DNA from: Escherichia coli
GTDB lineage: Bacteria; Pseudomonadota; Gammaproteobacteria; Enterobacterales; Enterobacteriaceae
NCBI RefSeq assembly: GCF_048403405.1
Contig: NZ_CP183129.1
Direction: 5' to 3' (one strand)
DNA: 64,000 bases
Both the position numbers and the translations under genes were made by a program. Below are positions 1-64,000 of this stretch, in pieces. How positions within the stretch are numbered: position 1 is the stretch's first letter; every line of letters begins with the position of its first letter. The notes under the pieces are model-generated. The model ran no database searches. It was given only the letters and a program-made list of their open reading frames with translations, and was not told where the DNA came from.

Positions 1-885
1 ATTTGTCTTCGCTCGCCTCTACGGTACGGGTATCAGTCTGACGCGGCATCGGCGCAGGTGCCCACTCCACCAGACCATCCAGCATATGATCGACGCCGAA
101 GTTACCCAGCGCAGTACCAAAGAATACCGGAGTGATTTCGCCCGCAAGGAACAATTCTTTGTCGAACTCGTTAGACGCGCCTTTCACCAGCTCCAGTTCA
201 TCACGCAGCTGCTGCGCCAGATCTTCACCAACCGCAGCGTCGAGATCCGGGTTATTCAGCCCTTTAACAATACGGACTTCCTGAATGGTGTGGCCTTTAC
301 CGCTCTGATAAAGATAGGTTTCATCTTTATAAAGGTGGTAAACGCCTTTAAACAGCTTGCCGCAGCCAATCGGCCAGGTGATCGGTGCGCAGCCGATTTT
401 CAGCTCGTTCTCAACTTCATCGAGCAGTTCCATCGGGTCGCGGATATCACGGTCAAGTTTGTTCATAAAGGTGAGGATCGGCGTATCGCGCAGACGGGTA
501 ACTTCCATCAGCTTGCGGGTACGATCTTCAACACCTTTTGCGGCGTCGATAACCATCAGGCAGCAGTCCACCGCCGTCAGGGTACGATAGGTATCTTCCG
601 AGAAGTCTTCGTGCCCCGGGGTGTCGAGCAGGTTAACCAGGCAATCGTGATACGGAAACTGCATCACAGACGTAGTAATGGAGATCCCACGCTGCTTTTC
701 CATCTCCATCCAGTCCGACTTAGCGTGCTGGTTGGAACCACGGCCTTTTACTGTACCGGCGGTCTGAATGGCCTGTCCGAACAGCAGCACCTTCTCGGTG
801 ATGGTAGTCTTACCGGCGTCTGGGTGAGAAATAATTGCAAAGGTTCTTCTTTTCGCTACCTCTGCGGCCAAAAGGCTTGTCATAA
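1..885 (-). CDS. prfC: peptide chain release factor 3, partial (3' part runs off window start); first ~16 codons are prophage-derived
   Basis: Minus-strand translation from ATG at 883-885 gives [37 protein letters not shown]..., a GTPase G-domain matching RF3. Confidence 0.93.
822..835. repeat. att core copy (prfC-proximal junction), gggtgagaaataat
   Basis: Identical 14-mer at 49057..49070, about 20/23 identity over the extended repeat; encodes the AIISHP codons of prfC. Confidence 0.6.
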
Positions 886-1043
886 TTGTTGTCTCTTTGA
901 TTATGTACAATCATATGTACAAAGAAAAATTCATGCCGCTGATTGTACATTTTGGAGGTATCAGAGCATAGCAGAACATGATCAGTAGGTGTATTTGTAG
1001 CCAAAGAACATTTGTACATGCAGCAATCTTTGTTCCATTGACA

Positions 1044-1059
1044 CTGTTTATTCATACAG
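1044..1059 (+). promoter_or_regulatory. LexA (SOS) box 1, CTGT-N8-ACAG
   Basis: ctgtttattcatacag upstream of the dinI-like gene. Confidence 0.55.
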
Positions 1060-1071
1060 TTAAAAATAACA

Positions 1072-1087
1072 CTGTATACAAACACAG
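1072..1087 (+). promoter_or_regulatory. LexA (SOS) box 2, CTGT-N8-ACAG
   Basis: ctgtatacaaacacag, 16 bp upstream of the dinI-like start codon. Confidence 0.6.
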
Positions 1088-1102
1088 TGTAGAGGGATTT
1101 TT

Positions 1103-1351
1103 ATGCGTATTGAGATCTGCATAGCCAAAGAGAAAATGACTAAAATGCCAAACGGTGCTGTGGATGCGTTAAAGGAAGAATTAACTCGACGCATCAGTAA
1201 GCGTTATGACGATGTAGAGGTGATCGTAAAAGCCACCAGCAACGATGGCCTTTCTGTTACGCGCACCGCCGATAAAGATTCAGCTAAAACTTTTGTTCAG
1301 GAAACTCTGAAAGATACCTGGGAGTCTGCTGACGAGTGGTTTGTTCACTAA
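1103..1351 (+). CDS. DinI-family DNA-damage-inducible protein (prophage-encoded)
   Basis: 82 aa, MRIEI.IAK...[15 protein letters not shown] resembles E. coli DinI; RBS gaggga; SOS boxes upstream. Confidence 0.85.
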
Positions 1352-1420
1352 TTAACACGTAAAATCGGTAACGGCTGGAAATCATTCAATACTCGCACTA
1401 TCGGAAGTTCACCAGCCAAC

Positions 1421-1458
1421 CGCAGCACGTTCTTGCATACGACGTGTCTGCGGTTTTT
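1421..1458 (+). terminator. putative intrinsic terminator after dinI-like gene
   Basis: Imperfect hairpin cgcagcacg...cgtgtctgcg followed by a T-run. Confidence 0.4.
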
Positions 1459-1777
1459 CAACCATTCAGATACAGCACTCTCATCACATTCATTCTTCCG
1501 CATTAAAGTATATATGACCATATCACCTTAATATTTTTCTTCTTCAGATAAAAATTGTTATCTATGTATACTTTTAAACCGAATCCGTGTAGAGTCTCTA
1601 CCTAAGTTAGTTCACAGCTACCCCTTCAGTTTGCGCCATTAACTTCCTGACTTTTGCCGCTATCTGTAAGCATTCCTGTATACCTGAAACTACAGGGTTC
1701 ATCTACGAACTTTAAGAACACCCAGGATAAAAATTGTCAACTATATTATATATAACACCATACTAATTCGAGGCTAT

Positions 1778-1891
1778 ATGGACAGCATACTGATAATCAC
1801 TTCACTACTTATCATATTCAGCATTTTTAGTCATGCTCTAATAAAATTAGGGGTTGGCATATCCAATAACCCGGACAAAACCGATGTATAA
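1778..1891 (+). CDS. possible small hydrophobic peptide (37 aa)
   Basis: ATG with weak RBS; translation [37 protein letters not shown] has one predicted TM segment; AT-rich context. Confidence 0.25.
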
Positions 1892-1959
1892 GTCAACATA
1901 TCCTGAATCAGACATACAATATTGCAATGAAAACCAATAATATTTTAAGGAATATCTTC

Positions 1960-2193
1960 ATGAAATCAAATGACACCCTAAAGTGGTTCCCCGCGCAGCT
2001 TCCTGAAGTCAGAATTATCCTGGGAGATGCTGTCGTGGAAGTGGCAAAACAGGGAAGACCTATCAATACCAGAACATTGCTTGATTACATTGAAGGAAAC
2101 ATAAAGAAAAAGTCATGGCTGGATAACAAAGAATTATTACAAACAGCGATATCAGTTCTTAAAGACAACCAAAATTTAAATGGTAAAGTGTAA
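1960..2193 (+). CDS. YdfK/YnaE-like prophage cold-shock-associated protein
   Basis: 77 aa from MKSNDTLKWF...; lies next to a PinQ/PinR-like recombinase as in Qin/Rac. Confidence 0.6.
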   Translation: MKSNDTLKWFPAQLPEVRIILGDAVVEVAKQGRPINTRTLLDYIEGNIKKKSWLDNKELLQTAISVLKDNQNLNGKV

Positions 2194-2573
2194 TAAACAC
2201 CCCCTGAAAAATAATTTTTCAATGCATTAAAAAATATCAACAACTACGTTATTCCGCAACAACCTACTTTTTTTACCATTTTTCCACTTTAACAACTTTT
2301 TGCTCCACTTTTCCAAGACCAAACAAATTGAAATCTGGCTAAAACAACATACAACACTATTATTCGTCTTTCTCGAGTCCGCCCGGAGTTCGAAAAACAA
2401 ACCGAGTTAAAGCCATTTTTCAAAAAATCGATTTTAGGTTACACCAAAATTACGGGACTGCATCCAAATTTGTTTATTTTCGAACGTATACATACAAATA
2501 TGTGCAATAATAAGCGAAATAATTTTTGGATATGCATTATGATATGTACACCAATTTCGTATAGAGTCTCACT

Positions 2574-3164
2574 ATGTCTCGAATTTTTGCTTACTGTCGG
2601 ATATCAACTCTGGATCAGACCACCGAAAATCAACGCCGGGAAATCGAAAGTGCAGGCTTTAAAATCAAACCTCAGCAAATAATCGAAGAACACATTAGCG
2701 GCTCAGCAGCAACCAGTGAGCGTCCTGGTTTTAACCGGTTGCTTGCTCGCCTGAAATGTGGTGATCAATTGATTGTGACAAAACTGGATCGCCTTGGTTG
2801 TAATGCAATGGATATCAGGAAAACAGTGGAACAACTGACCGAAACAGGTATCAGAGTGCATTGCTTAGCATTGGGGGGCATTGACCTGACCAGTCCAACA
2901 GGAAAAATGATGATGCAAGTAATTTCAGCAGTCGCTGAATTTGAACGAGACCTTTTACTTGAACGCACTCATTCCGGGATAGTAAGAGCCCGGGGCGCAG
3001 GGAAACGTTTTGGTCGACCACCTGTGTTAAATGAAGAACAGAAACAGGTGGTATTCGAACGAATTAAGTCAGGTGTAAGTATAAGTGCCATTGCCCGGGA
3101 ATTCAAAACCTCGCGGCAAACCATTTTAAGAGCCAAAGCAAAACTTCAGACACCTGACATATAA
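2574..3164 (+). CDS. serine recombinase (PinQ/PinR-like resolvase/invertase family)
   Basis: 196 aa; N-terminal YCRISTLDQ catalytic-serine motif; C-terminal HTH. Confidence 0.85.
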
Positions 3165-3391
3165 AAAATAATCTCGGTGTGAGATGCTTTACGTCTTCCA
3201 AGCCCCCTTCCTTGCCGTAAATGGAAAGATACATCTAATTATAGAATTTATATGTTTTACCCTACGGCAGTGCTGGCCATTCAATATCCTGTGCAGTTGA
3301 CGTATCAACACGGTTCAGCAACACCCGATACTTTTTCCAGGCTTCCAGCAACGGGGTTTCTTCCTCCGTTGCATATACAGCTCACCTTTTT

Positions 3392-3691
3392 TCACCCACG
3401 ATTAACCAACAGCCAGACCAGCAGACACGCCACCACCGGCACAGCAAAATCCATCAGGCTTGCCACATCCCACACGCGCGGATCAAAACCGCCCCACCAC
3501 GGCATGTTAATCCTCTTGCCATGCCCAAACATTTCAATCCAGCGATATTCCGCCTGGGTGTGTTCACGCGCAATGAAGAACGTACAACCGGCTATCGCCC
3601 CGTAAGCCCAGTTCCCGGTAAAAAGACCAACCAGTAGCTGCGCAGCCACAGCACAAAGCGCATGAAGGAAAGGTGTTATATCCATTTTCAT
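3392..3691 (-). CDS. hypothetical small membrane protein
   Basis: About 99 aa with two or three hydrophobic segments, downstream of the tail fiber genes. Confidence 0.45.
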   Translation of the reverse strand: MKMDITPFLHALCAVAAQLLVGLFTGNWAYGAIAGCTFFIAREHTQAEYRWIEMFGHGKRINMPWWGGFDPRVWDVASLMDFAVPVVACLLVWLLVNRG

Positions 3692-3727
3692 CCTACCCAA
3701 TAAAACGGGGCGCTCGGCCCCTTGATA

Positions 3728-4768
3728 TTATTTAGACGCAAGCGCCGCCTCAATTGCAGATAATCTTTGTCTTAATTCTGCGTTTTCTTCTTCCAGTGCT
3801 GTTATTCTGTCGTCTGACTCTCTGGCTACCTGAACAAGCAAGCCAGTAACACCAGAATAATCTACTGTGTAATAACGTTCACCTTCTTCACCTTCCGATC
3901 CGCTTGCGCCGTCCTGATATTTCATTGCGGAACCTACAACTTCTGGGATTGCTTCCAGAGCTTCCTGTGCAATGACACCAGCATAGGGCATACCGTTTTC
4001 TTTAAGCGTGTATGTATAGCCGTTCATTTTACGGATGCGGTCGGTTGCATTATCGATCACCTGAATGTTGTCTTTCAGATCCCGGTCGGAATGCTGGTTA
4101 AATGCGGTGGCATGACATGCACCATTAACGCTTAACATATAGGTGTTATCGGTATTTTTTTGCGCATAGAACATATAAGCGCCACCATCAACACCGACTT
4201 CATAAACAACAGGACGGCTGGAGTTGCCCCACAATTGAGCAGTAACACCAGCATAAGCGGTTCCCTGTGTGTTTAATGTCATGGTTGACCCATGATTGGC
4301 ATATTTGATCTGTAATGTGTCGGTGTAATCAAATTTAATAAGCGCGTTACTTCCACGCTTGCTGTATGACATAAGGCAGTTACCCATTTTGAGGTATCCG
4401 CTGTCACCGGGAAAAATCATCGTACCGCCATAAAGGTTGGTAAAGTCCCAGCAAATGTTTGTCCCGTTATCGTTCAGGTTAAGGCGCGCCATTGCGTTAC
4501 CTGGACTGTCTATCCATTTTTTGAGGTATAGTTCGCAATACGCATCCTCAACACCTGCCGTCCTGTGAGTTGAGCGGAGTTTTCTCCCAAATATAGCTCC
4601 GCTAGTTGGCAATACCTGCTGATACCATGAAGCAGACCAGTCACCAACGATTTCATCTTTGCTGTCTACATATAATTTTGTTGCGTAGCTTCCTTGATCG
4701 TTTTTTAATTTGCTAACGTCGGATTTTAGCGTTTTGATGTCATCAGGAATTACTGTCGATGTAGCCAT
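3728..4768 (-). CDS. tail fiber/receptor-binding protein with C-terminal intramolecular chaperone (peptidase S74-like) domain
   Basis: 346 aa; C-terminal SDRDLKDNI...GYTYTLKENG...ALEAIPEVV followed by a coiled-coil tail, typical of auto-processing chaperone domains. Confidence 0.7.
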   Translation of the reverse strand: MATSTVIPDDIKTLKSDVSKLKNDQGSYATKLYVDSKDEIVGDWSASWYQQVLPTSGAIFGRKLRSTHRTAGVEDAYCELYLKKWIDSPGNAMARLNLNDNGTNICWDFTNLYGGTMIFPGDSGYLKMGNCLMSYSKRGSNALIKFDYTDTLQIKYANHGSTMTLNTQGTAYAGVTAQLWGNSSRPVVYEVGVDGGAYMFYAQKNTDNTYMLSVNGACHATAFNQHSDRDLKDNIQVIDNATDRIRKMNGYTYTLKENGMPYAGVIAQEALEAIPEVVGSAMKYQDGASGSEGEEGERYYTVDYSGVTGLLVQVARESDDRITALEEENAELRQRLSAIEAALASK

Positions 4769-4777
4769 TTTTCTTCC

Positions 4778-5059
4778 TCACATCCAGCCACGAAGTTGAT
4801 GCTCAACAGCAACCACGTATTCATCGAATAATGACGATATTTGCGAATCATTAATGATGCGCACGTTTACAAAATATCCGTCTTCCTTAACACATACCGG
4901 TTCGCCATCTTCAGTCAGTTCTCCGGTTTCTTTGTACACGTTACCTATCACGTCAATAAGAATATCATCCTGCATCAACTCGTCATCATAATAGCCAATG
5001 CTCTCCATAAAGGCCGAAAAGTCGGCCCTGTCGGGAAATTTGAGTGTTAAATCTTTCAT
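4778..5059 (-). CDS. hypothetical acidic protein (93 aa) between the fiber genes
   Basis: ORF overlaps the stf stop by 1 nt, suggesting translational coupling. Confidence 0.5.
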   Translation of the reverse strand: MKDLTLKFPDRADFSAFMESIGYYDDELMQDDILIDVIGNVYKETGELTEDGEPVCVKEDGYFVNVRIINDSQISSLFDEYVVAVEHQLRGWM

Positions 5060-7440
5060 TAGATTGACTCCCCCACCTGAGCATCAGTCAATGCCTTGTG
5101 CCATATTCTGAAATTCCTTACATGACCAAATAAATGACGTAACCCGGCTGTAGTCTGGCCTCCAATACGGATAATTGCGGTGTTCTGAATACAGGACCAT
5201 GTGGTTTTTGTTTCGCTGGATATACGCCCGTTACTTACTGCGCATGTAGACTGATCAGACTTTACACGCATCCCCATAACCATTTTTTCAAGTGATGCAT
5301 TTTCGTTTATCCGTCTGTTAGACCCACCAATATCGCAATAAGGAAATCCGTCGTAATCTGCTGAAGAACCGAAGCCAAGAATAATAGCCGCTCCGGTTTG
5401 ATGACCGCCGGTATCAAAAACACGCGGTGCTGCATTTGGCGTTTTATACCAGTTCTTATGTACCTCACAAAGAACCGTAAAAGGAAGATTATAAAGATTA
5501 TTCTTAATGGGAACTGTGACTATATCGCTTGCGCGGGTCGCCGCCGTCGTTCCTGATATAATAAAAGATGATACACAAGGCCCATTTTCTACTTGTGGGG
5601 TGGCCAGATAAATATAGTCACCAGATACGGTTGCCCCGCCCTGCTTAGGAGAATACTGTATCTGAGAACCTATTTTTAACTCCCCATCAATTGCCTGAAT
5701 TGTTGCCTCTGCAAAAATCCATCCGATAACTTCGTCCTTTCTGACTCTCGCTGTAATCCTTGAGGCAGCGCCGCCTGTCATATTAATTTCAAGCGTTTGT
5801 GTATCAATATACACATCACCAAGAAAAGTTGTTGCGCTACCGTCATATTTATCAAATCGGATACGCAACCTTACCTGCAGTTCTGTTTTAAAACGACATG
5901 AGGTTGTCACGTATTTATTATCGCCTGAGACATCAACTGACTTTGTTGCAGCAATTGATGCCATATTAATGGCTGAGGTTTGCCCAATCAGAGAATCGTT
6001 ACAGACAAACTTTCCATAGGTAAAACCAAAACTATCCGTCCCGGTTTCGGGAACATCCATATTTGACGATCGCCCCCAACTGGCAGGGCTTTCCGAATTG
6101 AGCATGTAGTTCGTTCTTTGCCCCTCAATAAGCAGGCCATCACGTTCAAACCGTGGCTCGTCAATGGCAGCCTCTGTCAGCACACCAGATTTATTAATAT
6201 AGGTTGCTTTCGATGCGCGTTTAAACTTAACAACCTTGTCGCCAGGCATCGTTATTTCATCATCACCAATAACAATCTTTTTATATGACGGCGAAAAGCC
6301 CGTAATCATATCCAGCGAATCGTTAAATGGTATCCACACATCAGGCAGCGGCTGTAAGACATATTTATACGGCTCCGCAGCCTGGCTTGCGTACTCTCTG
6401 GCTGCATCTTCGCTTGCTTTAGCTGCCGTCTGGCTTGCTGCCGATGCTTTCGCTGAGTTCGCAGCCGCTGTTTCGCTCACCTTTGCGTTGGTTTCACTGG
6501 TTTTTGCTGCTTTTTGACTGTTAGCTGATGCAGTGGCAGAAGCAGCAGCCGCGCTTGCAGAACCAGCTGCAGCACTCTCGCTTTCGGCTGCTGCATCCTG
6601 ACTGCTTTTCGCCGCAGTTTCGCTGGCTTTGGCATTCGTTTCGCTGGTCTTCGCTGCCGTCTGGCTGGACTTTGCGTTAGTTTCACTCGTCTTCGCTGCT
6701 TTCTGACTGTTAGCCGCAGCAGTTGCTGATCCAGCAGCTGAAGTCGCAGAACCGGCTGCCGCGCTCTCGCTTTCGGCTGCTGCATCCTGACTGCTTTTCG
6801 CCGCAGTTTCACTGGCTTTGGCATTCGTTTCGCTGGTTTTCGCTGCCGTCTGGCTGGACTTTGCGTTGGTTTCGCTCGTCTTTGCGGCTGTCTCGCTATT
6901 TTTCGCGTTGGTTTCTGATTTTTTGGCTGCTGTCGCGGAGTTTTCTGATGCAGTCTGTGAGGTCGCTGCCGCCTGTGCACTATTAGCTGCATTCGTTTCT
7001 GAGGTTTTCGCCGCGTTCTTCGATGATGCCGCTGCAGTTTCGGATTTCTTTGCCGCCGCTGCGCTCTGAGAGGCGGCTTCGGCGTTGCGTGCCGCTTCTT
7101 CCACCATTTCCTCAAAACGACGCAATGCCTCCGGCATGACATCATCTTCCGTCATGGCACCGAGAAAATCATTCAGCGTACCTGGTCTGGAACCTTCATA
7201 GACGGTAATGGTTCCGGCATGTGAAGGCGGAAAACCTTCAACAAGCAGGATAACGCTGTACTGGCCATACTCAACATCCATGCTGTAACGCCCGGCTTCA
7301 TCCGGATTTTCAGAGGCCACCGTGTTCACCAGTACCGTGGTGCTGTTACGCTTTGCCTTCAGTTGAATAGTGCAGTTCTGTATTGGTTTTCCCGCACCAT
7401 CTTTCAGCACACCTGAGATTTTTACTGCTGCCATATCCAC
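5059..7440 (-). CDS. stf: side tail fiber protein (lambda Stf-like N-terminus, Ala/Ser/Thr-rich repeats, distinct C-terminal domains)
   Basis: N-terminus MAAVKISGVLKDGAGKP..NCTIQLKA matches lambda Stf; C-terminus ends GHVRNFRIWHKALTDAQV (lectin/LamG-like motif). Confidence 0.85.
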   Translation of the reverse strand: MDMAAVKISGVLKDGAGKPIQNCTIQLKAKRNSTTVLVNTVASENPDEAGRYSMDVEYGQYSVILLVEGFPPSHAGTITVYEGSRPGTLNDFLGAMTEDDVMPEALRRFEEMVEEAARNAEAASQSAAAAKKSETAAASSKNAAKTSETNAANSAQAAATSQTASENSATAAKKSETNAKNSETAAKTSETNAKSSQTAAKTSETNAKASETAAKSSQDAAAESESAAAGSATSAAGSATAAANSQKAAKTSETNAKSSQTAAKTSETNAKASETAAKSSQDAAAESESAAAGSASAAAASATASANSQKAAKTSETNAKVSETAAANSAKASAASQTAAKASEDAAREYASQAAEPYKYVLQPLPDVWIPFNDSLDMITGFSPSYKKIVIGDDEITMPGDKVVKFKRASKATYINKSGVLTEAAIDEPRFERDGLLIEGQRTNYMLNSESPASWGRSSNMDVPETGTDSFGFTYGKFVCNDSLIGQTSAINMASIAATKSVDVSGDNKYVTTSCRFKTELQVRLRIRFDKYDGSATTFLGDVYIDTQTLEINMTGGAASRITARVRKDEVIGWIFAEATIQAIDGELKIGSQIQYSPKQGGATVSGDYIYLATPQVENGPCVSSFIISGTTAATRASDIVTVPIKNNLYNLPFTVLCEVHKNWYKTPNAAPRVFDTGGHQTGAAIILGFGSSADYDGFPYCDIGGSNRRINENASLEKMVMGMRVKSDQSTCAVSNGRISSETKTTWSCIQNTAIIRIGGQTTAGLRHLFGHVRNFRIWHKALTDAQVGESI
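6511..6888. repeat. tandem direct repeat, 189-bp period (about two copies), inside stf
   Basis: ctcgctttcggctgctgcatcctgactgcttttcgccgcagtttc occurs at about 6577 and 6766; protein repeat AAKTSETNAKSSQTAAKTSETNAKASETAAKSSQDAAAESESAAAGSA. Confidence 0.8.
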
Positions 7441-7498
7441 TCCACAAAAAAGCCCGCCTGAACCGGCGGGCTGTCATAACACTGTGTTACCTGGCTAA

Positions 7499-8098
7499 TC
7501 AGAATTTATAACCGACACCCACGATGAAACCGTCAGTGCGCCAGTCACCACTGCCGGAACCTTCATAAGCAAGGTCAATGGCCACGGATTCGGTCGGGTT
7601 AAACTGCACGCCAGCCCCCCACGCCAGAGACGTGTTGCTGTGGCGACCGTCATCACTTCCGGTCAGCACATCGTGCGTTTTCCCCTTGTTGTCAGTTACG
7701 CGGAGATAATCCCCGGAGAAGGTCGACACACGGCTGTAAGCCATACCCGCCATCGCATAAGCACTGAACCATTCATTCACGCGTACAGATGGCCCCGCCA
7801 TCATGCTGAACCAGCGGTTACGCACGGAATCTTCATGCCAGCGGGTATCGCTGTAATGCGTTTTTTGCTCATCTTTGGCATTGGCATAACTGAATGACGT
7901 CACCAGCCCCAGCGTGTCCGTAAATTCATAACGGTATTTCACGTTAATGCCCTTCAGGTCATCACTGCCTGGCATATCAGTATGGGTCTGAAGATACCCG
8001 GCGCTTAGTGTGGACTGATGCTCTGCTGCGCTCGCTGGCGTACCAGCGGCAACCAGCCAGACTACTGCGGACAGAATAACAGCACATAATTTACGCAT
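7499..8098 (-). CDS. lom: Lom outer membrane protein (Ail/Lom family)
   Basis: 199 aa with signal peptide, C-terminal ...GVGYKF; position after J as in lambda. Confidence 0.9.
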   Translation of the reverse strand: MRKLCAVILSAVVWLVAAGTPASAAEHQSTLSAGYLQTHTDMPGSDDLKGINVKYRYEFTDTLGLVTSFSYANAKDEQKTHYSDTRWHEDSVRNRWFSMMAGPSVRVNEWFSAYAMAGMAYSRVSTFSGDYLRVTDNKGKTHDVLTGSDDGRHSNTSLAWGAGVQFNPTESVAIDLAYEGSGSGDWRTDGFIVGVGYKF

Positions 8099-8165
8099 AA
8101 TTACCTCTCGCTTTTCTGCAATAAAAAAGGCGTCATTTCTGACGCCCGTATTGGGGTTATAAAAT

Positions 8166-11100
8166 TCAGCTGATACTGATGCCTGCGGTGGCTTTCTTCA
8201 TCACCACAACCAGCAAATCGCTGATACTTGCTGTGGGATACCAGTCATTTACCAGCCATGCTGACACCGAAAACTCCAGCGTCATGTGACCGTGACCGGC
8301 AGGCATATCAATAACGCCACTGTAAATCAGCGTATTATCCAGCGCGGTACGGTTATAAATTTCAGCACCGTTTTTCCGCACTATCAGACGGCATGAGGAG
8401 TAAATATCAGTATGCTCTCTCTCATGTTTAGCGCCGCTGAATGCCACCGCCGGAATAACAATCTGCCGGTCAAACGGCTGATCGTCATAAATCCTGACGG
8501 TAATGGTCCCTGATGGCCACCGTTCCGGTGCACGGGAGTCCCGGGGGAAAGCTTTGCCCACTGTTTTAACGAGATCGCCTTCAATCTGGTTCGCGGACAG
8601 TTTTCCCAGAACCCGGCAGTTCTCGTTAATCGTGACGTTGTTGAGCGTCCCGGAGTTCGCATTCACGTTACCGCTGATATCGGCATTTTTCGCCGTCAGC
8701 CGCCCGTCCGGTGTCAGGGAAAATGCCGGAGGATTACCGCCGCTGGTAATGGTGGGAGCCGTCAGATATTTCAGGAACACTTCATTCATAAATATCTGAT
8801 CGCCCTGACCAACAAACATCGGCTTTGTGTTGCCATTCGCAGGATTAACCATCGCAATCCTGTCCGCCGCCAGCAGCACCTGACTCTGCATACCGTCAGG
8901 AGTATTCTCAATACCGGCACCAATACCCGCGATATAAAGGCGTCCGTCCTGCATCTGCTGCAGCTTCACAGCCCACATGCTGTTCAGGTTATTATTTGTA
9001 TCAACCTGAACCTTCTGTATCTGCTGAATTACCGCACTCTGGTCTTCCAGTTTATTATTGACGGTCTGCGTGATTTCATTGCTGACATCCGTAATGGACG
9101 TCCTGATTTCAGCCAGGTCAGGCGCAAGCTGACCGTTATCAATCTGCGTCCACAGCTCCTGAGCCAGATGGCTTTTCCCTATCTCGCCTTTGAAAAAATC
9201 CAGATAGCCGGATGCATCATCACTCGGCTGGCCAACAGCCTCCACAAATGCCGATTTGCCAACGGTGTTCACACTGCGGATGTAAAAATAATAATCATGG
9301 CCCGGTTTGATATTGATACTGGTGGCTATCCAGTACAGCGCCGTGCCAAGATAGCGGGCTGTGGTTTCAACCTGCCTGATATCGGTAATCCGCGTTTCCG
9401 AGAACCAGAACTCAAACTGTACCGTCGGATCATAAACCGCAAGATGCGGCGTGGCAGTTATCTGAAAATAGCCCGGCGTCAGCTCAATCCGCGACGGCGC
9501 TGCCGGTGCGGCAATCCGGAACGATACCGATGCCGGATCGCCCTGCTGTCCCCACGCATTTACCGCCCGGACCGTCAGCGTGTAACGCCCCAGCGCCAGT
9601 TGCCTGAAGCGGTATGTGGTTTCCGTCGTCCTGGCCGTGCTGACCAGCCGCTCACTGCCGTCGTCCGCTGCCACGGTCAGGCGAAGCAGGAAGCTCACGC
9701 CCTTCACCACCTTCGGCGTGTCCCAGCGGGCCAGTACCTGATACTCCCCGCTGTCTGCGGTGACTTCGGCAGTCAGGTGCTGCACCGCTGGCGGCGTGAC
9801 ACCATTCACCGTGCCGCTCTGGTCACCGTCAAAGTGCGCCCCGTTATCCACGATGGCTTCTTTCTCCGGTACATGCTGCACGGCGGTGATGGCATACGTG
9901 CCATCGTCGTTCTCACGGATACTCACACAGCGGAACAGGCGCTGGCGCAGCGTCGGCAGCTTCAGCCCCCATACGCTGTATTCAGCAACACTGTCAGGAA
10001 CACGGCTCACTTTTACCTTCACGCCGTCGGTGACGGACTGAACCTCCACGCTGACCGGATTGCCACTTCCGTCAACCAGGCTTATCAGCGTGGTACCGGA
10101 GGATGGCAGCGTGATTTCACGGTCGAGCGTCAGCGTCCGGGTCTGGCTGTTCACCGCCAGTACACGACCACCGGTGCTGATACCGGCATAGTCATCATCA
10201 CAGATTTCAATAACATCGCCCGGTACATGGCGAAGCCCTTCTGCGCCGACGCTGAAATCCACGGTCTGCGTTTCCAGCAGTTCCGTTTTAATCAGCCACA
10301 GCCCGGCGCGGTGTGCCTGCCCCCGGCTGGTACAGCCAAAGGCATCCATCTTCGTGACGTTACGACCGTAACGGGCAATGGCCTGCGTGTCCTCCACAAG
10401 CTCTGTCGCCGTCTCCCAGCCGTTGTTCGGGTCAATCCAGTTCACCTCAACGGCATTATGGCGGTCCTTCAGGGCGCTGAAGCTGTAGCGGAACGGCGCG
10501 CCATCATCCGGCATCACCACATTACTGCGGTTATAGGTCCACACCTTATCCGACGGTCGGTCCTGCACGAATGTCAGCGTCTGCCCGTTCCATACCGGCA
10601 TACAGCGCATCGCCGAGCAGAAATCACTGAGCACATCCCACGCCTTGCGCTGTGTGGCCAGGTACGCATTACAGGTGATGCGCGGCTCCGTGCCGCCAAA
10701 ACCATCCGGCACCGACTGGTCGCAATACTGGCTGATGACATACAGCGCCCATTTATCCACATCTGCCGCACCAAGACGTTTCCCCATGCCGTAGCGCGGA
10801 TGGGTCAGCATATCCCACAGACACCAGGCCATGTTGTTGCTGTATGCTGGCTTAAACGTTCCGTCCCAGATACCGCTGTATTGCCGCGTCTGCGGGTTAT
10901 AGTTCGACGGCACCTGCAGAATGCGCCCGCGAAGATGATAATTACGGCTCACCTGCTGGCTGCCGAACTGCTCCGAATCCACCTGCACGCCGACCAGTGC
11001 CGTGTTCGGGTAGCACTGTTTCACATCGATGATTTCGGTGTATGACGACCAGAGCGTTTTGTTCTGCAGCTGGTCTGTGGTGCTGTCCGGCGTCATTCTG

Positions 11101-11645
11101 CGCATCCGGATATTAAACGGGCGCGGCGGCAGGTTATCCACCACCACCGAGGCCAGATACTGTGAGGTGGTTTTGCCCTTAATGGTGATGTCTTTTTCCG
11201 TCACCCAGCCACCATTACGCTGTATCTGAACCAGCAGGCGAACTTCCGACAGATTCCGGTCCCCCTTTGAGGTGGTTTCCACCAGTGCCTGCACACCGAA
11301 GGTAAAGCGCAGACGGTCGATGTTTGCAGACGTGATGGTCCGGGTAATCGGCGTGTCGTACTTCACTTCCGTACCCAGCACCGTCTCGGAGCCGGAGGAT
11401 TCAAATCCCTCCGGCGGTGTCTGCTCCTGCTCACCTGCCCGGAACACCACCGTGACACCGGAGATATTGGTATTCCCCTCACTGTCCAGCACTGGCGTAC
11501 TGTTCAGCAGCACACTTTTTAATCCGTCCACCGGACCTTCAACCGGCCCTTCACTGATGGCGTCTATCACGCTCAGCATCTGGGATGATTTCAGGTTGTC
11601 CTTCGCTTCGCGCGGGGTATGCCCCTTACTGCTGCCTTTACCCAT
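8166..11645 (-). CDS. J: tail tip / host specificity protein J
   Basis: 1159 aa, lambda J-like throughout. Confidence 0.95.
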
Positions 11646-11705
11646 TCGTCATGATCCATAAACGATAAAACCGCCCGGAGGCGGTTTCACATAAAACATT
11701 TTGCA

Positions 11706-12377
11706 TCAGCGACCAATCACCACAACCTGACCACCATCCCCTTCGTCTGCCGTGCTGATCTCCTGAGAAATCACGCGTGACCCCACGCGCATTTCACCGT
11801 ACAGAACGGGCAGAACATTCCCCTGGGCAACCATGTTATCCAGTGAGGAGAAATAGGTGTTCTGCTTACCGTTATCCGTTGTCTGTGTGCGGGGAGTTCT
11901 GGCTTTCGGTGCCAGCATCTGAGCCACACCACCGAGCACCATACTGGCACCGAGAGAAAACAGAATGCCGGTCATACCACCGGCACCAATGGCTGCCCCC
12001 CATGCTGCAAGGGTGGCTCCGGCGGTAAAGAATGATCCGGCAATGGCGGCTGCTCCCAGGACAATCTGGAATACACCACCTGACTTGGCCCCGGCGACTC
12101 TGGGAACAATATGAATCACAGCGCCATCAGGCAGAGTCTCATGTAACTGCGCCGTTAATCCGGACGTGCTGACGTCCCGCCCGGCAATCCGTACCTGATA
12201 CCAGCCGTCGCTCAGTTTCTGACGAAACGCCGGGAGCTGTGTGGCCAGTGCGCGGATGGCTTCAGCCCCCGTTTTCACACGAAGGTCGATGCGGCGGCCA
12301 AATCGTTGCAAATCCCCGTAAAGGCAGATGCGTGCCATTCCCGGTGACGCCAGAGGGAGTGTGTGCGTCGCTGCCAT
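11706..12377 (-). CDS. I: tail assembly protein I
   Basis: 223 aa, lambda I-like; overlaps K. Confidence 0.9.
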   Translation of the reverse strand: MAATHTLPLASPGMARICLYGDLQRFGRRIDLRVKTGAEAIRALATQLPAFRQKLSDGWYQVRIAGRDVSTSGLTAQLHETLPDGAVIHIVPRVAGAKSGGVFQIVLGAAAIAGSFFTAGATLAAWGAAIGAGGMTGILFSLGASMVLGGVAQMLAPKARTPRTQTTDNGKQNTYFSSLDNMVAQGNVLPVLYGEMRVGSRVISQEISTADEGDGGQVVVIGR

Positions 12378-13018
12378 TTGTCGGTATACCTCTCTCGTTT
12401 GCTCAGTTGTTCAGGAATATGGTGCAGCAGCTCGCCGTCACCACAGTAAATGGCGGCATGATTCGGCACCGATGAACCAAAGCAGCACAGCAGCACGTCG
12501 CCAGGCTGCGCCTCTGTCAGTGCGACACGGTAAAAACCAGTCGCCTCCATATTGTCAAGATAGAGATTCTGACCGTTACGCCACCAGTCATCCCCGCGAT
12601 GAAAATCCGGCATCTCAATCCCCGCCAGATGATAAGCATCCCGGAACAGCGTGTAACAGTCCGTCACCCCGTGCTCAAAGCGACGCCCGGTGAGATGCGG
12701 CACACAGCGGAACTTGTGAATCGCCCCCCGGCAGACCAGCCACCACGGCAAATCACTCTGCACCTGCAGCCGCCGGTCAGCCTCACTCAGCCAGGGCAGA
12801 CCACCGGGATGACTGTGGACCAGTGCCACAATCTCACCCTGCATCTCTGCCTGCAGCCAGTCCTCCGGAGCCATCCGGAAATAATCCTCCGGCTCACCGG
12901 AGATATTCACGCAGGGAAAATATCTTTCCCCCTCCGGCGTGCTTACCACGAAGCCGCACGACTCCGCTGGCGCACATCGCCGGGCGTGCGCCAGAATCGC
13001 TGATTCTGTCTCTGTCAT
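12275..13018 (-). CDS. K: tail assembly protein K (NlpC/P60 and JAB-like)
   Basis: Start set at MTETESAIL (internal to the longer ORF); HSHP motif. Confidence 0.85.
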   Translation of the reverse strand: MTETESAILAHARRCAPAESCGFVVSTPEGERYFPCVNISGEPEDYFRMAPEDWLQAEMQGEIVALVHSHPGGLPWLSEADRRLQVQSDLPWWLVCRGAIHKFRCVPHLTGRRFEHGVTDCYTLFRDAYHLAGIEMPDFHRGDDWWRNGQNLYLDNMEATGFYRVALTEAQPGDVLLCCFGSSVPNHAAIYCGDGELLHHIPEQLSKRERYTDKWQRRTHSLWRHREWHASAFTGICNDLAAASTFV

Positions 13019-13022
13019 GGGA

Positions 13023-13721
13023 TTACTGCGAAAGTTTGTTAATGGAAAGGAAGCCGCCAAAGTTGCCGACGTTATTGCGGAACTTACAGCCACTCAGGCA
13101 TTTGCTGCATTTATCCTTCGTGATATCGAACGTCGGCTGGTCATATTCATCCGCGACCGCCGGACCGCTATAACCGCACTCATCACCGCGATAGGTCCAG
13201 GTGCAGGTGTTGGCCAGCATGATGCGCCCCGGAAAAACAGCACCATCCGTTTCCGTCGGCGTGGACAACACAAAGGAGGCACTGACCGCGCTCAGTTCGC
13301 TGCACTGCTCGACGCGCCAGCGGCTGATCACCTCCTGCTCCGGATCGGCATCGCTGTTTCCGTTGACGAAATTCACCGCATCCAGAAAACGGGCGTAAAC
13401 CTTACGCCTGACCACCGTTCCGCCGACCAGACTCTGCAGATCTTCCACCATCCCGGTGACCATACCGTACAGGTTAGAAACCGTCAGCGTGGGGCGCGTA
13501 CTGGCGCCTTTGCCATTCAGTTCAAAACCGCTCCCCTGAATGGGATACGGCTGATACTGTCGCCCCTGCCAGGTGACCGGCTCACCTTTTTCGTTCTGCT
13601 CATTACAGAAAAAATAACGCTCTCCACCGACCTCTGTCAGATCGATTTCCCAGAGCACCACGCTGGCCGACTGCTCCGCACGGGTGCATTCATTCAGTGT
13701 TTCCTGTTGGATATCCTGCAT
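13023..13721 (-). CDS. L: tail tip protein L
   Basis: 232 aa, lambda L-like with cysteine cluster. Confidence 0.95.
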   Translation of the reverse strand: MQDIQQETLNECTRAEQSASVVLWEIDLTEVGGERYFFCNEQNEKGEPVTWQGRQYQPYPIQGSGFELNGKGASTRPTLTVSNLYGMVTGMVEDLQSLVGGTVVRRKVYARFLDAVNFVNGNSDADPEQEVISRWRVEQCSELSAVSASFVLSTPTETDGAVFPGRIMLANTCTWTYRGDECGYSGPAVADEYDQPTFDITKDKCSKCLSGCKFRNNVGNFGGFLSINKLSQ

Positions 13722-14050
13722 CAGTTCACCACCTGTTCAAACTCTGCGCTGAACTCAACACGCAACATACTGACCCGCGACGACCATTTTGCGCAGGTCA
13801 CCTTTATCTGCCGGTAGCCATAAGGCGGCGTCCACAGAAAGGCCTTCCAGCCCCCGTGCTCAGCCAGAAACGACTCCAGCGCCGCGGCCTCCCAACGGGG
13901 AACAGAAAGCGTCACGCTGTACGTTTTCAGGTCAGTGTTCAGCCCGGCAGGCGCTCGCTGGGAATAGCCATCACCAAAGCGCACCTTTCTTACGGAAGGG
14001 GCCGAAGCCACATCCATACCGGGTTTCACTTTCCAGCGGAAGGTTTTCAT
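13721..14050 (-). CDS. M: tail tip protein M
   Basis: 109 aa, lambda M-like. Confidence 0.95.
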   Translation of the reverse strand: MKTFRWKVKPGMDVASAPSVRKVRFGDGYSQRAPAGLNTDLKTYSVTLSVPRWEAAALESFLAEHGGWKAFLWTPPYGYRQIKVTCAKWSSRVSMLRVEFSAEFEQVVN

Positions 14051-16608
14051 CGTCCACCTCCGGAGAACAGACCACCATCGCGCATCTGCCCGGTCACAAC
14101 ATCCATTGCCGCCTTACGGGCTACGTCATAAACAGCCTTCAGCGCCTGTGGCCCTATCTGACCGTTCGTGCCGTCGTTGTTAATCACCACATGGTTATTC
14201 TGCTCAAACGTCCCGGACGCCTGCGACCGGCTGTCCGCCATGCTGCCCGGTGTACCGACATAACCACCGGTGGCATAGCCGCGCATCAGCCGGTAGAGAT
14301 TCCCCACGCCAATCCGGCTGGTTGCCTCCTTCGTGAAGACAAATTCACCACGGTGAACAATCCCCGCAGGCTCATATTTGCCGCCGGTTCCCGTAAATCC
14401 CCCGGTCGCAAAATGGAATTTCGCCGCAGCTGCCTGAATGGCTGTACCGCCTGACGCTGATGCGTCACCACCGACAGCACCGCCAATGACACTGCCCACA
14501 CTCCCGACGATCCCCACCATTGCCTGCTTAAGCAGAATTTCTGTCATCATGGACAGCACGGAACGGGTGAAGCTGCGCCAGTTCTGCTCACTGCCGGTCA
14601 GCATCGCCGCCATATTCTGCGCAATACCATCAAAGGTCTGCGTGGCTGCACTTTTAACCTGCGACATACTGTCCGTGGCACTCTCTTTCCACTCGCTCCA
14701 GCCGGACCTGAGGCCTGCCATCCAGTTCCCGCGAAGCAGGTCTTCAGCCGCCCAGGTCTTTTTCTGCTCTGACATGACGTTATTCAGCGCCAGAGGATTA
14801 TCGCCATACTGTTCCTTCAGGCGCTGTTCTGTGGCTTCCCGTTCTGCCTGCCGGTCAGTCAGCCCCCGGCTTTTCGCATCAATGGCGGCCCGTTTTGCCC
14901 GTTGCTGCTGTGCGAATTTATCCGCCTGCTGCGCCAGCGCGTTCAGGCGCTCCTGATACGTAACCTTGTCGCCAAGTGCAGCAAGCTGGCGTTTGTACTC
15001 CAGCGTCTCATCTTTATGCGCCAGCAGGGATTTCTCCTGTGCAGACAGCTGGCGACGTTGCGCCGCCTCCTCCAGTACCGCGAACTGACTCTCCGCCTTC
15101 CACAAATCCCGGCGCTGCTGGCTGATTTTCTCATTTGCTCCGGCATGCTTCTCCAGCGTCCGGAGTTCTGCCTGAAGCGTCAGCAGGGCAGCATGAGCAC
15201 TGTCTTCCTGACGATCGCCCGCAGACACCTTCACGCCGGACTGTTTCGGCTTTTTCAGCGTCGCTTCATAATCCTTTTTCGCCGCCGCCATCAGCGTGTT
15301 GTAATCCGCCTGCAGGATTTTCCCGTCTTTCAGTGCCTTGTTCAGTTCTTCCTGACGGGCGGTATATTTCTCCAGCGGCGTCTGCAGCCGTTCGTAAGCC
15401 TTCTGCGCCTCTTCGGTATATTTCAGCCGTGACGCTTCGGTATCGCTCTGCTGCTGCGCATTTTTGTCCTGTTGAGTCTGCTGCTCAGCCTTCTTTCGGG
15501 CGGCTTCAAGCGCAAGACGGGCCTTTTCACGATCATCCCAGTAACGCGCCCGCGCTTCATCGTTAACAAAATAATCATCCTTGCGCAGATTCCAGATGTC
15601 GTCTGCTTTCTTAAACGCAGCCTCTGCCTTAATCAGCATCTCCTGCGCGGTATCAGGACGACCAATATCCAGCACCGCATCCCACATGGATTTGAATGCC
15701 CGCGCAGTCCTGTCTGCCCAGGTCTCCAGCGTGCCCATGTTCTCTTTCAGGCGGCGGGTCTGGTCATCAAACCCTTTCGTTGCGGCCTCGTTCGCCGCCT
15801 GCAATGCCCCGGCTTCATCGCCGGAACGCTGCAACTGAGCAACATACGCAATCTGCTCCGCCGTCACGTTATGGAACTGGCGTGCCATCGCCGTCAGCCC
15901 CGACGTCGGGTCTGTGGTCAGCTTCCCGAAGGCTTCAGCGACCTTGTCCACCTCCACGCCGGATGCAGAGGAGAAACGCGCCACACTCTGGCTGATGGAC
16001 GCAATCTGAGCCTCACCGCTTACCCCCGCCTTAACCAGTGCGCTGAGTGACTCGCTGGTCTGGTTAAACGTCAGCCCTGCCGCCTGCCCGGCTCTGGACA
16101 GGACCAGCATACGATCTGCCGTCAGTCCCGCCTGATTGCCGGAAAGGACCAGCGTTTTGTTGAAATCGGACAGGGTTGAGTTGCCCTGATACCAGGCATA
16201 CGCCAGTGCACCGGTCGCCACCGCCAGCGAGGTGGCCCCCACCATCGGCAGGGTGATCGCACCGGCAAGCCCCCTGAACATGGGGATCATCCCGCCGAAG
16301 GAGTCCTTCACCTGCCCCCCCTGTTGCAGCAGGATGAGCCACGGATTCTGCCCCCCTGCAAGCTGCGTGGCCACGTCGGTGAACTGTGCAGGCAGCATAC
16401 GCATGGCGGCTTTATACTGCCCGACGGAAATCCCCGCTTTCTGTGCAGCCAGCGCCTGTCGGCTCAGCGACTGTTCAACGACTGCCGCTGTTTTTTTCGC
16501 ATCACTTTCCGTACCGGAAAAATGACGCCTGACTCTGGCCATCTGCTCGTCAAATCTGGCCGCATCCAGACTCAAATCAACGACCAGATCGCCTACCGGT
16601 TCAGCCAT
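14047..16608 (-). CDS. H: tail tape measure protein H
   Basis: 853 aa, lambda H-like. Confidence 0.95.
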   Translation of the reverse strand: MAEPVGDLVVDLSLDAARFDEQMARVRRHFSGTESDAKKTAAVVEQSLSRQALAAQKAGISVGQYKAAMRMLPAQFTDVATQLAGGQNPWLILLQQGGQVKDSFGGMIPMFRGLAGAITLPMVGATSLAVATGALAYAWYQGNSTLSDFNKTLVLSGNQAGLTADRMLVLSRAGQAAGLTFNQTSESLSALVKAGVSGEAQIASISQSVARFSSASGVEVDKVAEAFGKLTTDPTSGLTAMARQFHNVTAEQIAYVAQLQRSGDEAGALQAANEAATKGFDDQTRRLKENMGTLETWADRTARAFKSMWDAVLDIGRPDTAQEMLIKAEAAFKKADDIWNLRKDDYFVNDEARARYWDDREKARLALEAARKKAEQQTQQDKNAQQQSDTEASRLKYTEEAQKAYERLQTPLEKYTARQEELNKALKDGKILQADYNTLMAAAKKDYEATLKKPKQSGVKVSAGDRQEDSAHAALLTLQAELRTLEKHAGANEKISQQRRDLWKAESQFAVLEEAAQRRQLSAQEKSLLAHKDETLEYKRQLAALGDKVTYQERLNALAQQADKFAQQQRAKRAAIDAKSRGLTDRQAEREATEQRLKEQYGDNPLALNNVMSEQKKTWAAEDLLRGNWMAGLRSGWSEWKESATDSMSQVKSAATQTFDGIAQNMAAMLTGSEQNWRSFTRSVLSMMTEILLKQAMVGIVGSVGSVIGGAVGGDASASGGTAIQAAAAKFHFATGGFTGTGGKYEPAGIVHRGEFVFTKEATSRIGVGNLYRLMRGYATGGYVGTPGSMADSRSQASGTFEQNNHVVINNDGTNGQIGPQALKAVYDVARKAAMDVVTGQMRDGGLFSGGGR

Positions 16609-17439
16609 ACCGGACTCCTCCTGCGATCCCTTCTGATACTGTCATCAGCATTACGTCATCCTCCGTCATGTCCGCCACATCCGGGGAAGCGGAGATAACT
16701 TCATTCCCGTCCGGGCCAAAGCGGACACCTCCGGCAAGCCCTGCCGCTTTCTGCATCAGCACATCATCTTCAGGCTCTTCGTCAGCCTCGCGCCGGTTCA
16801 GCAGACTGAAATCCAGCGGATGCATATCCGGATCGCTGAAAAACAGGCTGAGCACGGTGTACGTCAGCCCGGAAAAGTGCATATCCAGCAGAACATCATG
16901 AAAATAATGGGTACTGTAAAAACGGTGCCAGTCGGCATACTCCGTGGATGACATCCCGGCAAGCATGGCACGCCAGTCGGGTCGCCCCATCTCACGCGCC
17001 AGTTTCAGGGCAAAACTCAGCTCACCGTCGAACACTTTCCCGCAGAAACAGGCTCTGCGGGCCCGGCGTCCTCTGTCTGTTCAGGGGCATTATTCACAAC
17101 AAACTCATACATACCGGACAGCCGGTACACCACGTTTTCAGCATGAGAAATTGCCTCTGTAGGCCAGGTGGTAAGCACTTCCTGCTCAATCTGTTTAACG
17201 GCTTCATTCATGGAAGGCATCTGCGTCTTCTGCGGATGGTTATGCCACAGGGACATCGCTACCACAAAAGCACCGGTTCTGATGGCGTCTTCCACAGTAA
17301 ACTTCCGGTTGCTGTCTGACTCCGCCTGTTCTGCCTGCCGTTTCATCAGGGCGAGATGCTCAATACGCTGCAGGGCTGACAGTTCAGAAAGCGTGACGGT
17401 CACACCGTTATGTTCAAATGATTCGGTTTTCAGGAACAT
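16601..17439 (-). CDS. tail assembly chaperone G-T (programmed -1 frameshift fusion)
   Basis: T frame ORF 16601..17035 overlaps the G 3' end; slippery GGGAAAG present. Confidence 0.8.
17017..17439 (-). CDS. G: tail assembly chaperone G
   Basis: 140 aa, lambda G-like. Confidence 0.9.
   Translation of the reverse strand: MFLKTESFEHNGVTVTLSELSALQRIEHLALMKRQAEQAESDSNRKFTVEDAIRTGAFVVAMSLWHNHPQKTQMPSMNEAVKQIEQEVLTTWPTEAISHAENVVYRLSGMYEFVVNNAPEQTEDAGPAEPVSAGKCSTVS
17033..17039 (-). other. slippery heptamer G GGA AAG for the G-T -1 frameshift
   Basis: Plus-strand ctttccc, 14 nt upstream of the G stop. Confidence 0.7.
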
Positions 17440-17454
17440 CTCTGACTCTCCGGA

Positions 17455-18195
17455 TTAACTGGCGGTGACGGTGATTTCTGCAACCGCAGCAAACTCACCA
17501 TTACCGGATACGACCGGAATGTTGACCTTACCTGCAGCAACGCCATTCACGGTGATGGTCATACCACTGACCGACACGGTGGCTTTTGTTTTATCCGCTG
17601 ACACCGCACGGAAGCTCTTGTCGGTTGCGCCTTCCGGCTGGAATGCCACGGTCAGCGTGGTGCTCTTCCCTTTCACTACGGAAGCGCTGGCTGGCGTCAC
17701 GGTCATACCGGTTGCCGCTGTTACCGTGCTGCGTTCTTCTGCCATCGACGGACGTCCCACATTGGTGACTTTCACCGTGCGGGTGATCACTTCCTTCGCC
17801 GTCACCGCCTTACCGATACTGCTGACCCAGCCACGGAACACATCGACCGTGCCGTTCGGGAAGCGGATTTTATAGGCACGGGTATCGCCTTCATTAAACC
17901 ACGCCAGCAGCGCCTGCTGCCCCTGCTCTCCGGGCATCCACGCCAGCGTGAAGCTGGTATCTCCGGCAGATTTCTGCCCCTGCCCGGTCGCGGTCCAGTC
18001 TGCATCTTCATCATCGAGATAGCTGTCGTCATAGGACTCAGCGGTCAGTTCGCCGGGCGTCAGGTCTTTAACTTTAGCCAGACGCGACCAGTCAACGTCT
18101 GAAAGCGGGTTCGCATAAGGGTCACCGTTCCCCTTATAAACCCACAGGGTGGTCCCGGCCCCTTTCACCGGCATTACTGGATTTGGTACAGGCAT
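17455..18195 (-). CDS. V: major tail protein V
   Basis: 246 aa, lambda V-like with C-terminal Ig-like domain. Confidence 0.95.
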
Positions 18196-18203
18196 ATCGT
18201 CCT

Positions 18204-18212
18204 CACATTTCA
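18204..18212. repeat. IS1 target-site duplication, left copy (cacatttca)
   Basis: Identical 9-mer at 18981..18989. Confidence 0.9.
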
Positions 18213-18267
18213 GGTGATGCTGCCAACTTACTGATTTAGTGTATGATGGTGTTTTTGAGGTGCTCCA

Positions 18268-18543
18268 GTGGCTTCTGTTTCTATCAGCTGTCCCTCCTGT
18301 TCAGCTACTGACGGGGTGGTGCGTAACGGCAAAAGCACCGCCGGACATCAGCGCTATCTCTGCTCTCACTGCCGTAAAACATGGCAACTGCAGTTCACTT
18401 ACACCGCTTCTCAACCCGGTACGCACCAGAAAATCATTGATATGGCCATGAATGGCGTTGGATGCCGGGCAACCGCCCGCATTATGGGCGTTGGCCTCAA
18501 CACGATTTTCCGCCATTTAAAAAACTCAGGCCGCAGTCGGTAA
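18268..18543 (+). CDS. insA: IS1 InsA
   Basis: 91 aa, [23 protein letters not shown]... Confidence 0.95.
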
Positions 18544-18965
18544 CCTCGCGCATACAGCCGGGCAGTGACGTCATCGTCTGCGCGGAAATGGACGAACAGT
18601 GGGGATACGTCGGGGCTAAATCGCGCCAGCGCTGGCTGTTTTACGCGTATGACAGGCTCCGGAAGACGGTTGTTGCGCACGTATTCGGTGAACGCACTCT
18701 GGCCACACTGGAGCGTCTTCTAAGCCTGCTGTCGGCCTTTGAGGTCGTGGTATGGATGACGGATGGCTGGCCGCTGTATGAATCCCGCCTGAAGGGAAAG
18801 CTGCACGTAATCAGCAAGCGTTACACTCAGCGAATTGAGCGGCATAACCTGAATCTGAGACAACATCTGGCAAGGCTGGGACGGAAGTCACTGTCGTTCT
18901 CAAAATCGGTGGAGCTGCATGACAAGGTCATCGGGCATTATCTGAACATAAAACACTATCAGTAA
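18462..18965 (+). CDS. insB: IS1 InsB (normally expressed as InsAB' by -1 frameshift)
   Basis: 167 aa ORF overlapping the insA 3' end. Confidence 0.9.
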
Positions 18966-19375
18966 GTTGGAGTCATTACCCACATTTCATAGGTAATGAC
19001 ATAAGTCAGATCGGCTGAACTCCACAGGCCCGCATCATCGTCGCGCCGGTAGTCATAGCCGCTGGCCACCATACTGGTGATCAAATCTGACAGTGCCGGG
19101 ATATCACTCATCACCGGATAAATCCGGGACTCCATCCACTCATCCAGCTCTGAATCCGGCACCTGAGCAGGCAGGAAAACTTCGATATGCAGCTCCGCCT
19201 GCCAGGTATCGCTGTCCAGCTCTTCGCCCGTGTATTCAGCGCCGGTGAGATAAACGGCAACTGCCGGAAAATCCGCCTCATCAAAAACAGCGGGGCGACC
19301 ATCAAAAAACGTCGCCCCGGTGTCATGCTTCTCCAGTGCATCCAGTACGGCTGCACGGAGTTCAGTATGTTTCAT
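18959..19375 (-). CDS. U: tail terminator protein U, stop codon displaced by IS1 (7 extra residues read from IS1)
   Basis: Lambda U-like to ...VITYEM, then WVMTPTY encoded by the IS1 end. Confidence 0.85.
18981..18989. repeat. IS1 target-site duplication, right copy (cacatttca)
   Basis: Identical 9-mer at 18204..18212. Confidence 0.9.
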
Positions 19376-19950
19376 CGCTTTATTACCATTCTCAGTTGAT
19401 GCTGCAGCGCATAGCCCAGCTCTTTCGGAAGACGCTCACGCCGTATCCGCTCAATATTTTGTTTAAACGCCGTGGTCAGCGGCACCGCCATCGGGATTTT
19501 CACTACATCAATGGGGTAACGGTTTTTCCCGGCCACACGCTGCATGACATGCCAGCGGCCATTTTTCAGTTGCTGAATAAACGCGCCGGGAATACGACGG
19601 TTTCCCACCACAAGCACGCTGCCGCCACCTTTCAGGGCTGAACGCTGCCCCTTTTTACGACGCCTGCGTCGGGACAGGACAATCCGCGCGTTACCCAGCT
19701 TGATTACGGGCAAATCCCCCCGGTTAACCTTGATTCTGGCCTGCGGATTTTTAACCGTAGCCCTTTTCAGCCTGGCCCTTTCCTTTACCAGTTTCCGGCG
19801 TACCTTTGTCTCACGGGCAACCTGTGACGCCGACTGCGATATCGCGGATGAAGCAACGCGGTTAATGGCCATTGCGGCGGCACCAGGCACCGCCGTTTTG
19901 CTGATACGGCTGAGGTTTTCAACGGCCTGCTCAAGACCTTTTATGGCCAT
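19372..19950 (-). CDS. Z: minor tail protein Z
   Basis: 192 aa, lambda Z-like. Confidence 0.9.
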   Translation of the reverse strand: MAIKGLEQAVENLSRISKTAVPGAAAMAINRVASSAISQSASQVARETKVRRKLVKERARLKRATVKNPQARIKVNRGDLPVIKLGNARIVLSRRRRRKKGQRSALKGGGSVLVVGNRRIPGAFIQQLKNGRWHVMQRVAGKNRYPIDVVKIPMAVPLTTAFKQNIERIRRERLPKELGYALQHQLRMVIKR

Positions 19951-19961
19951 ACATCCCCCTT

Positions 19962-20315
19962 TCAGCGGCGACGGTTAACGGCAGGCGGTACGCCCCGCCC
20001 AAGCCAGAGATGACAGCTTCCGCCATCATCCGGCGAAACACGATCTATCCAGAAGTTTTCCTCACCGATGGTCAGCGTGTCTCCACGCCGCAGTTGCCGC
20101 ACATCATCAGTCCGGACAAACAGGGACGGGCTGGAGCCTTCAACGCGCACGCCCTGTCCGGCATAGCTGATATTTTCAGGGTCATCAAAAACACCACGTA
20201 TCACAGCACCGGACTGCTCACCGGATGTCATGGTGGCTGACGTTCCCATGTACCCGCGTATCGTTTCATCAGCGCGGGCAATGGCAGCATCGAACAGGTT
20301 ATCGAAATCAGCCAC
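19962..20315 (-). CDS. FII: head-tail joining protein FII
   Basis: 117 aa, lambda FII-like. Confidence 0.9.
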   Translation of the reverse strand: MADFDNLFDAAIARADETIRGYMGTSATMTSGEQSGAVIRGVFDDPENISYAGQGVRVEGSSPSLFVRTDDVRQLRRGDTLTIGEENFWIDRVSPDDGGSCHLWLGRGVPPAVNRRR

Positions 20316-20326
20316 AGCGCCTCCCG

Positions 20327-20725
20327 TTATTGCATTCTGGCCAGGCCACGTTCTGTCATTTCGGCTGCCACACCGGCAGAGACACGAAACGCCGTTCCCG
20401 GCAGCACAAATGCCACAGGTTTATCCCGCGTGGCGTGAAGTGCATCAGTATGCAGCGTCACCAGTGCCACGACCGTGACCAGTTCAGCCGTATCCTGAAT
20501 CACGGTATCCGGCTGCGCTGATACAGCCTCATTTTCATGCCCGGTCAGCACATTTTCCGGGCTGAGAGGGGTGTCCTGACCGGCAGTGTCACCCGTGTCA
20601 TCAAGCTCTTCTTCCAGCTCTGCCACACGGAGCGCCAGTTCTTCTTTCGTCCCCGTCAGGCTGACATCACGGTTCAGTTGTTCACCCAGCGAGCGGAGAC
20701 GGGCAATCAGTTCATCTTTCGTCAT
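20327..20725 (-). CDS. FI: DNA packaging protein FI
   Basis: Start set at MTKDELIARL (internal to the longer ORF). Confidence 0.85.
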   Translation of the reverse strand: MTKDELIARLRSLGEQLNRDVSLTGTKEELALRVAELEEELDDTGDTAGQDTPLSPENVLTGHENEAVSAQPDTVIQDTAELVTVVALVTLHTDALHATRDKPVAFVLPGTAFRVSAGVAAEMTERGLARMQ

Positions 20726-20766
20726 GGACTTCTCCACAGAGAGACAATGGCCCCGAAGGGCCATGA

Positions 20767-21792
20767 TTACGCCAGTTGTACGGACACGAACTCATCAGGA
20801 TCAGCCAGCAGCATCAGCGGTGCTGACTGAATCATGGTGAACTCACGCGCCGGATCGCCGGTGGTCACCCAGTTTTTCGGGTAACGGGCAGAGGCGTTAA
20901 TGCCTTCGCGCTGTGCGTCCGCATCCTGAATGCAGCCATAGGTGCGCAGACCGCGAGCCTGAGTGTTCCCCAGCACCATCGTGTTGTCCGGCAGGAAGTT
21001 CTTTTTGACGCCGTTTTCCACGTACTGTCCGGAATACACGACGATGGCCACATCGCCATACATTCCCTTATAGGACACCGCTTTGCCCAGGTCTTTTACC
21101 GCTGTCTCCAGCTCGGAATGAGAGCCGCGACGGGTATCCAGCTTCTCCTTGACGGCTTTGAAGGAACGGAACAGCGCCCAGCCTTTCGGGTCAAACACGA
21201 TGATATTCACCACACCGCTGGCGTTCAGCGCGTAGGCTTCGATATCGTCGGTCGGGTCATACGTGGACTTGTCACGCTTGCTCCACTCCGTGCCGCCGGA
21301 CTGCGTGATGTTATTCGCCTCACTGCGGCCCATATCCACCTCAACCGGATCGAAGGCTTCACCGGTCATGGTATATTTGCCCTTAAGCACGGCAGAAACT
21401 GCCTGCATCTCTTCGACCTGGGCAATCGCCAGATTTTCATCCAGCATATTCTGCCGAATAATACGGCGACGACGGTAAGCCGGGTCAGCCAGGTTCTGCG
21501 GATCTTCATCCGGCAGGCGACGCAGGGTCATCTGCGGATTCACCTCATGCTTGGGTTTGACATAACCCGGCGTAAATTCAGAGGTGGAGCCGCCACGGGA
21601 TCGGATAACCTCACCGGAAACAATCGGCGAAACGTACAGCGCCATGTTTACCAGTCCCGGAATTTGTGAGAGATAGACTTTTTCCGTGGTGAAAGGATAG
21701 GTTTCACGGAAAAACAGGCGCAGAAACAGCGGATCGAACTTAAAGTGATGCTGGGTCGATGCCAGTAATTCTGCAGTTGTATATACAGACAT
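20767..21792 (-). CDS. E: major capsid protein E
   Basis: 341 aa, lambda E-like. Confidence 0.95.
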   Translation of the reverse strand: MSVYTTAELLASTQHHFKFDPLFLRLFFRETYPFTTEKVYLSQIPGLVNMALYVSPIVSGEVIRSRGGSTSEFTPGYVKPKHEVNPQMTLRRLPDEDPQNLADPAYRRRRIIRQNMLDENLAIAQVEEMQAVSAVLKGKYTMTGEAFDPVEVDMGRSEANNITQSGGTEWSKRDKSTYDPTDDIEAYALNASGVVNIIVFDPKGWALFRSFKAVKEKLDTRRGSHSELETAVKDLGKAVSYKGMYGDVAIVVYSGQYVENGVKKNFLPDNTMVLGNTQARGLRTYGCIQDADAQREGINASARYPKNWVTTGDPAREFTMIQSAPLMLLADPDEFVSVQLA

Positions 21793-21847
21793 AAATTATT
21801 TCCATAAAAAAAGCCGCACAGGCGGCCTTTGTTGATGAAGGGGAAGA

Positions 21848-22180
21848 TTAAACGATGCTGATTGCCGTTCCGGCAAACGCGGTCCGTTTTTTCGTCTCGT
21901 CGCTGGCAGCCTCCGGCCAGAGCACATCCTCATAACGGAACGTGCCGGACTTGTAGAACGTCAGTGTGGTGCTGGTCTGGTCAACAGCAACCGCCAGAAT
22001 GCCAACGGCTGCACCGTCGGTGGTGCCATCCCACACAACCAGCTTACGGGTAGTGCCATCCAGCATCAGTGGGGTCATTGCAGGCGTTTTCGCACTCAAT
22101 CCGCCAGGCGCAATTGCTGTATGAGCCGGATCACTGTTACCCAGCGGCTGGTAATGGTTAAACTCTTCTTTTGTCGCCAT
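21848..22180 (-). CDS. D: head decoration protein D
   Basis: 110 aa, lambda D-like. Confidence 0.95.
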
Positions 22181-22189
22181 AACTGCCTC

Positions 22190-23501
22190 TTATACCGGTA
22201 AAGCTTCAGGTGTATTAAGTAATTCTTTATTGGTATCAGATGCCAGGTTACCTGCAGCCAGCGGTGCCGCTGCACCCTGCATCAGACGATCCAGCGCAGT
22301 GTCACTGCGCGCCTGTGCACTCTGTGGTGCTGCGGCCAGAATGCGGCGGGCCGTTTCCACGGTCATTCCGGGGGTTTCTGCCAGAACGCGCGCCTGTTCT
22401 TCGCGTCCGTGAGCCTCCTCACAGTTGAGGATCCCCATAATGCGGCTGTTTTCTGCCGCAACCGCTGCGGTGATCTGTGCGTTCACATCCGGCTGCGCCG
22501 CGCTGGCGTTTTCGCCCTCCTTCGCAGGCTCCACGGTGGTGATGTCAGCCTGCGAAGCAGTGGCTGAAACAGTTGTTGATTGAGTCTCTTTGGTCATTCG
22601 CCCTCCTGAGAGACGGGATTTACGTGCATCCAGTGCATCACGCATGACGGTGATCGCATCGGTGCTGTTAACAAGTTCATCAGCCAGTCCGGCATCAATG
22701 GCCTCCTGACCGCTGTACACTGCAGCCTCGGTATCCAGCACAGCCTGCACAGACAGGCCGGTATATGCCGACACCTTCTGCGCAAACATCTGGCGGGTTG
22801 CATCCATCCGGGACTGCAGTGTTTCCCGGACGTCATCCGGAAGATGGCTGTAGGGGTTGCCATCCACCTTATGGCTGCCGCTGTAAATCAGCGTGATTTC
22901 CACGCCCTGTTTCTCCAGCGCAGCACCGTAATTGCTGTGAGCCATCATGACGCCGATGGAGCCTGTCCGGGCGGTCTGCGTGACCAGGCGCCGGGAAGCG
23001 GCACTGGCAAGCAACTGACCTGCACTGCAGTTCATGTCGTTGGCAAGCGCCCATACCGGTTTTATGTCACGCACACGGGCGATGATGTCAGCGCAGTCAA
23101 ATGCCCCCGCCACCATCCCGCCGGGCGTGTCCATATCGAGCAGAATGCCGTCCACCATCGGATCGCTGGCAGCCTGTTGCAGACGGGCGATAATGCCGTT
23201 GTAACCGGTCATCCCCGAATACGGCTGCAGCGCCCGCGTCCGGCTGACCAGCGTGCCGGAAACCGGCAGCACGGCGATGCCGTTCATGACCTGATAACTG
23301 CGGGCCTGTCGTGGCCCGCCATCATCACCGGATAACGCCAGCGTCGCGGGTGCCTCTCCGGCAGCCAAGCTGTCACCGGACACCGCATCCGTCAGGCGGC
23401 TGATCCCAAGCTGACCTGCAAGTGCACAAAAGAAAACCCGCGCATAGGCGGGTTCAAGCATCAGCGGCTCATTAAAGGCCATGCTGGCAATATGCGGGAG
23501 A

Positions 23502-23521
<20 letters not shown>
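22190..23521 (-). CDS. C: prohead protease/scaffold C (with in-frame Nu3 region)
   Basis: Lambda C-like from (V/M)TAELRNLPHIASMAF; probable GTG start at 23519-23521. Confidence 0.85.
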
Positions 23522-27202
<3,681 letters not shown>

Positions 27203-27228
<26 letters not shown>

Positions 27229-27748
27229 TCAGCAACCCCGGTATCAGTTCATCCAGCGCGGCTGCTTTGTTCATGGCTTTGATGATATCCCGTTTCAGGA
27301 AATCAACATGTCGGTTTTCCAGTTCCGGAAAACGCCGCTGCACCGACAGGGGGATCCCGTCGAGAATACTGGCAATTTCACCTGCGATCCGCGACAGCAC
27401 GAAAGTACAGAATGCGGTTTCCACCACTTCAGCGGAGTCTCTGGCATTTTTCAGCTCCTGTGCGTCGGCCTGCGCACGCGTAAGTCGATGGCGTTCGTAC
27501 TCAATAGTCCCTGGCTGGAGATCTGTCTCGCTGGCCTGCCGCAGTTCTTCAACTTCCCGGCGCAGCTTTTCGTTCTCAATTTCAGCATCCCTTTCGGCAT
27601 ACCATTTTATGACGGCGGCAGAGTCATAAAGCACCTCATTACCCTTGCCACCGCCTCGCAGAACGGGCATTCCCTGTTCCTGCCAGTTCTGAATGGTACG
27701 GATACTCGCACCGAAAATGTCAGCCAGCTGCTTTTTGTTGACTTCCAT
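27203..27748 (-). CDS. Nu1: terminase small subunit Nu1
   Basis: 181 aa, MEVNKKQLADIFGASIRTIQNWQEQGMP... Confidence 0.95.
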
Positions 27749-27925
27749 TGTTCATTCCACGGACAAAAACAGAGAAAGGAAACGACAGAGGCCAAAAAGC
27801 TCGCTTTCAGCACCTGTCGTTTCCTTTCTTTTCAGAGGGTATTTTAAATAAAAACATTAAGTTATGACGAAGAAGAACGGAAACGCCTTAAACCGGAAAA
27901 TTTTCATAAATAGCGAAAACCCGCG

Positions 27926-27937
27926 AGGTCGCCGCCC
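27926..27937 (-). other. cos site (cosN 12-nt cohesive end GGGCGGCGACCT on the minus strand), cosB region toward Nu1
   Basis: Plus-strand aggtcgccgccc, preceded by ...cgaaaacccgcg, matching the lambda left end in reverse complement. Confidence 0.85.
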
Positions 27938-28136
27938 CGTAACCTGTCGGATCGCCGGAAAGGACCCGAAAAATGATAATAATTATCATCTACATATCAC
28001 AACGTGCGTGTACGCCATCAAACCACGTCAAATAATCAATTATGACGCAGGTATCGTATTAATTGATCCGCATCAACTTAACGTAAAAACAACTTCAGAC
28101 AATACAAATCAGCAACACAGAATACGGGACAACCTC

Positions 28137-28331
28137 ATGTCAACGAAGAACAGAACCCGCAGAACAACAACCCGCAACATCCGCTTTCCTAACCAAATGA
28201 TTGAACAAATTAACATCGCTCTTGATCAAAAAGGGTCCGGGAATTTCTCAGCCTGGGTCATTGAAGCCTGCCGTCGGAGACTAACGTCAGAAAAGAGAGC
28301 ATATACATCAATCAAAAGTGATGAAGAATGA
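28137..28331 (+). CDS. hypothetical small protein, possible ribbon-helix-helix fold
   Basis: 64 aa MSTKNRTRRTTTRNIRFPNQMIEQINIALDQKGSGNFSAWVIEACRRRL...; beta-alpha-alpha pattern; the upstream in-frame extension crosses cosN and is rejected. Confidence 0.4.
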   Translation: MSTKNRTRRTTTRNIRFPNQMIEQINIALDQKGSGNFSAWVIEACRRRLTSEKRAYTSIKSDEE

Positions 28332-28581
28332 ATATCCCGGTTTCTTTACCTCCCCTCCCACCCCGCACAGGACTGGCGAGCGTGTGGGACAAATATGTGA
28401 GTCATAAACGCCTTATCCTCAGAAATGCAGTTGGCATCCGAACAGGACGATATTGTAAATTCACCTAATTACGAGGCATTGCAGTAGTTGAATTGTAGTT
28501 CTGTATTAGCCTGACAGTGACAGAATGCGATATTGACTCTGTCACAGGTGAAATAGTTTGAATGGTTAGCAGTTATGGTGA

Positions 28582-28788
28582 TCAGTCAACCACCAAGGAA
28601 TAATCCTTCGAATTCTTATCGTGCTTCACCAACGCTGCCTCAATTGCCCTGAATGCTTCCAGAGACACTTGATGTTCTATACATGCAATTACAACATCCG
28701 GGTAACCCATCGAAATGGTGCTATTAAGCATAGTTTTTACACGAATCTGCTCCTGGGAGGGGGCATCAGTGTATTGATCTTTATGCAT
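28582..28788 (-). CDS. hypothetical protein (68 aa)
   Basis: ORF only; cos-proximal late-region gene. Confidence 0.35.
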
Positions 28789-29083
28789 TTTGTCGCTCCA
28801 TGCGTTTGCTCTTCACTTGCGGCTAAAAATATAACGTCAAATCACTCAGCATGAAAGAGTGAAAGTTTCAGCGCGTTTCCCTTACATAATCTGTCATTTG
28901 TATTCTCTTCAGGCATACCGGAAAGACTAGGTATTGTCACACAACCAATACCATCGACAATCGAGATTTATATCTATTCGGTAATGTTTAAATATAACAA
29001 AACCCCGTAAAAACGAGGTTTATGGGTAATTTGTATTGTTGAATAGCATCTGATGAGAAATTGATGCTAATACTATAAACATA

Positions 29084-29257
29084 CTAGATTAAATCAATCT
29101 TGATATCATAGCTTTCAAGACCAGTCATTTTTTCCCGTGCAGTAAACTGGATACTGGTAACTTCTTTCCCGGTCTTTTTCTTAAGCTCAATGATTTTTTT
29201 TGTTATATATTCAGAAATATCTGCTTCTGTTTTTGTTTTTAACTCTTCAATGTTCAT
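29084..29257 (-). CDS. GnsA/GnsB-family protein
   Basis: 57 aa from MNIEELKTKTEADISEYITKKIIELKKKTGKEV...REKMTGLESYDIKIDLI. Confidence 0.6.
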   Translation of the reverse strand: MNIEELKTKTEADISEYITKKIIELKKKTGKEVTSIQFTAREKMTGLESYDIKIDLI

Positions 29258-29429
29258 CATTTCCTCTTTTAGTCTGTTATGACTTTCCTGGTACACAGTA
29301 GTGTCAATTATATGGAGCAAACGTATAAAAGATAAGATGAAACATCGCAATAATCAACATACGACGGTCTAAATTTCACACAAACAGATAAAGATGATTA
29401 TCATTTATTATCAATGCATTAGAATCAAA

Positions 29430-29660
29430 TCAATTCAAGAGTCTCATTGCTGCTTCCAGAATTTCTTCTGAAGTTACATGTCGATCCGCTGCTACATAAA
29501 TGACTTTATGATCTCCGGTCAGAGATGGAAACCCTGCAGCCATTACAGTGAGGTGTGTTGTTTCGCCATTTGGATATTCACGCATGATGGTGTTAACTCC
29601 GGTCATCACTGGCACTACCATTGCTGGTTCAGAGTTAAAAAAAACTATTATTTTTTTCAT
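29430..29660 (-). CDS. hypothetical protein (76 aa)
   Basis: ORF only, start chosen at MKKIIVFF. Confidence 0.35.
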   Translation of the reverse strand: MKKIIVFFNSEPAMVVPVMTGVNTIMREYPNGETTHLTVMAAGFPSLTGDHKVIYVAADRHVTSEEILEAAMRLLN

Positions 29661-29931
29661 AATGTTACCGTAATATGTGAGTATCCATCGACTAGACACT
29701 AAGCAAAAAAGCTCCCGAAGGAGCCTTCATTTTCACTTTCTTAAATCTAACGACAGACGGCTAACATTTAAGTATTGTGAAATATTATCAAATGTAATCA
29801 TCATTGATTTACAAAAGATACATTTTGCCCCGAAAGGATTCCTGTCAGAAACATCAAAAGATGATGTTCTATACTGAGAACCATGGCAACACGGGCATCT
29901 AAAGTGAATATGGTTTGTAATATTTTCTACC

Positions 29932-30144
29932 TCAAAGTGCCACTACATGAACAGCCGCGGGGCCTTTAGGTCCGTTCTCAATACCAAATTCGACTTCCTG
30001 ATTCTCAGTTAACGTTTTGAAATCGTTGCTCTGAATAGCTGAGAAATGGACAAACACATCTTTGCTACCATCTTTCGGCGTGATGAAACCAAAACCTTTT
30101 TCAGGGTTAAACCATTTCACTAAACCAGTCATTTTGTTAGACAT
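29932..30144 (-). CDS. cold-shock protein (CspA family, CspI-like)
   Basis: [23 protein letters not shown]...; RNP motifs. Confidence 0.9.
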
Positions 30145-30508
30145 CATTATTACCTTTTGAAGAAGTTAGCCCTTGGGCAGAATGGTCCGAAAAAAAAATA
30201 TCAGAGAGAAAAACCAACAAGGAAATCTCAAGAGGTACAAATAATAAATTTATAACAATGACTGCTTCAGATAATTTTGTAACAAACCAGAACACCATTA
30301 ACGCATGATTAACCAACCATAGCAAGGATTACTTTTGTAAAGAAAAACACACGAATGAAACAATAGCTTTATTTATTAATAAAACGTGTCATTCTGTCTA
30401 ATGACCTTTTATCTTACCCTTAAGATTTCAAGGATTTTGACTCATGGAAGAGTCCTTTTTATTTAAATTTCACATTCAGCGCTAAAAATAATCCGATTTA
30501 ATATTAAT

Positions 30509-31536
<1,028 letters not shown>

Positions 31537-31649
31537 GGATATTTATCAGGATTTATCGGCTTCAAATCCCTGGATATGTTAAATCTTACCTCACCAGTGA
31601 TGGGCACTGGCGGGAGGAGGATGTCAATCTGATAAACACAGAGGTGACT

Positions 31650-31910
31650 ATGGATTACACAAATCTACCAAAACAAACTTTTGCTGATTTAATCGCACTC
31701 AGGCAAGCAGTCGTAGCCCTAATCAACTTGTTGCCGGAGAAGGAAAAGGAATTAGTTAAAGCGCTTCTTAACAGAACTGCCGCCGATTTTTCATCATATC
31801 CACTGACAGATGACCTTGCGGACCTTCCTGAATTAATTGCAGCGTCCGCCATTAAGCTTACTGAAGAGATTTACCCTCCTCAAAAATCTTCACAAAATTC
31901 CTGCGAGTAA
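31650..31910 (+). CDS. possible antisense-oriented hypothetical protein (86 aa)
   Basis: Strong RBS gaggtg 5 nt before the ATG; lies in the R/ydfR-like intergenic region on the opposite strand. Confidence 0.25.
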   Translation: MDYTNLPKQTFADLIALRQAVVALINLLPEKEKELVKALLNRTAADFSSYPLTDDLADLPELIAASAIKLTEEIYPPQKSSQNSCE

Positions 31911-32409
31911 CTTCAATGCAATAATCGTAAAACGCCGCAAACTGCTCATCGCGGCGTTTTTTTTCATCTTCAGAAGGAATCAGCACCGACAATTTTTTAT
32001 TCAGATCAGCGACGCTGCCCTCCAGTTTTTCAATGGGCGATTCAATATCATCTTTTTCTGACCGCAATGCCGTCGGTGGCGTCTTCAGAGAACCAGTAAT
32101 TCTTCCCGGTAGCTTTCCTTTGTAGGTTATCCACACATTCTGCGCCTCTAAAATTATGGGGCGCTTTTCCGGCGACTGCTCATCCCCTTCACATAACCCG
32201 GCTGCAACTTCCAGGAAGACCTGTCTGATGCTCCTTCTGGCTGCTGCCTCATAAAACTCCAGCGCGGCACCTTCAACACGGTCCAGCGAGATGTCCAGGT
32301 CAAAAATTTCACCGTCAAAGCGTTTTTTGTCCCTTAATGCTACAGTTACCGCAACTTTATTCTCAAAATTGCGGATCCCTTTCACAATCAGTTCATAGTT
32401 TTGTGTCAT
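31858..32409 (-). CDS. hypothetical protein, YdfR-like, between holin and endolysin
   Basis: 183 aa from MTQNYELIVKGIRNFENK...; same position as ydfR in Qin. Confidence 0.45.
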   Translation of the reverse strand: MTQNYELIVKGIRNFENKVAVTVALRDKKRFDGEIFDLDISLDRVEGAALEFYEAAARRSIRQVFLEVAAGLCEGDEQSPEKRPIILEAQNVWITYKGKLPGRITGSLKTPPTALRSEKDDIESPIEKLEGSVADLNKKLSVLIPSEDEKKRRDEQFAAFYDYCIEVTRRNFVKIFEEGKSLQ

Positions 32410-32413
32410 TGAA

Positions 32414-32629
32414 TTACTCTCCCCGTGCAACCTTACGCTTGTCTTCTTTAATCTTGAAATAAAGGTTTGTCAGGTACGTCAGCAAGCCAAATACCAGACT
32501 ACCCAGCACACCGATTGCAGCCCACTGTGACGGAGTTACTTTATCGAGTAACTGCAATGCCCAGAAACCAGCATTACCAGCCGATGTGCCATAGGCGATA
32601 CCTGTTGTTAACTTATCCATTGATTTCAT
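32414..32629 (-). CDS. S: pinholin (phage 21 S-like holin)
   Basis: 71 aa [31 protein letters not shown]..., two TM segments, paired with a SAR endolysin. Confidence 0.85.
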
Positions 32630-32847
32630 ATCCTCACCCCGATGTACACAGATGGTGCAATATGTTTGAAAAGATCGGAGTCTATGGGGTAGTTTTTATA
32701 GCAAACGTTGTTCTCAACGGCGCTAAAAAACAGACACATTAAAAATGTGGGTAATTATTTTAAAAGAAAATCATATGTTAAATAATAATACGAGATATGT
32801 TTTCATATTTAGTGTACTGTATACGGCCATTTATACAGGAAAAGCCT

Positions 32848-33018
32848 ATGTCAGAACGTAAAGACTCAAAATCACGCCGTAATTATCTCGTTAAATGTTC
32901 CTGCCCAAACTGCACCCAAGAGTCAGAACACAGTTTTTCAAGAATACAAAAAGGTGCCCTTTTGATCTGCCCTCATTGCAACAAAGTATTCCAGACAAAT
33001 CTTAAAGCTGTAGCTTGA
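32848..33018 (+). CDS. YnfN-like small Cys-rich protein
   Basis: 56 aa MSERKDSKSRRNYLVKCSCPNCTQ...CPHCNK; CxC...CxxC zinc-ribbon-like. Confidence 0.5.
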   Translation: MSERKDSKSRRNYLVKCSCPNCTQESEHSFSRIQKGALLICPHCNKVFQTNLKAVA

Positions 33019-33075
33019 TTGATTTTATTCGTAACAAGTATTTTTTATATTTTAATAACATATTTAAAGCAGATA

Positions 33076-33097
33076 ATAAAAAACCCGCCTGAGCGGG
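33076..33097 (-). terminator. intrinsic terminator downstream of the cspB-like gene
   Basis: Hairpin cccgcctgagcggg with U-run on the minus strand. Confidence 0.4.
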
Positions 33098-33381
33098 TTT
33101 AATATTGTGGTACTTTTTGTGGGAGTCATCCACTTACGCACTTTGTTTTGCTATGCCAGCAGTTAGCTTCTGCTGTAAAACTATTCATGCAGCAAACCTG
33201 CACTTCACCACAATGGTTAGCATACTTTTCCTGATTAAGTTATTGCCAAATATGCTGGCCATTGTTTCATGTATTGGACCTCCTTACTATTTATTAAAGA
33301 GATCCAATATTCACCACTCTGTCTGTATCTCCACTCAGGCATCAGCCTTCTTCGTTATCGTATACAGACAAACTATGAATT

Positions 33382-33597
33382 TTAATCAGTAATTATGACA
33401 TTTGCTGCTGCAGGACCTTTAGCACCACTCTCTACAGAGAAGGTAACCTTTTGACCTTCAAATAAGGTTCGATAATTATCATTCTGAATCGCAGAAAAAT
33501 GCACAAACACATCTTTACTACCATCAACAGGAGAAATAAAGCCAAAACCTTTATCAGCGTTAAACCATTTTACTAAACCAGTCATTTTATTTGACAT
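33382..33597 (-). CDS. cold-shock protein (CspB/CspI-like)
   Basis: 71 aa [23 protein letters not shown]... Confidence 0.9.
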
Positions 33598-33896
33598 TCT
33601 ACATTCCTTAACTTGAGCCTTTCGGCATAAATGGCTTGTATAACAGAAACGACTTCGTACTTAATTGGAGAGACTCAAAGAAGGAATAAGTGAATAACAC
33701 CTGAAATGAGAACTGCTTTAGTAAACTACTTCGTATATCGTCTGTTCTTCAAACCGACGCAATCATTAACGCATAGTTGAACATATGAAGCAATGTTTAT
33801 TTTAGACATCCAGCCATCTTCAACCCCATCAAAAAACTATAGCTTTCTTCAGGAACGTGTGTATAGTGCGCCAAGTTATCAGTATTAAGGAATTTT

Positions 33897-34109
33897 TTGT
33901 CCCGTAAAATGACAGGAATTCTCAAAACCTTTGACGGCAAAAGCGGCAAAGGTCTTATAACCCCATCCGATGGTCGTATCGATGTCCAGCTTCATGTTTC
34001 AGCGCTCAATCTCCGCGATGCAGAAGAAATTACCACCGGATTACGCGTGGAATTTTGCCGGATAAATGGTCTGCGTGGACCATCAGCTGCCAATGTTTAC
34101 CTTTCATGA
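33897..34109 (+). CDS. cold-shock-like protein (CspF/CspH-like)
   Basis: 70 aa [23 protein letters not shown]... Confidence 0.85.
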
Positions 34110-34404
34110 GCTATATTAAAGCTTTAACTTCAAGCCCCATCGAATCAAACATGGAGAGTTTTCATGAATAAACCCGTCTGTCTTGATGACTGGTTGATTG
34201 GCTTTAAAAGCTTATGCTGTACTTTGACCTTAATAGCTCTGCTAATAATGTAATAAGCAAACTCATTGTATCTATGGACATTGTACTGGAAGAAAACATT
34301 TTAAACATCAGGCAAAAAACAAAGTCACCCGATAAATAATAAGTAAACTAACATGAATCCCGTAATGAGATTCAACATCTCTATTACCCTATTTAAAGCA
34401 CAAA

Positions 34405-34430
34405 AACCCGCTCATCAGCGGGTTTTCTAC
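34405..34430 (-). terminator. tR'-like intrinsic terminator of the short late-leader transcript
   Basis: Hairpin cccgctgatgagcggg followed by tttttg on the minus strand, about 45 nt downstream of the PR'-like promoter. Confidence 0.5.
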
Positions 34431-34471
34431 TTTTTCTTAACTTCGGGTATACAAAGCCCATCGTTGAAAAA

Positions 34472-34500
34472 ATTTTATCCATATTTTTTGAAAAATGCAA
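34472..34500 (-). promoter_or_regulatory. late promoter PR'-like (-35 TTGCAT, 17-nt spacer, -10 TAAAAT) with presumed qut region
   Basis: Read on the minus strand immediately downstream of the Q stop. Confidence 0.5.
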
Positions 34501-34531
34501 GCATCACGTCGCCATCTTCGGCGAAAATCAC

Positions 34532-35284
34532 TTATCTCGTCACCTTTCTCAATTGTGCTTCAGCGTAAGATTCCTCCTGCCAGCACTTTGTAACCAGTTT
34601 ATCAATGACATTTGCATATCCTTTATACCACTGATAATCACTCAGGTCCGGTACCAGCTTCTGGACATGATACCGCGCCAGTGTGGTTGGTAAACGACTA
34701 AACCGTTTTCCATTGCAACGCCCACAAATCTTATAAACAGGTGTGCCATGAAGCCGGGTCCTTTTTTCATCCAGGACAATACCTTTACCCTTACACCCTC
34801 TGCACGCTGTGCTGACTTCTCCCTTACCATGGCAATGCTGACATAGTTCCTTCACCCACTCTTCTTTGATAACAGATTCCCCGCTTCTGGAGTGTTTCAC
34901 CACTTCGCGCAATACATTATGAAATCCAGTACCAGCACAATGCTCACAACGAGCCTTACTTGCCGCAGACCTGGAATAATCAGCAAAGGCAAAATTCACA
35001 AGGTAAGGAATAATCTGTAGCCGGGTTTCTTCACTCAATTTATTCAATGTCGGGTTATCCAGTGCCATCGCGTAATTGAGCAGACCTTCAATCGCAAACT
35101 GAGGATCCTGAACACCAACTTTTGCCAGGAATAAGGCAAACCCAAGCGGTGCTTTCGATTGCACCATCCCCTGCGCAGCCATCACATCCGTAATCGTTAA
35201 ACCACCAGAGCCTGTCGCCGGTGCGTCATCACTCAATTTTGGAGATTTTGGGGAGTAATATTTTGGTAAGGCTTCAAGGTTCAT
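34532..35284 (-). CDS. Q: late antiterminator Q (phage 82/Qin QuuQ-like)
   Basis: 250 aa with multiple CxxC zinc-binding motifs, upstream of the late promoter. Confidence 0.8.
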   Translation of the reverse strand: MNLEALPKYYSPKSPKLSDDAPATGSGGLTITDVMAAQGMVQSKAPLGFALFLAKVGVQDPQFAIEGLLNYAMALDNPTLNKLSEETRLQIIPYLVNFAFADYSRSAASKARCEHCAGTGFHNVLREVVKHSRSGESVIKEEWVKELCQHCHGKGEVSTACRGCKGKGIVLDEKRTRLHGTPVYKICGRCNGKRFSRLPTTLARYHVQKLVPDLSDYQWYKGYANVIDKLVTKCWQEESYAEAQLRKVTR

Positions 35285-35297
35285 GCTCGTTCTCCAC

Positions 35298-36293
35298 TTA
35301 CGCCAGTACGCCTATTGCCAGCGCACGATCGATAAAACGAAATATCAGCTCCAGCTGGGAGCCATACTTCTCTTCAAATGCCACGGTATCCGCATGCAGC
35401 TCGTCGTGATGCTTTCTGCACAAAGGCAACACAAAAAGGTCATGCGCTTTTGTACCCATTCCCCCCTGACCGTGGCCTATCAGGTGGTGGGGATCATCAG
35501 CAGGTTTTCCACAACATGCGCACGGCTGCGTCTTAACCCAGCGCGTGTACTTTTCATTAACCCAGCGGTGACGTTTTGGGCGTAACATAAAAGACTCCGG
35601 CGACTCCGGATCCACTTTCAGCGCCAGCACCTTTTTCGCCTTATCCTGGATGATGCTGGTGGCAGGAACCGAAGGCACAAGGTCACTTTCCCGGGTAACA
35701 GACGGCACAACAGGCTTCGGTAATCTCAGTGCCTTACGGGCTGCACTTTCCGGTAAGGCATCCGCCAGATCATTACGAATCAGCCACCAGCACAGTTCCG
35801 GCATTGTCACAACATGACTGTCATCAAAACCGAGATCCCGACGCACAACAGACAACACCCAGCGGGCACAGTTATCCGTTGCCATTGATTCCAGCCGTTC
35901 CGTGAACTGATCGCGCAGCTGGTTATCGCAGTGCCAGCACAGACGGATTGCGCCCGGAGCGTGTCGCATTGTTGTCATATTCTCGCTGTGCCAGTCGGAA
36001 TGAGGCCACTGGCAGCCTTTTTCACGAAGTAACCAGCTTTCAAGACATTCCACGCCACCAGCACGACGGATCACTGCCTCATTGCGGAACACGGCCCGAA
36101 CGGCAGGATCATCCGCCAGCGGTTGTGATGCCGCCGGAACGGCACCACTGGCGAAAGATGAATAACGTTCCGGCTCAGGCTCCAGCAGGACACGCCCCTG
36201 CATAAACAAGGGCATCAGCTCTGAACCTGGTCTGAACAATACGATCCCCATACGCGGGGCAATTTCAGGGGTCAGTAGTGCTCTCACGGTCAC
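35298..36293 (-). CDS. DUF968-family protein (YdfU-like) with HNH-like Cys/His cluster
   Basis: 331 aa; C-terminal CACCGKPADDPHHLIGHG...CRKHHDELH. Confidence 0.65.
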   Translation of the reverse strand: MTVRALLTPEIAPRMGIVLFRPGSELMPLFMQGRVLLEPEPERYSSFASGAVPAASQPLADDPAVRAVFRNEAVIRRAGGVECLESWLLREKGCQWPHSDWHSENMTTMRHAPGAIRLCWHCDNQLRDQFTERLESMATDNCARWVLSVVRRDLGFDDSHVVTMPELCWWLIRNDLADALPESAARKALRLPKPVVPSVTRESDLVPSVPATSIIQDKAKKVLALKVDPESPESFMLRPKRHRWVNEKYTRWVKTQPCACCGKPADDPHHLIGHGQGGMGTKAHDLFVLPLCRKHHDELHADTVAFEEKYGSQLELIFRFIDRALAIGVLA

Positions 36294-36294
36294 C

Positions 36295-37122
36295 TCAATG
36301 AACGGTATCGAGCAGCTTTAACAGCTCAGGGAATCGGGATTCGAAGAAATGCGGCTGCGTCTCGCGCGGATTTGCAGGACTGGTGATGTTCTTGCCGAAC
36401 ATGCAGCCTTTCGCGGTCAGCGACCAGAATTTTTTGATGTTGTTAATCGCGGTACGACTGTATCGTTCGCGTTGTTCAACGATCCCCAGCTTCGCCATCT
36501 GGTGATATGCCTGATTAGCCGTCAGGCGGATACCATACTGCTTCAGCAGTGCACTCAGCGACAGCGTAGGGCGGCTTGAACCATCTGGCGCATCAGCAGG
36601 TGCATCAATGGCATAGATCGGCATAAGTTCAGGAAGACCAGCTACCTTTGATAATTTCTGGTATGCACCAAGTTTCGAGGAGTTTGACAGATTTAGAGTC
36701 TTTGCTGCTGATTCAAGCAGAATGACCCCGGATTTAATTTTGTCGGATGTGGTTTCTTCTGGTGATGAATTATGAAGCGCATCAAAAGTACGTATCACTT
36801 TTAAGCTGAATGCCGGGCTGATCCACATTGCATATGCATAGACCAGCTCTTTACAGACATACGTCCCACCATTGCGCCCCTGAATGGTGATGACAGGAAT
36901 ACTACGGGAATCTCCCGTAGTTTCTTCTTCCAATAATTCCACAAGAGCCTTCGTTTCAGGACGACGCATAAACTCGTGAACTTCCAGCGAACGGGAGGAG
37001 CGATTCTCACCAGCGGCAAGAAGAGCAGCTTTCTGAAGGTCGTTAAGACAGTAGTTAGATTCGAAGTACTGGCGCACAGAAACGCCATCAATTACAAGCA
37101 ACTGATTCATTGGTTTCTCCAC
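36295..37122 (-). CDS. KilA-N domain protein (antirepressor-like)
   Basis: 275 aa; N-terminal KilA-N-like region. Confidence 0.6.
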   Translation of the reverse strand: MEKPMNQLLVIDGVSVRQYFESNYCLNDLQKAALLAAGENRSSRSLEVHEFMRRPETKALVELLEEETTGDSRSIPVITIQGRNGGTYVCKELVYAYAMWISPAFSLKVIRTFDALHNSSPEETTSDKIKSGVILLESAAKTLNLSNSSKLGAYQKLSKVAGLPELMPIYAIDAPADAPDGSSRPTLSLSALLKQYGIRLTANQAYHQMAKLGIVEQRERYSRTAINNIKKFWSLTAKGCMFGKNITSPANPRETQPHFFESRFPELLKLLDTVH

Positions 37123-37272
37123 AAATTTTTATCCACGAGCGGGACTGCACTCCCTTTTCGTTGATGCAGGATGAACTTACTGCGATTTTTAATAGTTATC
37201 AAGGATACACTGTTCATAAATACAGTATCTTTAACGAGGTAATACCCAAATTTAGGGTGTTGCTCAATTCCG

Positions 37273-37668
37273 TTACCGAGTTGCTAATTTGCAACTCGCT
37301 TTTTCGTACTTACTGATAGTGATCTCGACCTTCCCCTCCGGGATAACCGGTCCCCACTCCACCAGCATTCTTTTCACCTGACTGTCGTCTTCCCACACAC
37401 CCGCGTGGGTCAGGGCGTCAAACAGCGCCTTGTTATAGTTGTCCAGATCGCGGATCCGGTTATCCGGAGGAAACAACACGATCTCCACTGAAGCAGGTGC
37501 CGACGTTGGTTTTGGCAGACGACGTAACTGCTCAACTATTGCTGCACACGCCGCGCTCTGGAATTTTCGCCCCGCCGCGCTTATCAGGCTCTTACCAGCA
37601 AACGCCCCTTTGTTGGGGTGTCGCCAGTACGTGTTCACGCTGGTCGGAAAAGGCAGGATCAGCTTCAT
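37273..37668 (-). CDS. rusA: Holliday junction resolvase RusA
   Basis: 131 aa; RDLDNYNKALFDALTHAGVWEDDSQV motif. Confidence 0.85.
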   Translation of the reverse strand: MKLILPFPTSVNTYWRHPNKGAFAGKSLISAAGRKFQSAACAAIVEQLRRLPKPTSAPASVEIVLFPPDNRIRDLDNYNKALFDALTHAGVWEDDSQVKRMLVEWGPVIPEGKVEITISKYEKASCKLATR

Positions 37669-37991
37669 ACTTTCAGGCCCCTCTCATGTAACCAGTGGGC
37701 TGCACGCAGCCTGGCGTTTTCCTCACCGGCAAGCAGTGAGCGGATAATCCCGACCGCCTCGCTGTCGTCGTCCTTCACCACGGTATGAAGCGTGATCCCC
37801 CGGGCCACACCACGCTTTATCGTGATGACGCCTTTTTTCTCCAGTGCGCGAAGATGCTCCACCGCTGCATTCACTGAACGGTATCCCAGCATGGTTGCCA
37901 CCTCCTGATTGGTTGGCGGGAAGCCACGTTCTTTCTGATAAGAAATCAGCATATCCAGCACCTGCTGCTGGCATTGAGTTAAAGTCGTCAT
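37665..37991 (-). CDS. LexA-type winged-helix DNA-binding protein (no peptidase domain)
   Basis: 108 aa; LTQCQQQVLDMLISYQKERGFPPTNQEVATMLGYRSVNAAVEHLRALEKKGVI. Confidence 0.6.
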   Translation of the reverse strand: MTTLTQCQQQVLDMLISYQKERGFPPTNQEVATMLGYRSVNAAVEHLRALEKKGVITIKRGVARGITLHTVVKDDDSEAVGIIRSLLAGEENARLRAAHWLHERGLKV

Positions 37992-38641
37992 GCCGCCATC
38001 TCCCTGACCAGTTTTTCCGCCTGCTGGCGAACCTGCGCCAGAAACGCCTCACCACATGCCTCAAGTTCATCGCGCCCGATGTAGCTGATTGCCGGTCCCT
38101 TCCAGGTCTTGTCGAAAACAGCAATAGCACCAGCGAAGAAAGCGCCTGTCGGCACCTGCTTCTCATCTTTCGGGATAAACCAGGCAGGCAGTTCAAAACC
38201 AATACGCCCGCGAATAAAAGCAATATGATCTGCATCTTCCGGCCACCACACTTCGCTGGTGGCAGCTTTGATCAGGAAAACATAGCGCCCGCCTTTATCA
38301 CGCATGGCACTGGCATGTTTCATGATGTAACGCATGCCGGTGATGTATTGCCCCTCATGCTGACTGGCGCGGCTGTATGGGGGATTACCAAAGGCAGCAC
38401 CTTTAAGCTCCGCAAGACGTTCTGACCAGTCATGCGCCAGCGCGTTGTCTTCCGCCGTGTAATACGCGGTACATTTGGCGTTATCACCGTCAGTAAACAG
38501 ATCCAGGACAAACGGGCCAAACAGGGTGTTAATTCCCCAGAAAATGTTATCCGGCGTGCGCCACTGATCGCCCACTTCCTTCAGTTCATGGGCTGGTTTG
38601 TTCCGCAGCTCCACCAGCTCCTGGCAATATTTATTACTCAT
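37988..38641 (-). CDS. phage DNA N6-adenine methyltransferase (Dam family)
   Basis: NPPY motif (GNPPYSR); start set at MSNKYCQ. Confidence 0.8.
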   Translation of the reverse strand: MSNKYCQELVELRNKPAHELKEVGDQWRTPDNIFWGINTLFGPFVLDLFTDGDNAKCTAYYTAEDNALAHDWSERLAELKGAAFGNPPYSRASQHEGQYITGMRYIMKHASAMRDKGGRYVFLIKAATSEVWWPEDADHIAFIRGRIGFELPAWFIPKDEKQVPTGAFFAGAIAVFDKTWKGPAISYIGRDELEACGEAFLAQVRQQAEKLVREMAA

Positions 38642-39129
38642 TAAGCCCCCACGTAATTCCCTGACAGATACCACTCATCACCCGATACAGCGCGCTTGCT
38701 GCTTTTCCGTAAGCACCGCTCACGACGTGCCAGAAAATTGTTTCGTTCTGGCTGGGAGTGGCTTTCACGGAATGCCGCCATCCACACGGTTGCAGCACGA
38801 CGGTATAAGCCCCTGGACTCCAGTTCTTCAGCCTGGCGGGTCAGGCACAAAATCACCCGGGGATCGTTAGTGCCGACATAGAAATTGCGCACAGGTCTGG
38901 TTTCACGAACTGGTTGTGGTTCCGGCTCCTGCGCTCTCTCAGTCAGGCGCGGGAAATGTCTGCGTGTATATCCTTCACAACGGTGAGCCACACGCCCACT
39001 CTGACGTAACTTGCTTGCAGACTGCAGAACGCGCTGCCGTGAGTAACCTGCAAAAGCATCCGCAATGTCTCCGGAAGTACACCCCGGATGGGCTTCAATG
39101 AATTTCTGAACTTCATTCAAAAGACTCAT
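38641..39129 (-). CDS. PerC-family-like transcriptional regulator
   Basis: C-terminal LESRGLYRRAATVWMAAF...RRERCLR resembles the PerC/Pch signature. Confidence 0.5.
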   Translation of the reverse strand: MSLLNEVQKFIEAHPGCTSGDIADAFAGYSRQRVLQSASKLRQSGRVAHRCEGYTRRHFPRLTERAQEPEPQPVRETRPVRNFYVGTNDPRVILCLTRQAEELESRGLYRRAATVWMAAFRESHSQPERNNFLARRERCLRKSSKRAVSGDEWYLSGNYVGA

Positions 39130-39131
39130 GA

Positions 39132-39950
39132 TTATCCCCTGAATCCTGCCGGGATCTGGCTGTAGTCCACGTTGTCGTAACTGGCTTTGAAGTACGGGTC
39201 CTCGCGTCTGGCTGCAGATACCGCAGGAACTTCCCAGGATTCTTCGAAATGACGATCCGGACCAAAGAACGTGACAGCCTGTTTCACAAATTGTGTGCCG
39301 CTGTTACCCATCGCAGATACCCAGCCCGCGTAGCGTTTCACACCTTCCAGCATGGTTTCGGGTTTTACCCCCTCATTCAAACGGGCTTTCCAGGCTTTGA
39401 AGGCTGCAGATTTTGAATTGCCACCAGCACGTTTGGGGTATGCCAGCCATGCCTGCTCAAACTCCGGAGAGTATTCCGGTCGGTTTGAACGAACTCGCAC
39501 AGACTCATCAGCAGATGCACCAACAGCTATTGGTTCATTGACTGGTTCTTTGACTGGTTCAAAAGAGTGACTGGTTCTGGGTGAATCTCCTGCACCACCC
39601 CCTGGTGCAACTCCTGCACTACCTGGTGAATTTGCTGCACCAGATAGTGAATTATTTGCACTACCCCCTAGTGAATCTCCTGCACCATCAAGATGAAGGA
39701 GATAGATATTACTTGAGTTACCTTTTTCACCTTTCCGGGTGACTTTTTTTACCAGCCCGGAATCACAAAGGGCCGCAATATGATTCATCACAGAACGTTT
39801 GCTAATCTCGCACTGGTCAGCAATATGCTGGTAGCTGGGCCAGCACTCACCCTGATCGCTGGCATTATCAGCCAGCTTGATCAGAACCAGTTTTCGCAAT
39901 GGATTACCCACTCGAATTTTCATCGCTTTAACCATCAGCTCCATACTCAT
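39132..39950 (-). CDS. replication initiation protein (O-like N-terminal wHTH; DnaT-like C-terminus)
   Basis: C-terminus ...YSQIPAGFRG parallels host DnaT ...[10 protein letters not shown] encoded at 56947..57486; start uncertain. Confidence 0.7.
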   Translation of the reverse strand: MSMELMVKAMKIRVGNPLRKLVLIKLADNASDQGECWPSYQHIADQCEISKRSVMNHIAALCDSGLVKKVTRKGEKGNSSNIYLLHLDGAGDSLGGSANNSLSGAANSPGSAGVAPGGGAGDSPRTSHSFEPVKEPVNEPIAVGASADESVRVRSNRPEYSPEFEQAWLAYPKRAGGNSKSAAFKAWKARLNEGVKPETMLEGVKRYAGWVSAMGNSGTQFVKQAVTFFGPDRHFEESWEVPAVSAARREDPYFKASYDNVDYSQIPAGFRG

Positions 39951-40183
39951 GCTGCACCTCCGAGATGCTTCATGTTTTTTCCGGAGCAAAAGGCTATAAG
40001 CGGCATACTGATGCGGTAATTACGGCCCAGCGGTTCACAAATCACCTTCTGACATTCACGGTCAACCAGGCTAACACGTAGAACATGCCCTGCAGGCGTG
40101 GTGTACCACTGCCCAACTGTAGGAATTGATGTTTTTTTACGCTGAAGCAAACGGCAAATATTGAGGATCAACGGATTAAGCAT
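39947..40183 (-). CDS. hypothetical protein (78 aa), translationally coupled in the replication operon
   Basis: Overlaps neighbouring ORFs at both ends. Confidence 0.45.
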   Translation of the reverse strand: MLNPLILNICRLLQRKKTSIPTVGQWYTTPAGHVLRVSLVDRECQKVICEPLGRNYRISMPLIAFCSGKNMKHLGGAA

Positions 40184-41012
40184 GACGATGCCCTCCGCTG
40201 ATATTCAGGAGACGGTGAATATGAAAATTAGCCTTATCCGCCAGACGAATACGTTCAGCCTGCAAGTTAAGAAGGGTTTCTACCAAAACCTGATGCGCCT
40301 GCGGATCCGAAAGAGTTACCTTGCGCAGAGCACGTAGTGCAGTTGTTACATAACTGAGTTTATGTAAGTCTTCATCATTCAGACGAGTGAGGGCTGGGAC
40401 AGTAGCCATGATGGCAGCCTCCGATAACAGTGAATTACCTTCACCACCGGAAACGCCAATTTCGCTGGTGGTGAACTGAACGGGGTTGGCGTAACCGGCG
40501 TTATCGGAAACCGGCGCACCTTTCGGTGCCCCCGTCCAGCCCACCATAATTTGGGTGTGCACAGACGCAGACGATAAAAAAGACGCTGGCGCGTCATATA
40601 TCGCCGATAACATTTCCAGGACGCCAATCCCGTCACCCGCTTTATAAGGTGCCTGAACAGTGTAACGTCCCGGAATGGCAGAATCAATGTGCTGGTGGTC
40701 CTTCACACTCAACAAAATCACGCCTGAATTTCCACAAAGGACTAAAGCACTCATGCGGGTAGTCTTTGCGAAGATAGATAACGCGCTGTGTTTCTGGTTC
40801 CCAACGAATAACATGGACATAAAGCCCTCTTCCGTCACGAAACCAGCGGTTAAGTTCCCGCACAACTCGCCCCCCACAGTCAGGTAAAGTTCTCTGTGGT
40901 TACTTACAGCCAGGTAATTTGGTAATCTGCATTCATGCCGTAACAACAGGTGTTCAGCGACACTGACCACCAGCTGTTGCGACAAACGGTTATTTGCCGT
41001 TAAACTGTTCAT
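40176..41012 (-). CDS. hypothetical protein (278 aa), translationally coupled between the CII-like and O-like genes
   Basis: ATGA overlap with the upstream gene; no recognisable motif. Confidence 0.5.
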   Translation of the reverse strand: MNSLTANNRLSQQLVVSVAEHLLLRHECRLPNYLAVSNHRELYLTVGGELCGNLTAGFVTEEGFMSMLFVGNQKHSALSIFAKTTRMSALVLCGNSGVILLSVKDHQHIDSAIPGRYTVQAPYKAGDGIGVLEMLSAIYDAPASFLSSASVHTQIMVGWTGAPKGAPVSDNAGYANPVQFTTSEIGVSGGEGNSLLSEAAIMATVPALTRLNDEDLHKLSYVTTALRALRKVTLSDPQAHQVLVETLLNLQAERIRLADKANFHIHRLLNISGGHRHA

Positions 41013-41572
41013 GCGTTAGTTTCTCCACAGACACAAAACGCCACGACGCCCGGAGCTGCACACTCGCGGGCGTCACTCTTTTCTGGAGCGCAAAAGATTT
41101 TGTAGACCAGTGCTGCATGCTCTTGGAGCTTCGAAATTGACAGATACAACTCATCATTAATTGCTGTCTGCTCGTGTGGCTCCACGACCCCATCTTCGAT
41201 TGCCGAACGAATCTGCTTTGAGTAATTCCCGATCTGTTCGATGACTTCCAGCAGGCGCTGGTTTATATCGGCGTTCTCTACTTCCTCAATTTCAGGAAGC
41301 GATACGAACACCCCACCAGCAGACTGTGCGACAGCATCCGCAATGTAGTGAGTGCCAGCCGCGCGCTGTAAAACCATTGCCCATCCCAGCGGGAAAATCT
41401 GATCGCCATCGGCACGAAGGCGGTTAAATAATGCGTTCTCTGTTACATCCAGCCAGTCAGCTGCTTCAGCGTAACCACCCGGCAACGCTGCGATAGTTTT
41501 TCTGACAGCTTTCACGTACCACTCAGGCTGTTTTTCTACTTTCCAGTGATACTTACCCACGGTTAGCCTCAT
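41009..41572 (-). CDS. CII-like regulator (YdaT-family-like)
   Basis: 187 aa, immediately downstream of the cro-like gene. Confidence 0.5.
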   Translation of the reverse strand: MRLTVGKYHWKVEKQPEWYVKAVRKTIAALPGGYAEAADWLDVTENALFNRLRADGDQIFPLGWAMVLQRAAGTHYIADAVAQSAGGVFVSLPEIEEVENADINQRLLEVIEQIGNYSKQIRSAIEDGVVEPHEQTAINDELYLSISKLQEHAALVYKIFCAPEKSDARECAAPGVVAFCVCGETNA

Positions 41573-41603
41573 CGTTCTGTGGTTAAAAATTGAAGGTGTT
41601 CTG

Positions 41604-41804
41604 TTAATCTTTCGGATAGATATCCGGTCTTAAGTCAGATTTCGTAATTGCACCTGACGTGCATTGCTCAAGTTTTTTCGCCAGCACAAAACTGGCTTTT
41701 TTATAACCATTGAAAACCAGCCGTAAGTAGCCAGGTGTTGAGCCAACTTTTCCGGCCAACTCGCCCTGCTGTTCTTTGGTTAAAGAGTCCCAATACGCTT
41801 TCAT
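41604..41804 (-). CDS. cro: Cro-like HTH regulator (YdaS-like)
   Basis: 66 aa from MKAYWDSLTKEQQGELAGKVGSTPGYLRLV...; RBS ggagg; divergent from cI. Confidence 0.7.
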   Translation of the reverse strand: MKAYWDSLTKEQQGELAGKVGSTPGYLRLVFNGYKKASFVLAKKLEQCTSGAITKSDLRPDIYPKD

Positions 41805-41826
41805 ACAATATGTACCTCCGGTATAC

Positions 41827-41854
41827 ATATTACATGATTGAAATGAACCTTCAA
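41827..41854 (-). promoter_or_regulatory. PR-like promoter (-35 TTGAAG, 16-nt spacer, -10 TAATAT)
   Basis: Read on the minus strand upstream of cro. Confidence 0.4.
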
Positions 41855-41860
41855 GATACT

Positions 41861-41877
41861 TGTACCTTATCGGTACA
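41861..41877. promoter_or_regulatory. operator-like 17-bp perfect palindrome TGTACCTTATCGGTACA
   Basis: Between the divergent cI and cro starts; related half-sites nearby and at the PL-like promoter. Confidence 0.5.
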
Positions 41878-41894
41878 AAGGTTTTAATTTCGTT

Positions 41895-42569
41895 ATGAAA
41901 ACAATCCATGACATCCGGCGGTCTAACGCCAGAAAACTGAGAGATGGTGTTGGCGGAAATTCATCCTTTGCCACCATGATTGATCGCGAGCCAACCCAAA
42001 CCAGCAGGTTTATGGGGGATGGCGCTACTAAAAATATCGGTGACAGCATGGCACGGCACATCGAAAAATGTTTCGACCTGCCTGTCGGATGGCTTGATCA
42101 AGAACACCAGACAACGAACATCACAAAAAAACCTGATGTTTCAATCACTAACAAACAAATAACGTTAGTCCCTGTCATATCATGGGTACAGGCCGGAGCA
42201 TGGAAAGAAGTTGGCTATTCTGAGGTTGATTTGAGCACAGCAGAAACGTATCCCTGCCCTGTACCCTGTGGCGAAATGACTTATATCTTGCGGGTGATTG
42301 GTGATTCAATGATTGATGAGTACCGCCCTGGAGACATGATTTTTGTTGATCCCGAAGTCCCTGCCTGCCACGGTGACGACGTTATTGCATTGATGCACGA
42401 TACAGGCGAAACCACCTTCAAGCGATTGATAGAAGATGGAACACAGCGTTATCTCAAAGCATTAAACCCAAACTGGCCTGAGCCTTACATTAAGATTAAC
42501 GGTAATTGCTCTATAATTGGTACAGTGATTTTCTCGGGAAAACCAAGAAGATACACAATAAAGGCCTAA
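41895..42569 (+). CDS. cI: CI-like repressor (HTH plus S24 LexA-like peptidase domain)
   Basis: 224 aa; Ala-Gly site in VQAGAW, Ser in GDSM, Lys in TFKRL. Confidence 0.9.
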   Translation: MKTIHDIRRSNARKLRDGVGGNSSFATMIDREPTQTSRFMGDGATKNIGDSMARHIEKCFDLPVGWLDQEHQTTNITKKPDVSITNKQITLVPVISWVQAGAWKEVGYSEVDLSTAETYPCPVPCGEMTYILRVIGDSMIDEYRPGDMIFVDPEVPACHGDDVIALMHDTGETTFKRLIEDGTQRYLKALNPNWPEPYIKINGNCSIIGTVIFSGKPRRYTIKA

Positions 42570-42582
42570 TCAATATTTATGA

Positions 42583-42604
42583 ACCTGCTTCGGCAGGTTT
42601 TTTT
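42583..42604 (+). terminator. intrinsic terminator after cI
   Basis: acctgcttcggcaggt followed by ttttttt. Confidence 0.6.
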
Positions 42605-42608
42605 ATAC

Positions 42609-42636
42609 TTGACAATGTACCCATGAGATACATAAT
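42609..42636 (+). promoter_or_regulatory. PL-like promoter (-35 TTGACA, 16-nt spacer, -10 CATAAT)
   Basis: Directly after the cI terminator, directed toward the early-left genes. Confidence 0.5.
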
Positions 42637-43039
42637 GTATCCAAAAGAAACATGAGGCAGGCAAGATTCAAACAAAATTTGGTTGTAACACGGCGTATGG
42701 CACATGCGTCGTTAGCGGTCTGGGGACGTTAAAGGGGACAATCCACTTCTTGCTCGGGCAAACAAACCAGGTAGTCGGAATGTGCAAGTCAATGATGATG
42801 CTGATAAGACGCCTAACCAGCGTGGCGATCCGGTTTGACGCCTGGGAAGAGACCAGGGTGCAACGATGAGGGCATTTATGGAGCCGCGACAAAGTGTGGT
42901 GCCGTAACTGGCTAAGTGCTCTCAGCGTTGTGGTAATCCGCGAAATGGCGCGGCGGTAAGTATGGCGGGGTTACTCTTTCCCCGTTGAGGACACCGGATT
43001 GTCAGGTTGACCATACGCCTGAGTGACAACCCCACCACA

Positions 43040-43100
43040 ACAGCCACTGCTTTGGCGGTACCAGTTTGTACACTTGCTTCCGGCTGGTACCGCTCTTTTT
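43040..43100 (+). ncRNA. DicF-like sRNA candidate ending in an intrinsic terminator
   Basis: tttggcggtaccagttt resembles the DicF core as I recall it; perfect 10-bp stem gcggtaccag/ctggtaccgc (43055..43093) followed by tcttttt. Confidence 0.4.
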
Positions 43101-43237
43101 ACAAAACAGAGAAGAGCATCACCGGACGACAGGCTCATAACCCAATCCATCCGGGCGGCTGCCACCGCAGGTGTTCTTCTCTGTTTTGTGGAGAAACCAA
43201 CCGACCTTGCAGGGTCGATATGATGAGGAGCAGCAAA

Positions 43238-43600
43238 ATGGCTAGCGAACGCAGTACTGATGTGCAGGCATTTATCGGGGAGCTGGACGGCGGCGTATTT
43301 GAAACCAAAATCGGCGCAGTTCTCAGTGAAGTCGCTTCCGGTGTGATGAACACGAAAACCAAAGGTAAGGTCTCACTCAACCTGGAAATCGAACCATTTG
43401 ATGAGAACCGTGTGAAAATCAAACACAAACTCTCATATGTTCGCCCGACTAACCGCGGGAAAATTTCCGAAGAAGACACCACCGAAACGCCGATGTATGT
43501 CAATCGCGGTGGTCGCCTGACTATTCTGCAGGAAGACCAGGGACAATTACTGACTCTTGCCGGTGAACCTGACGGAAAACTACGCGCAGCAGGTCATTAA
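43238..43600 (+). CDS. hypothetical protein (120 aa), first gene of the early-left operon
   Basis: RBS aggag 8 nt upstream of ATG GCT AGC (MASERSTDV...). Confidence 0.5.
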   Translation: MASERSTDVQAFIGELDGGVFETKIGAVLSEVASGVMNTKTKGKVSLNLEIEPFDENRVKIKHKLSYVRPTNRGKISEEDTTETPMYVNRGGRLTILQEDQGQLLTLAGEPDGKLRAAGH

Positions 43601-43665
43601 TATCGTTCTTAATTAACTGATTATTTATCTCATCACTGAATATCTTTATATAGTGAGGACTTATT

Positions 43666-44490
43666 ATGTCTCAGAACTTAGACGCAACCGCAATTAATCA
43701 AATCCATGCCCTTATTTCTGCTCAGGGTGTTAATGAAATTATCAGTAATATTGGTGCCGATGCTGTGGCATTGCCTGAGAATTTCCGCATTCATGATCTG
43801 GAAAAATTTAATTTAAATCGCTTCCGTTTCCGTGGTGCGCTTTCCACTGCCAGCATCGATGACTTTACCCGTTATTCTAAAGATCTTGCAGATGAAGGCA
43901 CCCGCTGCTTTATCGATGCTGATAATATGCGTGCCGTCAGTGTACTTAACCTGGGTACTATTGATGAACCAGGTCACGCAGATAACACCGCCACTCTCAA
44001 ACTGAAAAAGACAGCACCGTTCTCTGCCCTGTTGTCTGTTAACGGCGAGCGTAACTCCCAGAAGTCACTGGCAGAATGGATTGAAGACTGGGCCGACTAC
44101 CTTGTGGGCTTTGATGCTAATGGTGACACCATTCAGGCAACAAAAGCGGCTGCGGCAGTCCGTAAAATCACGATTGAAGCAAACCAGACCGCTGATTTTG
44201 AAGATAATGACTTCAGCGGCAAACGCTCCCTGATGGAATCTGTCGAAGCGAAGACCAAAGACATTATGCCAGTGGCATTTGAATTTAAATGCGTTCCGTT
44301 TGAAGGTCTGAAAGAACGTCCGTTTAAATTACGCCTCAGCATTATCACTGGCGATCGTCCTGTACTGGTTCTGCGCATTATTCAGCTGGAAGCGGTGCAG
44401 GAAGATATGGCTAACGAATTTCGTGATCTGCTTGTTGAGAAATTCAAAGACAGCAAAGTAGAAACCTTTATTGGTACTTTCACCGCCTGA
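43666..44490 (+). CDS. YfdQ-like protein
   Basis: 274 aa; same length and position as CPS-53 yfdQ, upstream of an HD-domain gene. Confidence 0.5.
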
Positions 44491-44617
44491 TTTCATTACT
44501 GCAAATGCCCCTGCGGGGGCATTTATGGAAACGTAATTAACTCAATAATCACCGGATGGTGAGGGCTTCCTTTTACCCAAACTCAGCGCGGTGCAGCGCA
44601 TATACGTGGAGAACAAA

Positions 44618-45154
44618 ATGTCATTTATTAAAACTTTTTCCGGGAAGCATTTTTATTATGACAAGATAAATAAAGACGACATCGTGATTAACGATATCGC
44701 GGTTTCCCTTTCAAATATCTGCCGCTTTGCCGGTCATCTTTCTCACTTCTACAGTGTCGCCCAACATGCGGTGCTTTGCAGCCAGCTGGTGCCGCAGGAA
44801 TTTGCTTTTGAAGCGTTAATGCATGATGCAACAGAAGCGTATTGCCAGGATATTCCCGCTCCACTGAAACGCCTTCTTCCTGACTATAAACGGATGGAAG
44901 AAAAAATTGACGCCGTAATCCGTGAGAAATACGGGTTACCCCCAGTTATGAGTACGCCCGTGAAATATGCCGATCTTATCATGCTGGCAACCGAACGCCG
45001 CGATCTCGGGCTTGATGATGGCTCTTTCTGGCCTGTACTGGAAGGCATCCCGGCAACAGAGATGTTCAACGTGATTCCACTGGCACCTAGCCATGCCTAC
45101 GGGATGTTTATGGAACGTTTTAACGAGTTATCGGAGTTACGCAAATGCGCATGA
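44618..45154 (+). CDS. HD-domain phosphohydrolase (YfdR-like 5'-deoxynucleotidase)
   Basis: H...HD motifs (SVAQHAVL, MHDATE); start at MSFIKTF. Confidence 0.7.
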   Translation: MSFIKTFSGKHFYYDKINKDDIVINDIAVSLSNICRFAGHLSHFYSVAQHAVLCSQLVPQEFAFEALMHDATEAYCQDIPAPLKRLLPDYKRMEEKIDAVIREKYGLPPVMSTPVKYADLIMLATERRDLGLDDGSFWPVLEGIPATEMFNVIPLAPSHAYGMFMERFNELSELRKCA

Positions 45155-45507
45155 ATGTTTTCGAAATGGAAGGGTTTCTTCGCGGGAAATGTGTACCGCG
45201 AGATCTGAAAGTGAACGAAACAAATGCTGAGTACCTGGTACGTAAATTCGACGCGCTTGAAGCTAAATGTGCGGCACTGGAAAACAAAATAATACCAGTG
45301 TCAGCTGAACTGCCACCAGCAAATGAAAGTGTTCTGTTATTTGATGCTAACGGAGAAGGCTGGCTGATTGGCTGGCGTTCTCTCTGGTACACCTGGGGAC
45401 AAAAAGAAACCGGAGAATGGCAGTGGACATTTCAGGTCGGGGACCTTGAAAACTTCAATATCACTCACTGGGCAGTAATGCCAAAAGCGCCGGAGGCTGG
45501 AGCATAA
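45145..45507 (+). CDS. YfdS-like hypothetical protein (120 aa)
   Basis: ORF overlaps the yfdR-like stop. Confidence 0.45.
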   Translation: MRMNVFEMEGFLRGKCVPRDLKVNETNAEYLVRKFDALEAKCAALENKIIPVSAELPPANESVLLFDANGEGWLIGWRSLWYTWGQKETGEWQWTFQVGDLENFNITHWAVMPKAPEAGA

Positions 45508-46127
45508 TGACCACATTTACCAATAAAGAACTGATTAAAGAAATCAAAGAACGAATCAGCAGCCTAGAGGTTCGAGACGATATTGAGCGCCGTGCTTATG
45601 AAATTGCTCTGGCATCGCTAGAAGAGGAGCCGGTGGCATGGCTGCATTCAGAAAATGGCTTAGGTATTCCGGCAATAACGAGGAGTAAAAACATTGCTGA
45701 CAGTTGGTTATCAAAGGGCTGGTATGTTCAGCCGCTATATATAGCCAAGCCAGTGCCGATGGTGCCAGATGCTCGTCCGTCTTTAAATAATGGCATAGTC
45801 GGCTTTGATGAAGGCTGGAACGCCTGCCGCGCCTCCATGCTTAATGGTGCCGAACCTGTAAGCCAGACTTATAAGTTGAACGAGCTGTCGGGCAACTCTC
45901 CGGTAACTCCGGATGGTTGGATAAGCTGTAGTGAGCGAATGCCGAACGATAAACAGTATGTTTGGTGTTGGGGTAAGTCTTACGGCTGGACTGAGTGCGA
46001 TACCTTCGAAGGGTATTACGATTGTTCGAGAAACAAATGGTGGGCAGTTACTGACAATGGGGAAGAACCGGCATCGAAAGTAACCCACTGGATGCCGCTA
46101 CCGGAGCCGCCGCAGGAGGTGAAGTAA
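45507..46127 (+). CDS. DUF551-domain protein (YfdT-like)
   Basis: C-terminal WISCSERMPNDKQYVWCW...THWMPLPEPP. Confidence 0.55.
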   Translation: MTTFTNKELIKEIKERISSLEVRDDIERRAYEIALASLEEEPVAWLHSENGLGIPAITRSKNIADSWLSKGWYVQPLYIAKPVPMVPDARPSLNNGIVGFDEGWNACRASMLNGAEPVSQTYKLNELSGNSPVTPDGWISCSERMPNDKQYVWCWGKSYGWTECDTFEGYYDCSRNKWWAVTDNGEEPASKVTHWMPLPEPPQEVK

Positions 46128-46321
46128 TGAACAACTTAATGACAACTAAACAAGTCGCCGATTTCTGTGGTGTTTCAGTATCGACAGTTCTTCGCTGGAA
46201 CAGCGTAAACAGGAGAACTGGCCAGAAATACAGGCCTGACTTTCCAGATCCTGATATTAAATCCTGCCCAAATAAATGGGCATCACACAAGATTTACAGA
46301 TTTGCGGGAGTGATTGATTAA
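46127..46321 (+). CDS. xis: AlpA/excisionase-like HTH protein
   Basis: 64 aa; MTTKQVADFCGVSVSTVLRW HTH; adjacent to the integrase module. Confidence 0.6.
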   Translation: MNNLMTTKQVADFCGVSVSTVLRWNSVNRRTGQKYRPDFPDPDIKSCPNKWASHKIYRFAGVID

Positions 46322-46597
46322 TATGTATTAGCTTAGATGTGAGCTGACACATCTATGATTAGATGCCAAACCTAATCTGAGCGTCCACTCTTTACCAAGA
46401 GCGGACGTTACCAATGACCATATGACATGAATCGATAAGATCAAAACATTATCGCCAAGAAATGTATTGATACAAATAAAATTGATTACCCCCTTACTCT
46501 TGTTGAAAAGTTAGTCGTAGAGTACCTATCGCAATGTAATCAGCTTTAATCATCTGAAAATTACTCCTTAAAAATTAGCTTTTATATACTGAACAAA

Positions 46598-47317
46598 TTA
46601 AATCTCTGTTTCTTTTCCTGTTCGGCTCAACCAATACTCCATTGTTTGAGTATGAATCTTTTCAGCGTATATTTTTTCAATTAATTTATCTCGTTTTTCT
46701 TTAATGACTTTACGCAGTGAATCATATAACATAAAAAAACGTTCATCATCTTCCTCATTATTACCGTAATTTATTTGATTGAGTTCTGAAAAAATATGAT
46801 AGCACCTTTTTTTCTTGGTCCCCGGCAATATTAAAACCAAGCCGCATTGATCATATTCAAATTCACCTTTATGGGCAGCAAAGTTATGTCTAACATTCAT
46901 AATAGAATCATGTAAATCTCTGTATTTTTCTGGCACATGCTTTCTCTGCAATGTGAATCGACGCCCTTTCGCCTCTGTAAAACACTTACCGTAAGTAACA
47001 ACTTTTGATATAAATAAAGACTTTAATATTAGATTCTTTTCTAAATCAGGATAAATAAAGTGTTGTTCTCTATTAATGTTATTACAAATGTTTTTTATTA
47101 TATTCTCCCAACCAATAACATTCCGAAGATCTTTATCCAGCAACTGTAAGGCCACATATTGTTCTACAAAGCGGCCTTTTAAAGGTATTCGTGGTAATAT
47201 TACACCTTTCTGCTTATAAACTCTTTCTATCGTATTATCTGGATATTGGATCTTCCTTATTTCTATTCCGTCTTCTTCTGATACCCTTACTAATGGTTCA
47301 TTTTTTAACTTTGACAT
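46598..47317 (-). CDS. hypothetical protein (239 aa) in an AT-rich moron between xis and int
   Basis: Visibly AT-rich relative to neighbours; own upstream intergenic region of 283 bp; R-x5-H motif at residues 143-149. Confidence 0.6.
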   Translation of the reverse strand: MSKLKNEPLVRVSEEDGIEIRKIQYPDNTIERVYKQKGVILPRIPLKGRFVEQYVALQLLDKDLRNVIGWENIIKNICNNINREQHFIYPDLEKNLILKSLFISKVVTYGKCFTEAKGRRFTLQRKHVPEKYRDLHDSIMNVRHNFAAHKGEFEYDQCGLVLILPGTKKKRCYHIFSELNQINYGNNEEDDERFFMLYDSLRKVIKEKRDKLIEKIYAEKIHTQTMEYWLSRTGKETEI

Positions 47318-47602
47318 GTTAACCCTCTTAAATAAAAAACTAACTTTATCCAGATAGTGTCCGTTAAGAAGTTTTCGTTACAACTAAGTTTCTAGGTAAA
47401 TCATGAATCAACCTATAGTATCAAAAACATTTGGTGGTAAACATCTGCATTTATCAAATAGCAGGAGCGATTTAGGGGCATAGGGATAGTGATGATATCT
47501 ATACCCGTGCCCTCTTATGTCAACACAATGGCGTAAACTTAACGCTCACATCTCGCTCAAAGTGTGCTAGGAGATTTGGTTATGTTCAGGTGATACAAAC
47601 CG

Positions 47603-48826
47603 TCAGTTTGAATCAGAGATAGTACAATTAACAATCGATTCAACCCTCTTCCACCATGCCAGGTAAGCTTTACGCTGTTCTTCTAGATAATCGCTCTTAT
47701 CATAAACTTGCCATACCCCTGGCAGCTTATGACCAAGCATAATTTCTGCGATATGAGGCGCAGTAAGATCAGAAAAATTTGTTCGTGCTGTCCGTCTCAA
47801 GTCATGAAGAGACCAATGAGGGAATTGATATCCTAAACGCCGCCACGCGTACTGCATTAAATTGTAAGGCAGCGACTGTAATGATGTCCTACCGACTGGC
47901 TCCCTGCTTCCTTCCTTAGTAAAAAGCATATCGGAACCGTTGTTCATAGAGATAACGTATTTTATAAGCTCTTCAACCGGTTCAATAATGGGCCGCTTTA
48001 GCGGTTCGCCTGTTATGTCCCCTGTCTTATGTCGTTCAGGTGGTACAGTCCATACCTTATTTATGAAATCAAAATCACCCACCCTAGCAGTAATTAGCTC
48101 CGAACTACGGCAACCAAAATGCAGTAATAGTTTAATGAAGGCCCTGTATTTGGGAACCATTCTAGAGCCATCGATCGCAGCATAAAGAATTTTAATTTCA
48201 TCGTGTGTCAGAAACCGTTTCTTCTGACCTTTACGGATATCCATATCTTTACCCGTGATATCCGACAGCGGGCGAGTTTCAATAAGCTTTCTCTTATACG
48301 CCCAGACATGGGCCTGCTTTGCGTTAATTAGCAATCGGTCTGCTATTGCTGGAGTCTTAGTGCTAAGAGGCTCCAGGACTTCTAACCAATCATGCAATGT
48401 AGCTGCATCGTGAGGGATATTCCCGATTTTAGAGAACAGGTGCAGCTCAAACGAGCGGAGTATCTGTTCAGAACTCTTTTTATTTTTTACACAATATGCT
48501 TCATACCAGGCACGGATCACAGACTCTACCGTCATGGCTTCAGTAGCTTTTCGTTTTTCAGCCTGCTTGACCAATCGTGGATTACGGTTTGACTCGAGTT
48601 CACCACGGAGACGGATAACTTCTTCTCTGGCCTCTTTTAATCCAGTTGCCGGGTAAGTTCCGATATCAAGACGCTCACCTTTCCCTGCCCATTGATAACG
48701 ATATTGGAACACTACGCGACCTTTCGGTGATACTCTGACAGACAGACCATCACGATCGGATTTAACCAAAACCTTATCACGTTCCTTTCCAACGACTGAA
48801 CGCAACCACGCATCAGACAGCGCCAT
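47603..48826 (-). CDS. int: tyrosine integrase (P4-type)
   Basis: 407 aa; catalytic R (GCRSSEL), H-x-x-R (HDLRRT) and C-terminal Y. Confidence 0.95.
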   Translation of the reverse strand: MALSDAWLRSVVGKERDKVLVKSDRDGLSVRVSPKGRVVFQYRYQWAGKGERLDIGTYPATGLKEAREEVIRLRGELESNRNPRLVKQAEKRKATEAMTVESVIRAWYEAYCVKNKKSSEQILRSFELHLFSKIGNIPHDAATLHDWLEVLEPLSTKTPAIADRLLINAKQAHVWAYKRKLIETRPLSDITGKDMDIRKGQKKRFLTHDEIKILYAAIDGSRMVPKYRAFIKLLLHFGCRSSELITARVGDFDFINKVWTVPPERHKTGDITGEPLKRPIIEPVEELIKYVISMNNGSDMLFTKEGSREPVGRTSLQSLPYNLMQYAWRRLGYQFPHWSLHDLRRTARTNFSDLTAPHIAEIMLGHKLPGVWQVYDKSDYLEEQRKAYLAWWKRVESIVNCTISDSN

Positions 48827-49055
48827 TACTCACCTTGTACAAATCGCAAAACACCTCTGCTGCTTTGTACATTATGTACAAGCATATGTACAGATTTTTG
48901 ATGAAAGCAACCTGATCGATTTAAAGTTACATGAAAGAATTTTCAATTAAAGAAGCCACATAACCATATGTATTTAAATGAGTTATATAACCAGACCTCA
49001 ATTAACTGAAAGGATTTTGAAAGAGTAAAAGAGCTTTAATTTGGGATTAATTATT

Positions 49056-49121
49056 GGGGTGAGAAATAATGGCAAAAGTGCGGCGCTTCGCCACCTCTTG
49101 CAAATAAGGAGACAACGTCAT
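49056..49121 (-). pseudogene. prfC: orphaned original 5' end of prfC (first 22 codons, [22 protein letters not shown]), with its native upstream region to 49210
   Basis: Minus-strand ATG at 49119..49121; frame ends in phage DNA after about 24 codons. Confidence 0.7.
49057..49070. repeat. att core copy (integrase-proximal junction)
   Basis: Direct repeat of 822..835, 230 bp beyond the integrase start. Confidence 0.6.
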
Positions 49122-49210
49122 AATTCTTTCTTCTTGAGTAAGCGGCATCGCGCCGCGCTTGTTGAAAACGAAAAATTGCGGCTATTTTACCCATCAACGG
49201 GGGGAGGCAA

Positions 49211-49888
49211 TCAGTGTTTACACAGGAGCTGCTCCAGTTCGTGCAACGAAGAAACGGTCCAGGTGGGCGCGATGCCTTCTGGTTGCTCGCGATTGTGCGC
49301 ATTCAGCCAGCAGGTCGCAAGCCCGGCGTTGATGCCACCGAGAATATCGGACTCGGCAGTGTCGCCAACCATCAGCACGCGTGAACGGTCAGGATTGCCC
49401 GCCTGTTCCAGCGCATAATCGAAAATTTTCTTATTCGGTTTGGCAACGCCAACTTCTTCGGAAATCACCAGCAAATCGAAATAATCACGCAGGCCCGTGC
49501 GTTCCAGACGCACTTGCTGCAAGGCGCTAAAGCCGTTGGTGATGATGCCAATTTTAGCGTTGCCACGAATGGCGTTAAGCAGAGAAACCGCGCCCGGCAG
49601 CGGCGTACAGATTTCCGCCATCGCATTAATAAAGGCTTCGTTGAGTTTACCCGGCTCGACGTTCAGCCGTTCGGCCCAGCTCTCAAACCGCCCGTGCTGA
49701 AGCTGTAATGAAGTGATCGCGCCGTTTTGATAATCCACCCACAGTGGCTTGTTAACGGCCTGATAGTCCTGAAAATCTTCAGCGGTAAAGGTGACGCTGT
49801 AATCAAGAAACATCCGCTGCAGGCCGGTGAATGAGTCAAAGGTAAACAGCGTTTCATCGGCATCAAAGAAAATCCAGTCCCACTTCAT
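49211..49888 (-). CDS. yjjG: pyrimidine 5'-nucleotidase YjjG (HAD family)
   Basis: 225 aa; DxD motif FFDADETL. Confidence 0.9.
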
Positions 49889-49902
49889 TATTCCACCTTG
49901 TC

Positions 49903-50349
49903 TTACATACTGATTGGCAACGCCATGATGATGGCGTCTTCGCGACCGTCCGTGGTGGGGTAGTAATTGCGGCGAATTGTCGCCTCGTTAAAGCCTAAAC
50001 TTTCGTACAGGGCAATGGCGGCAGCGTTTGAAGCACGGACTTCCAGCCATAGTGTCGCCACGCCGCGTTTTTCCAGTTCGTCGATCAGATGTTCCAGCAG
50101 CGCCCTTCCCAATCCCTGACGCTGATAGTCAGGATCGACCGCAATATTGAACAATGTAGCTTCATCCAGCACCACTTGCGTAATCGCAAACGCCGCCATT
50201 TTGCCGTTTTGCGTTAACTGAAAGTTGAGATAACGCTCGCCCTGGTTGCTGGCAAAGGTTTTTTCACTCCACGGAAAGGCGTGGGCGCGTTGTTCAATGT
50301 GGTAAGCCGCTGGTAAATCAGTCGTTTCGAGGGAAGAAATCGTGTTCAT
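49903..50349 (-). CDS. rimI: ribosomal-protein-S18-alanine N-acetyltransferase
   Basis: 148 aa GNAT; Q/RxxGxG/A motif. Confidence 0.9.
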
Positions 50350-50731
50350 ATGTGCAAATTTGTTGCCATAACGCGGCGCGTGCCGTTGGGTTTGCCCGTA
50401 ATTCGGTGAGCGCCGGTGATGCCACCTGAGCGCCTTCCAGTGATAGCGGTTCGTCAGTACCCAACCGCCAGCTGTTGCAGCGACTGCCTTGTGGCAGCAT
50501 CGCGATTTTTTCTGGCGTCAGTTGCAGCACTTGATCGGGGCTGACGGTTAATGCGCGCAGAACATCGCTCACCAGAGGATCGGTCAGGGCGGGAAGATCG
50601 TTTGCCACCATCACCAGACGGACGTGTGCCGGGATCGCAATCGCAATCTCCCCCTGCAACGCGCCAGGGCGACGCAGCGACCACTGGGTAATGCCCAGTT
50701 GCTGTAACTGCCAGTCTCGTCGGGATGTCAT
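50318..50731 (-). CDS. holD: DNA polymerase III psi subunit
   Basis: 137 aa, MTSRRDWQLQQLGITQW... Confidence 0.9.
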   Translation of the reverse strand: MTSRRDWQLQQLGITQWSLRRPGALQGEIAIAIPAHVRLVMVANDLPALTDPLVSDVLRALTVSPDQVLQLTPEKIAMLPQGSRCNSWRLGTDEPLSLEGAQVASPALTELRANPTARAALWQQICTYEHDFFPRND

Positions 50732-50833
50732 AGCGAATCGCTCCTGTTGTCAGGGGCGCAAATATAGCAAATTCGTCGATACCGCGCCAACATATGGCTA
50801 TAATCGCCGCCAGTATCAATTGAGGAGCATTCC

Positions 50834-51865
50834 ATGTCTGCATTTACCCCGGCAAGTGAAGTCTTGCTGCGTCACAGTGATGATTTCGAACAAAGCCGTA
50901 TTCTGTTTGCCGGAGACTTACAGGATGACCTGCCCGCGCGTTTAGATACCGCGGCCAGCCGTGCTCATACCCAGCAATTCCACCACTGGCAGGTATTAAG
51001 CCGCCAGATGGGGGATAACGCCCGTTTCAGTCTGGTCGCCACGGCGGATGATGTCGCAGATTGCAATACGCTGATTTACTACTGGCCGAAGAACAAACCG
51101 GAAGCCCAGTTCCAGTTGATGAATTTACTTTCTCTACTGCCGGTGGGCACGGATATTTTTGTCGTTGGCGAGAACCGCAGCGGCGTGCGCAGCGCCGAAC
51201 AGATGCTGGCAGATTATGCGCCGTTGAATAAAGTCGATAGCGCCCGTCGCTGTGGCCTCTATTTTGGTCGTCTGGAAAAACAACCGGAATTTGATGCCGA
51301 TAAATTCTGGGGCGAATACAGCGTCGATGGCCTGACAGTCAAAACGCTGCCTGGCGTGTTTAGCCGCGACGGTCTGGATGTCGGTAGCCAGTTGCTGCTC
51401 TCGACGTTAACTCCGCACACGAAAGGTAAAGTGCTGGATGTCGGCTGCGGCGCGGGCGTGCTTTCGGTTGCCTTTGCGCGCCATTCACCGAAAATTCGTC
51501 TCACTCTGTGCGATGTCTCTGCACCAGCGGTAGAAGCCAGCCGCGCAACACTTGCGGCCAACGGTGTTGAAGGTGAAGTCTTTGCCAGTAACGTCTTTTC
51601 CGAGGTGAAAGGTCGTTTTGATATGATCATCTCCAACCCGCCGTTCCACGATGGGATGCAAACCAGCCTCGATGCGGCGCAAACGCTGATTCGCGGCGCG
51701 GTGCGTCATCTTAATAGCGGCGGCGAGCTGCGAATTGTAGCGAACGCCTTCCTGCCTTACCCGGACGTGCTGGATGAGACATTTGGCTTCCACGAAGTGA
51801 TCGCGCAAACCGGGCGCTTCAAGGTGTATCGCGCCATTATGACCCGCCAGGCGAAGAAAGGTTGA
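50834..51865 (+). CDS. rsmC: 16S rRNA (guanine1207-N2)-methyltransferase
   Basis: 343 aa; SAM motif [11 protein letters not shown] and NPPFH. Confidence 0.9.
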
Positions 51866-52064
51866 GTATCTGATATCTGTCGCCGCATACCGTGTCGGAT
51901 GCGGCGTACACGCCTTCTCTGACCGACAAACGAATTATCCACAATCCGCTGATGGACATTTTTCCAGCAATTACACCTCCGGCGATAATTAACTATTGAC
52001 GAAAAGCTGAAAACCACTAGAATGCGCCTCCGTGGTAGCAATTCTTTTTAAGAATTGATGGTAT

Positions 52065-52150
52065 GCGAAGGTGGCGGAATTGGTAGACGCGCTAGCTTCA
52101 GGTGTTAGTGTCCTTACGGACGTGGGGGTTCAAGTCCCCCCCTCGCACCA
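52065..52150 (+). tRNA. leuV: tRNA-Leu (anticodon CAG)
   Basis: gcgaaggtggcggaattggtagacgcg...ttcaagtcc...cgcacca; long variable arm; CUUCAGG anticodon loop. Confidence 0.9.
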
Positions 52151-52178
52151 AAAACCACGTTGATATTGCTCGCACTGG

Positions 52179-52264
52179 GCGAAGGTGGCGGAATTGGTAG
52201 ACGCGCTAGCTTCAGGTGTTAGTGTTCTTACGGACGTGGGGGTTCAAGTCCCCCCCTCGCACCA
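52179..52264 (+). tRNA. leuP: tRNA-Leu (anticodon CAG)
   Basis: Near-identical tandem copy. Confidence 0.9.
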
Positions 52265-52298
52265 AACGAGGCGATATCAAAAAAAGTAAGATGACTGT

Positions 52299-52385
52299 GC
52301 GAAGGTGGCGGAATTGGTAGACGCGCTAGCTTCAGGTGTTAGTGTCCTTACGGACGTGGGGGTTCAAGTCCCCCCCCTCGCACCA
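52299..52385 (+). tRNA. leuQ: tRNA-Leu (anticodon CAG)
   Basis: Near-identical tandem copy. Confidence 0.9.
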
Positions 52386-52423
52386 ATTATCTTTACTTCC
52401 TTTCTTGTTTCTTCCCTGTTTTA

Positions 52424-52660
52424 TCATCCCTGATTCAAATTCATTAGCATCAGCATGATGCCAGCACTAAGCGCCAGGCACGATGGCAGCAAAACGTAAT
52501 GCCGCAACTGTTTGTGATACAACATCACCGGCGTCAATATTAATCCCATCAGAATGACAATCCGCCACTGATCCGGCGATAAATCCGCATACATCAGCCC
52601 TGCAATCAGCAATCCCGGCAGCAACACTCCCCAGCCACTGCCCAGCGTACGTTGCAACAT
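52424..52660 (-). CDS. yjjZ: small membrane protein YjjZ
   Basis: 78 aa from MLQRTLGSGWGVLL...; hydrophobic. Confidence 0.55.
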   Translation of the reverse strand: MLQRTLGSGWGVLLPGLLIAGLMYADLSPDQWRIVILMGLILTPVMLYHKQLRHYVLLPSCLALSAGIMLMLMNLNQG

Positions 52661-52800
52661 GGTTTCATCTCTTTCATTGATAATGATAACTAATATCATA
52701 TGATAATTTTTATCATTTGCAAGCCAGAGAAATCCCTTGCTATCGGGTAAACCTATCGCTAGGATTAGCAATCATTATCATTTAGATTACTATCACGATT

Positions 52801-53589
52801 ATGGCCTATCGTTCCGCACCGCTCTATGAAGATGTTATCTGGCGAACGCATCTCCAGCCGCAGGATGCTGGGCTTGCACAAGCCGTACGGGCGACGATCG
52901 CCGAACATCGTGAACATTTGCTCGAGTTTATCCGCCTGGATGAACCCGCTCCGCTTAACGCCATGACGCTGGCGCAATGGTCATCACCGAATACGCTAAG
53001 TTCTCTACTGGCGGTCTATTCCGATCATATCTACCGCAACCAACCCTTGATGATCCGCGAGAACAAACCGCTGATCTCACTATGGGCGCAATGGTATATC
53101 GGCCTGATGGTGCCACCATTAATGTTGGCGCTGCTGACGCAGGAAAAAGCATTAGATGTGTCGCCGGAACATTTCCACGTTGAGTTTCACGAAACCGGAC
53201 GCGCCGCCTGTTTCTGGGTCGATGTGTGTGAAGATAAAAACGCAACACTACATTCGCCGCAGCAGCGAATGGAAACGTTAATCAGTCAGGCGCTTGTTCC
53301 GGTAGTGCAGGCATTAGAAGCAACGGGAGAGATCAACGGCAAACTTATCTGGAGCAATACCGGTTATTTGATCAACTGGTATCTGACTGAGATGAAACAG
53401 CTGCTCGGCGAGGCGACGGTTGAATCGCTGCGCCATGCCCTCTTTTTTGAGAAAATGCTCACGAACGGTGAAGATAATCCACTCTGGCGTACCGTGGTAC
53501 TGCGCGACGGCCTGCTGGTGCGCCGCACTTGCTGTCAGCGTTATCGCTTACCGGATGTGCAGCAATGTGGCGATTGTACGCTGAAATGA
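52801..53589 (+). CDS. fhuF: ferric-siderophore reductase FhuF
   Basis: 262 aa; C-terminal C-C-x10-C-x2-C cluster (RRTCCQRYRLPDVQQCGDC). Confidence 0.9.
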   Translation: MAYRSAPLYEDVIWRTHLQPQDAGLAQAVRATIAEHREHLLEFIRLDEPAPLNAMTLAQWSSPNTLSSLLAVYSDHIYRNQPLMIRENKPLISLWAQWYIGLMVPPLMLALLTQEKALDVSPEHFHVEFHETGRAACFWVDVCEDKNATLHSPQQRMETLISQALVPVVQALEATGEINGKLIWSNTGYLINWYLTEMKQLLGEATVESLRHALFFEKMLTNGEDNPLWRTVVLRDGLLVRRTCCQRYRLPDVQQCGDCTLK

Positions 53590-53626
53590 AAGCACTGCCG
53601 GGGAAGTAAACCCGGCATCATGCGGA

Positions 53627-54304
53627 TTAATAGGGATGCAACACATTACTTGCTTCGCAATGCCGCATACATAACAGAATATCTGCGGCCTCCAACAACC
53701 CTGCATCAGAACTGACGCCCAGTTTCGACATCACATTAAATTTATGTGCACGGATCGTTTTGATATTGCGTTTAAGCTGCTCGGCAATTTGTGTCATTGA
53801 GTAGCCACGCGACATAAAGCGCAATATTTCTCTCTCCGTCGGGCTTAGCGTTCGGCTTTGATTAATGTACCACTGATTGTTCAGTCGGTCGGTCGCCTGA
53901 CGTACACCATTTAATGACAAAAAGAGTTCCTGATGAAAAATCTCCAGCGTTGACGCTTTACTTAATACACCGTCCAACGGTGATGGCGACAAAGAACCAA
54001 TCAGCCGAGCTTCAATATCATCATCCGCAATAACTAAACGCCGGGTACGCGGAAACTTAATCGCCAGTTCAGTCAGGCAAGATAATCCCTCTCTGCGCTC
54101 ACTTCTCATGGCAGAAAAAGAAAAAATGACCGCCGCAAACGAGATCCGCGACATGGCATCCTGAAATGACTCCTGACTGGTATAGGTATGGAGCTTATAA
54201 GGGTTACCCGCAAACTTTCTGAATAAACTCTCAATACCGATACTACTCATGACGCATTTTTCTATGAGTGCGACATTTCTCTTCTTAATTCGGCTGTGTT
54301 CCAT
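53627..54304 (-). CDS. bglJ: LuxR-family transcriptional regulator BglJ
   Basis: 225 aa with C-terminal LuxR HTH. Confidence 0.85.
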
Positions 54305-54987
54305 TCTGCGGCATCTCCATAAACAGAAGGCAAGTTAAGTTCTCTTGCACCCTGCGCGCTATTTATCCATGCATACATTTCAGCGTTGCTGTGAATTGCC
54401 AGTCGACGCATCGCACTGTTTTTTTGGGCGCTGATAGTTTTATTACTTTTCTTAAGCAATGAAGCTATCTGGTTGATGCCCCATCCTTTACCTAATAGCC
54501 GCAGTACCTTGCGCTCTGAAAGAGTGAGAATGACGGAGCGATAGCTAAAATCATGAGTTTCAGTCATTGCCGGAGAGGTCAGCATGGCGCTGATACGCTC
54601 TGCGTGCGTATTGCCGGAACGTACGGTCTTGACCAGATTCTCAATGGGTTCAACATCAGACAATAACGTCGCCGTAGGGCACATGAGCAATTCTACTGCC
54701 TGGGAATACCAGGAGCGTGACACCATGAAAACCCAGTGAATTTCCCGATATTGCGAGATTAAAGAATAATAATGTTCACAAACAGAACGTGGATCTTCAC
54801 TTTCACCGGCTAAATCAGCAATGACTAATCCGGAACGACGTAATTGTAATAAGGTAAGGTCCTCCGCAGAGGCGCTGGATATTATTTCATATTCAGGGAA
54901 GTGAGTCCTCATGACCTCTTTTAACCCTGCTTGCATAACAGGTATTTTACTGATAACAATTCCATTTTTGCAGCATCCTGGCAACAT
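54262..54987 (-). CDS. yjjQ: LuxR-family transcriptional regulator YjjQ
   Basis: 241 aa with C-terminal LuxR HTH. Confidence 0.85.
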
Positions 54988-55605
54988 ATTTCCTCCACAT
55001 CCACTGTCTAAAAATCATGATGGTTTATTCAGGATATTCATTCCTTAAATGTTTCCAGCAAATTAATAGATTAAGCGAATAAATTATCCTTAGCATTCAC
55101 TTTCATATCAGCATACTCCTGCTGCACAACAACTCCACTGCATGTGTCAGAAGGTTAGCATCAAATGATAACCTGGTGAAATAGCCTGGAGACATTTAAA
55201 ATATCTACATTAAGTTGTTAGAAATACTTAATGAAAAACAGAATTCTCATTCATTTAATTTATAATTAACTGATATCCCTTCCTGCAGAATACAAAATCA
55301 CACAATCAATATTTATTCAATAAAATCTGATAGTTTTAACTTGTAAAAATTAAAAAACGCGCCCAGTTATCTTTTATCCTGATTCGTAAAGGCTAAACAA
55401 TAAATTCATTATAGTGATAATATTCATGTGATAATTTGTTTGCGACGAGAGATAATTCGCTTTTTATCACCGAGCTTCTCCTGATAACCAGGATTAATCA
55501 GCGCAATTTTGATCTTAACCTACCGCAAAACAACCGTGCTTCATGATACAAATGGATTCTCATTATCTGAACAATACGCAGCACGTCTATGACAAAGGGC
55601 GAGTT

Positions 55606-56376
55606 ATGCAAACTGAGCAACAGCGAGCCGTAACACGGCTTTGTATCCAGTGTGGATTATTTCTTTTGCAACATGGTGCGGAAAGCGCGTTGGTTGATGA
55701 GCTTTCCTCACGACTGGGTCGGGCGTTGGGAATGGACAGCGTCGAAAGTTCTATCTCTTCGAACGCCATAGTGCTGACAACCATCAAAGATGGGCAATGC
55801 CTGACATCGACACGAAAAAATCACGATCGCGGCATTAATATGCATGTGGTGACTGAAGTCCAGCACATTGTGATTCTGGCGGAGCATCATCTGCTGGATT
55901 ACAAAGGTGTAGAGAAACGATTTAGCCAAATTCAGCCATTACGTTACCCGAGATGGCTGGTAGCCTTAATGGTCGGCCTTTCTTGCGCCTGTTTCTGTAA
56001 ACTCAATAAAGGTGGCTGGGATGGTGCCGTCATCACCTTCTTTGCCAGTACGGTCGCGATGTATATCCGCCAGCTGCTGGCACAACGTCATCTTCATCCA
56101 CAGATCAACTTTTGCCTCACCGCTTTCGCCGCCACCACCATTTCCGGTTTGCTTTTGCAACTTCCCACTTTCAGCAATACACCCACTATCGCGATGGCCG
56201 CCAGCGTTCTGCTGCTGGTGCCGGGTTTTCCGTTGATTAATGCCGTCGCCGATATGTTTAAAGGCCACATCAATACCGGACTGGCACGCTGGGCGATCGC
56301 CAGTCTGCTGACACTGGCTACCTGCGTCGGCGTAGTAATGGCACTGACGATTTGGGGGCTACGCGGATGGGTGTGA
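55606..56376 (+). CDS. yjjP: inner membrane protein YjjP
   Basis: 256 aa from MQTEQQRAV... Confidence 0.8.
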
Positions 56377-56840
56377 TCGAATTTCTGTTAGCGTTGGCGC
56401 AGGATATGATCCTCGCCGCCATTCCTGCGGTCGGCTTTGCGATGGTGTTCAACGTTCCCGTGCGGGCGTTACGCTGGTGTGCGCTGCTTGGCTCGATAGG
56501 TCATGGTTCCCGAATGATCTTAATGACCAGCGGGCTGAATATTGAGTGGTCAACTTTTATGGCTTCTATGCTGGTCGGCACCATTGGTATTCAATGGTCG
56601 CGCTGGTATCTGGCGCATCCGAAAGTGTTTACCGTGGCGGCTGTTATTCCTATGTTCCCTGGCATATCGGCTTATACCGCAATGATTTCGGCGGTAAAAA
56701 TCAGCCAGCTAGGTTACAGCGAACCGTTGATGATTACCCTGTTAACCAACTTTCTTACAGCTTCATCAATTGTTGGTGCGTTATCCATCGGTCTTTCCAT
56801 TCCTGGATTATGGTTGTACCGCAAGCGCCCTCGCGTATAA
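56367..56840 (+). CDS. yjjB: inner membrane protein YjjB
   Basis: 157 aa, overlaps the yjjP stop. Confidence 0.8.
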
Positions 56841-56946
56841 AATTGCCTCGCTTAAGCACACGGATGAGAGACAGCCTCCTCTCCTCCGTGTGTTACTATA
56901 AAAGTTATCTCCCTTCTCGTTCATCGTTCCATATTTGAGAAACAGT

Positions 56947-57486
56947 ATGTCTTCCAGAGTTTTGACCCCGGACGTCGTTGGTATTGACGCCCTGGTACAC
57001 GATCACCAAACCGTTCTGGCAAAAGCTGAAGGCGGTGTGGTTGCCGTATTTGCTAACAATGCCCCGGCGTTTTATGCCGTCACGCCTGCACGCCTGGCTG
57101 AACTGCTAGCGCTGGAAGAAAAGCTGGCGCGTCCGGGAAGCGATGTCGCTCTGGACGATCAACTCTATCAGGAACCGCAAGTTGCTCCCGTTGCTGTACC
57201 CATGGGGAAATTCGCCATGTATCCGGACTGGCAACCCGATGCCGACTTTATCCGCCTGGCGGCGCTATGGGGCGTGGCACTAAGAGAGCCGGTGACCACC
57301 GAAGAACTGGCCTCATTCATTGCCTACTGGCAGGCGGAAGGTAAAGTCTTTCACCATGTGCAGTGGCAACAAAAACTGGCGCGCAGCCTGCAAATCGGTC
57401 GTGCCAGCAACGGCGGACTGCCGAAACGAGATGTGAATACGGTCAGTGAACCTGACAGCCAAATTCCACCAGGATTCAGAGGGTAA
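56947..57486 (+). CDS. dnaT: primosomal protein DnaT
   Basis: 179 aa, ends ...SQIPPGFRG. Confidence 0.9.
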
Positions 57487-57488
57487 CG

Positions 57489-58226
57489 ATGAAAAACGTT
57501 GGCGACCTGATGCAACGCCTGCAAAAAATGATGCCTGCCCATATCAAACCTGCGTTCAAAACGGGTGAAGAACTACTGGCCTGGCAGAAAGAACAAGGGG
57601 CGATCCGCTCCGCCGCTCTCGAACGTGAAAATCGGGCGATGAAAATGCAGCGCACCTTTAACCGCTCCGGTATTCGTCCACTGCATCAGAACTGCTCCTT
57701 TGAGAACTATCGCGTTGAGTGTGAAGGGCAGATGAATGCGTTAAGCAAAGCGCGCCAGTATGTCGAAGAGTTTGACGGCAACATCGCCAGCTTCATCTTT
57801 TCTGGTAAGCCAGGAACCGGCAAAAACCATCTGGCGGCGGCAATCTGCAACGAGCTGCTGCTACGCGGTAAATCCGTATTGATTATCACCGTGGCCGATA
57901 TTATGTCGGCGATGAAAGATACCTTCAGGAATAGCGGTACCAGCGAAGAACAACTGCTTAACGATCTGAGCAATGTTGATCTGCTGGTGATCGATGAGAT
58001 CGGCGTGCAAACCGAATCGAAATACGAAAAAGTGATCATCAACCAGATCGTCGATCGCCGCTCTTCTTCCAAACGCCCAACCGGGATGCTGACCAACAGT
58101 AATATGGAAGAGATGACCAAGTTGCTGGGCGAACGCGTGATGGACCGTATGCGCCTGGGTAACAGTTTGTGGGTGATCTTCAACTGGGATAGCTACCGTA
58201 GCCGGGTAACGGGTAAAGAGTATTAA
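57489..58226 (+). CDS. dnaC: helicase loader DnaC
   Basis: 245 aa; Walker A GKPGTGKNHLA. Confidence 0.95.
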   Translation: MKNVGDLMQRLQKMMPAHIKPAFKTGEELLAWQKEQGAIRSAALERENRAMKMQRTFNRSGIRPLHQNCSFENYRVECEGQMNALSKARQYVEEFDGNIASFIFSGKPGTGKNHLAAAICNELLLRGKSVLIITVADIMSAMKDTFRNSGTSEEQLLNDLSNVDLLVIDEIGVQTESKYEKVIINQIVDRRSSSKRPTGMLTNSNMEEMTKLLGERVMDRMRLGNSLWVIFNWDSYRSRVTGKEY

Positions 58227-58271
58227 TCCCCGTTTCTGGCGGTATACTGCGACACAATTCCACCTTGAGTA

Positions 58272-58769
58272 ATGATGATGAAAACTGTTAAACATCTTCT
58301 GTGCTGTGCCATTGCCGCCAGCGCATTAATTTCCACCGGGGTGCATGCTGCGTCCTGGAAAGATGCGCTCTCCAGCGCCGCCAGCGAACTTGGCAACCAA
58401 AACAGCACGACACAGGAAGGCGGTTGGTCGCTCGCGTCATTAACTAACTTGCTTAGCAGCGGAAACCAGGCCTTAAGCGCAGATAACATGAACAATGCCG
58501 CAGGCATTCTGCAATACTGCGCGAAGCAAAAGCTGGCTTCGGTAACCGATGCCGAAAACATCAAGAATCAGGTACTGGAAAAACTGGGCCTGAACAGTGA
58601 AGAGCAAAAAGAAGACACCAACTATCTGGATGGCATTCAGGGTTTGCTGAAAACTAAAGATGGTCAGCAACTCAATCTGGATAATATCGGAACGACTCCG
58701 CTGGCAGAAAAGGTGAAAACCAAAGCCTGCGATCTGGTGTTAAAGCAGGGGCTGAACTTCATTTCCTGA
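58272..58769 (+). CDS. yjjA: secreted protein YjjA
   Basis: Signal peptide MMMKTVKHLLCCAIAASALISTGVHA. Confidence 0.8.
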   Translation: MMMKTVKHLLCCAIAASALISTGVHAASWKDALSSAASELGNQNSTTQEGGWSLASLTNLLSSGNQALSADNMNNAAGILQYCAKQKLASVTDAENIKNQVLEKLGLNSEEQKEDTNYLDGIQGLLKTKDGQQLNLDNIGTTPLAEKVKTKACDLVLKQGLNFIS

Positions 58770-59022
58770 ACCGCGAAACGCCGCGTTTTAGCTGTTACCC
58801 GGCTGACGCGGCTCTCTCCTGCCCTTTTCCCTGCTCCTGGACGGTTTTCCCCCTGTTACACGGGAAGCGACCGTAATCAAAAAAGTCTGTTTATAAACTA
58901 ATTCCTAACAACATCGCATTTTTTTGACACTAGAATTGCAGCAATATGGCGACGCCATTACATTGTGCTTCTCAAAAAGCTTAAACGTTGGCTAAACGGC
59001 CCGGTTTAGTGAGGATCGCCCG

Positions 59023-61314
59023 TTGTCAGAACTACTCTCTTTCGCCCTTTTTCTCGCCTCTGTGCTGATTTACGCATGGAAAGCGGGACGTAACACCTGG
59101 TGGTTTGCAGCCACATTAACGGTACTGGGGCTATTTGTCGTTTTAAATATCACCCTGTTTGCCAGCGACTATTTTACTGGCGATGGTATTAACGACGCGG
59201 TTCTCTATACCTTAACCAACAGCCTGACCGGTGCTGGTGTCAGTAAATACATCCTGCCTGGTATCGGCATTGTGCTGGGGCTGACGGCGGTGTTCGGTGC
59301 GCTGGGCTGGATCCTGCGCCGTCGTCGCCATCATCCGCACCATTTTGGTTACAGCCTGCTGGCACTCTTACTGGCGCTGGGCTCAGTGGATGCCAGCCCG
59401 GCATTTCGTCAGATAACGGAACTGGTGAAATCCCAGTCACGCGACGGCGACCCGGACTTTGCGGCTTATTATAAAGAGCCGTCGAAAACTATCCCTGACC
59501 CGAAACTCAACCTGGTTTATATCTACGGCGAAAGTCTCGAGCGGACCTATTTTGATAACGAGGCTTTCCCGGATCTCACGCCTGAACTGGGCGCGTTGAA
59601 AAATGAAGGCCTGGATTTCAGCCACACGCAGCAGCTGCCGGGAACAGATTACACGATTGCGGGCATGGTGGCTTCTCAGTGTGGCATTCCGCTTTTTGCC
59701 CCCTTTGAAGGCAACGCCTCCGCTTCTGTCTCCAGCTTCTTCCCGCAGAACATCTGTCTGGGCGATATCCTGAAAAACTCGGGTTATCAGAACTATTTCG
59801 TGCAGGGCGCGAATCTGCGTTTTGCCGGTAAAGATGTGTTCCTGAAGTCGCATGGCTTCGACCACTTATACGGCTCAGAAGAGCTGAAAAGCGTGGTGGC
59901 CGACCCGCACTATCGCAACGACTGGGGATTCTACGACGATACCGTTCTCGATGAAGCGTGGAAAAAGTTTGAAGAGCTTTCCCGCTCAGGTCAGCGATTC
60001 TCACTGTTTACCCTGACAGTCGATACCCATCACCCGGATGGTTTTATCTCGCGTACCTGTAACCGCAAAAAATATGATTTTGACGGTAAGCCGAATCAGT
60101 CATTCAGCGCGGTAAGTTGCAGCCAGGAGAATATCGCGACGTTTATCAACAAAATCAAAGCGTCACCGTGGTTTAAAGATACTGTTATCGTCGTCTCTTC
60201 TGACCATTTAGCGATGAACAACACGGCGTGGAAATACCTTAATAAGCAGGATCGCAATAACCTGTTTTTTGTCATCCGTGGCGACAAGCCGCAGCAAGAG
60301 ACGCTGGCAGTGAAGCGTAACACGATGGATAACGGCGCGACGGTGCTGGACATTCTCGGTGGCGATAACTATCTCGGACTTGGTCGTAGCAGTTTATCCG
60401 GGCAGTCGATGTCGGAAATCTTCCTCAATATCAAAGAGAAAACATTGGCGTGGAAGCCGGATATCATCCGCCTGTGGAAATTCCCTAAAGAGATGAAAGA
60501 GTTCACCATCGACCAGCAGAAAAACATGATTGCCTTCTCGGGTAGCCATTTCCGTTTGCCGCTGCTGTTGCGGGTTTCAGACAAACGCGTGGAACCGCTG
60601 CCGGAAAGTGAATACTCAGCACCGCTGCGTTTCCAGCTGGCCGATTTCGCTCCACGCGACAATTTCGTCTGGGTTGACCGTTGCTACAAGATGGCACAAC
60701 TTTGGGCTCCGGAACTGGCACTCTCCACCGACTGGTGTGTCTCGCAAGGGCAGCTTGGCGGTCAGCAAATTGTCCAGCATGTTGACAAAACAACATGGAA
60801 GGGCAAAACGGCATTTAAAGATACGGTCATCGACATGGCGCGTTACAAAGGCAATGTCGATACGCTGAAGATTGTTGATAACGATATTCGCTACAAAGCC
60901 GACAGTTTCATCTTTAACGTCGCTGGTGCGCCAGAAGAGGTGAAACAGTTTAGCGGGATTTCTCGTCCAGAGTCGTGGGGCCGCTGGTCCAACGCACAGC
61001 TGGGCGATGAAGTAAAAATCGAGTACAAGCATCCGCTGCCGAAGAAATTTGACCTGGTGATTACCGCCAAAGCATACGGCAATAACGCCAGCCGTCCTAT
61101 TCCGGTACGCGTAGGCAATGAAGAACAAACCCTTGTGCTGGGCAATGAAGTGACCACCACCACACTGCATTTCGATAACCCAACCGATGCAGACACACTG
61201 GTAATTGTGCCGCCGGAACCTGTCTCAACCAACGAAGGGAATATCCTCGGACACTCGCCGCGTAAGCTCGGGATCGGCATGGTGGAAATTAAAGTGGTAG
61301 AACGTGAAGGGTAA
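59023..61314 (+). CDS. opgB: phosphoglycerol transferase I (OPG biosynthesis)
   Basis: 763 aa; N-terminal TM segments plus sulfatase-like domain. Confidence 0.9.
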
Positions 61315-61452
61315 TTCCTGACTGATGTGTAGGTCGCATAAGGTGCGACCTACACACCTTCTCCGGCCTACAAAACATCATTGAGAAACAGAAAAAAACA
61401 GCGCCCAACACTTCCCCGGACGCTGCATGGCAACTTTAATAATCTCGCCTTA

Positions 61453-62475
61453 TCAGAAAGTAATTACACCCTTAATCAACTCACGATTGTTAATCACATC
61501 GCGCTCGTAGGTTTCTGCCAGCGTGGCGAACGGATAGCGATGGGTTAACATCATGTCGGCAGTGATTTTCCCTTCCGCCATCAGTCGACCGACTTTAGCG
61601 AAATCTTCCGGCGTGGCGTTGCGGCTGCCCATCATCGTCGTTTCTTTTTTATGGAATTCCGGATCGGAGAACTGCAACTCACCTTTAAACAGGCCGACAA
61701 ATACCACCGTGCCGCCGTGACGAATCAGATTCACGGTGTTATTCATCGCATGTTGATTACCTGTCGCGTCGATCACTTTCTGCGCCAGAGAACCACCAAA
61801 CTGCGCCCGCAGCTGCGCGTCAAAATCTTCGGCTGACGGGTCCAGTACAGGTAATTCCAGACGTGTTGCCACATGTTCACGGCGCGCCGGACTGGTATCC
61901 GCCACCACCACCTGTGCGCCATCGGCTTTAGCGATTGCCGCCGCGCCCAGACCGATTGGCCCCGCCCCGACCACCAGCACCTGCTCGCCGGGAGCAATGG
62001 CTGCGCGACGCACCGCATGAGCGCTAATAGCGAAAGGTTCAATCAATGCTGCCGCCTGCGGGTCAATACCATCTGCGGGCAAAATGTTCGCCACCGGCAC
62101 GCTCAAATACTCACTAAAACCGCCATCCTGATGCACGCCAATGACTGAAATTTTTTCACAGCAATTGGTACGCCCGCTTTTACACGCCGGGCATTGCTGA
62201 CAGGCAACATAAGGGATCACCGCTACTTGCTGTCCATTTTTAAGATTTGCAATATTTTTACCCAGCCCAACAATCTCCCCACATATTTCATGGCCTAAAA
62301 CGCGTGGATAACTAAAAAATGGTTGATTTCCACCCCAGGCATGAATATCGGTACCGCAAATCCCGACAGACTTAATTTTTATTAATGCTTCATTGTCACC
62401 CGGAATAGGTATCTCGCGTTGTTTCCAGACTAATTCTTTCGGCTGCTGGCAAATTAAAACATTCATCGTAGACAT
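61453..62475 (-). CDS. lgoD: L-galactonate-5-dehydrogenase (Zn-dependent alcohol dehydrogenase family)
   Basis: 340 aa from MSTMNVLICQ...; GHE..GE and GxGxxG motifs. Confidence 0.85.
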   Translation of the reverse strand: MSTMNVLICQQPKELVWKQREIPIPGDNEALIKIKSVGICGTDIHAWGGNQPFFSYPRVLGHEICGEIVGLGKNIANLKNGQQVAVIPYVACQQCPACKSGRTNCCEKISVIGVHQDGGFSEYLSVPVANILPADGIDPQAAALIEPFAISAHAVRRAAIAPGEQVLVVGAGPIGLGAAAIAKADGAQVVVADTSPARREHVATRLELPVLDPSAEDFDAQLRAQFGGSLAQKVIDATGNQHAMNNTVNLIRHGGTVVFVGLFKGELQFSDPEFHKKETTMMGSRNATPEDFAKVGRLMAEGKITADMMLTHRYPFATLAETYERDVINNRELIKGVITF

Positions 62476-62613
62476 GATTCGGCTCTCCATTTTTTGTTGC
62501 CTTAGATATCAATGAAAATGAAAAATGGCAGCGGAACGGAAAATCTGTTTTGTGAAAACACACGCATAAAAATGTTTTAAATCGGGTTTTAATGGACTCA
62601 CAAGGAGGAAAAT

Positions 62614-63528
62614 ATGAGTCGTTCACAAAATTTACGCCACAATGTGATTAACCAGGTCATTGATGATATGGCGCGGGGTCATATCCCTTCCCCACTTCCA
62701 TCGCAAAGTGCGCTGGCGGAAATGTACAACATCAGCCGCACTACAGTGCGTCATATTCTCAGCCACTTACGCGAATGCGGCGTCTTAACGCAGGTTGGAA
62801 ACGACTATGTTATTGCGCGTAAACCTGACCATGATGACGGTTTCGCCTGTACTACCGCTTCAATGAGTGAACAAAACAAAGTGTTTGAGCAGGCTTTTTT
62901 CACGATGATAAACCAGCGCCAGTTACGCCCTGGGGAAACTTTTTCTGAACTGCAACTGGCTCGGGCCGCGGGTGTCAGCCCGGTTGTAGTAAGAGAATAT
63001 CTTTTAAAATTCGGCCGTTATAATCTTATTCAAAGCGAAAAGCGCGGCCAGTGGAGCATGAAGCAATTCGATCAATCCTACGCCGAGCAGCTGTTTGAAC
63101 TACGCGAAATGCTCGAAACACATTCACTTCAGCACTTTCTCAACCTGCCTGATCATGATCCCCGCTGGCTGCAGGCGAAAACCATGCTCGAACGTCATCG
63201 GCTACTGCGTGACAACATCGGCAATAGCTTTCGCATGTTCTCGCAACTTGACAGAGATTTTCACTCCTTACTGCTTTCAGCTGCCGACAATATCTTTTTT
63301 GATCAATCTCTTGAGATCATCTCAGTCATCTTTCATTTTCACTATCAATGGGACGAAAGCGATCTTAAACAGCGCAATATCATTGCCGTTGATGAGCATA
63401 TGACCATTCTCAGCGCTCTGATTTGCCGCAGTGACCTTGATGCCACCCTTGCGCTCCGTAACCATTTGAATTCAGCTAAACAATCAATGATTCGATCCAT
63501 TAATGAGAACACGCGTTATGCTCATTAA
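62614..63528 (+). CDS. lgoR: GntR-family transcriptional regulator LgoR
   Basis: 304 aa; N-terminal GntR HTH. Confidence 0.85.
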   Translation: MSRSQNLRHNVINQVIDDMARGHIPSPLPSQSALAEMYNISRTTVRHILSHLRECGVLTQVGNDYVIARKPDHDDGFACTTASMSEQNKVFEQAFFTMINQRQLRPGETFSELQLARAAGVSPVVVREYLLKFGRYNLIQSEKRGQWSMKQFDQSYAEQLFELREMLETHSLQHFLNLPDHDPRWLQAKTMLERHRLLRDNIGNSFRMFSQLDRDFHSLLLSAADNIFFDQSLEIISVIFHFHYQWDESDLKQRNIIAVDEHMTILSALICRSDLDATLALRNHLNSAKQSMIRSINENTRYAH

Positions 63529-63742
63529 GTACGGATTAAAAACAGCAAACTATTAGCGGGTGCACGGTTTTATCAAAAGATAAATACCGGGAAATTCCCG
63601 CTTACCTATGCTCACAATCAGTCGACTAAAAATGTTTTTGTGAGCGGTAGTAAAGTCCTAAAACTTTAACCTGCCGTTAATGTCAACCTTGCGTAATGCA
63701 CAATTACGTAAACAATTAAAATTATAAATACAGGAGTCCGGC

Positions 63743-64000
63743 GTGGAAAAAGAAAATATCACCCTCGATCCGCGTTCTTCATTTACTCCATCTTCGTCGG
63801 CAGATATTCCCGTGCCACCAGATGGATTAGTTCAACGCAGTACCCGAATTAAACGCATTCAAACCACCGCCATGTTGTTATTATTTTTTGCGGCGGTAAT
63901 CAATTATCTCGACCGCAGTTCGCTGTCGGTAGCAAATTTAACGATTCGTGAAGAATTGGGATTAAGTGCCACCGAAATCGGCGCTTTGCTCTCCGTGTTT
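63743..64000 (+). CDS. lgoT: L-galactonate transporter (MFS), partial, probable GTG start
   Basis: RBS caggag then gtg gaa aaa gaa aat...; hydrophobic segment LLLFFAAVINYLDRSSLSVANL; not in the ORF track because it runs off the window. Confidence 0.65.
   Translation, partial: MEKENITLDPRSSFTPSSSADIPVPPDGLVQRSTRIKRIQTTAMLLLFFAAVINYLDRSSLSVANLTIREELGLSATEIGALLSVF

Follow-up and report, generated by a model that had tools for sequence, protein, structure and literature searches.

What do the genes at positions 43,238–46,127 do for the prophage that carries them, and can they be called a host-replication-control module, as the first-pass annotation had proposed? The window in which we studied this question was a 64,000-nucleotide stretch of Escherichia coli DNA, where the genes belong to the early-left (pL) operon of an intact-looking lambdoid prophage that occupies prfC.

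Gene content of the cluster

The region encodes YfdP, YfdQ (DUF2303), YfdR (HD domain), YfdS (DUF551) and a 206-residue DUF551 protein, and the open reading frames lie where the first-pass annotation had placed them (43,238–43,600, 43,666–44,490, 44,618–45,154, 45,145–45,507 and 45,507–46,127, all on the + strand). The first gene, left unnamed in that annotation, is yfdP. The likeness to YfdQ, YfdR and YfdS, previously proposed from the letters of the sequence, was borne out at full length by BLASTP against the K-12 MG1655 proteins, with identities of 99.2% for YfdP (120/120 residues), 98.9% for YfdQ (274/274), 98.9% for YfdR (178/178) and 99.2% for YfdS (120/120). At the DNA level identity to K-12 was 98.3% across 43,219–45,631, and the order yfdP-yfdQ-yfdR-yfdS is that of K-12 CPS-53. 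The cluster genes are already known: annotations name them in E. coli genomes by the thousand, with a match in 3966 of 5426 complete genomes. [quoted passage not shown]

YfdP (120 residues, phrog_204) carries the Pfam family PF27127, “YfdP”, in precomputed annotation, and a fold search with its AF2 model (pLDDT 83) gave no informative match. YfdQ (274 residues, Pfam E=2.7e-92) passes DUF2303 with 309 bits against a cut-off of 26.6, over profile positions 2–269 of 269. A homologue of YfdQ is the recently deposited PDB entry 9o7m, which has 36 chains (E=4e-44); the fold search found no relative of YfdQ apart from this entry, and literature searches found no publication for it. We considered whether 9o7m could be a virion map and rejected this: MET23-P3 is the nearest phage, and its capsid protein matches other entries and not 9o7m. 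Neither the YfdQ nor the YfdP model had a fold match to recombinases or Gam, and both proteins are orphan folds.

The yfdR gene (178 residues, phrog_318 E=5e-110) encodes, by annotation, an HD-domain 5'-deoxynucleotidase. A mechanically called reading frame would begin at GTG 44,591 and give 187 residues; we used the annotated K-12 start, ATG 44,618. YfdR retains H50, H69-D70, E73 and D78 of the H...HD...D metal-binding motif, its two substitutions relative to K-12 are conservative and lie outside that motif, and it aligns to Atu1052 (PDB 2gz4, E=4e-14). The Pfam YfbR-like/HD score was weak (24.2 bits, cut-off 25.9) and the NCBIfam equivalog score was 19.9 against a cut-off of 122. By these profile scores YfdR is predicted to be a distant HD relative and not a YfbR equivalog.

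The yfdS gene, which shares 10 nt with the 3' end of yfdR, encodes 120 residues (phrog_583) with an N-terminal helical segment followed by DUF551, the latter scoring marginally (22.6 bits, cut-off 22). The start codon of the last gene of the cluster overlaps the yfdS stop codon as ATGA. Pfam (DUF551, 67.4 bits), BLASTP and PHROG comparisons indicated that its 206-residue product is a mosaic, with the YfdT N-terminus (residues 1–42, 95%), an unrelated middle and a C-terminal DUF551; the joint lies at about 45,632. The remaining 164 residues are unrelated to YfdT, and there is thus no full-length orthologue. The description of the locus as a yfdQ/R/S/T-type cluster accordingly stood for Q, R and S and failed for the last gene, which matches YfdT over residues 1–42 only. 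In phage Ayreon the 206-residue gene is an intact reading frame of the same length, and phages cdtI and 2H10 also cover the full query. Annotations vary among the phages with this module and are in part mistaken; their records mislabel the 206-residue gene “valyl-tRNA synthetase”.

Organization of the early-left operon

Upstream of the cluster is a CI-type repressor gene (41,895–42,569, + strand) of the YmfK/CohE-like kind, whose product controls the operon and has a LexA-type S24 peptidase domain (Pfam Peptidase_S24, E=1.5e-26). The gene is annotated ymfK in the YDC107 prophage, which is 99.8% identical by BLAST, with indels. A terminator-like hairpin lies 3' of the repressor gene (42,581–42,600) and a strong promoter stands directly after it. 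This pL-type early-left promoter and its operators occupy 42,609–42,653 on the + strand; the promoter scan identified TTGACA-16-CATAAT, with 11/12 matches, and two 19-bp operator palindromes (42,615–42,633 and 42,635–42,653) overlap it. The pattern ATGTAYC-N5-GRTACAT occurs five times in the window, where 0.51 matches would be expected, and each occurrence is at the pL-type promoter or in the cI/cro intergenic region (41,810, 41,843 and 41,860).

The genes yfdR, yfdS, the 206-residue gene and xis are joined by overlapping stop and start codons. The excisionase gene xis (46,127–46,321, + strand; 64 residues; phrog_1553, E=6e-36) is the last of the operon, and its start overlaps the stop of the 206-residue gene as ATGA. 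The excisionase matched HTH_17/MerR weakly in Pfam, and BLASTP against the K-12 MG1655 proteins found it unrelated to TorI. Between xis and int this prophage carries a 239-residue orphan gene as cargo. Its replication module consists of an HTH_36/DnaD_N-type initiator only, without a helicase or a loader.

The cluster had been said to stand in place of lambda-type recombination genes, and the gene content supported this. No exonuclease, annealing protein, SSB or RecBCD inhibitor (including Gam/Abc2) was identified by Pfam, PHROG and NCBIfam scans of the reading frames from cI to int, and RusA, in the nin region, is the only recombination gene that the prophage carries. Thirteen Chi sites fall within 27.8–45.4 kb (17.6 kb), where 0.4 would be expected, and 9/13 are in the active orientation. 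Of the 14 Chi sites in the prophage as a whole, 10 lie on the strand that is active when entry is from the right cos end, with cos placed solely by the position of the terminase genes. The LLS group of Zheng et al. (2025) is marked by the lack of a Rec module, by numerous Chi sites gathered toward the right end in active orientation and by growth that host RecBCD enhances, and this prophage, Chi-rich and with no Rec module, has the sequence features of that group.

A structured RNA in the operon leader

In passing we noticed an undescribed structured RNA, supported by covariation, in the operon leader (42,683–42,935, + strand). It has a core at 42,683–42,860 and a 3' extension hairpin reaching to about 42,930, a size of about 180–250 nt and about 10 helices. 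The covariance model R1 scored 189.8 bits (E=1e-49), and the 56-pair structure was 98.2% paired with 10 compensatory pairs, compared with 33–41% paired in slid controls. Homologues were found in P7/P1, phiV10-like phages and mEp390; the RNA is common to the P1/P7 ban operon, and it abuts tRNA genes in P1-like and phiV10-like phages. Searches of Rfam 15 over 41,500–49,500 gave no match to the leader RNA at E<=1, those on the leader alone gave only chance-level matches (E 2–7), and literature searches for the sequence found nothing relevant. The covariance model located no second copy downstream of pR in the window; the RNA is single copy.

Other identities for this RNA were considered. It is not a tRNA, as ARAGORN called none. 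AgvB, AsxR and Pas sRNAs were also rejected, since those sit in the late region and not at pL; the location of AgvB and AsxR is the PR' moron site. A coding function was rejected too: only short, poorly conserved reading frames were called, in one phage record, and the compensatory base changes favor RNA over coding.

The remainder of the leader contains further conserved elements. A second block (42,938–43,033, + strand; leader positions 339–434) was 81% identical by blastn to the P7 sequence immediately 3' of the C1 operator Op(ban). An intrinsic-terminator-like hairpin follows at 43,054–43,100 (+ strand), read from the sequence as GGCGGTACCAG...CTGGTACCGC then TCTTTTT. It forms in the minimum free energy fold of the leader (z=-6.6) and, with a loop of more than 8 nt, was not called by the terminator scan. 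The segment at 43,101–43,237 (+ strand) comprises, from its sequence and fold, two hairpins, one long and perfect (43,101–43,189) and one small, with the Shine-Dalgarno sequence GAGGAG before yfdP, and is kept in 76/77 related viral contigs.

Does the cluster control host replication?

The link between YfdR, DnaA and inhibition of replication cited in the first-pass annotation agrees with the study of Noguchi and Katayama (2016; PMC4776307). In K-12, excess YfdQ and YfdR with either YfdS or YfdT, supplied in multicopy, lowered initiation at oriC, and YfdR bound DnaA domain I (Phe46) in competition with DiaA and DnaB (PMC4776307). Pull-downs in the same work showed no strong binding of YfdQ, YfdS or YfdT to YfdR or DnaA. 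The literature describes K-12 YfdR as a dNMP phosphohydrolase with an HD domain and low activity. Q, R and S, which make up a minimal set for inhibition at oriC, are all present in this prophage at 99% identity.

The label “host-replication-control module” nevertheless exceeds this evidence, which supports the functional reading in part only: the published effect appeared solely on overexpression, deletion of yfdQRST left initiation unchanged and the authors allowed for an artefact (PMC4776307). In the literature that we found, no phage phenotype was reported for these genes. We also note that yfdP was dispensable for the replication effect (PMC4776307), yet it is always linked to yfdQ.

The best explanation, which we favor tentatively, is that this repressor-controlled early-left operon damps DnaA-dependent host initiation. 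In related viral contigs P, Q and R are a fixed block (YfdP in 77/77, YfdR in 75/76). Upon induction or infection the operon would be derepressed, and YfdR, aided by YfdQ and a DUF551 protein, would damp initiation at the host origin. Damped host initiation could leave DnaB and DnaC free for a phage whose only replication protein is an initiator of the HTH_36/DnaD_N type.

An alternative is that YfdP and YfdQ are a DNA-transaction module, acting in binding, protection or as a replication/recombination accessory, with YfdR a later add-on and the DnaA phenotype a side effect of overproduction. In distant phages YfdP-YfdQ occurs with no HD protein beside it, which indicates that cooperation between Q and R cannot be the ancestral role of YfdQ. 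The pair is conserved across Xanthomonas CP2-like podophages and metagenomic phages, and in CP2 and MET23-P3 it shares an operon with DUF1351, Erf, exonuclease and SSB genes. The deeply conserved unit is YfdP-YfdQ, probably an older two-gene unit. The DUF2303 family of YfdQ is a large one, with 1768 clusters at 50% identity and a single domain throughout, the 36-chain 9o7m was deposited as an assembly that is not part of a virion map, and K-12 yfdQ mutants are mildly sensitive to MMS and H2O2, as far as citing literature relays it. These observations are consistent with a DNA-transaction role, which we nonetheless consider somewhat unlikely. We are similarly doubtful of a joint proposal that takes in both the leader and the gene pair. 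In it, the leader RNA, the first to be transcribed from pL, may be common to many phages and could take RNA polymerase through the leader terminator in cis (a put-like function, not put ancestry), or accumulate as a stable early ncRNA, and YfdP-YfdQ may be an early module of large oligomers with orphan folds, conserved between podophages of Xanthomonas and lambdoid phages and with a real target other than DnaA.

It is improbable, in our judgment, that the operon serves mainly nucleotide metabolism or counter-defence, with YfdR as an enzyme that removes phosphate from dNMPs, or from a nucleotide that is modified or serves in signalling, and with accessory roles for the rest. Host-takeover or anti-defence genes are common in early-left regions. 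The HD motif of YfdR is intact, the protein is annotated as a 5'-deoxynucleotidase, and one distant YfdP-YfdQ operon includes a dNMP kinase gene; nucleotidase activity of YfdR is also reported in the literature. Against this reading, PADLOC gave no match for any protein, in a library that holds defence systems and not counter-defence proteins. With zero PADLOC matches, membership in a defence system was rejected.

We regard as very unlikely a stress-tolerance module that the prophage expresses to the benefit of the lysogen, a role proposed for K-12 CPS-53 (H2O2, acid). K-12 becomes more sensitive to H2O2 when CPS-53, yfdQ or yfdS is deleted (Wang et al. 2010, as relayed by a citing source), and SrsR, which binds at the yfdO/yfdP junction of K-12, increases yfdPQ mRNA during stationary phase, but here the promoter is covered by two repressor operators and followed by the leader terminator, so that the operon should be silent in a lysogen. 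The junction bound by SrsR is, moreover, a K-12 deletion scar that is absent from this prophage, in which homology to K-12 begins at 43,219 and yfdO-like DNA is 3.3 kb away. Control by SrsR was rejected here because its binding region is that deletion junction.

Comparison with known systems

K-12 CPS-53 is a deletion remnant. Since its homology to this prophage begins 19 nt upstream of yfdP, it is without the repressor gene, pL promoter, leader RNA and terminator. Its last gene has the YfdT C-terminus, whereas here a DUF551 C-terminus follows after codon 42. The integration sites also differ, being argW for CPS-53 and prfC here, as do the unrelated excisionases. The native promoter, operators and leader, lost from K-12, are retained in this prophage and in plaque-forming relatives such as Ayreon and cdtI, which makes these the right system in which to ask whether YfdR shuts off host initiation during phage development, a question beyond the reach of the original authors, whose material was a cryptic remnant. 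Something new could also be learned from the leader RNA and the YfdP-YfdQ pair.

Phages LLS, ST64B and phiNP (Zheng, Casjens et al. 2025) likewise have the yfdP/yfdQ/HD-phosphatase trio in the early-left operon and, like this prophage, no Exo, SSAP, SSB or RecBCD inhibitor; there are 14 Chi sites in this prophage and 23 in LLS. The module including the leader occurs in plaque-forming phages (Ayreon, cdtI, 2H10, mEp460, SfV and Stx2c phages). In Ayreon, cdtI, 2H10 and most Stx2c phages the entire 3.76 kb, leader through xis, is 96–98% identical in DNA, whereas SfV and mEp460 cover only about 70–73% of it. The cargo between xis and int is a 729-residue gene in Ayreon and the 239-residue orphan here.

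The highly mosaic region of yfdS and the 206-residue gene can be compared with the Ea22/ead region of lambda, which has a like position just upstream of xis. The lambda proteins have a coiled-coil N-terminus and exchangeable C-terminal domains, DUF551 among them, and this build resembles the short conserved N-terminus and portable DUF551 of YfdS and the 206-residue protein. Neither of the latter matched Ead/Ea22 in Pfam. A pro-lysogenic role has been described in the literature for Ea22 of lambda and Stx phages.

The leader RNA, finally, resembles HK022 put RNA in its setting: it lies 3' of a repressor-controlled early promoter and 5' of an intrinsic terminator, in a phage without an N gene. 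An identity with put was rejected, as neither blast nor the covariance model found a match in the HK022 immunity region. The put RNA is about 70 nt with two stems, compared with about 181–250 nt and about 10 helices for the leader RNA, and whereas copies of put lie downstream of both pL and pR and act on the zinc-binding domain of the RNA polymerase beta' subunit, the leader RNA is present in a single copy.

Genes of the Cluster and Their Relationship to K-12

The five closely spaced ORFs at 43238–46127 lie on the + strand. The first four were yfdP (43238–43600, 120 aa, 99.2% identity to K-12 YfdP), yfdQ (43666–44490, 274 aa, 98.9%), yfdR (44618–45154, 178 aa, 98.9%) and yfdS (45145–45507, 120 aa, 99.2%), each aligning with its K-12 counterpart over its full length. 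For yfdR, the mechanical ORF begins at a GTG (44591), and the ATG at 44618 is the annotated K-12 start. Pfam searches assigned YfdQ to DUF2303 (E = 2.7e-92), YfdR weakly to YfbR-like/HD proteins and YfdS marginally to DUF551, with a strong DUF551 match for the product of the fifth, mosaic gene (45507–46127, 206 aa). This gene is followed directly by the excisionase gene xis (46127–46321, + strand, 64 aa), and the overlaps of 1–10 nt among the last four genes (yfdR, yfdS, the 206-aa gene and xis) indicate that they are translationally coupled.

The Pfam matches and K-12 alignments (98.9–99.2%) confirmed the first-pass annotation in its description of a 274-aa YfdQ-like protein, an HD-type YfdR-like protein, a 120-aa protein and a DUF551 protein. 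Its naming of the cluster as yfdQ/R/S/T was correct for Q, R and S, but the first gene is yfdP and the last is a mosaic rather than yfdT; these were the only corrections needed. The cluster is real and correctly identified, but already known. The stretch was present in 3966 of 5426 complete E. coli genomes by megablast, which also showed 100% identity of the cluster DNA in E. coli strain YDC107 and 98.3% identity to K-12 MG1655 over 43219–45631, where the matching genes are annotated as yfdP, yfdQ, yfdR, “phage protein” (yfdS) and yfdT.

The 206-aa protein resembled K-12 YfdT in residues 1–42 only, the remainder being different and ending in DUF551. Its ORF was uninterrupted and equally long in Ayreon, a plaque-forming phage, and phages cdtI and 2H10 matched the whole length of the gene query. 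The gene is labeled “valyl-tRNA synthetase” in the Ayreon and GenBank cdtI records, and RefSeq gives the ORF in YDC107 as two pseudogene fragments; both look like annotation errors.

Prophage Setting

The cluster belongs to a lambdoid prophage with 99.8% identity to one in YDC107. About 770 bp of the tail-gene region (18212–18981) was missing from the YDC107 prophage, an indel that separates two long segments of the BLAST alignment. Integration occurred at the 5' end of prfC, with a 14-bp core repeat at 822–835 and 49057–49070. The displaced native prfC start (49057–49121) remains as a fragment beside int, and a new start is supplied by the phage (822–883).

The gene order from int (47603–48826, - strand), at the prophage end, is int, a 239-aa orphan, xis, the DUF551 mosaic gene, yfdS, yfdR, yfdQ, yfdP, a 590-nt leader and an S24-type repressor gene (41895–42569). 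The six genes from xis to yfdP are all on the + strand, transcription running from yfdP to xis. The orphan (46598–47317, - strand, 37% GC) had phrog_8440, of unknown function, as its sole match, with none in Pfam, NCBIfam, PADLOC or the PDB; since Ayreon has a 729-aa gene at this position, the slot is a variable cargo (moron) site. Past the repressor gene come leftward-reading genes, namely cro (YdaS-like), cII (CP76), Ash, an HTH_36/DnaD_N-type replication initiator, PerC, Dam, a LexA-DNA-binding-like protein, RusA, KilA-N, DUF968 and Q, and then the lysis and structural genes. The replication module apparently consists of this single initiator (39132–39950, - strand), with no helicase or helicase-loader gene, so the phage would have to recruit host DnaB/DnaC.

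The Early-Left Promoter and Its Leader RNA

Immediately past the terminator of the repressor gene (42581–42600), TTGACA-16-CATAAT (42609–42636) gives the region its best match to a sigma-70 promoter. Five copies of a 19-bp palindrome, ATGTAYC-N5-GRTACAT, are present in the 64-kb window, where 0.51 would be expected; three lie between cI and cro and two on the early-left promoter (42615 and 42635). These operator palindromes identify the promoter as a repressor-controlled pL, and on this sequence evidence the yfd genes would be early lytic genes whose expression should be off in a lysogen. In K-12, by contrast, the promoter, operators and leader are all gone, and homology starts at 43219, where a deletion scar has fused yfdP with a truncated yfdO. 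SrsR control has been reported at this yfdO/yfdP scar in K-12; as the SrsR site is the deletion scar itself, such control was ruled out for the present operon.

The leader between pL and yfdP, which belongs to the operon although it lies beyond the coordinates given for the cluster, contained no convincing ORF, and its fold was much stronger than those of shuffled sequences (z = -6.6). Its + strand carries a conserved structured RNA (42683–42935, core 42683–42860) with a structure of 56 pairs. Its core has 77–82% identity to non-coding DNA of otherwise unrelated phages. The element lies between a CAU-anticodon tRNA and the ban helicase gene in P1, P7 and D6, adjoins the 5' end of tRNA-Arg(UCU) in phiV10-like podophages and, as a more divergent copy, occupies the same pL-leader position in mEp390, a lambdoid phage with other immunity and other early-left genes. 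Its orientation was that of local transcription in every case. The structure, of about 10 helices, was 98.2% paired over 13 sequences, with 10 compensatory pairs, compared to 33–41% in slid controls; the support from covariation is genuine but slim, as only four or five lineages are represented. In searches with a covariance model, the window yielded a single copy (189.8 bits) and HK022 none, and Rfam gave no match.

A second block of the leader (42938–43033, + strand) has 81% identity to P7 DNA directly following the C1 operator Op(ban) (L005 153–249), so that the pL leader has two separate segments in common with the P1/P7 ban leader, in a different order. An intrinsic terminator (43054–43100, + strand), read from sequence and fold, is followed directly by a long near-perfect hairpin (43101–43189, + strand), and this part of the leader was kept in 76 of 77 related contigs. 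Recurrent hairpins with the closing sequence ACAAC...GUUGUGG were seen in both the present leader and that of mEp390. No N-like gene accounts for transcription past the terminator to yfdP.

Identification of the leader RNA with the sRNAs AgvB, AsxR or Pas was ruled out, as those map to the late region, with AgvB and AsxR occupying the PR' moron site, as was a relationship to HK022 put, to which it has no homology. Our working idea is that the RNA is a candidate cis element carrying RNA polymerase through the leader terminator in a phage that has no N gene or, alternatively, a candidate stable early ncRNA freed by tRNA-type processing.

Possible Function of the Yfd Proteins

The first-pass annotation cited a link of K-12 yfdQRST to inhibition of replication initiation through YfdR and DnaA, which is accurate with respect to Noguchi and Katayama (2016). 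Those authors found the cluster through its suppression of hda-185 in multicopy. Extra copies inhibited initiation in wild type, dnaAcos, seqA, DARS and diaA backgrounds, and extracts inhibited oriC replication in vitro. Deletion gave no initiation phenotype, and strong binding to YfdR or DnaA was not seen for YfdQ, S or T. They cautioned that overproduction might have created the effect as an artefact and suggested an ancestral, lambda P-like role in favoring phage over host replication. The label “host-replication-control module” fairly reflects a single overexpression study and is not an established role.

YfdQ, YfdR and YfdS are present in the window at about 99% identity to K-12, and the reading we rank first is that the operon would serve as an early host-takeover unit. 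YfdR, aided by YfdQ and a DUF551 protein, would bind domain I of DnaA and reduce initiations at oriC. We infer that this would suit a phage whose own contribution is limited to an initiator and which borrows DnaB/DnaC. We hold this functional reading only tentatively, as somewhat short of an even chance, because all the evidence is from overproduced K-12 remnant genes and because the phylogenetic unit (YfdP-YfdQ) differs from the genetic unit (Q-R-S/T).

Conservation of the genes was counted over 80 related viral contigs (denominators 76–77). YfdP, YfdQ and YfdR formed a fixed block (YfdP in 77/77, YfdR in 75/76), followed by a mosaic of YfdS (50/76), the K-12-type YfdT C-terminus (35/76) and the present DUF551 C-terminus (24/76). 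Outside the enterobacterial lambdoids, the YfdP-YfdQ pair alone was retained. Xanthomonas phages CP2 and MET23-P3 have adjacent YfdP (39% identity) and YfdQ (about 40%) homologues at the upstream end of an early cluster, followed by DUF1351, Erf, exonuclease and SSB genes (CP2, L127 2639–5468). All three informative contexts from divergent metagenomic phages had a PF27127 “YfdP” gene directly 5' of a DUF2303 gene, and an HD protein did not follow the pair. In two such phages (L209 and L211), the pair was downstream of cI-like repressors. Neighbors encoding ANT-domain or dNMP-kinase proteins were seen in two cases among the phages with the pair but no HD protein. DUF2303 comprises 1768 clusters at 50% identity, and nearly all of its 150 best-scoring members are stand-alone proteins of about 270 aa.

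The main rival explanation is that YfdP-YfdQ is a DNA-transaction or protection module to which YfdR was a later lambdoid addition; we consider this rather unlikely, though not far-fetched. PDB entry 9o7m, “YfdQ Protein”, comprises 36 chains; its protein is homologous to YfdQ and comes from a CP2-like (Xanthomonas/Xylella) phage. Its absence from a structure library frozen on 2026-04-08 marks it as very recent, and our literature search found no paper for it. The idea that it belongs to a virion reconstruction was rejected.

An enzyme-centered role in nucleotide metabolism or counter-defence appears improbable. YfdR keeps H50, H69-D70, E73 and D78 and aligns with the HD protein Atu1052; the defence-system models matched no protein of the cluster. 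A role in lysogen stress tolerance is highly improbable, being disfavored by the operators on pL and the leader terminator. We regard the leader RNA and the YfdP-YfdQ pair as the leads to pursue.

Chi Sites and the Rec-Less Lambdoid Type

No exonuclease, annealing protein, SSB or RecBCD inhibitor was found in the prophage, in which RusA is the sole recombination gene, and the proposal that the yfd genes stand in place of lambda-type recombination genes thus holds. The prophage has 14 Chi sites, 13 of them at 27.8–45.4 kb (17.6 kb; sites 31111–45313), where composition predicts 0.4. This region is the right arm (early and lysis genes), reckoned from the terminase/cos end; the 30 kb of structural genes have a single site. 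The active strand for RecBCD entry at the right cos end carries 9 of the 13 right-arm sites and 10 of the 14 overall.

Zheng, Casjens, Smith et al. (2025) reported that 22% of their lambdoid panel is without a Rec module and that such phages are enriched in Chi; in their early-left operons, yfdP, yfdQ and HD-phosphatase homologues are described as “fairly common”. The present prophage matches this type in both its lack of a Rec module and its richness in Chi.

Follow-up and report, generated by a model that had tools for sequence, protein, structure and literature searches.

The window analyzed here, a 64,000-nucleotide stretch of Escherichia coli contig NZ_CP183129.1 (RefSeq assembly GCF_048403405.1), contains a prophage of the lambdoid Glaedevirus type that is inserted between prfC and yjjG. 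Near its yjjG-proximal end lies an open reading frame for a 239-aa protein (46598–47317, minus strand). Upstream of this ORF and in the same orientation is a tyrosine integrase of 407 aa (47603–48826, minus strand), to the right of which come the prophage end and attachment region, beside yjjG, and then the host genes yjjG, rimI, holD, rsmC, and three tRNA-Leu genes. Convergent with the ORF, at 46127–46321 on the plus strand, a 64-aa helix-turn-helix protein (Pfam HTH_17, E = 2.9e-4; MerR, E = 2.7e-3) forms the left edge of the slot in which the ORF sits; its counterpart in a related prophage is annotated as a “helix-turn-helix domain-containing protein.” The initial annotation had placed the ORF between an excisionase and an integrase. 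The latter is indeed a tyrosine integrase, while the label of the former derives only from its position and the weak HTH_17 match, and the gene is called excisionase-like here.

Several other features of this prophage were recorded in passing. Near each prophage end lies a copy of GGGTGAGAAATAAT, an exact 14-nt direct repeat (822–835 and 49057–49070); the left copy is in the 5′ part of prfC and the right one between the integrase and yjjG, and RefSeq lists a 69-nt truncated pseudo-CDS beside the integrase. Repeat and pseudo-CDS together are consistent with an attachment core and with integration into the 5′ end of prfC. At the prfC-proximal end, two perfect LexA boxes (CTGT-N8-ACAG), 28 nt apart at 1044–1087, are found just upstream of an 82-aa DinI-like gene (1103–1351, plus strand), an arrangement that implies an SOS-regulated phage DinI. 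A 196-aa serine recombinase of the Pin/Hin invertase type (2574–3164, plus strand) lies beside the tail-fiber genes, as it does in phage 2H10, and is probably an inversion switch for tail-fiber host range.

The 239-aa ORF is a real gene under selection. It begins with ATG behind an AGAGGG Shine–Dalgarno-like sequence, its product is identical to the RefSeq “hypothetical protein” WP_000040220.1, and pairwise dN/dS values of 0.10–0.24 against homologs indicate purifying selection. One lambdoid copy (L022, 1510–2229), which has near-identical flanks, 65% protein identity and a dN/dS of ~0.9, is probably a frameshifted or decaying allele and was left out as evidence for selection. The GC content of the ORF is 0.315 (GC3 0.263), as against 0.445 in the integrase, 0.47–0.51 in the remaining prophage, and 0.50 in host DNA. 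The AT-richness remarked on initially is thus borne out, and this atypical composition marks the gene as foreign, i.e., as horizontally acquired cargo of the prophage.

Database searches placed the protein in a single profile family, PHROG 8440 (phrog_8440, E = 1.7e-144), of unknown function. None of the families in PADLOC-DB v2.0.0 matched it at E ≤ 1, PDB searches by sequence and by profile returned no match, and Pfam and NCBIfam gave no significant family for the protein, for 10 diverse relatives, or for the family consensus; on the same 10 relatives PADLOC produced two weak and inconsistent matches (LmuA, 1.7e-3; PDC-M66B, 4e-3). In a profile search of 5.8 billion proteins (alignment A2) and a further search with a divergent family member (P0144), all matches were without Pfam domains. 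Confident homology to a housekeeping or phage structural family, which would have spoken against the accessory-gene reading of the initial annotation, did not appear in the Pfam, NCBIfam, and PHROG scans.

The slot itself (window 46415–47595) was compared with eight prophages that have the same integrase (loci L032–L039). Backbone homology to these prophages stops at 46352–46414, after the excisionase-like gene and the hairpins that follow it, and resumes at 47595–47621, at the integrase stop codon. These sharp homology breakpoints delimit a variable cargo cassette of ~1.2 kb (46415–47595) that comprises the gene and both flanking spacers. Nine sampled same-integrase prophages hold eight different cargoes: the 239-aa gene, a dGTPase defense gene in O157:H7 NE122 (PADLOC, 8.2e-105), an 868-aa HNH protein in N137, and unannotated protein cargo in UTI89 (331 aa), 120899 (271 aa), SMN013SH2 (460 aa), APEC O78 (413 aa), and O145 RM9872 (two small ORFs). 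A 253-aa hypothetical protein of RefSeq in DETEC-S792 (L034, NZ_CP116067.1) was considered as a ninth alternative and rejected, as it is the same gene truncated by IS1: an IS1B lies near its 3′ end (at window 46637–46645), with a 9-bp target duplication and replacement of the last ~13 residues. Alternative, unrelated cargoes, a known defense gene among them, thus occur between the same backbone genes, and the int/xis slot is a compact hypervariable cargo hotspot. The int-proximal position that had been likened to that of morons and defense genes is, accordingly, one that elsewhere holds a dGTPase defense gene.

Across 5,426 complete E. coli genomes, the integrase is present in 699 (~13%), always beside yjjG, and the 1.3-kb gene region in 70; temperate phage 2H10 (Glaedevirus) has it as well, in the same int-adjacent position. 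This distribution bears on whether the protein could be a phage life-cycle factor, acting in integration/excision or in the control of lysogeny (e.g., as an RNase on int/xis transcripts, i.e., retroregulation, or on host RNAs at induction). Such a role would explain the recurrent position beside integrases: in lambdoid and P2-like phages alike the gene is directly downstream of and co-oriented with the integrase, whose stop codon it overlaps in the P2-like phages, and in the window it is convergent with the excisionase-like gene across a structured spacer. However, ~90% of the same-integrase prophages lack the gene and carry unrelated cargo, so it is dispensable for that backbone. Family members located behind umuDC, in a filamentous Vibrio phage, and on a conjugative element have no integrase close by, and the atypical GC content is that of foreign cargo. 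We consider a life-cycle function quite improbable.

The two spacers around the gene have different affiliations. From the integrase stop to the ORF start, a non-coding AT-rich region of 285 nt (47318–47602, minus strand; GC 0.375) forms part of the cassette; the gene does have the AT-rich upstream region first ascribed to it, with a length of 285 rather than 283 bases. About 155 nt of this spacer (47318–47474) stays with the gene, at 81% identity, in a umuDC-carrying Cronobacter-type phage (L018) whose backbone is unrelated to that of the window prophage. That this DNA travels with the gene suggests that the gene carries its own regulatory region and, judged from the sequence, 47318–47602 may be that region. 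No consensus sigma-70 promoter was called there on the minus strand. SOS control of the gene was considered and found unsupported, the region upstream being without a LexA box.

On the other side, where no consensus terminator was called for the gene, three consecutive stem-loops occupy the convergent intergenic region (46330–46412; MFE z −4.3 on the plus strand vs. shuffles, and −2.9 for the whole spacer on the minus strand). They begin ~185 nt past the ORF stop and directly abut the stop codon of the excisionase-like gene; lacking a U-tract and called by no terminator search, they are not canonical terminators. The stem-loops are conserved in prophages with other cargo, and their location outside the homology breakpoints assigns them to the conserved phage backbone. 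The hairpins that the initial annotation saw behind the gene are therefore real structures, while their place is on the xis side of the boundary and not within the gene's cassette. A 19-aa ORF, MIKADYIAIGTLRLTFQQE (46494–46553, minus strand), preceded by an AAGGAG Shine–Dalgarno sequence, starts 45 nt past the stop of the 239-aa gene. It was examined as a possible partner of the gene and rejected, because the lambdoid cassette alone contains it, and there only near-identical copies keep it.

Relatives of the protein are widespread. An exhaustive HMMER search of 1.84 billion representatives of 50%-identity clusters (E ≤ 1e-3) found them in 497 such clusters, nearly all of them single-domain proteins of 220–260 aa that align over their full length. 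Distant relatives (37–46% identity) reside on mobile elements of other types. Enterobacter, Yersinia, and Citrobacter have P2-like prophages in which the relative comes directly after int, overlapping its stop codon, and is the last gene before the tRNA attachment site; in another phage group it follows umuDC-like genes at the prophage end. Others lie in filamentous phages of Vibrio and Alcanivorax, and one has Schlafen-like and SNase genes as its neighbors on a conjugative element. In every context examined the family is solo and on a mobile element, and the lambdoid, P2-like, umuDC, filamentous, and conjugative contexts have no partner gene in common.

Two of the more distant contexts have features of their own. 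In a pair of IMG/VR contigs from umuDC-type phages (L020 and L023), the homolog is bracketed by tRNA-gene fragments, with one acceptor/T-arm sequence between umuC and the homolog and another after it; the homolog may therefore be part of a mini-element of its own, inserted in tandem at that tRNA site. The most distant homolog on a viral contig (30% identity; IMG/VR 2524614866_000004) comes after five co-oriented unannotated ORFs, one of which has the feel of a HEPN/AbiV-like sequence, and this stretch (L030, 1160–4915) may be a small defense island.

The family alignment gives meaning to a motif that says little in one protein. Residues 143–149 read RHNFAAH (codons at 46871–46891, minus strand), a putative HEPN Rx5H catalytic motif that was noticed in the initial annotation and rightly treated there as weak evidence by itself: 78% of shuffles of the 239-aa protein contain at least one Rx4–6H, so the significance of the motif comes only from its conservation in the family. 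In alignments of 118–141 diverse homologs, down to ~20% identity, Y109, H136, and R143 are invariant, D63, K111, F113, R119, A148, and G151 are at least 90% conserved, and H149 is conserved at ≥90–99%. R143 is followed by H (62%) or N in nearly every homolog, and R[H/N]xxxAH is almost invariant across the family. Conservation in homologs, without which the motif would have lost its interest, is thus evident (R143, 100%; H149, ~99%). The catalytic HEPN signature has been defined as Rx4–6H with a polar residue (N/D/H) after the arginine (Anantharaman et al., 2013, PMC3710099), and both elements, the conserved Rx4–6H and the polar residue, are present in the family.

An AlphaFold2 model of the protein, built with 22 homologs (pLDDT 87, pTM 0.77), predicts an N-terminal three-stranded beta meander (residues 9–36), long helices at residues 49–79, 92–111, 130–148, and 188–221, and a beta hairpin at 157–180. 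The modeled fold is a four-helix bundle with a small beta sheet made up of the N-terminus and the hairpin between helices 3 and 4. In this model the motif (143–149) forms the C-terminal end of helix 3 and reaches into the connector, the same position at which the HEPN literature places the active-site motif (PMC3710099). Foldseek searches of AFDB50 returned the family itself first and then proteins with HEPN names in UniProt: a “Cthe-2314-like HEPN domain-containing protein” (32% identity, 1e-17), an Apea-like HEPN protein (4.5e-11), and, as whole-length neighbors, HEPN AbiU2-like proteins (~1e-8, TM ~0.6). Nothing significant was found for the model in the PDB. The structure prediction and fold search proposed as a check at the outset have produced a confident bundle model and mixed support for a HEPN affiliation, with HEPN-named neighbors in AFDB50 and no significant one in the PDB. 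At the profile level, weak matches to PF18734 (HEPN_AbiU2) occur in 4 of 118 family members, the best with an i-E of 5.6e-3 and none at E ≤ 0.001.

It is likely, in our judgment, that the 239-aa protein belongs to the HEPN superfamily and, if it does, the family is likely an unnamed sister family of the AbiU2/Cthe_2314-like proteins. By analogy with catalytic HEPN proteins, it would then be a metal-independent RNase that works through R143 and H149. The HEPN likeness could also be superficial, the protein being a non-catalytic helical bundle (e.g., one that binds or inhibits a target, as an anti-defense factor or a regulator would) in which the Arg/His motif is structural or binds a ligand. 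We find this improbable: R143/H149 invariance, a polar residue after R143, and a motif located exactly where helix 3 ends are hallmarks of catalytic HEPN proteins, and the structural neighbors that bear HEPN family names match over the whole protein.

If the protein is a HEPN enzyme, it could still serve the mobile element and not act in defense, i.e., as a toxin for addiction/post-segregational killing or as a weapon between elements (e.g., against plasmids or satellites), held in check by an antitoxin that has escaped recognition (a small RNA or peptide, for instance, or a factor of the host). Persistent mobile elements of all kinds, a conjugative element and filamentous phages among them, carry the family, many HEPN proteins are toxin–antitoxin toxins (PMC3710099), an Alcanivorax relative lies near a Gp49/HTH (HigBA-like) pair, and in the window cassette the gene is followed by the 19-aa ORF with its Shine–Dalgarno sequence. 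However, no neighbor recurs from one context to the next: neither the 19-aa ORF nor the DNA downstream is present in the umuDC, P2-like, or filamentous settings, in the P2-like phages the gene is merely the last one after int, and no MNT nucleotidyltransferase antitoxin adjoins the gene in the lambdoid, P2-like, umuDC, filamentous, and conjugative contexts examined. A type III toxin–antitoxin arrangement with an RNA antitoxin was likewise judged unlikely, as there are no tandem repeats and no Rfam family. A toxin in the service of the element is, on this evidence, an unlikely reading.

We judge it probable, with modest confidence, that this mobile gene encodes a HEPN RNase which, as a single protein, guards the lysogen through abortive infection. 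The suggestion in the initial annotation of a candidate defense gene, possibly a HEPN RNase, is supported computationally by the cargo slot, the conserved motif, and the predicted position of that motif in the model. A machine-learning prediction points the same way: DefensePredictor (Science 2026, PMC13092281) lists WP_000040218.1 in its Table S10 as a “Predicted novel defense gene,” in a cluster whose representative, WP_000040220.1, is the RefSeq protein of this ORF. The cluster has a mean log-odds of 9.62 (vs. a stringent cutoff of 4) and no remote homology to known systems, and it is not among the units that were cloned and tested in that study (PMC13092281). Our literature search, which was incomplete in coverage and leaves room for an earlier test, found no experimental record of the gene and no mention of its accession.

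The mechanism we propose draws on HepS, ApeA, PrrC/RloC-type anticodon nucleases, and AbiU2-like proteins, by analogy with which RNase activity, an RNA target, an infection trigger, and a defense phenotype may be expected. The lysogen would produce the 239-aa protein in a resting, inactive form that would probably oligomerize, such that two Rx5H motifs form a composite site. When a competing phage infects, some component or effect of that infection, which the extra beta sheet might detect, would switch the protein on, and the activated protein would cut tRNA or mRNA without metal ions. Translation would then stop and the infection would be aborted, from which the lysogen population and its resident prophage would profit. 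A bolder version, which we regard as a long shot, is that the family represents a new HEPN branch whose composite beta sheet is a built-in sensor for a conserved component of phages or mobile elements, unlike the tail-tip trigger of HepS. It could then be a broad-range single-protein immune sensor-effector, borne by tailed prophages, filamentous phages, and conjugative elements, and possibly directed against rival mobile elements in general and not only against lytic phages.

Should the defense reading be true, a widespread family (~500 clusters at 50% identity, in Gammaproteobacteria and beyond) would join the few self-contained HEPN abortive-infection nucleases, and a compact int-proximal defense hotspot would be recognized in a prophage family that ~13% of complete E. 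coli genomes carry, where the other unknown genes of the slot could be mined likewise. A small protein that occurs alone and is apparently not toxic in its resting state would make a tractable subject for asking how infection is sensed by a HEPN RNase that has no partner. Its practical value is moderate, since solo HEPN defense is already established and the cluster already figures on a published list of predicted defense genes; the 239-aa gene is a good experimental candidate and no conceptual surprise.

Among known systems, the HepT/MntA type VII toxin–antitoxin pair (e.g., PDB 7ae2) differs in that the 239-aa protein is ~100 aa larger and has extra beta elements. Cthe_2314-like and ApeA-like HEPN proteins are represented among the HEPN-named AFDB neighbors, by the 32%-identical homolog and an Apea-like protein; neither the 239-aa protein nor its sampled relatives matched PF18730 or the PADLOC models for ApeA. 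ApeA is a validated single-gene defense system, and is said to have been presented as a defense gene by Gao et al. in 2020. It differs from the 239-aa protein in being larger, with a beta-rich N-terminal domain of ~300 aa (PMC3710099).

AbiU2-like HEPN proteins (PF18734; the AbiU locus of L. lactis) resemble the family in being stand-alone proteins of ~200–240 aa on mobile elements, and one of them, the product of HNPBCG_15845 (an integron cassette of V. mimicus), has a HEPN AbiU2 domain and confers on E. coli protection from both T4 and T7 (bioRxiv 10.64898/2026.03.17.712381). In contrast to these proteins, the 239-aa protein and 114 of 118 relatives have no PF18734 match even at E 0.1, and the family consensus has no match to it either. 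With nearly all members unmatched, the family is at best a sister of AbiU2 and not a member by Pfam criteria.

A close functional precedent is HepS (STM14_3211) of the Salmonella prophage Gifsy-1, the “HEPN Solo” anticodon nuclease, a stand-alone HEPN Abi protein without an antitoxin (Sargen et al., Nature 2026, PMC13043305). HepS is an inactive tetramer at rest that is activated by siphovirus tail-tip proteins and then cuts tRNA anticodon loops (PMC13043305). It belongs to a different family, with an Rx4H motif and no sequence match to the 239-aa protein. Nevertheless, HepS and the 239-aa protein are both small HEPN-type proteins carried singly, as accessory cargo, by lambdoid prophages, and neither comes with a gene for a partner or an antitoxin. 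HepS also offers a mechanistic template that runs from an inactive oligomer, through a phage structural protein as trigger, to tRNA cleavage. We thus view the window protein as the representative of a new and unnamed family whose function, by this analogy, would be of an already established kind, that of the solo prophage HEPN abortive-infection nucleases such as HepS.

What the first reader, a model, noticed from the sequence alone, without database searches (positions are those of the whole stretch)
49056..49210. Orphaned native prfC promoter and start codon now drive a 24-codon ORF into phage DNA
The displaced original prfC 5' end keeps its native upstream intergenic region (49122..49210) and start codon but terminates after about 24 codons inside the prophage. 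This transcription reads toward the integrase 5' region on the opposite strand from int, so it could produce antisense RNA over the attL/int promoter region.
Basis: inference. Interest (0 to 1): 0.35.

Follow-up and report, generated by a model that had tools for sequence, protein, structure and literature searches.

The report
Leftover prfC start beside prophage integrase
This is the expected leftover of the host prfC gene's original start, displaced when a lambda-like prophage inserted into prfC; it points the same way as the phage integrase gene (not antisense to it), and the arrangement is ordinary for this already described integrase family.

Summary
The sequence observation is real. On the minus strand the native yjjG-prfC intergenic region (49122-49210), the native prfC ATG (49121) and 22 native codons are followed by 2 phage codons and TAA (49049-49047). 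This is the int-proximal junction (attL) of a ~48.2-kb lambdoid prophage (836-49056) inserted in the 5' end of prfC through a 14-bp core (822-835 = 49057-49070). The phage supplies a replacement prfC start at the other end.

Any transcript from the orphaned region is therefore sense, not antisense, to int.

The same junction occurs in 699 of 5,426 complete E. coli genomes. In eight loci from seven other genera with Int homologues down to ~51% identity, a prfC stub also sits co-oriented upstream of int, followed by conserved TGTACA repeats. No intrinsic terminator lies between stub and int. Promoter activity is unproven.

N-terminal replacement of RF3 by prfC-integrating phages and by SXT/R391 is published, as is the target-then-int layout with attL overlapping the int promoter (KplE1). 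Ordinary; low interest.

The parts
49211..49888 (-). yjjG (pyrimidine 5'-nucleotidase), last host gene upstream of prfC; holD and rimI lie further upstream on the same strand
   Evidence: ORF list; RefSeq annotation of near-identical genomes
49122..49210 (-). Native yjjG-prfC intergenic region, now orphaned from prfC
   Evidence: Matches empty-site genomes apart from a C6 versus C7 run; also conserved in Salmonella
49184..49210 (-). Candidate sigma-70 promoter: TTGCCT (49210-49205), 15-nt spacer, TAAAAT (49189-49184). The spacer is 16 nt in all 8 other E. coli genomes sampled.
   Evidence: The scan finds it in the BL21 allele but not in the window. PWM score 9.8 is unremarkable. Activity not shown.
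49047..49121 (-). Orphan prfC 5' stub: ATG at 49121, 22 native codons plus 2 phage codons (NN), TAA at 49049-49047
   Evidence: PGAP pseudogene call at the equivalent place
49057..49070 (.). 14-bp att core (minus strand ATTATTTCTCACCC, codons Ile-Ile-Ser-His-Pro), int-side copy
   Evidence: Direct repeat family D11; three-way alignment of attB and both junctions; homology break at 49057
48827..49056 (-). Phage arm between core and int (P arm of attP / attL). AT-rich, no intrinsic terminator. A C-rich, G-poor tract at about 49086-48996 straddles the stub stop.
   Evidence: Contiguous with the prfC-mimic arm in free phage 2H10; terminator scans negative; C/G ratio 3-4.6
48835..48892 (.). Four TGTACA repeats (probable arm-type Int sites) in the last ~65 nt before the int ATG; the last one abuts the Shine-Dalgarno sequence
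   Evidence: positions conserved across genera with Int identity down to ~51%, with invariant columns in the five-genus enterobacterial alignment
47603..48826 (-). int, tyrosine integrase (407 aa), same strand as the stub
   Evidence: Pfam Arm-DNA-bind_3 + Phage_int_M + Phage_integrase; phrog_1 integrase
46127..46321 (+). xis (excisionase, 64 aa), convergent with int, so not in one operon with it
   Evidence: phrog_1553 excisionase, E = 6e-36; weak HTH_17 match
822..835 (.). Second copy of the 14-bp core at the far prophage junction
836..883 (-). Phage-supplied replacement prfC 5' end (ATG at 883; [16 protein letters not shown], running on through the core codons IISHP), fused in frame to host prfC
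   Evidence: The nine codons EVAKRRTFA differ from the native ones at 6 codons, all synonymous.
1..883 (-). Hybrid prfC (runs off the window); residues 8-294 are 100% identical to BL21 RF3
903..1019 (.). Four TGTACA repeats on the other attP arm, upstream of the phage-supplied prfC start

Best explanation
The feature is the integrase-proximal junction (attL) of a ~48.2-kb lambdoid prophage (836-49056). The prophage is 99.7% identical across int and the adjoining phage arm (a 1,457-nt query) to free phage 2H10. It is a relative of the cdtI phage and of Stx1a/Stx2c phages.

Shown: the phage integrated by tyrosine-recombinase crossover within a 14-bp core inside codons 18-22 of prfC. In its circular form the phage carries a prfC-mimic cassette (start codon plus 21 codons) directly upstream of the core, then a 230-nt arm, then int, all on one strand. 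Recombination exchanges the two 5' cassettes. The phage cassette becomes the new start of prfC, giving an intact RF3 with an altered N-terminus. The native yjjG-prfC intergenic region plus 22 native codons land upstream of int. There the frame closes after two phage codons.

Inferred: the 24-codon ORF is a passive by-product with no function of its own. RNA polymerase arriving from the holD-rimI-yjjG genes, or from a promoter in the 89-nt region, travels in the sense direction toward int. It meets no intrinsic terminator. It may be stopped by Rho in the untranslated C-rich tract, or by Int bound to the TGTACA arm sites that cover the last ~65 nt before int. int most likely has its own proximal promoter that overlaps these sites and is negatively autoregulated, as in the KplE1 IntS class.
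For: Core and junctions.

Empty versus occupied sites: 699 of 5,426 genomes carry the junction; the others break at 49057.

Free-phage attP, with mimic ORF, arm and int contiguous.

Hybrid prfC is intact and its mimic is under purifying selection.

Strand of int and the 220-nt distance.

The same stub-then-int geometry occurs in Salmonella, Pantoea, Xenorhabdus, Serratia, Vibrio, Pseudomonas and Shewanella.

No terminator between stub and int. TGTACA sites conserved before int. xis is convergent with int.

Literature: an Stx1 phage in prfC alters the RF3 N-terminus and removes the authentic RBS and promoter (PMC2323221). cdtI phage and SXT integrases cluster together and target prfC (PMC8138268). 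attL overlapping the int promoter with autoregulation, with target-int spacers of about 208-228 nt (PMC2951348).
Against: No transcript data are available. The candidate native promoter is only a 9-of-12 consensus match, and in this window its spacer is 15 nt. The proximal int promoter is not mapped; my PWM's best hit in the arm (TTGAAA-N16-TTAAAT, 48946-48919) is not conserved in the relatives. Int binding to TGTACA is inferred from position and conservation only. The conserved geometry could reflect common descent of the attP-int module rather than any use of host transcription.
Confidence: 0.85

Rival explanations
1. One reading: the orphan promoter makes RNA antisense to int and to the int promoter region.
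For: None. The idea rests on assuming that int lies on the opposite strand.
Against: int (47603-48826) and the stub (49121-49047) are both on the minus strand. The same co-orientation holds in eight related loci from seven other genera.
Confidence: 0.01
2. Evolved promoter exchange. In the lysogen, host prfC/yjjG transcription provides a meaningful share of int expression (and of the downstream orf239). In the circular phage, the promoter that serves the mimic cassette drives int instead. int expression would then report integration state, as with Pcirc of ICEclc.
For: The geometry is shown in the free phage and is conserved across genera with no terminator in between. int is uncoupled from xis and from the early-left operon. 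The ICEclc precedent is PMC5812530. Phi24B int is expressed in lysogens with negligible CI repression (PMC3064807).
Against: Neither promoter is demonstrated. 220 nt of untranslated, partly C-rich RNA could cause Rho termination. Conserved arm sites close to int suggest a local autoregulated promoter. The conserved layout is explained equally well by inheritance of an attP-int module.
Confidence: 0.2
3. Dead end. Transcription entering the stub is terminated by Rho soon after the stop codon and never reaches int, so the orphan has no consequence at all.
For: The 78-nt windows from 49086 to 48996 have C/G ratios of 3.2-4.6, and this tract straddles the end of translation.
Against: Composition alone is weak evidence. 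No rut or pause site was tested.
Confidence: 0.3
4. The 24-residue peptide is a functional micropeptide or a regulatory leader for int.
For: A short ORF ending 2-8 codons after the core is present upstream of int in all relatives and in the free phage.
Against: The post-core tails are unrelated (NN, YKTPLIK, NP, YNSL, DITL, and others). The conserved part is simply RF3's own N-terminus. A stop within a few codons is expected in AT-rich DNA. The 220-nt gap rules out translational coupling to int.
Confidence: 0.02

Closest known systems
prfC-integrating lambdoid phages of E. coli (Stx1 phage of O103, Ogura et al. 2007, PMC2323221; phage cdtI; phage 2H10)
   Same: Same integrase (95-99.7% nucleotide identity) and the same core. 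Ogura et al. describe the same replacement of the RF3 N-terminus and loss of the authentic RBS and promoter from prfC (PMC2323221).
   Different: The published accounts I could read discuss the prfC side, not the displaced stub or its orientation relative to int. Bobay et al. (PMC3603311) list prfC as 'disrupted', whereas here the hybrid gene is intact.
SXT/R391 integrative conjugative elements
   Same: [quoted passage not shown] Their integrase clusters with that of phage cdtI (PMC8138268).
   Different: In SXT, int is part of the SetCD-activated s003 operon and is convergent with xis (PMC4344509). That is not the stub-then-int layout seen here. I did not compare the SXT core sequence or IntSXT directly. 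That the crossover site is the same is my recollection of Hochhut & Waldor 1999, not a result obtained here.
KplE1 IntS-type recombination modules ('STI' shape; Panis et al. 2010, PMC2951348)
   Same: The target gene precedes int and is co-oriented with it. The spacer is about 220 nt, against 208-228 nt reported. attL lies over the int upstream region. int and the RDF gene do not share a promoter.
   Different: The target here is the 5' end of a protein-coding gene, not a tRNA gene. Autoregulation was not tested.
ICEclc Pcirc (PMC5812530) and 5'-end-replacing elements in mutS (PMC5296598)
   Same: An outward-facing cassette at one end of the element is placed upstream of int on circularisation (ICEclc). 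The element provides an independent promoter and start for the interrupted host gene (mutS element).
   Different: No promoter activity has been measured for either cassette here.

Membership tests
attL junction of a prfC-targeting tyrosine-integrase prophage (SXT cluster of the IntSXT subgroup) | Tyrosine recombinase with an arm-binding N-terminal domain adjacent to the junction | tested here: met
   Pfam Arm-DNA-bind_3, Phage_int_M and Phage_integrase, all above the gathering cut-off
attL junction of a prfC-targeting tyrosine-integrase prophage (SXT cluster of the IntSXT subgroup) | An identical short core at both element ends, inside the 5' end of prfC, with an uninterrupted target in element-free genomes | tested here: met
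   14-bp core at 822-835 and 49057-49070. 4,725 of 5,424 matching genomes match only from 49057 onward; those sampled show an uninterrupted yjjG-prfC.
attL junction of a prfC-targeting tyrosine-integrase prophage (SXT cluster of the IntSXT subgroup) | A free element with a contiguous attP that joins the two prophage ends | tested here: met
   Phage 2H10 and phage cdtI genomes carry mimic-core-arm-int as one contiguous stretch
attL junction of a prfC-targeting tyrosine-integrase prophage (SXT cluster of the IntSXT subgroup) | The element restores a translatable 5' end to prfC | tested here: met
   In-frame ATG at 883; RF3 residues 8-294 are 100% identical to BL21; 6 synonymous and 0 non-synonymous codon differences in the mimic. 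Expression itself was not tested.
attL junction of a prfC-targeting tyrosine-integrase prophage (SXT cluster of the IntSXT subgroup) | The integrase clusters phylogenetically with IntSXT | not tested
   Taken from PMC8138268 for the cdtI phage integrase, whose attP/int-5' region is 97.2% identical to 2H10. No IntSXT sequence was compared here.
Autoregulated 'target-then-int' modules (KplE1 IntS paradigm) | The target precedes int in the same orientation, with a spacer long enough to hold attL (~208-228 nt) | tested here: met
   Stub and int are both on the minus strand, with 220 nt from the stub stop to the int ATG. Same arrangement in eight loci from seven other genera.
Autoregulated 'target-then-int' modules (KplE1 IntS paradigm) | int and the RDF gene are not co-transcribed | tested here: met
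   xis at 46127-46321 on the plus strand, convergent with int
Autoregulated 'target-then-int' modules (KplE1 IntS paradigm) | Recombinase binding sites overlap the int promoter | tested here: inconclusive
   Conserved TGTACA repeats lie at about -70, -57 and -20 from the int ATG, including an invariant TGTACATAAT block. Neither the TSS nor Int binding is known.
Autoregulated 'target-then-int' modules (KplE1 IntS paradigm) | Int represses its own promoter | not testable with these tools
   Needs reporter fusions with and without Int
   Both are on the minus strand
Circular-form promoter placement (ICEclc Pcirc type) | A cassette that faces outward in the integrated state lies upstream of int in the circular form | tested here: met
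   Free-phage sequence
Circular-form promoter placement (ICEclc Pcirc type) | That cassette contains an active promoter that raises int expression | not testable with these tools
   Only weak consensus matches were found

The most novel reading that the evidence does not exclude
In the phage-type members of the prfC-targeting integrase family, integration swaps the transcription input to int. In the circular form, int lies behind the phage's own prfC-mimic cassette, which is adjacent to two LexA-box-like palindromes. In the lysogen, int lies behind the host holD-rimI-yjjG/prfC transcription unit. Int bound to the conserved TGTACA arm sites would act as a gate. Host housekeeping transcription would then set basal Int levels, and so excision competence, in about 13% of sequenced E. 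coli.
Probability: 0.2. Interest if true: 0.45.

Novelty: already known. Interest (0 to 1): 0.2.

Why it matters
Mostly as a correction. The stub is real but is the expected reciprocal product of a published integration mode, and the proposed antisense effect cannot occur.

Two modest points of value came out of the check. First, the phage-supplied RF3 N-terminus shows only synonymous changes against the native one. This indicates that the hybrid prfC is translated and under selection. That bears on a question left open in 2007 (PMC2323221) and contradicts surveys that score prfC as 'disrupted' (PMC3603311).

Second, in every relative examined, host transcription is aimed in the sense direction at int with no intrinsic terminator between. 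This would make a simple, testable case of integration-state-dependent int input, in an element family present in about 13% of complete E. coli genomes and including Stx and Cdt phages.

Tried and rejected
Rfam search of 48300-49700 at E <= 1 found nothing.

The consensus promoter/terminator scan of 48500-49500 found no minus-strand promoter and no terminator. My looser hairpin-plus-T scan flagged only a weak hairpin inside the native prfC coding sequence. That hairpin is also present in intact prfC, so I do not count it as a terminator.

PWM promoter scoring of the native intergenic region, the phage arm and the mimic upstream region gave scores within or only just above the background range, so it does not decide anything.

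RNA folding of 49190-48815 gave z = -2.9 but no recognisable terminator or riboswitch-like element.

Literature searches for an experimentally mapped prfC TSS found none. Burrus & Waldor 2003 (SXT att sequences) is not in the held library, so the SXT core was not compared.

Names attached to Int homologues in the protein search were generic and did not identify IntSXT.

The C6 run in the candidate promoter spacer was checked as a possible lysogen-specific change. It is not: 4 other lysogens and 4 empty-site genomes all have C7.

A functional-peptide reading was rejected because the post-core tails are unrelated between relatives.

Full report
WHAT IS THERE

All genes relevant to the finding lie on the minus strand. 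yjjG ends at 49211. An 89-nt intergenic region follows (49210-49122). Then comes the native prfC start codon (49121-49119) and the [27 protein letters not shown], with a TAA stop at 49049-49047.

A megablast of 48600-49300 against 5,426 complete E. coli genomes matched 5,424 of them. Of these, 699 cover the whole query. The rest match only from query position 458, which is window 49057, and carry an uninterrupted yjjG-prfC.

A three-way alignment of an empty site (BL21) with the two prophage junctions shows a 14-bp identical core. On the minus strand it reads ATTATTTCTCACCC (codons Ile-Ile-Ser-His-Pro). It lies at 49057-49070 and again at 822-835. The prophage therefore spans 836-49056, about 48.2 kb.

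At the far junction the phage supplies a new start (ATG at 883; [21 protein letters not shown]) fused in frame to host prfC. Residues 8-294 of the hybrid protein are 100% identical to BL21 RF3. Across the nine codons EVAKRRTFA, the phage copy differs from the native copy at six codons, and all six differences are synonymous. The mimic is thus maintained to encode the RF3 N-terminus.

PGAP annotates the same stretch in a near-identical genome as a C-terminally truncated pseudogene.

int is the 407-aa ORF at 47603-48826 on the minus strand. It has the Arm-DNA-bind_3, Phage_int_M and Phage_integrase domains. Its ATG lies 220 nt downstream of the stub's stop, on the same strand. Transcription through the stub is sense to int. 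The antisense proposal is excluded.

THE FREE-PHAGE FORM

Across int and the adjoining arm (a 1,457-nt query) the prophage is 99.7% identical to Escherichia phage 2H10. The same integrase, at about 95% identity, is carried by Stx1a and Stx2c phages and by PhiR63_1. The attP region is 97.2% identical in phage cdtI.

In the 2H10 genome the two prophage ends are contiguous. The order is: TGTACA repeats, then [26 protein letters not shown]-stop, then the 220-nt arm with more TGTACA repeats, then int. So the phage itself carries a 23-codon 'leader' of the same design upstream of int.

The 24-codon ORF in the lysogen is the reciprocal recombinant of that leader. Its two Asn codons and its stop are the phage's own.

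HOW GENERAL THE LAYOUT IS

Int homologues with 84% to about 51% identity were located on contigs from Salmonella, Pantoea stewartii, Xenorhabdus innexi, Serratia, Vibrio diabolicus, Pseudomonas and Shewanella.

In all eight loci, from these seven genera, a prfC 5' stub ending in ...[10 protein letters not shown] precedes int on the same strand. It is followed by 2-8 unrelated codons and a stop, and ends roughly 200-250 nt before the int ATG.

No intrinsic terminator lies between the stub and int in any of them; the tool scan of the window agrees.

Three or four TGTACA-type repeats occupy the last ~75 nt before int in almost all of them. Pseudomonas has degenerate GTACA-type copies and no exact TGTACA triplicate. 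An alignment of the five enterobacterial genera shows invariant blocks, including TGTACATAAT at about -57 and a copy that abuts the Shine-Dalgarno sequence.

In the window, 8 of the 14 TGTACA copies, and 7 of the 8 WTGTACAW copies, lie within about 230 nt of the two cores. These are most simply the arm-type sites of the integrase.

IS THERE A PROMOTER, AND WHERE WOULD TRANSCRIPTS GO?

This could not be settled. TTGCCT-N16-TAAAAT is found by the scan in the BL21 allele. Its hexamers and spacer length are conserved in Salmonella.

In the window a private one-base shortening of the C run (C6, against C7 in four other lysogens and four empty-site genomes) makes the spacer 15 nt. The scan then misses it. 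My PWM score of 9.8 is not exceptional against background.

Even without a promoter there, polymerase coming from holD-rimI-yjjG would enter the stub. Downstream there is no hairpin-plus-T terminator. However, the 78-nt windows from 49086 to 48996 are C-rich and G-poor (C/G 3.2-4.6), and this tract straddles the end of translation. Rho-dependent termination is therefore possible.

Rfam finds nothing in 48300-49700.

COMPARISON WITH WHAT IS KNOWN

Ogura et al. 2007 described an Stx1 phage in prfC. It changes a short N-terminal region of RF3 and removes the authentic RBS and promoter. They left open whether prfC is expressed (PMC2323221).

[quoted passage not shown] The cdtI phage and SXT integrases form one cluster that targets prfC (PMC8138268). 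In SXT, however, int belongs to the SetCD-dependent s003 operon and is convergent with xis (PMC4344509), so the stub-then-int layout is not shared.

The layout matches the 'same orientation, target precedes integrase' class of Panis et al. In that class attL overlaps the int promoter, the spacer averages 208-228 nt and int is negatively autoregulated (PMC2951348). The difference is that the target here is a protein-coding 5' end rather than a tRNA gene.

Two further precedents are relevant. Placement of an outward-facing cassette upstream of int on circularisation is known from ICEclc Pcirc (PMC5812530). Elements that bring their own promoter and start to the interrupted gene are known for mutS (PMC5296598). 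Phi24B int is expressed in lysogens with negligible CI repression (PMC3064807).

VERDICT

The interpretive step (antisense to int) is wrong. The only open and mildly interesting question is whether sense read-through from host DNA contributes to int expression. That needs transcript mapping and reporter fusions.

Noticed in passing
window 903-1019 and 48835-48892; L004-L012 at about 2925-3000: TGTACA / WTGTACAW repeats cluster on both attP arms. They are conserved in position before int across genera with Int identity down to ~51%, and they include an invariant TGTACATAAT block that could double as a -10 element. Probably arm-type Int sites, suggesting int autoregulation.
   Followed up: partly
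window 49199-49204: The homopolymer run in the spacer of the candidate native prfC promoter is 6 bases long here, against 7 in the 8 other E. coli genomes sampled (4 lysogens, 4 empty sites). It is either a private deletion or a homopolymer sequencing error. It shortens the -35/-10 spacer from 16 to 15 nt.
   Followed up: yes
window 1044-1059, 1072-1087 and 1103-1351 (+): Two LexA-box-like palindromes (CTGT-N8-ACAG; 6 in the window against 0.67 expected) sit just upstream of a phage dinI gene (Pfam DinI). dinI is divergent from the phage-supplied prfC start. In a lysogen these boxes lie about 160-200 nt upstream of the new prfC ATG; in the circular phage they lie upstream of the mimic leader and int.
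   Followed up: partly
window 46598-47317 (-): A 239-aa ORF of unknown function (phrog_8440, no Pfam hit) in a ~37% GC stretch, directly downstream of int on the same strand and between int and xis. It is a possible moron that any read-through into int would also reach.
   Followed up: partly
window 836-883 versus 49058-49121: The phage mimic of the RF3 N-terminus keeps EVAKRRTFA identical to the native sequence through 6 synonymous codon differences. This implies the hybrid prfC is translated and under selection. A published survey (PMC3603311) scores prfC as 'disrupted' by prophages.
   Followed up: yes
window 2574-3164 (+): A serine recombinase / DNA invertase (Pfam Resolvase + HTH_7) lies next to the tail-fibre genes near the far prophage end, which suggests an invertible host-range segment.
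   Followed up: no
window 6409-6942: Repeat families (27-, 59- and 189-nt units; start-to-start spacings in multiples of 21 and 42 nt) lie inside the 793-aa minus-strand ORF at 5059-7440, probably a repetitive tail-fibre or side-fibre protein.
   Followed up: no
window 52064-52385 (+): Three tandem tRNA-Leu(CAG) genes downstream of rsmC. This is ordinary host context.
   Followed up: yes
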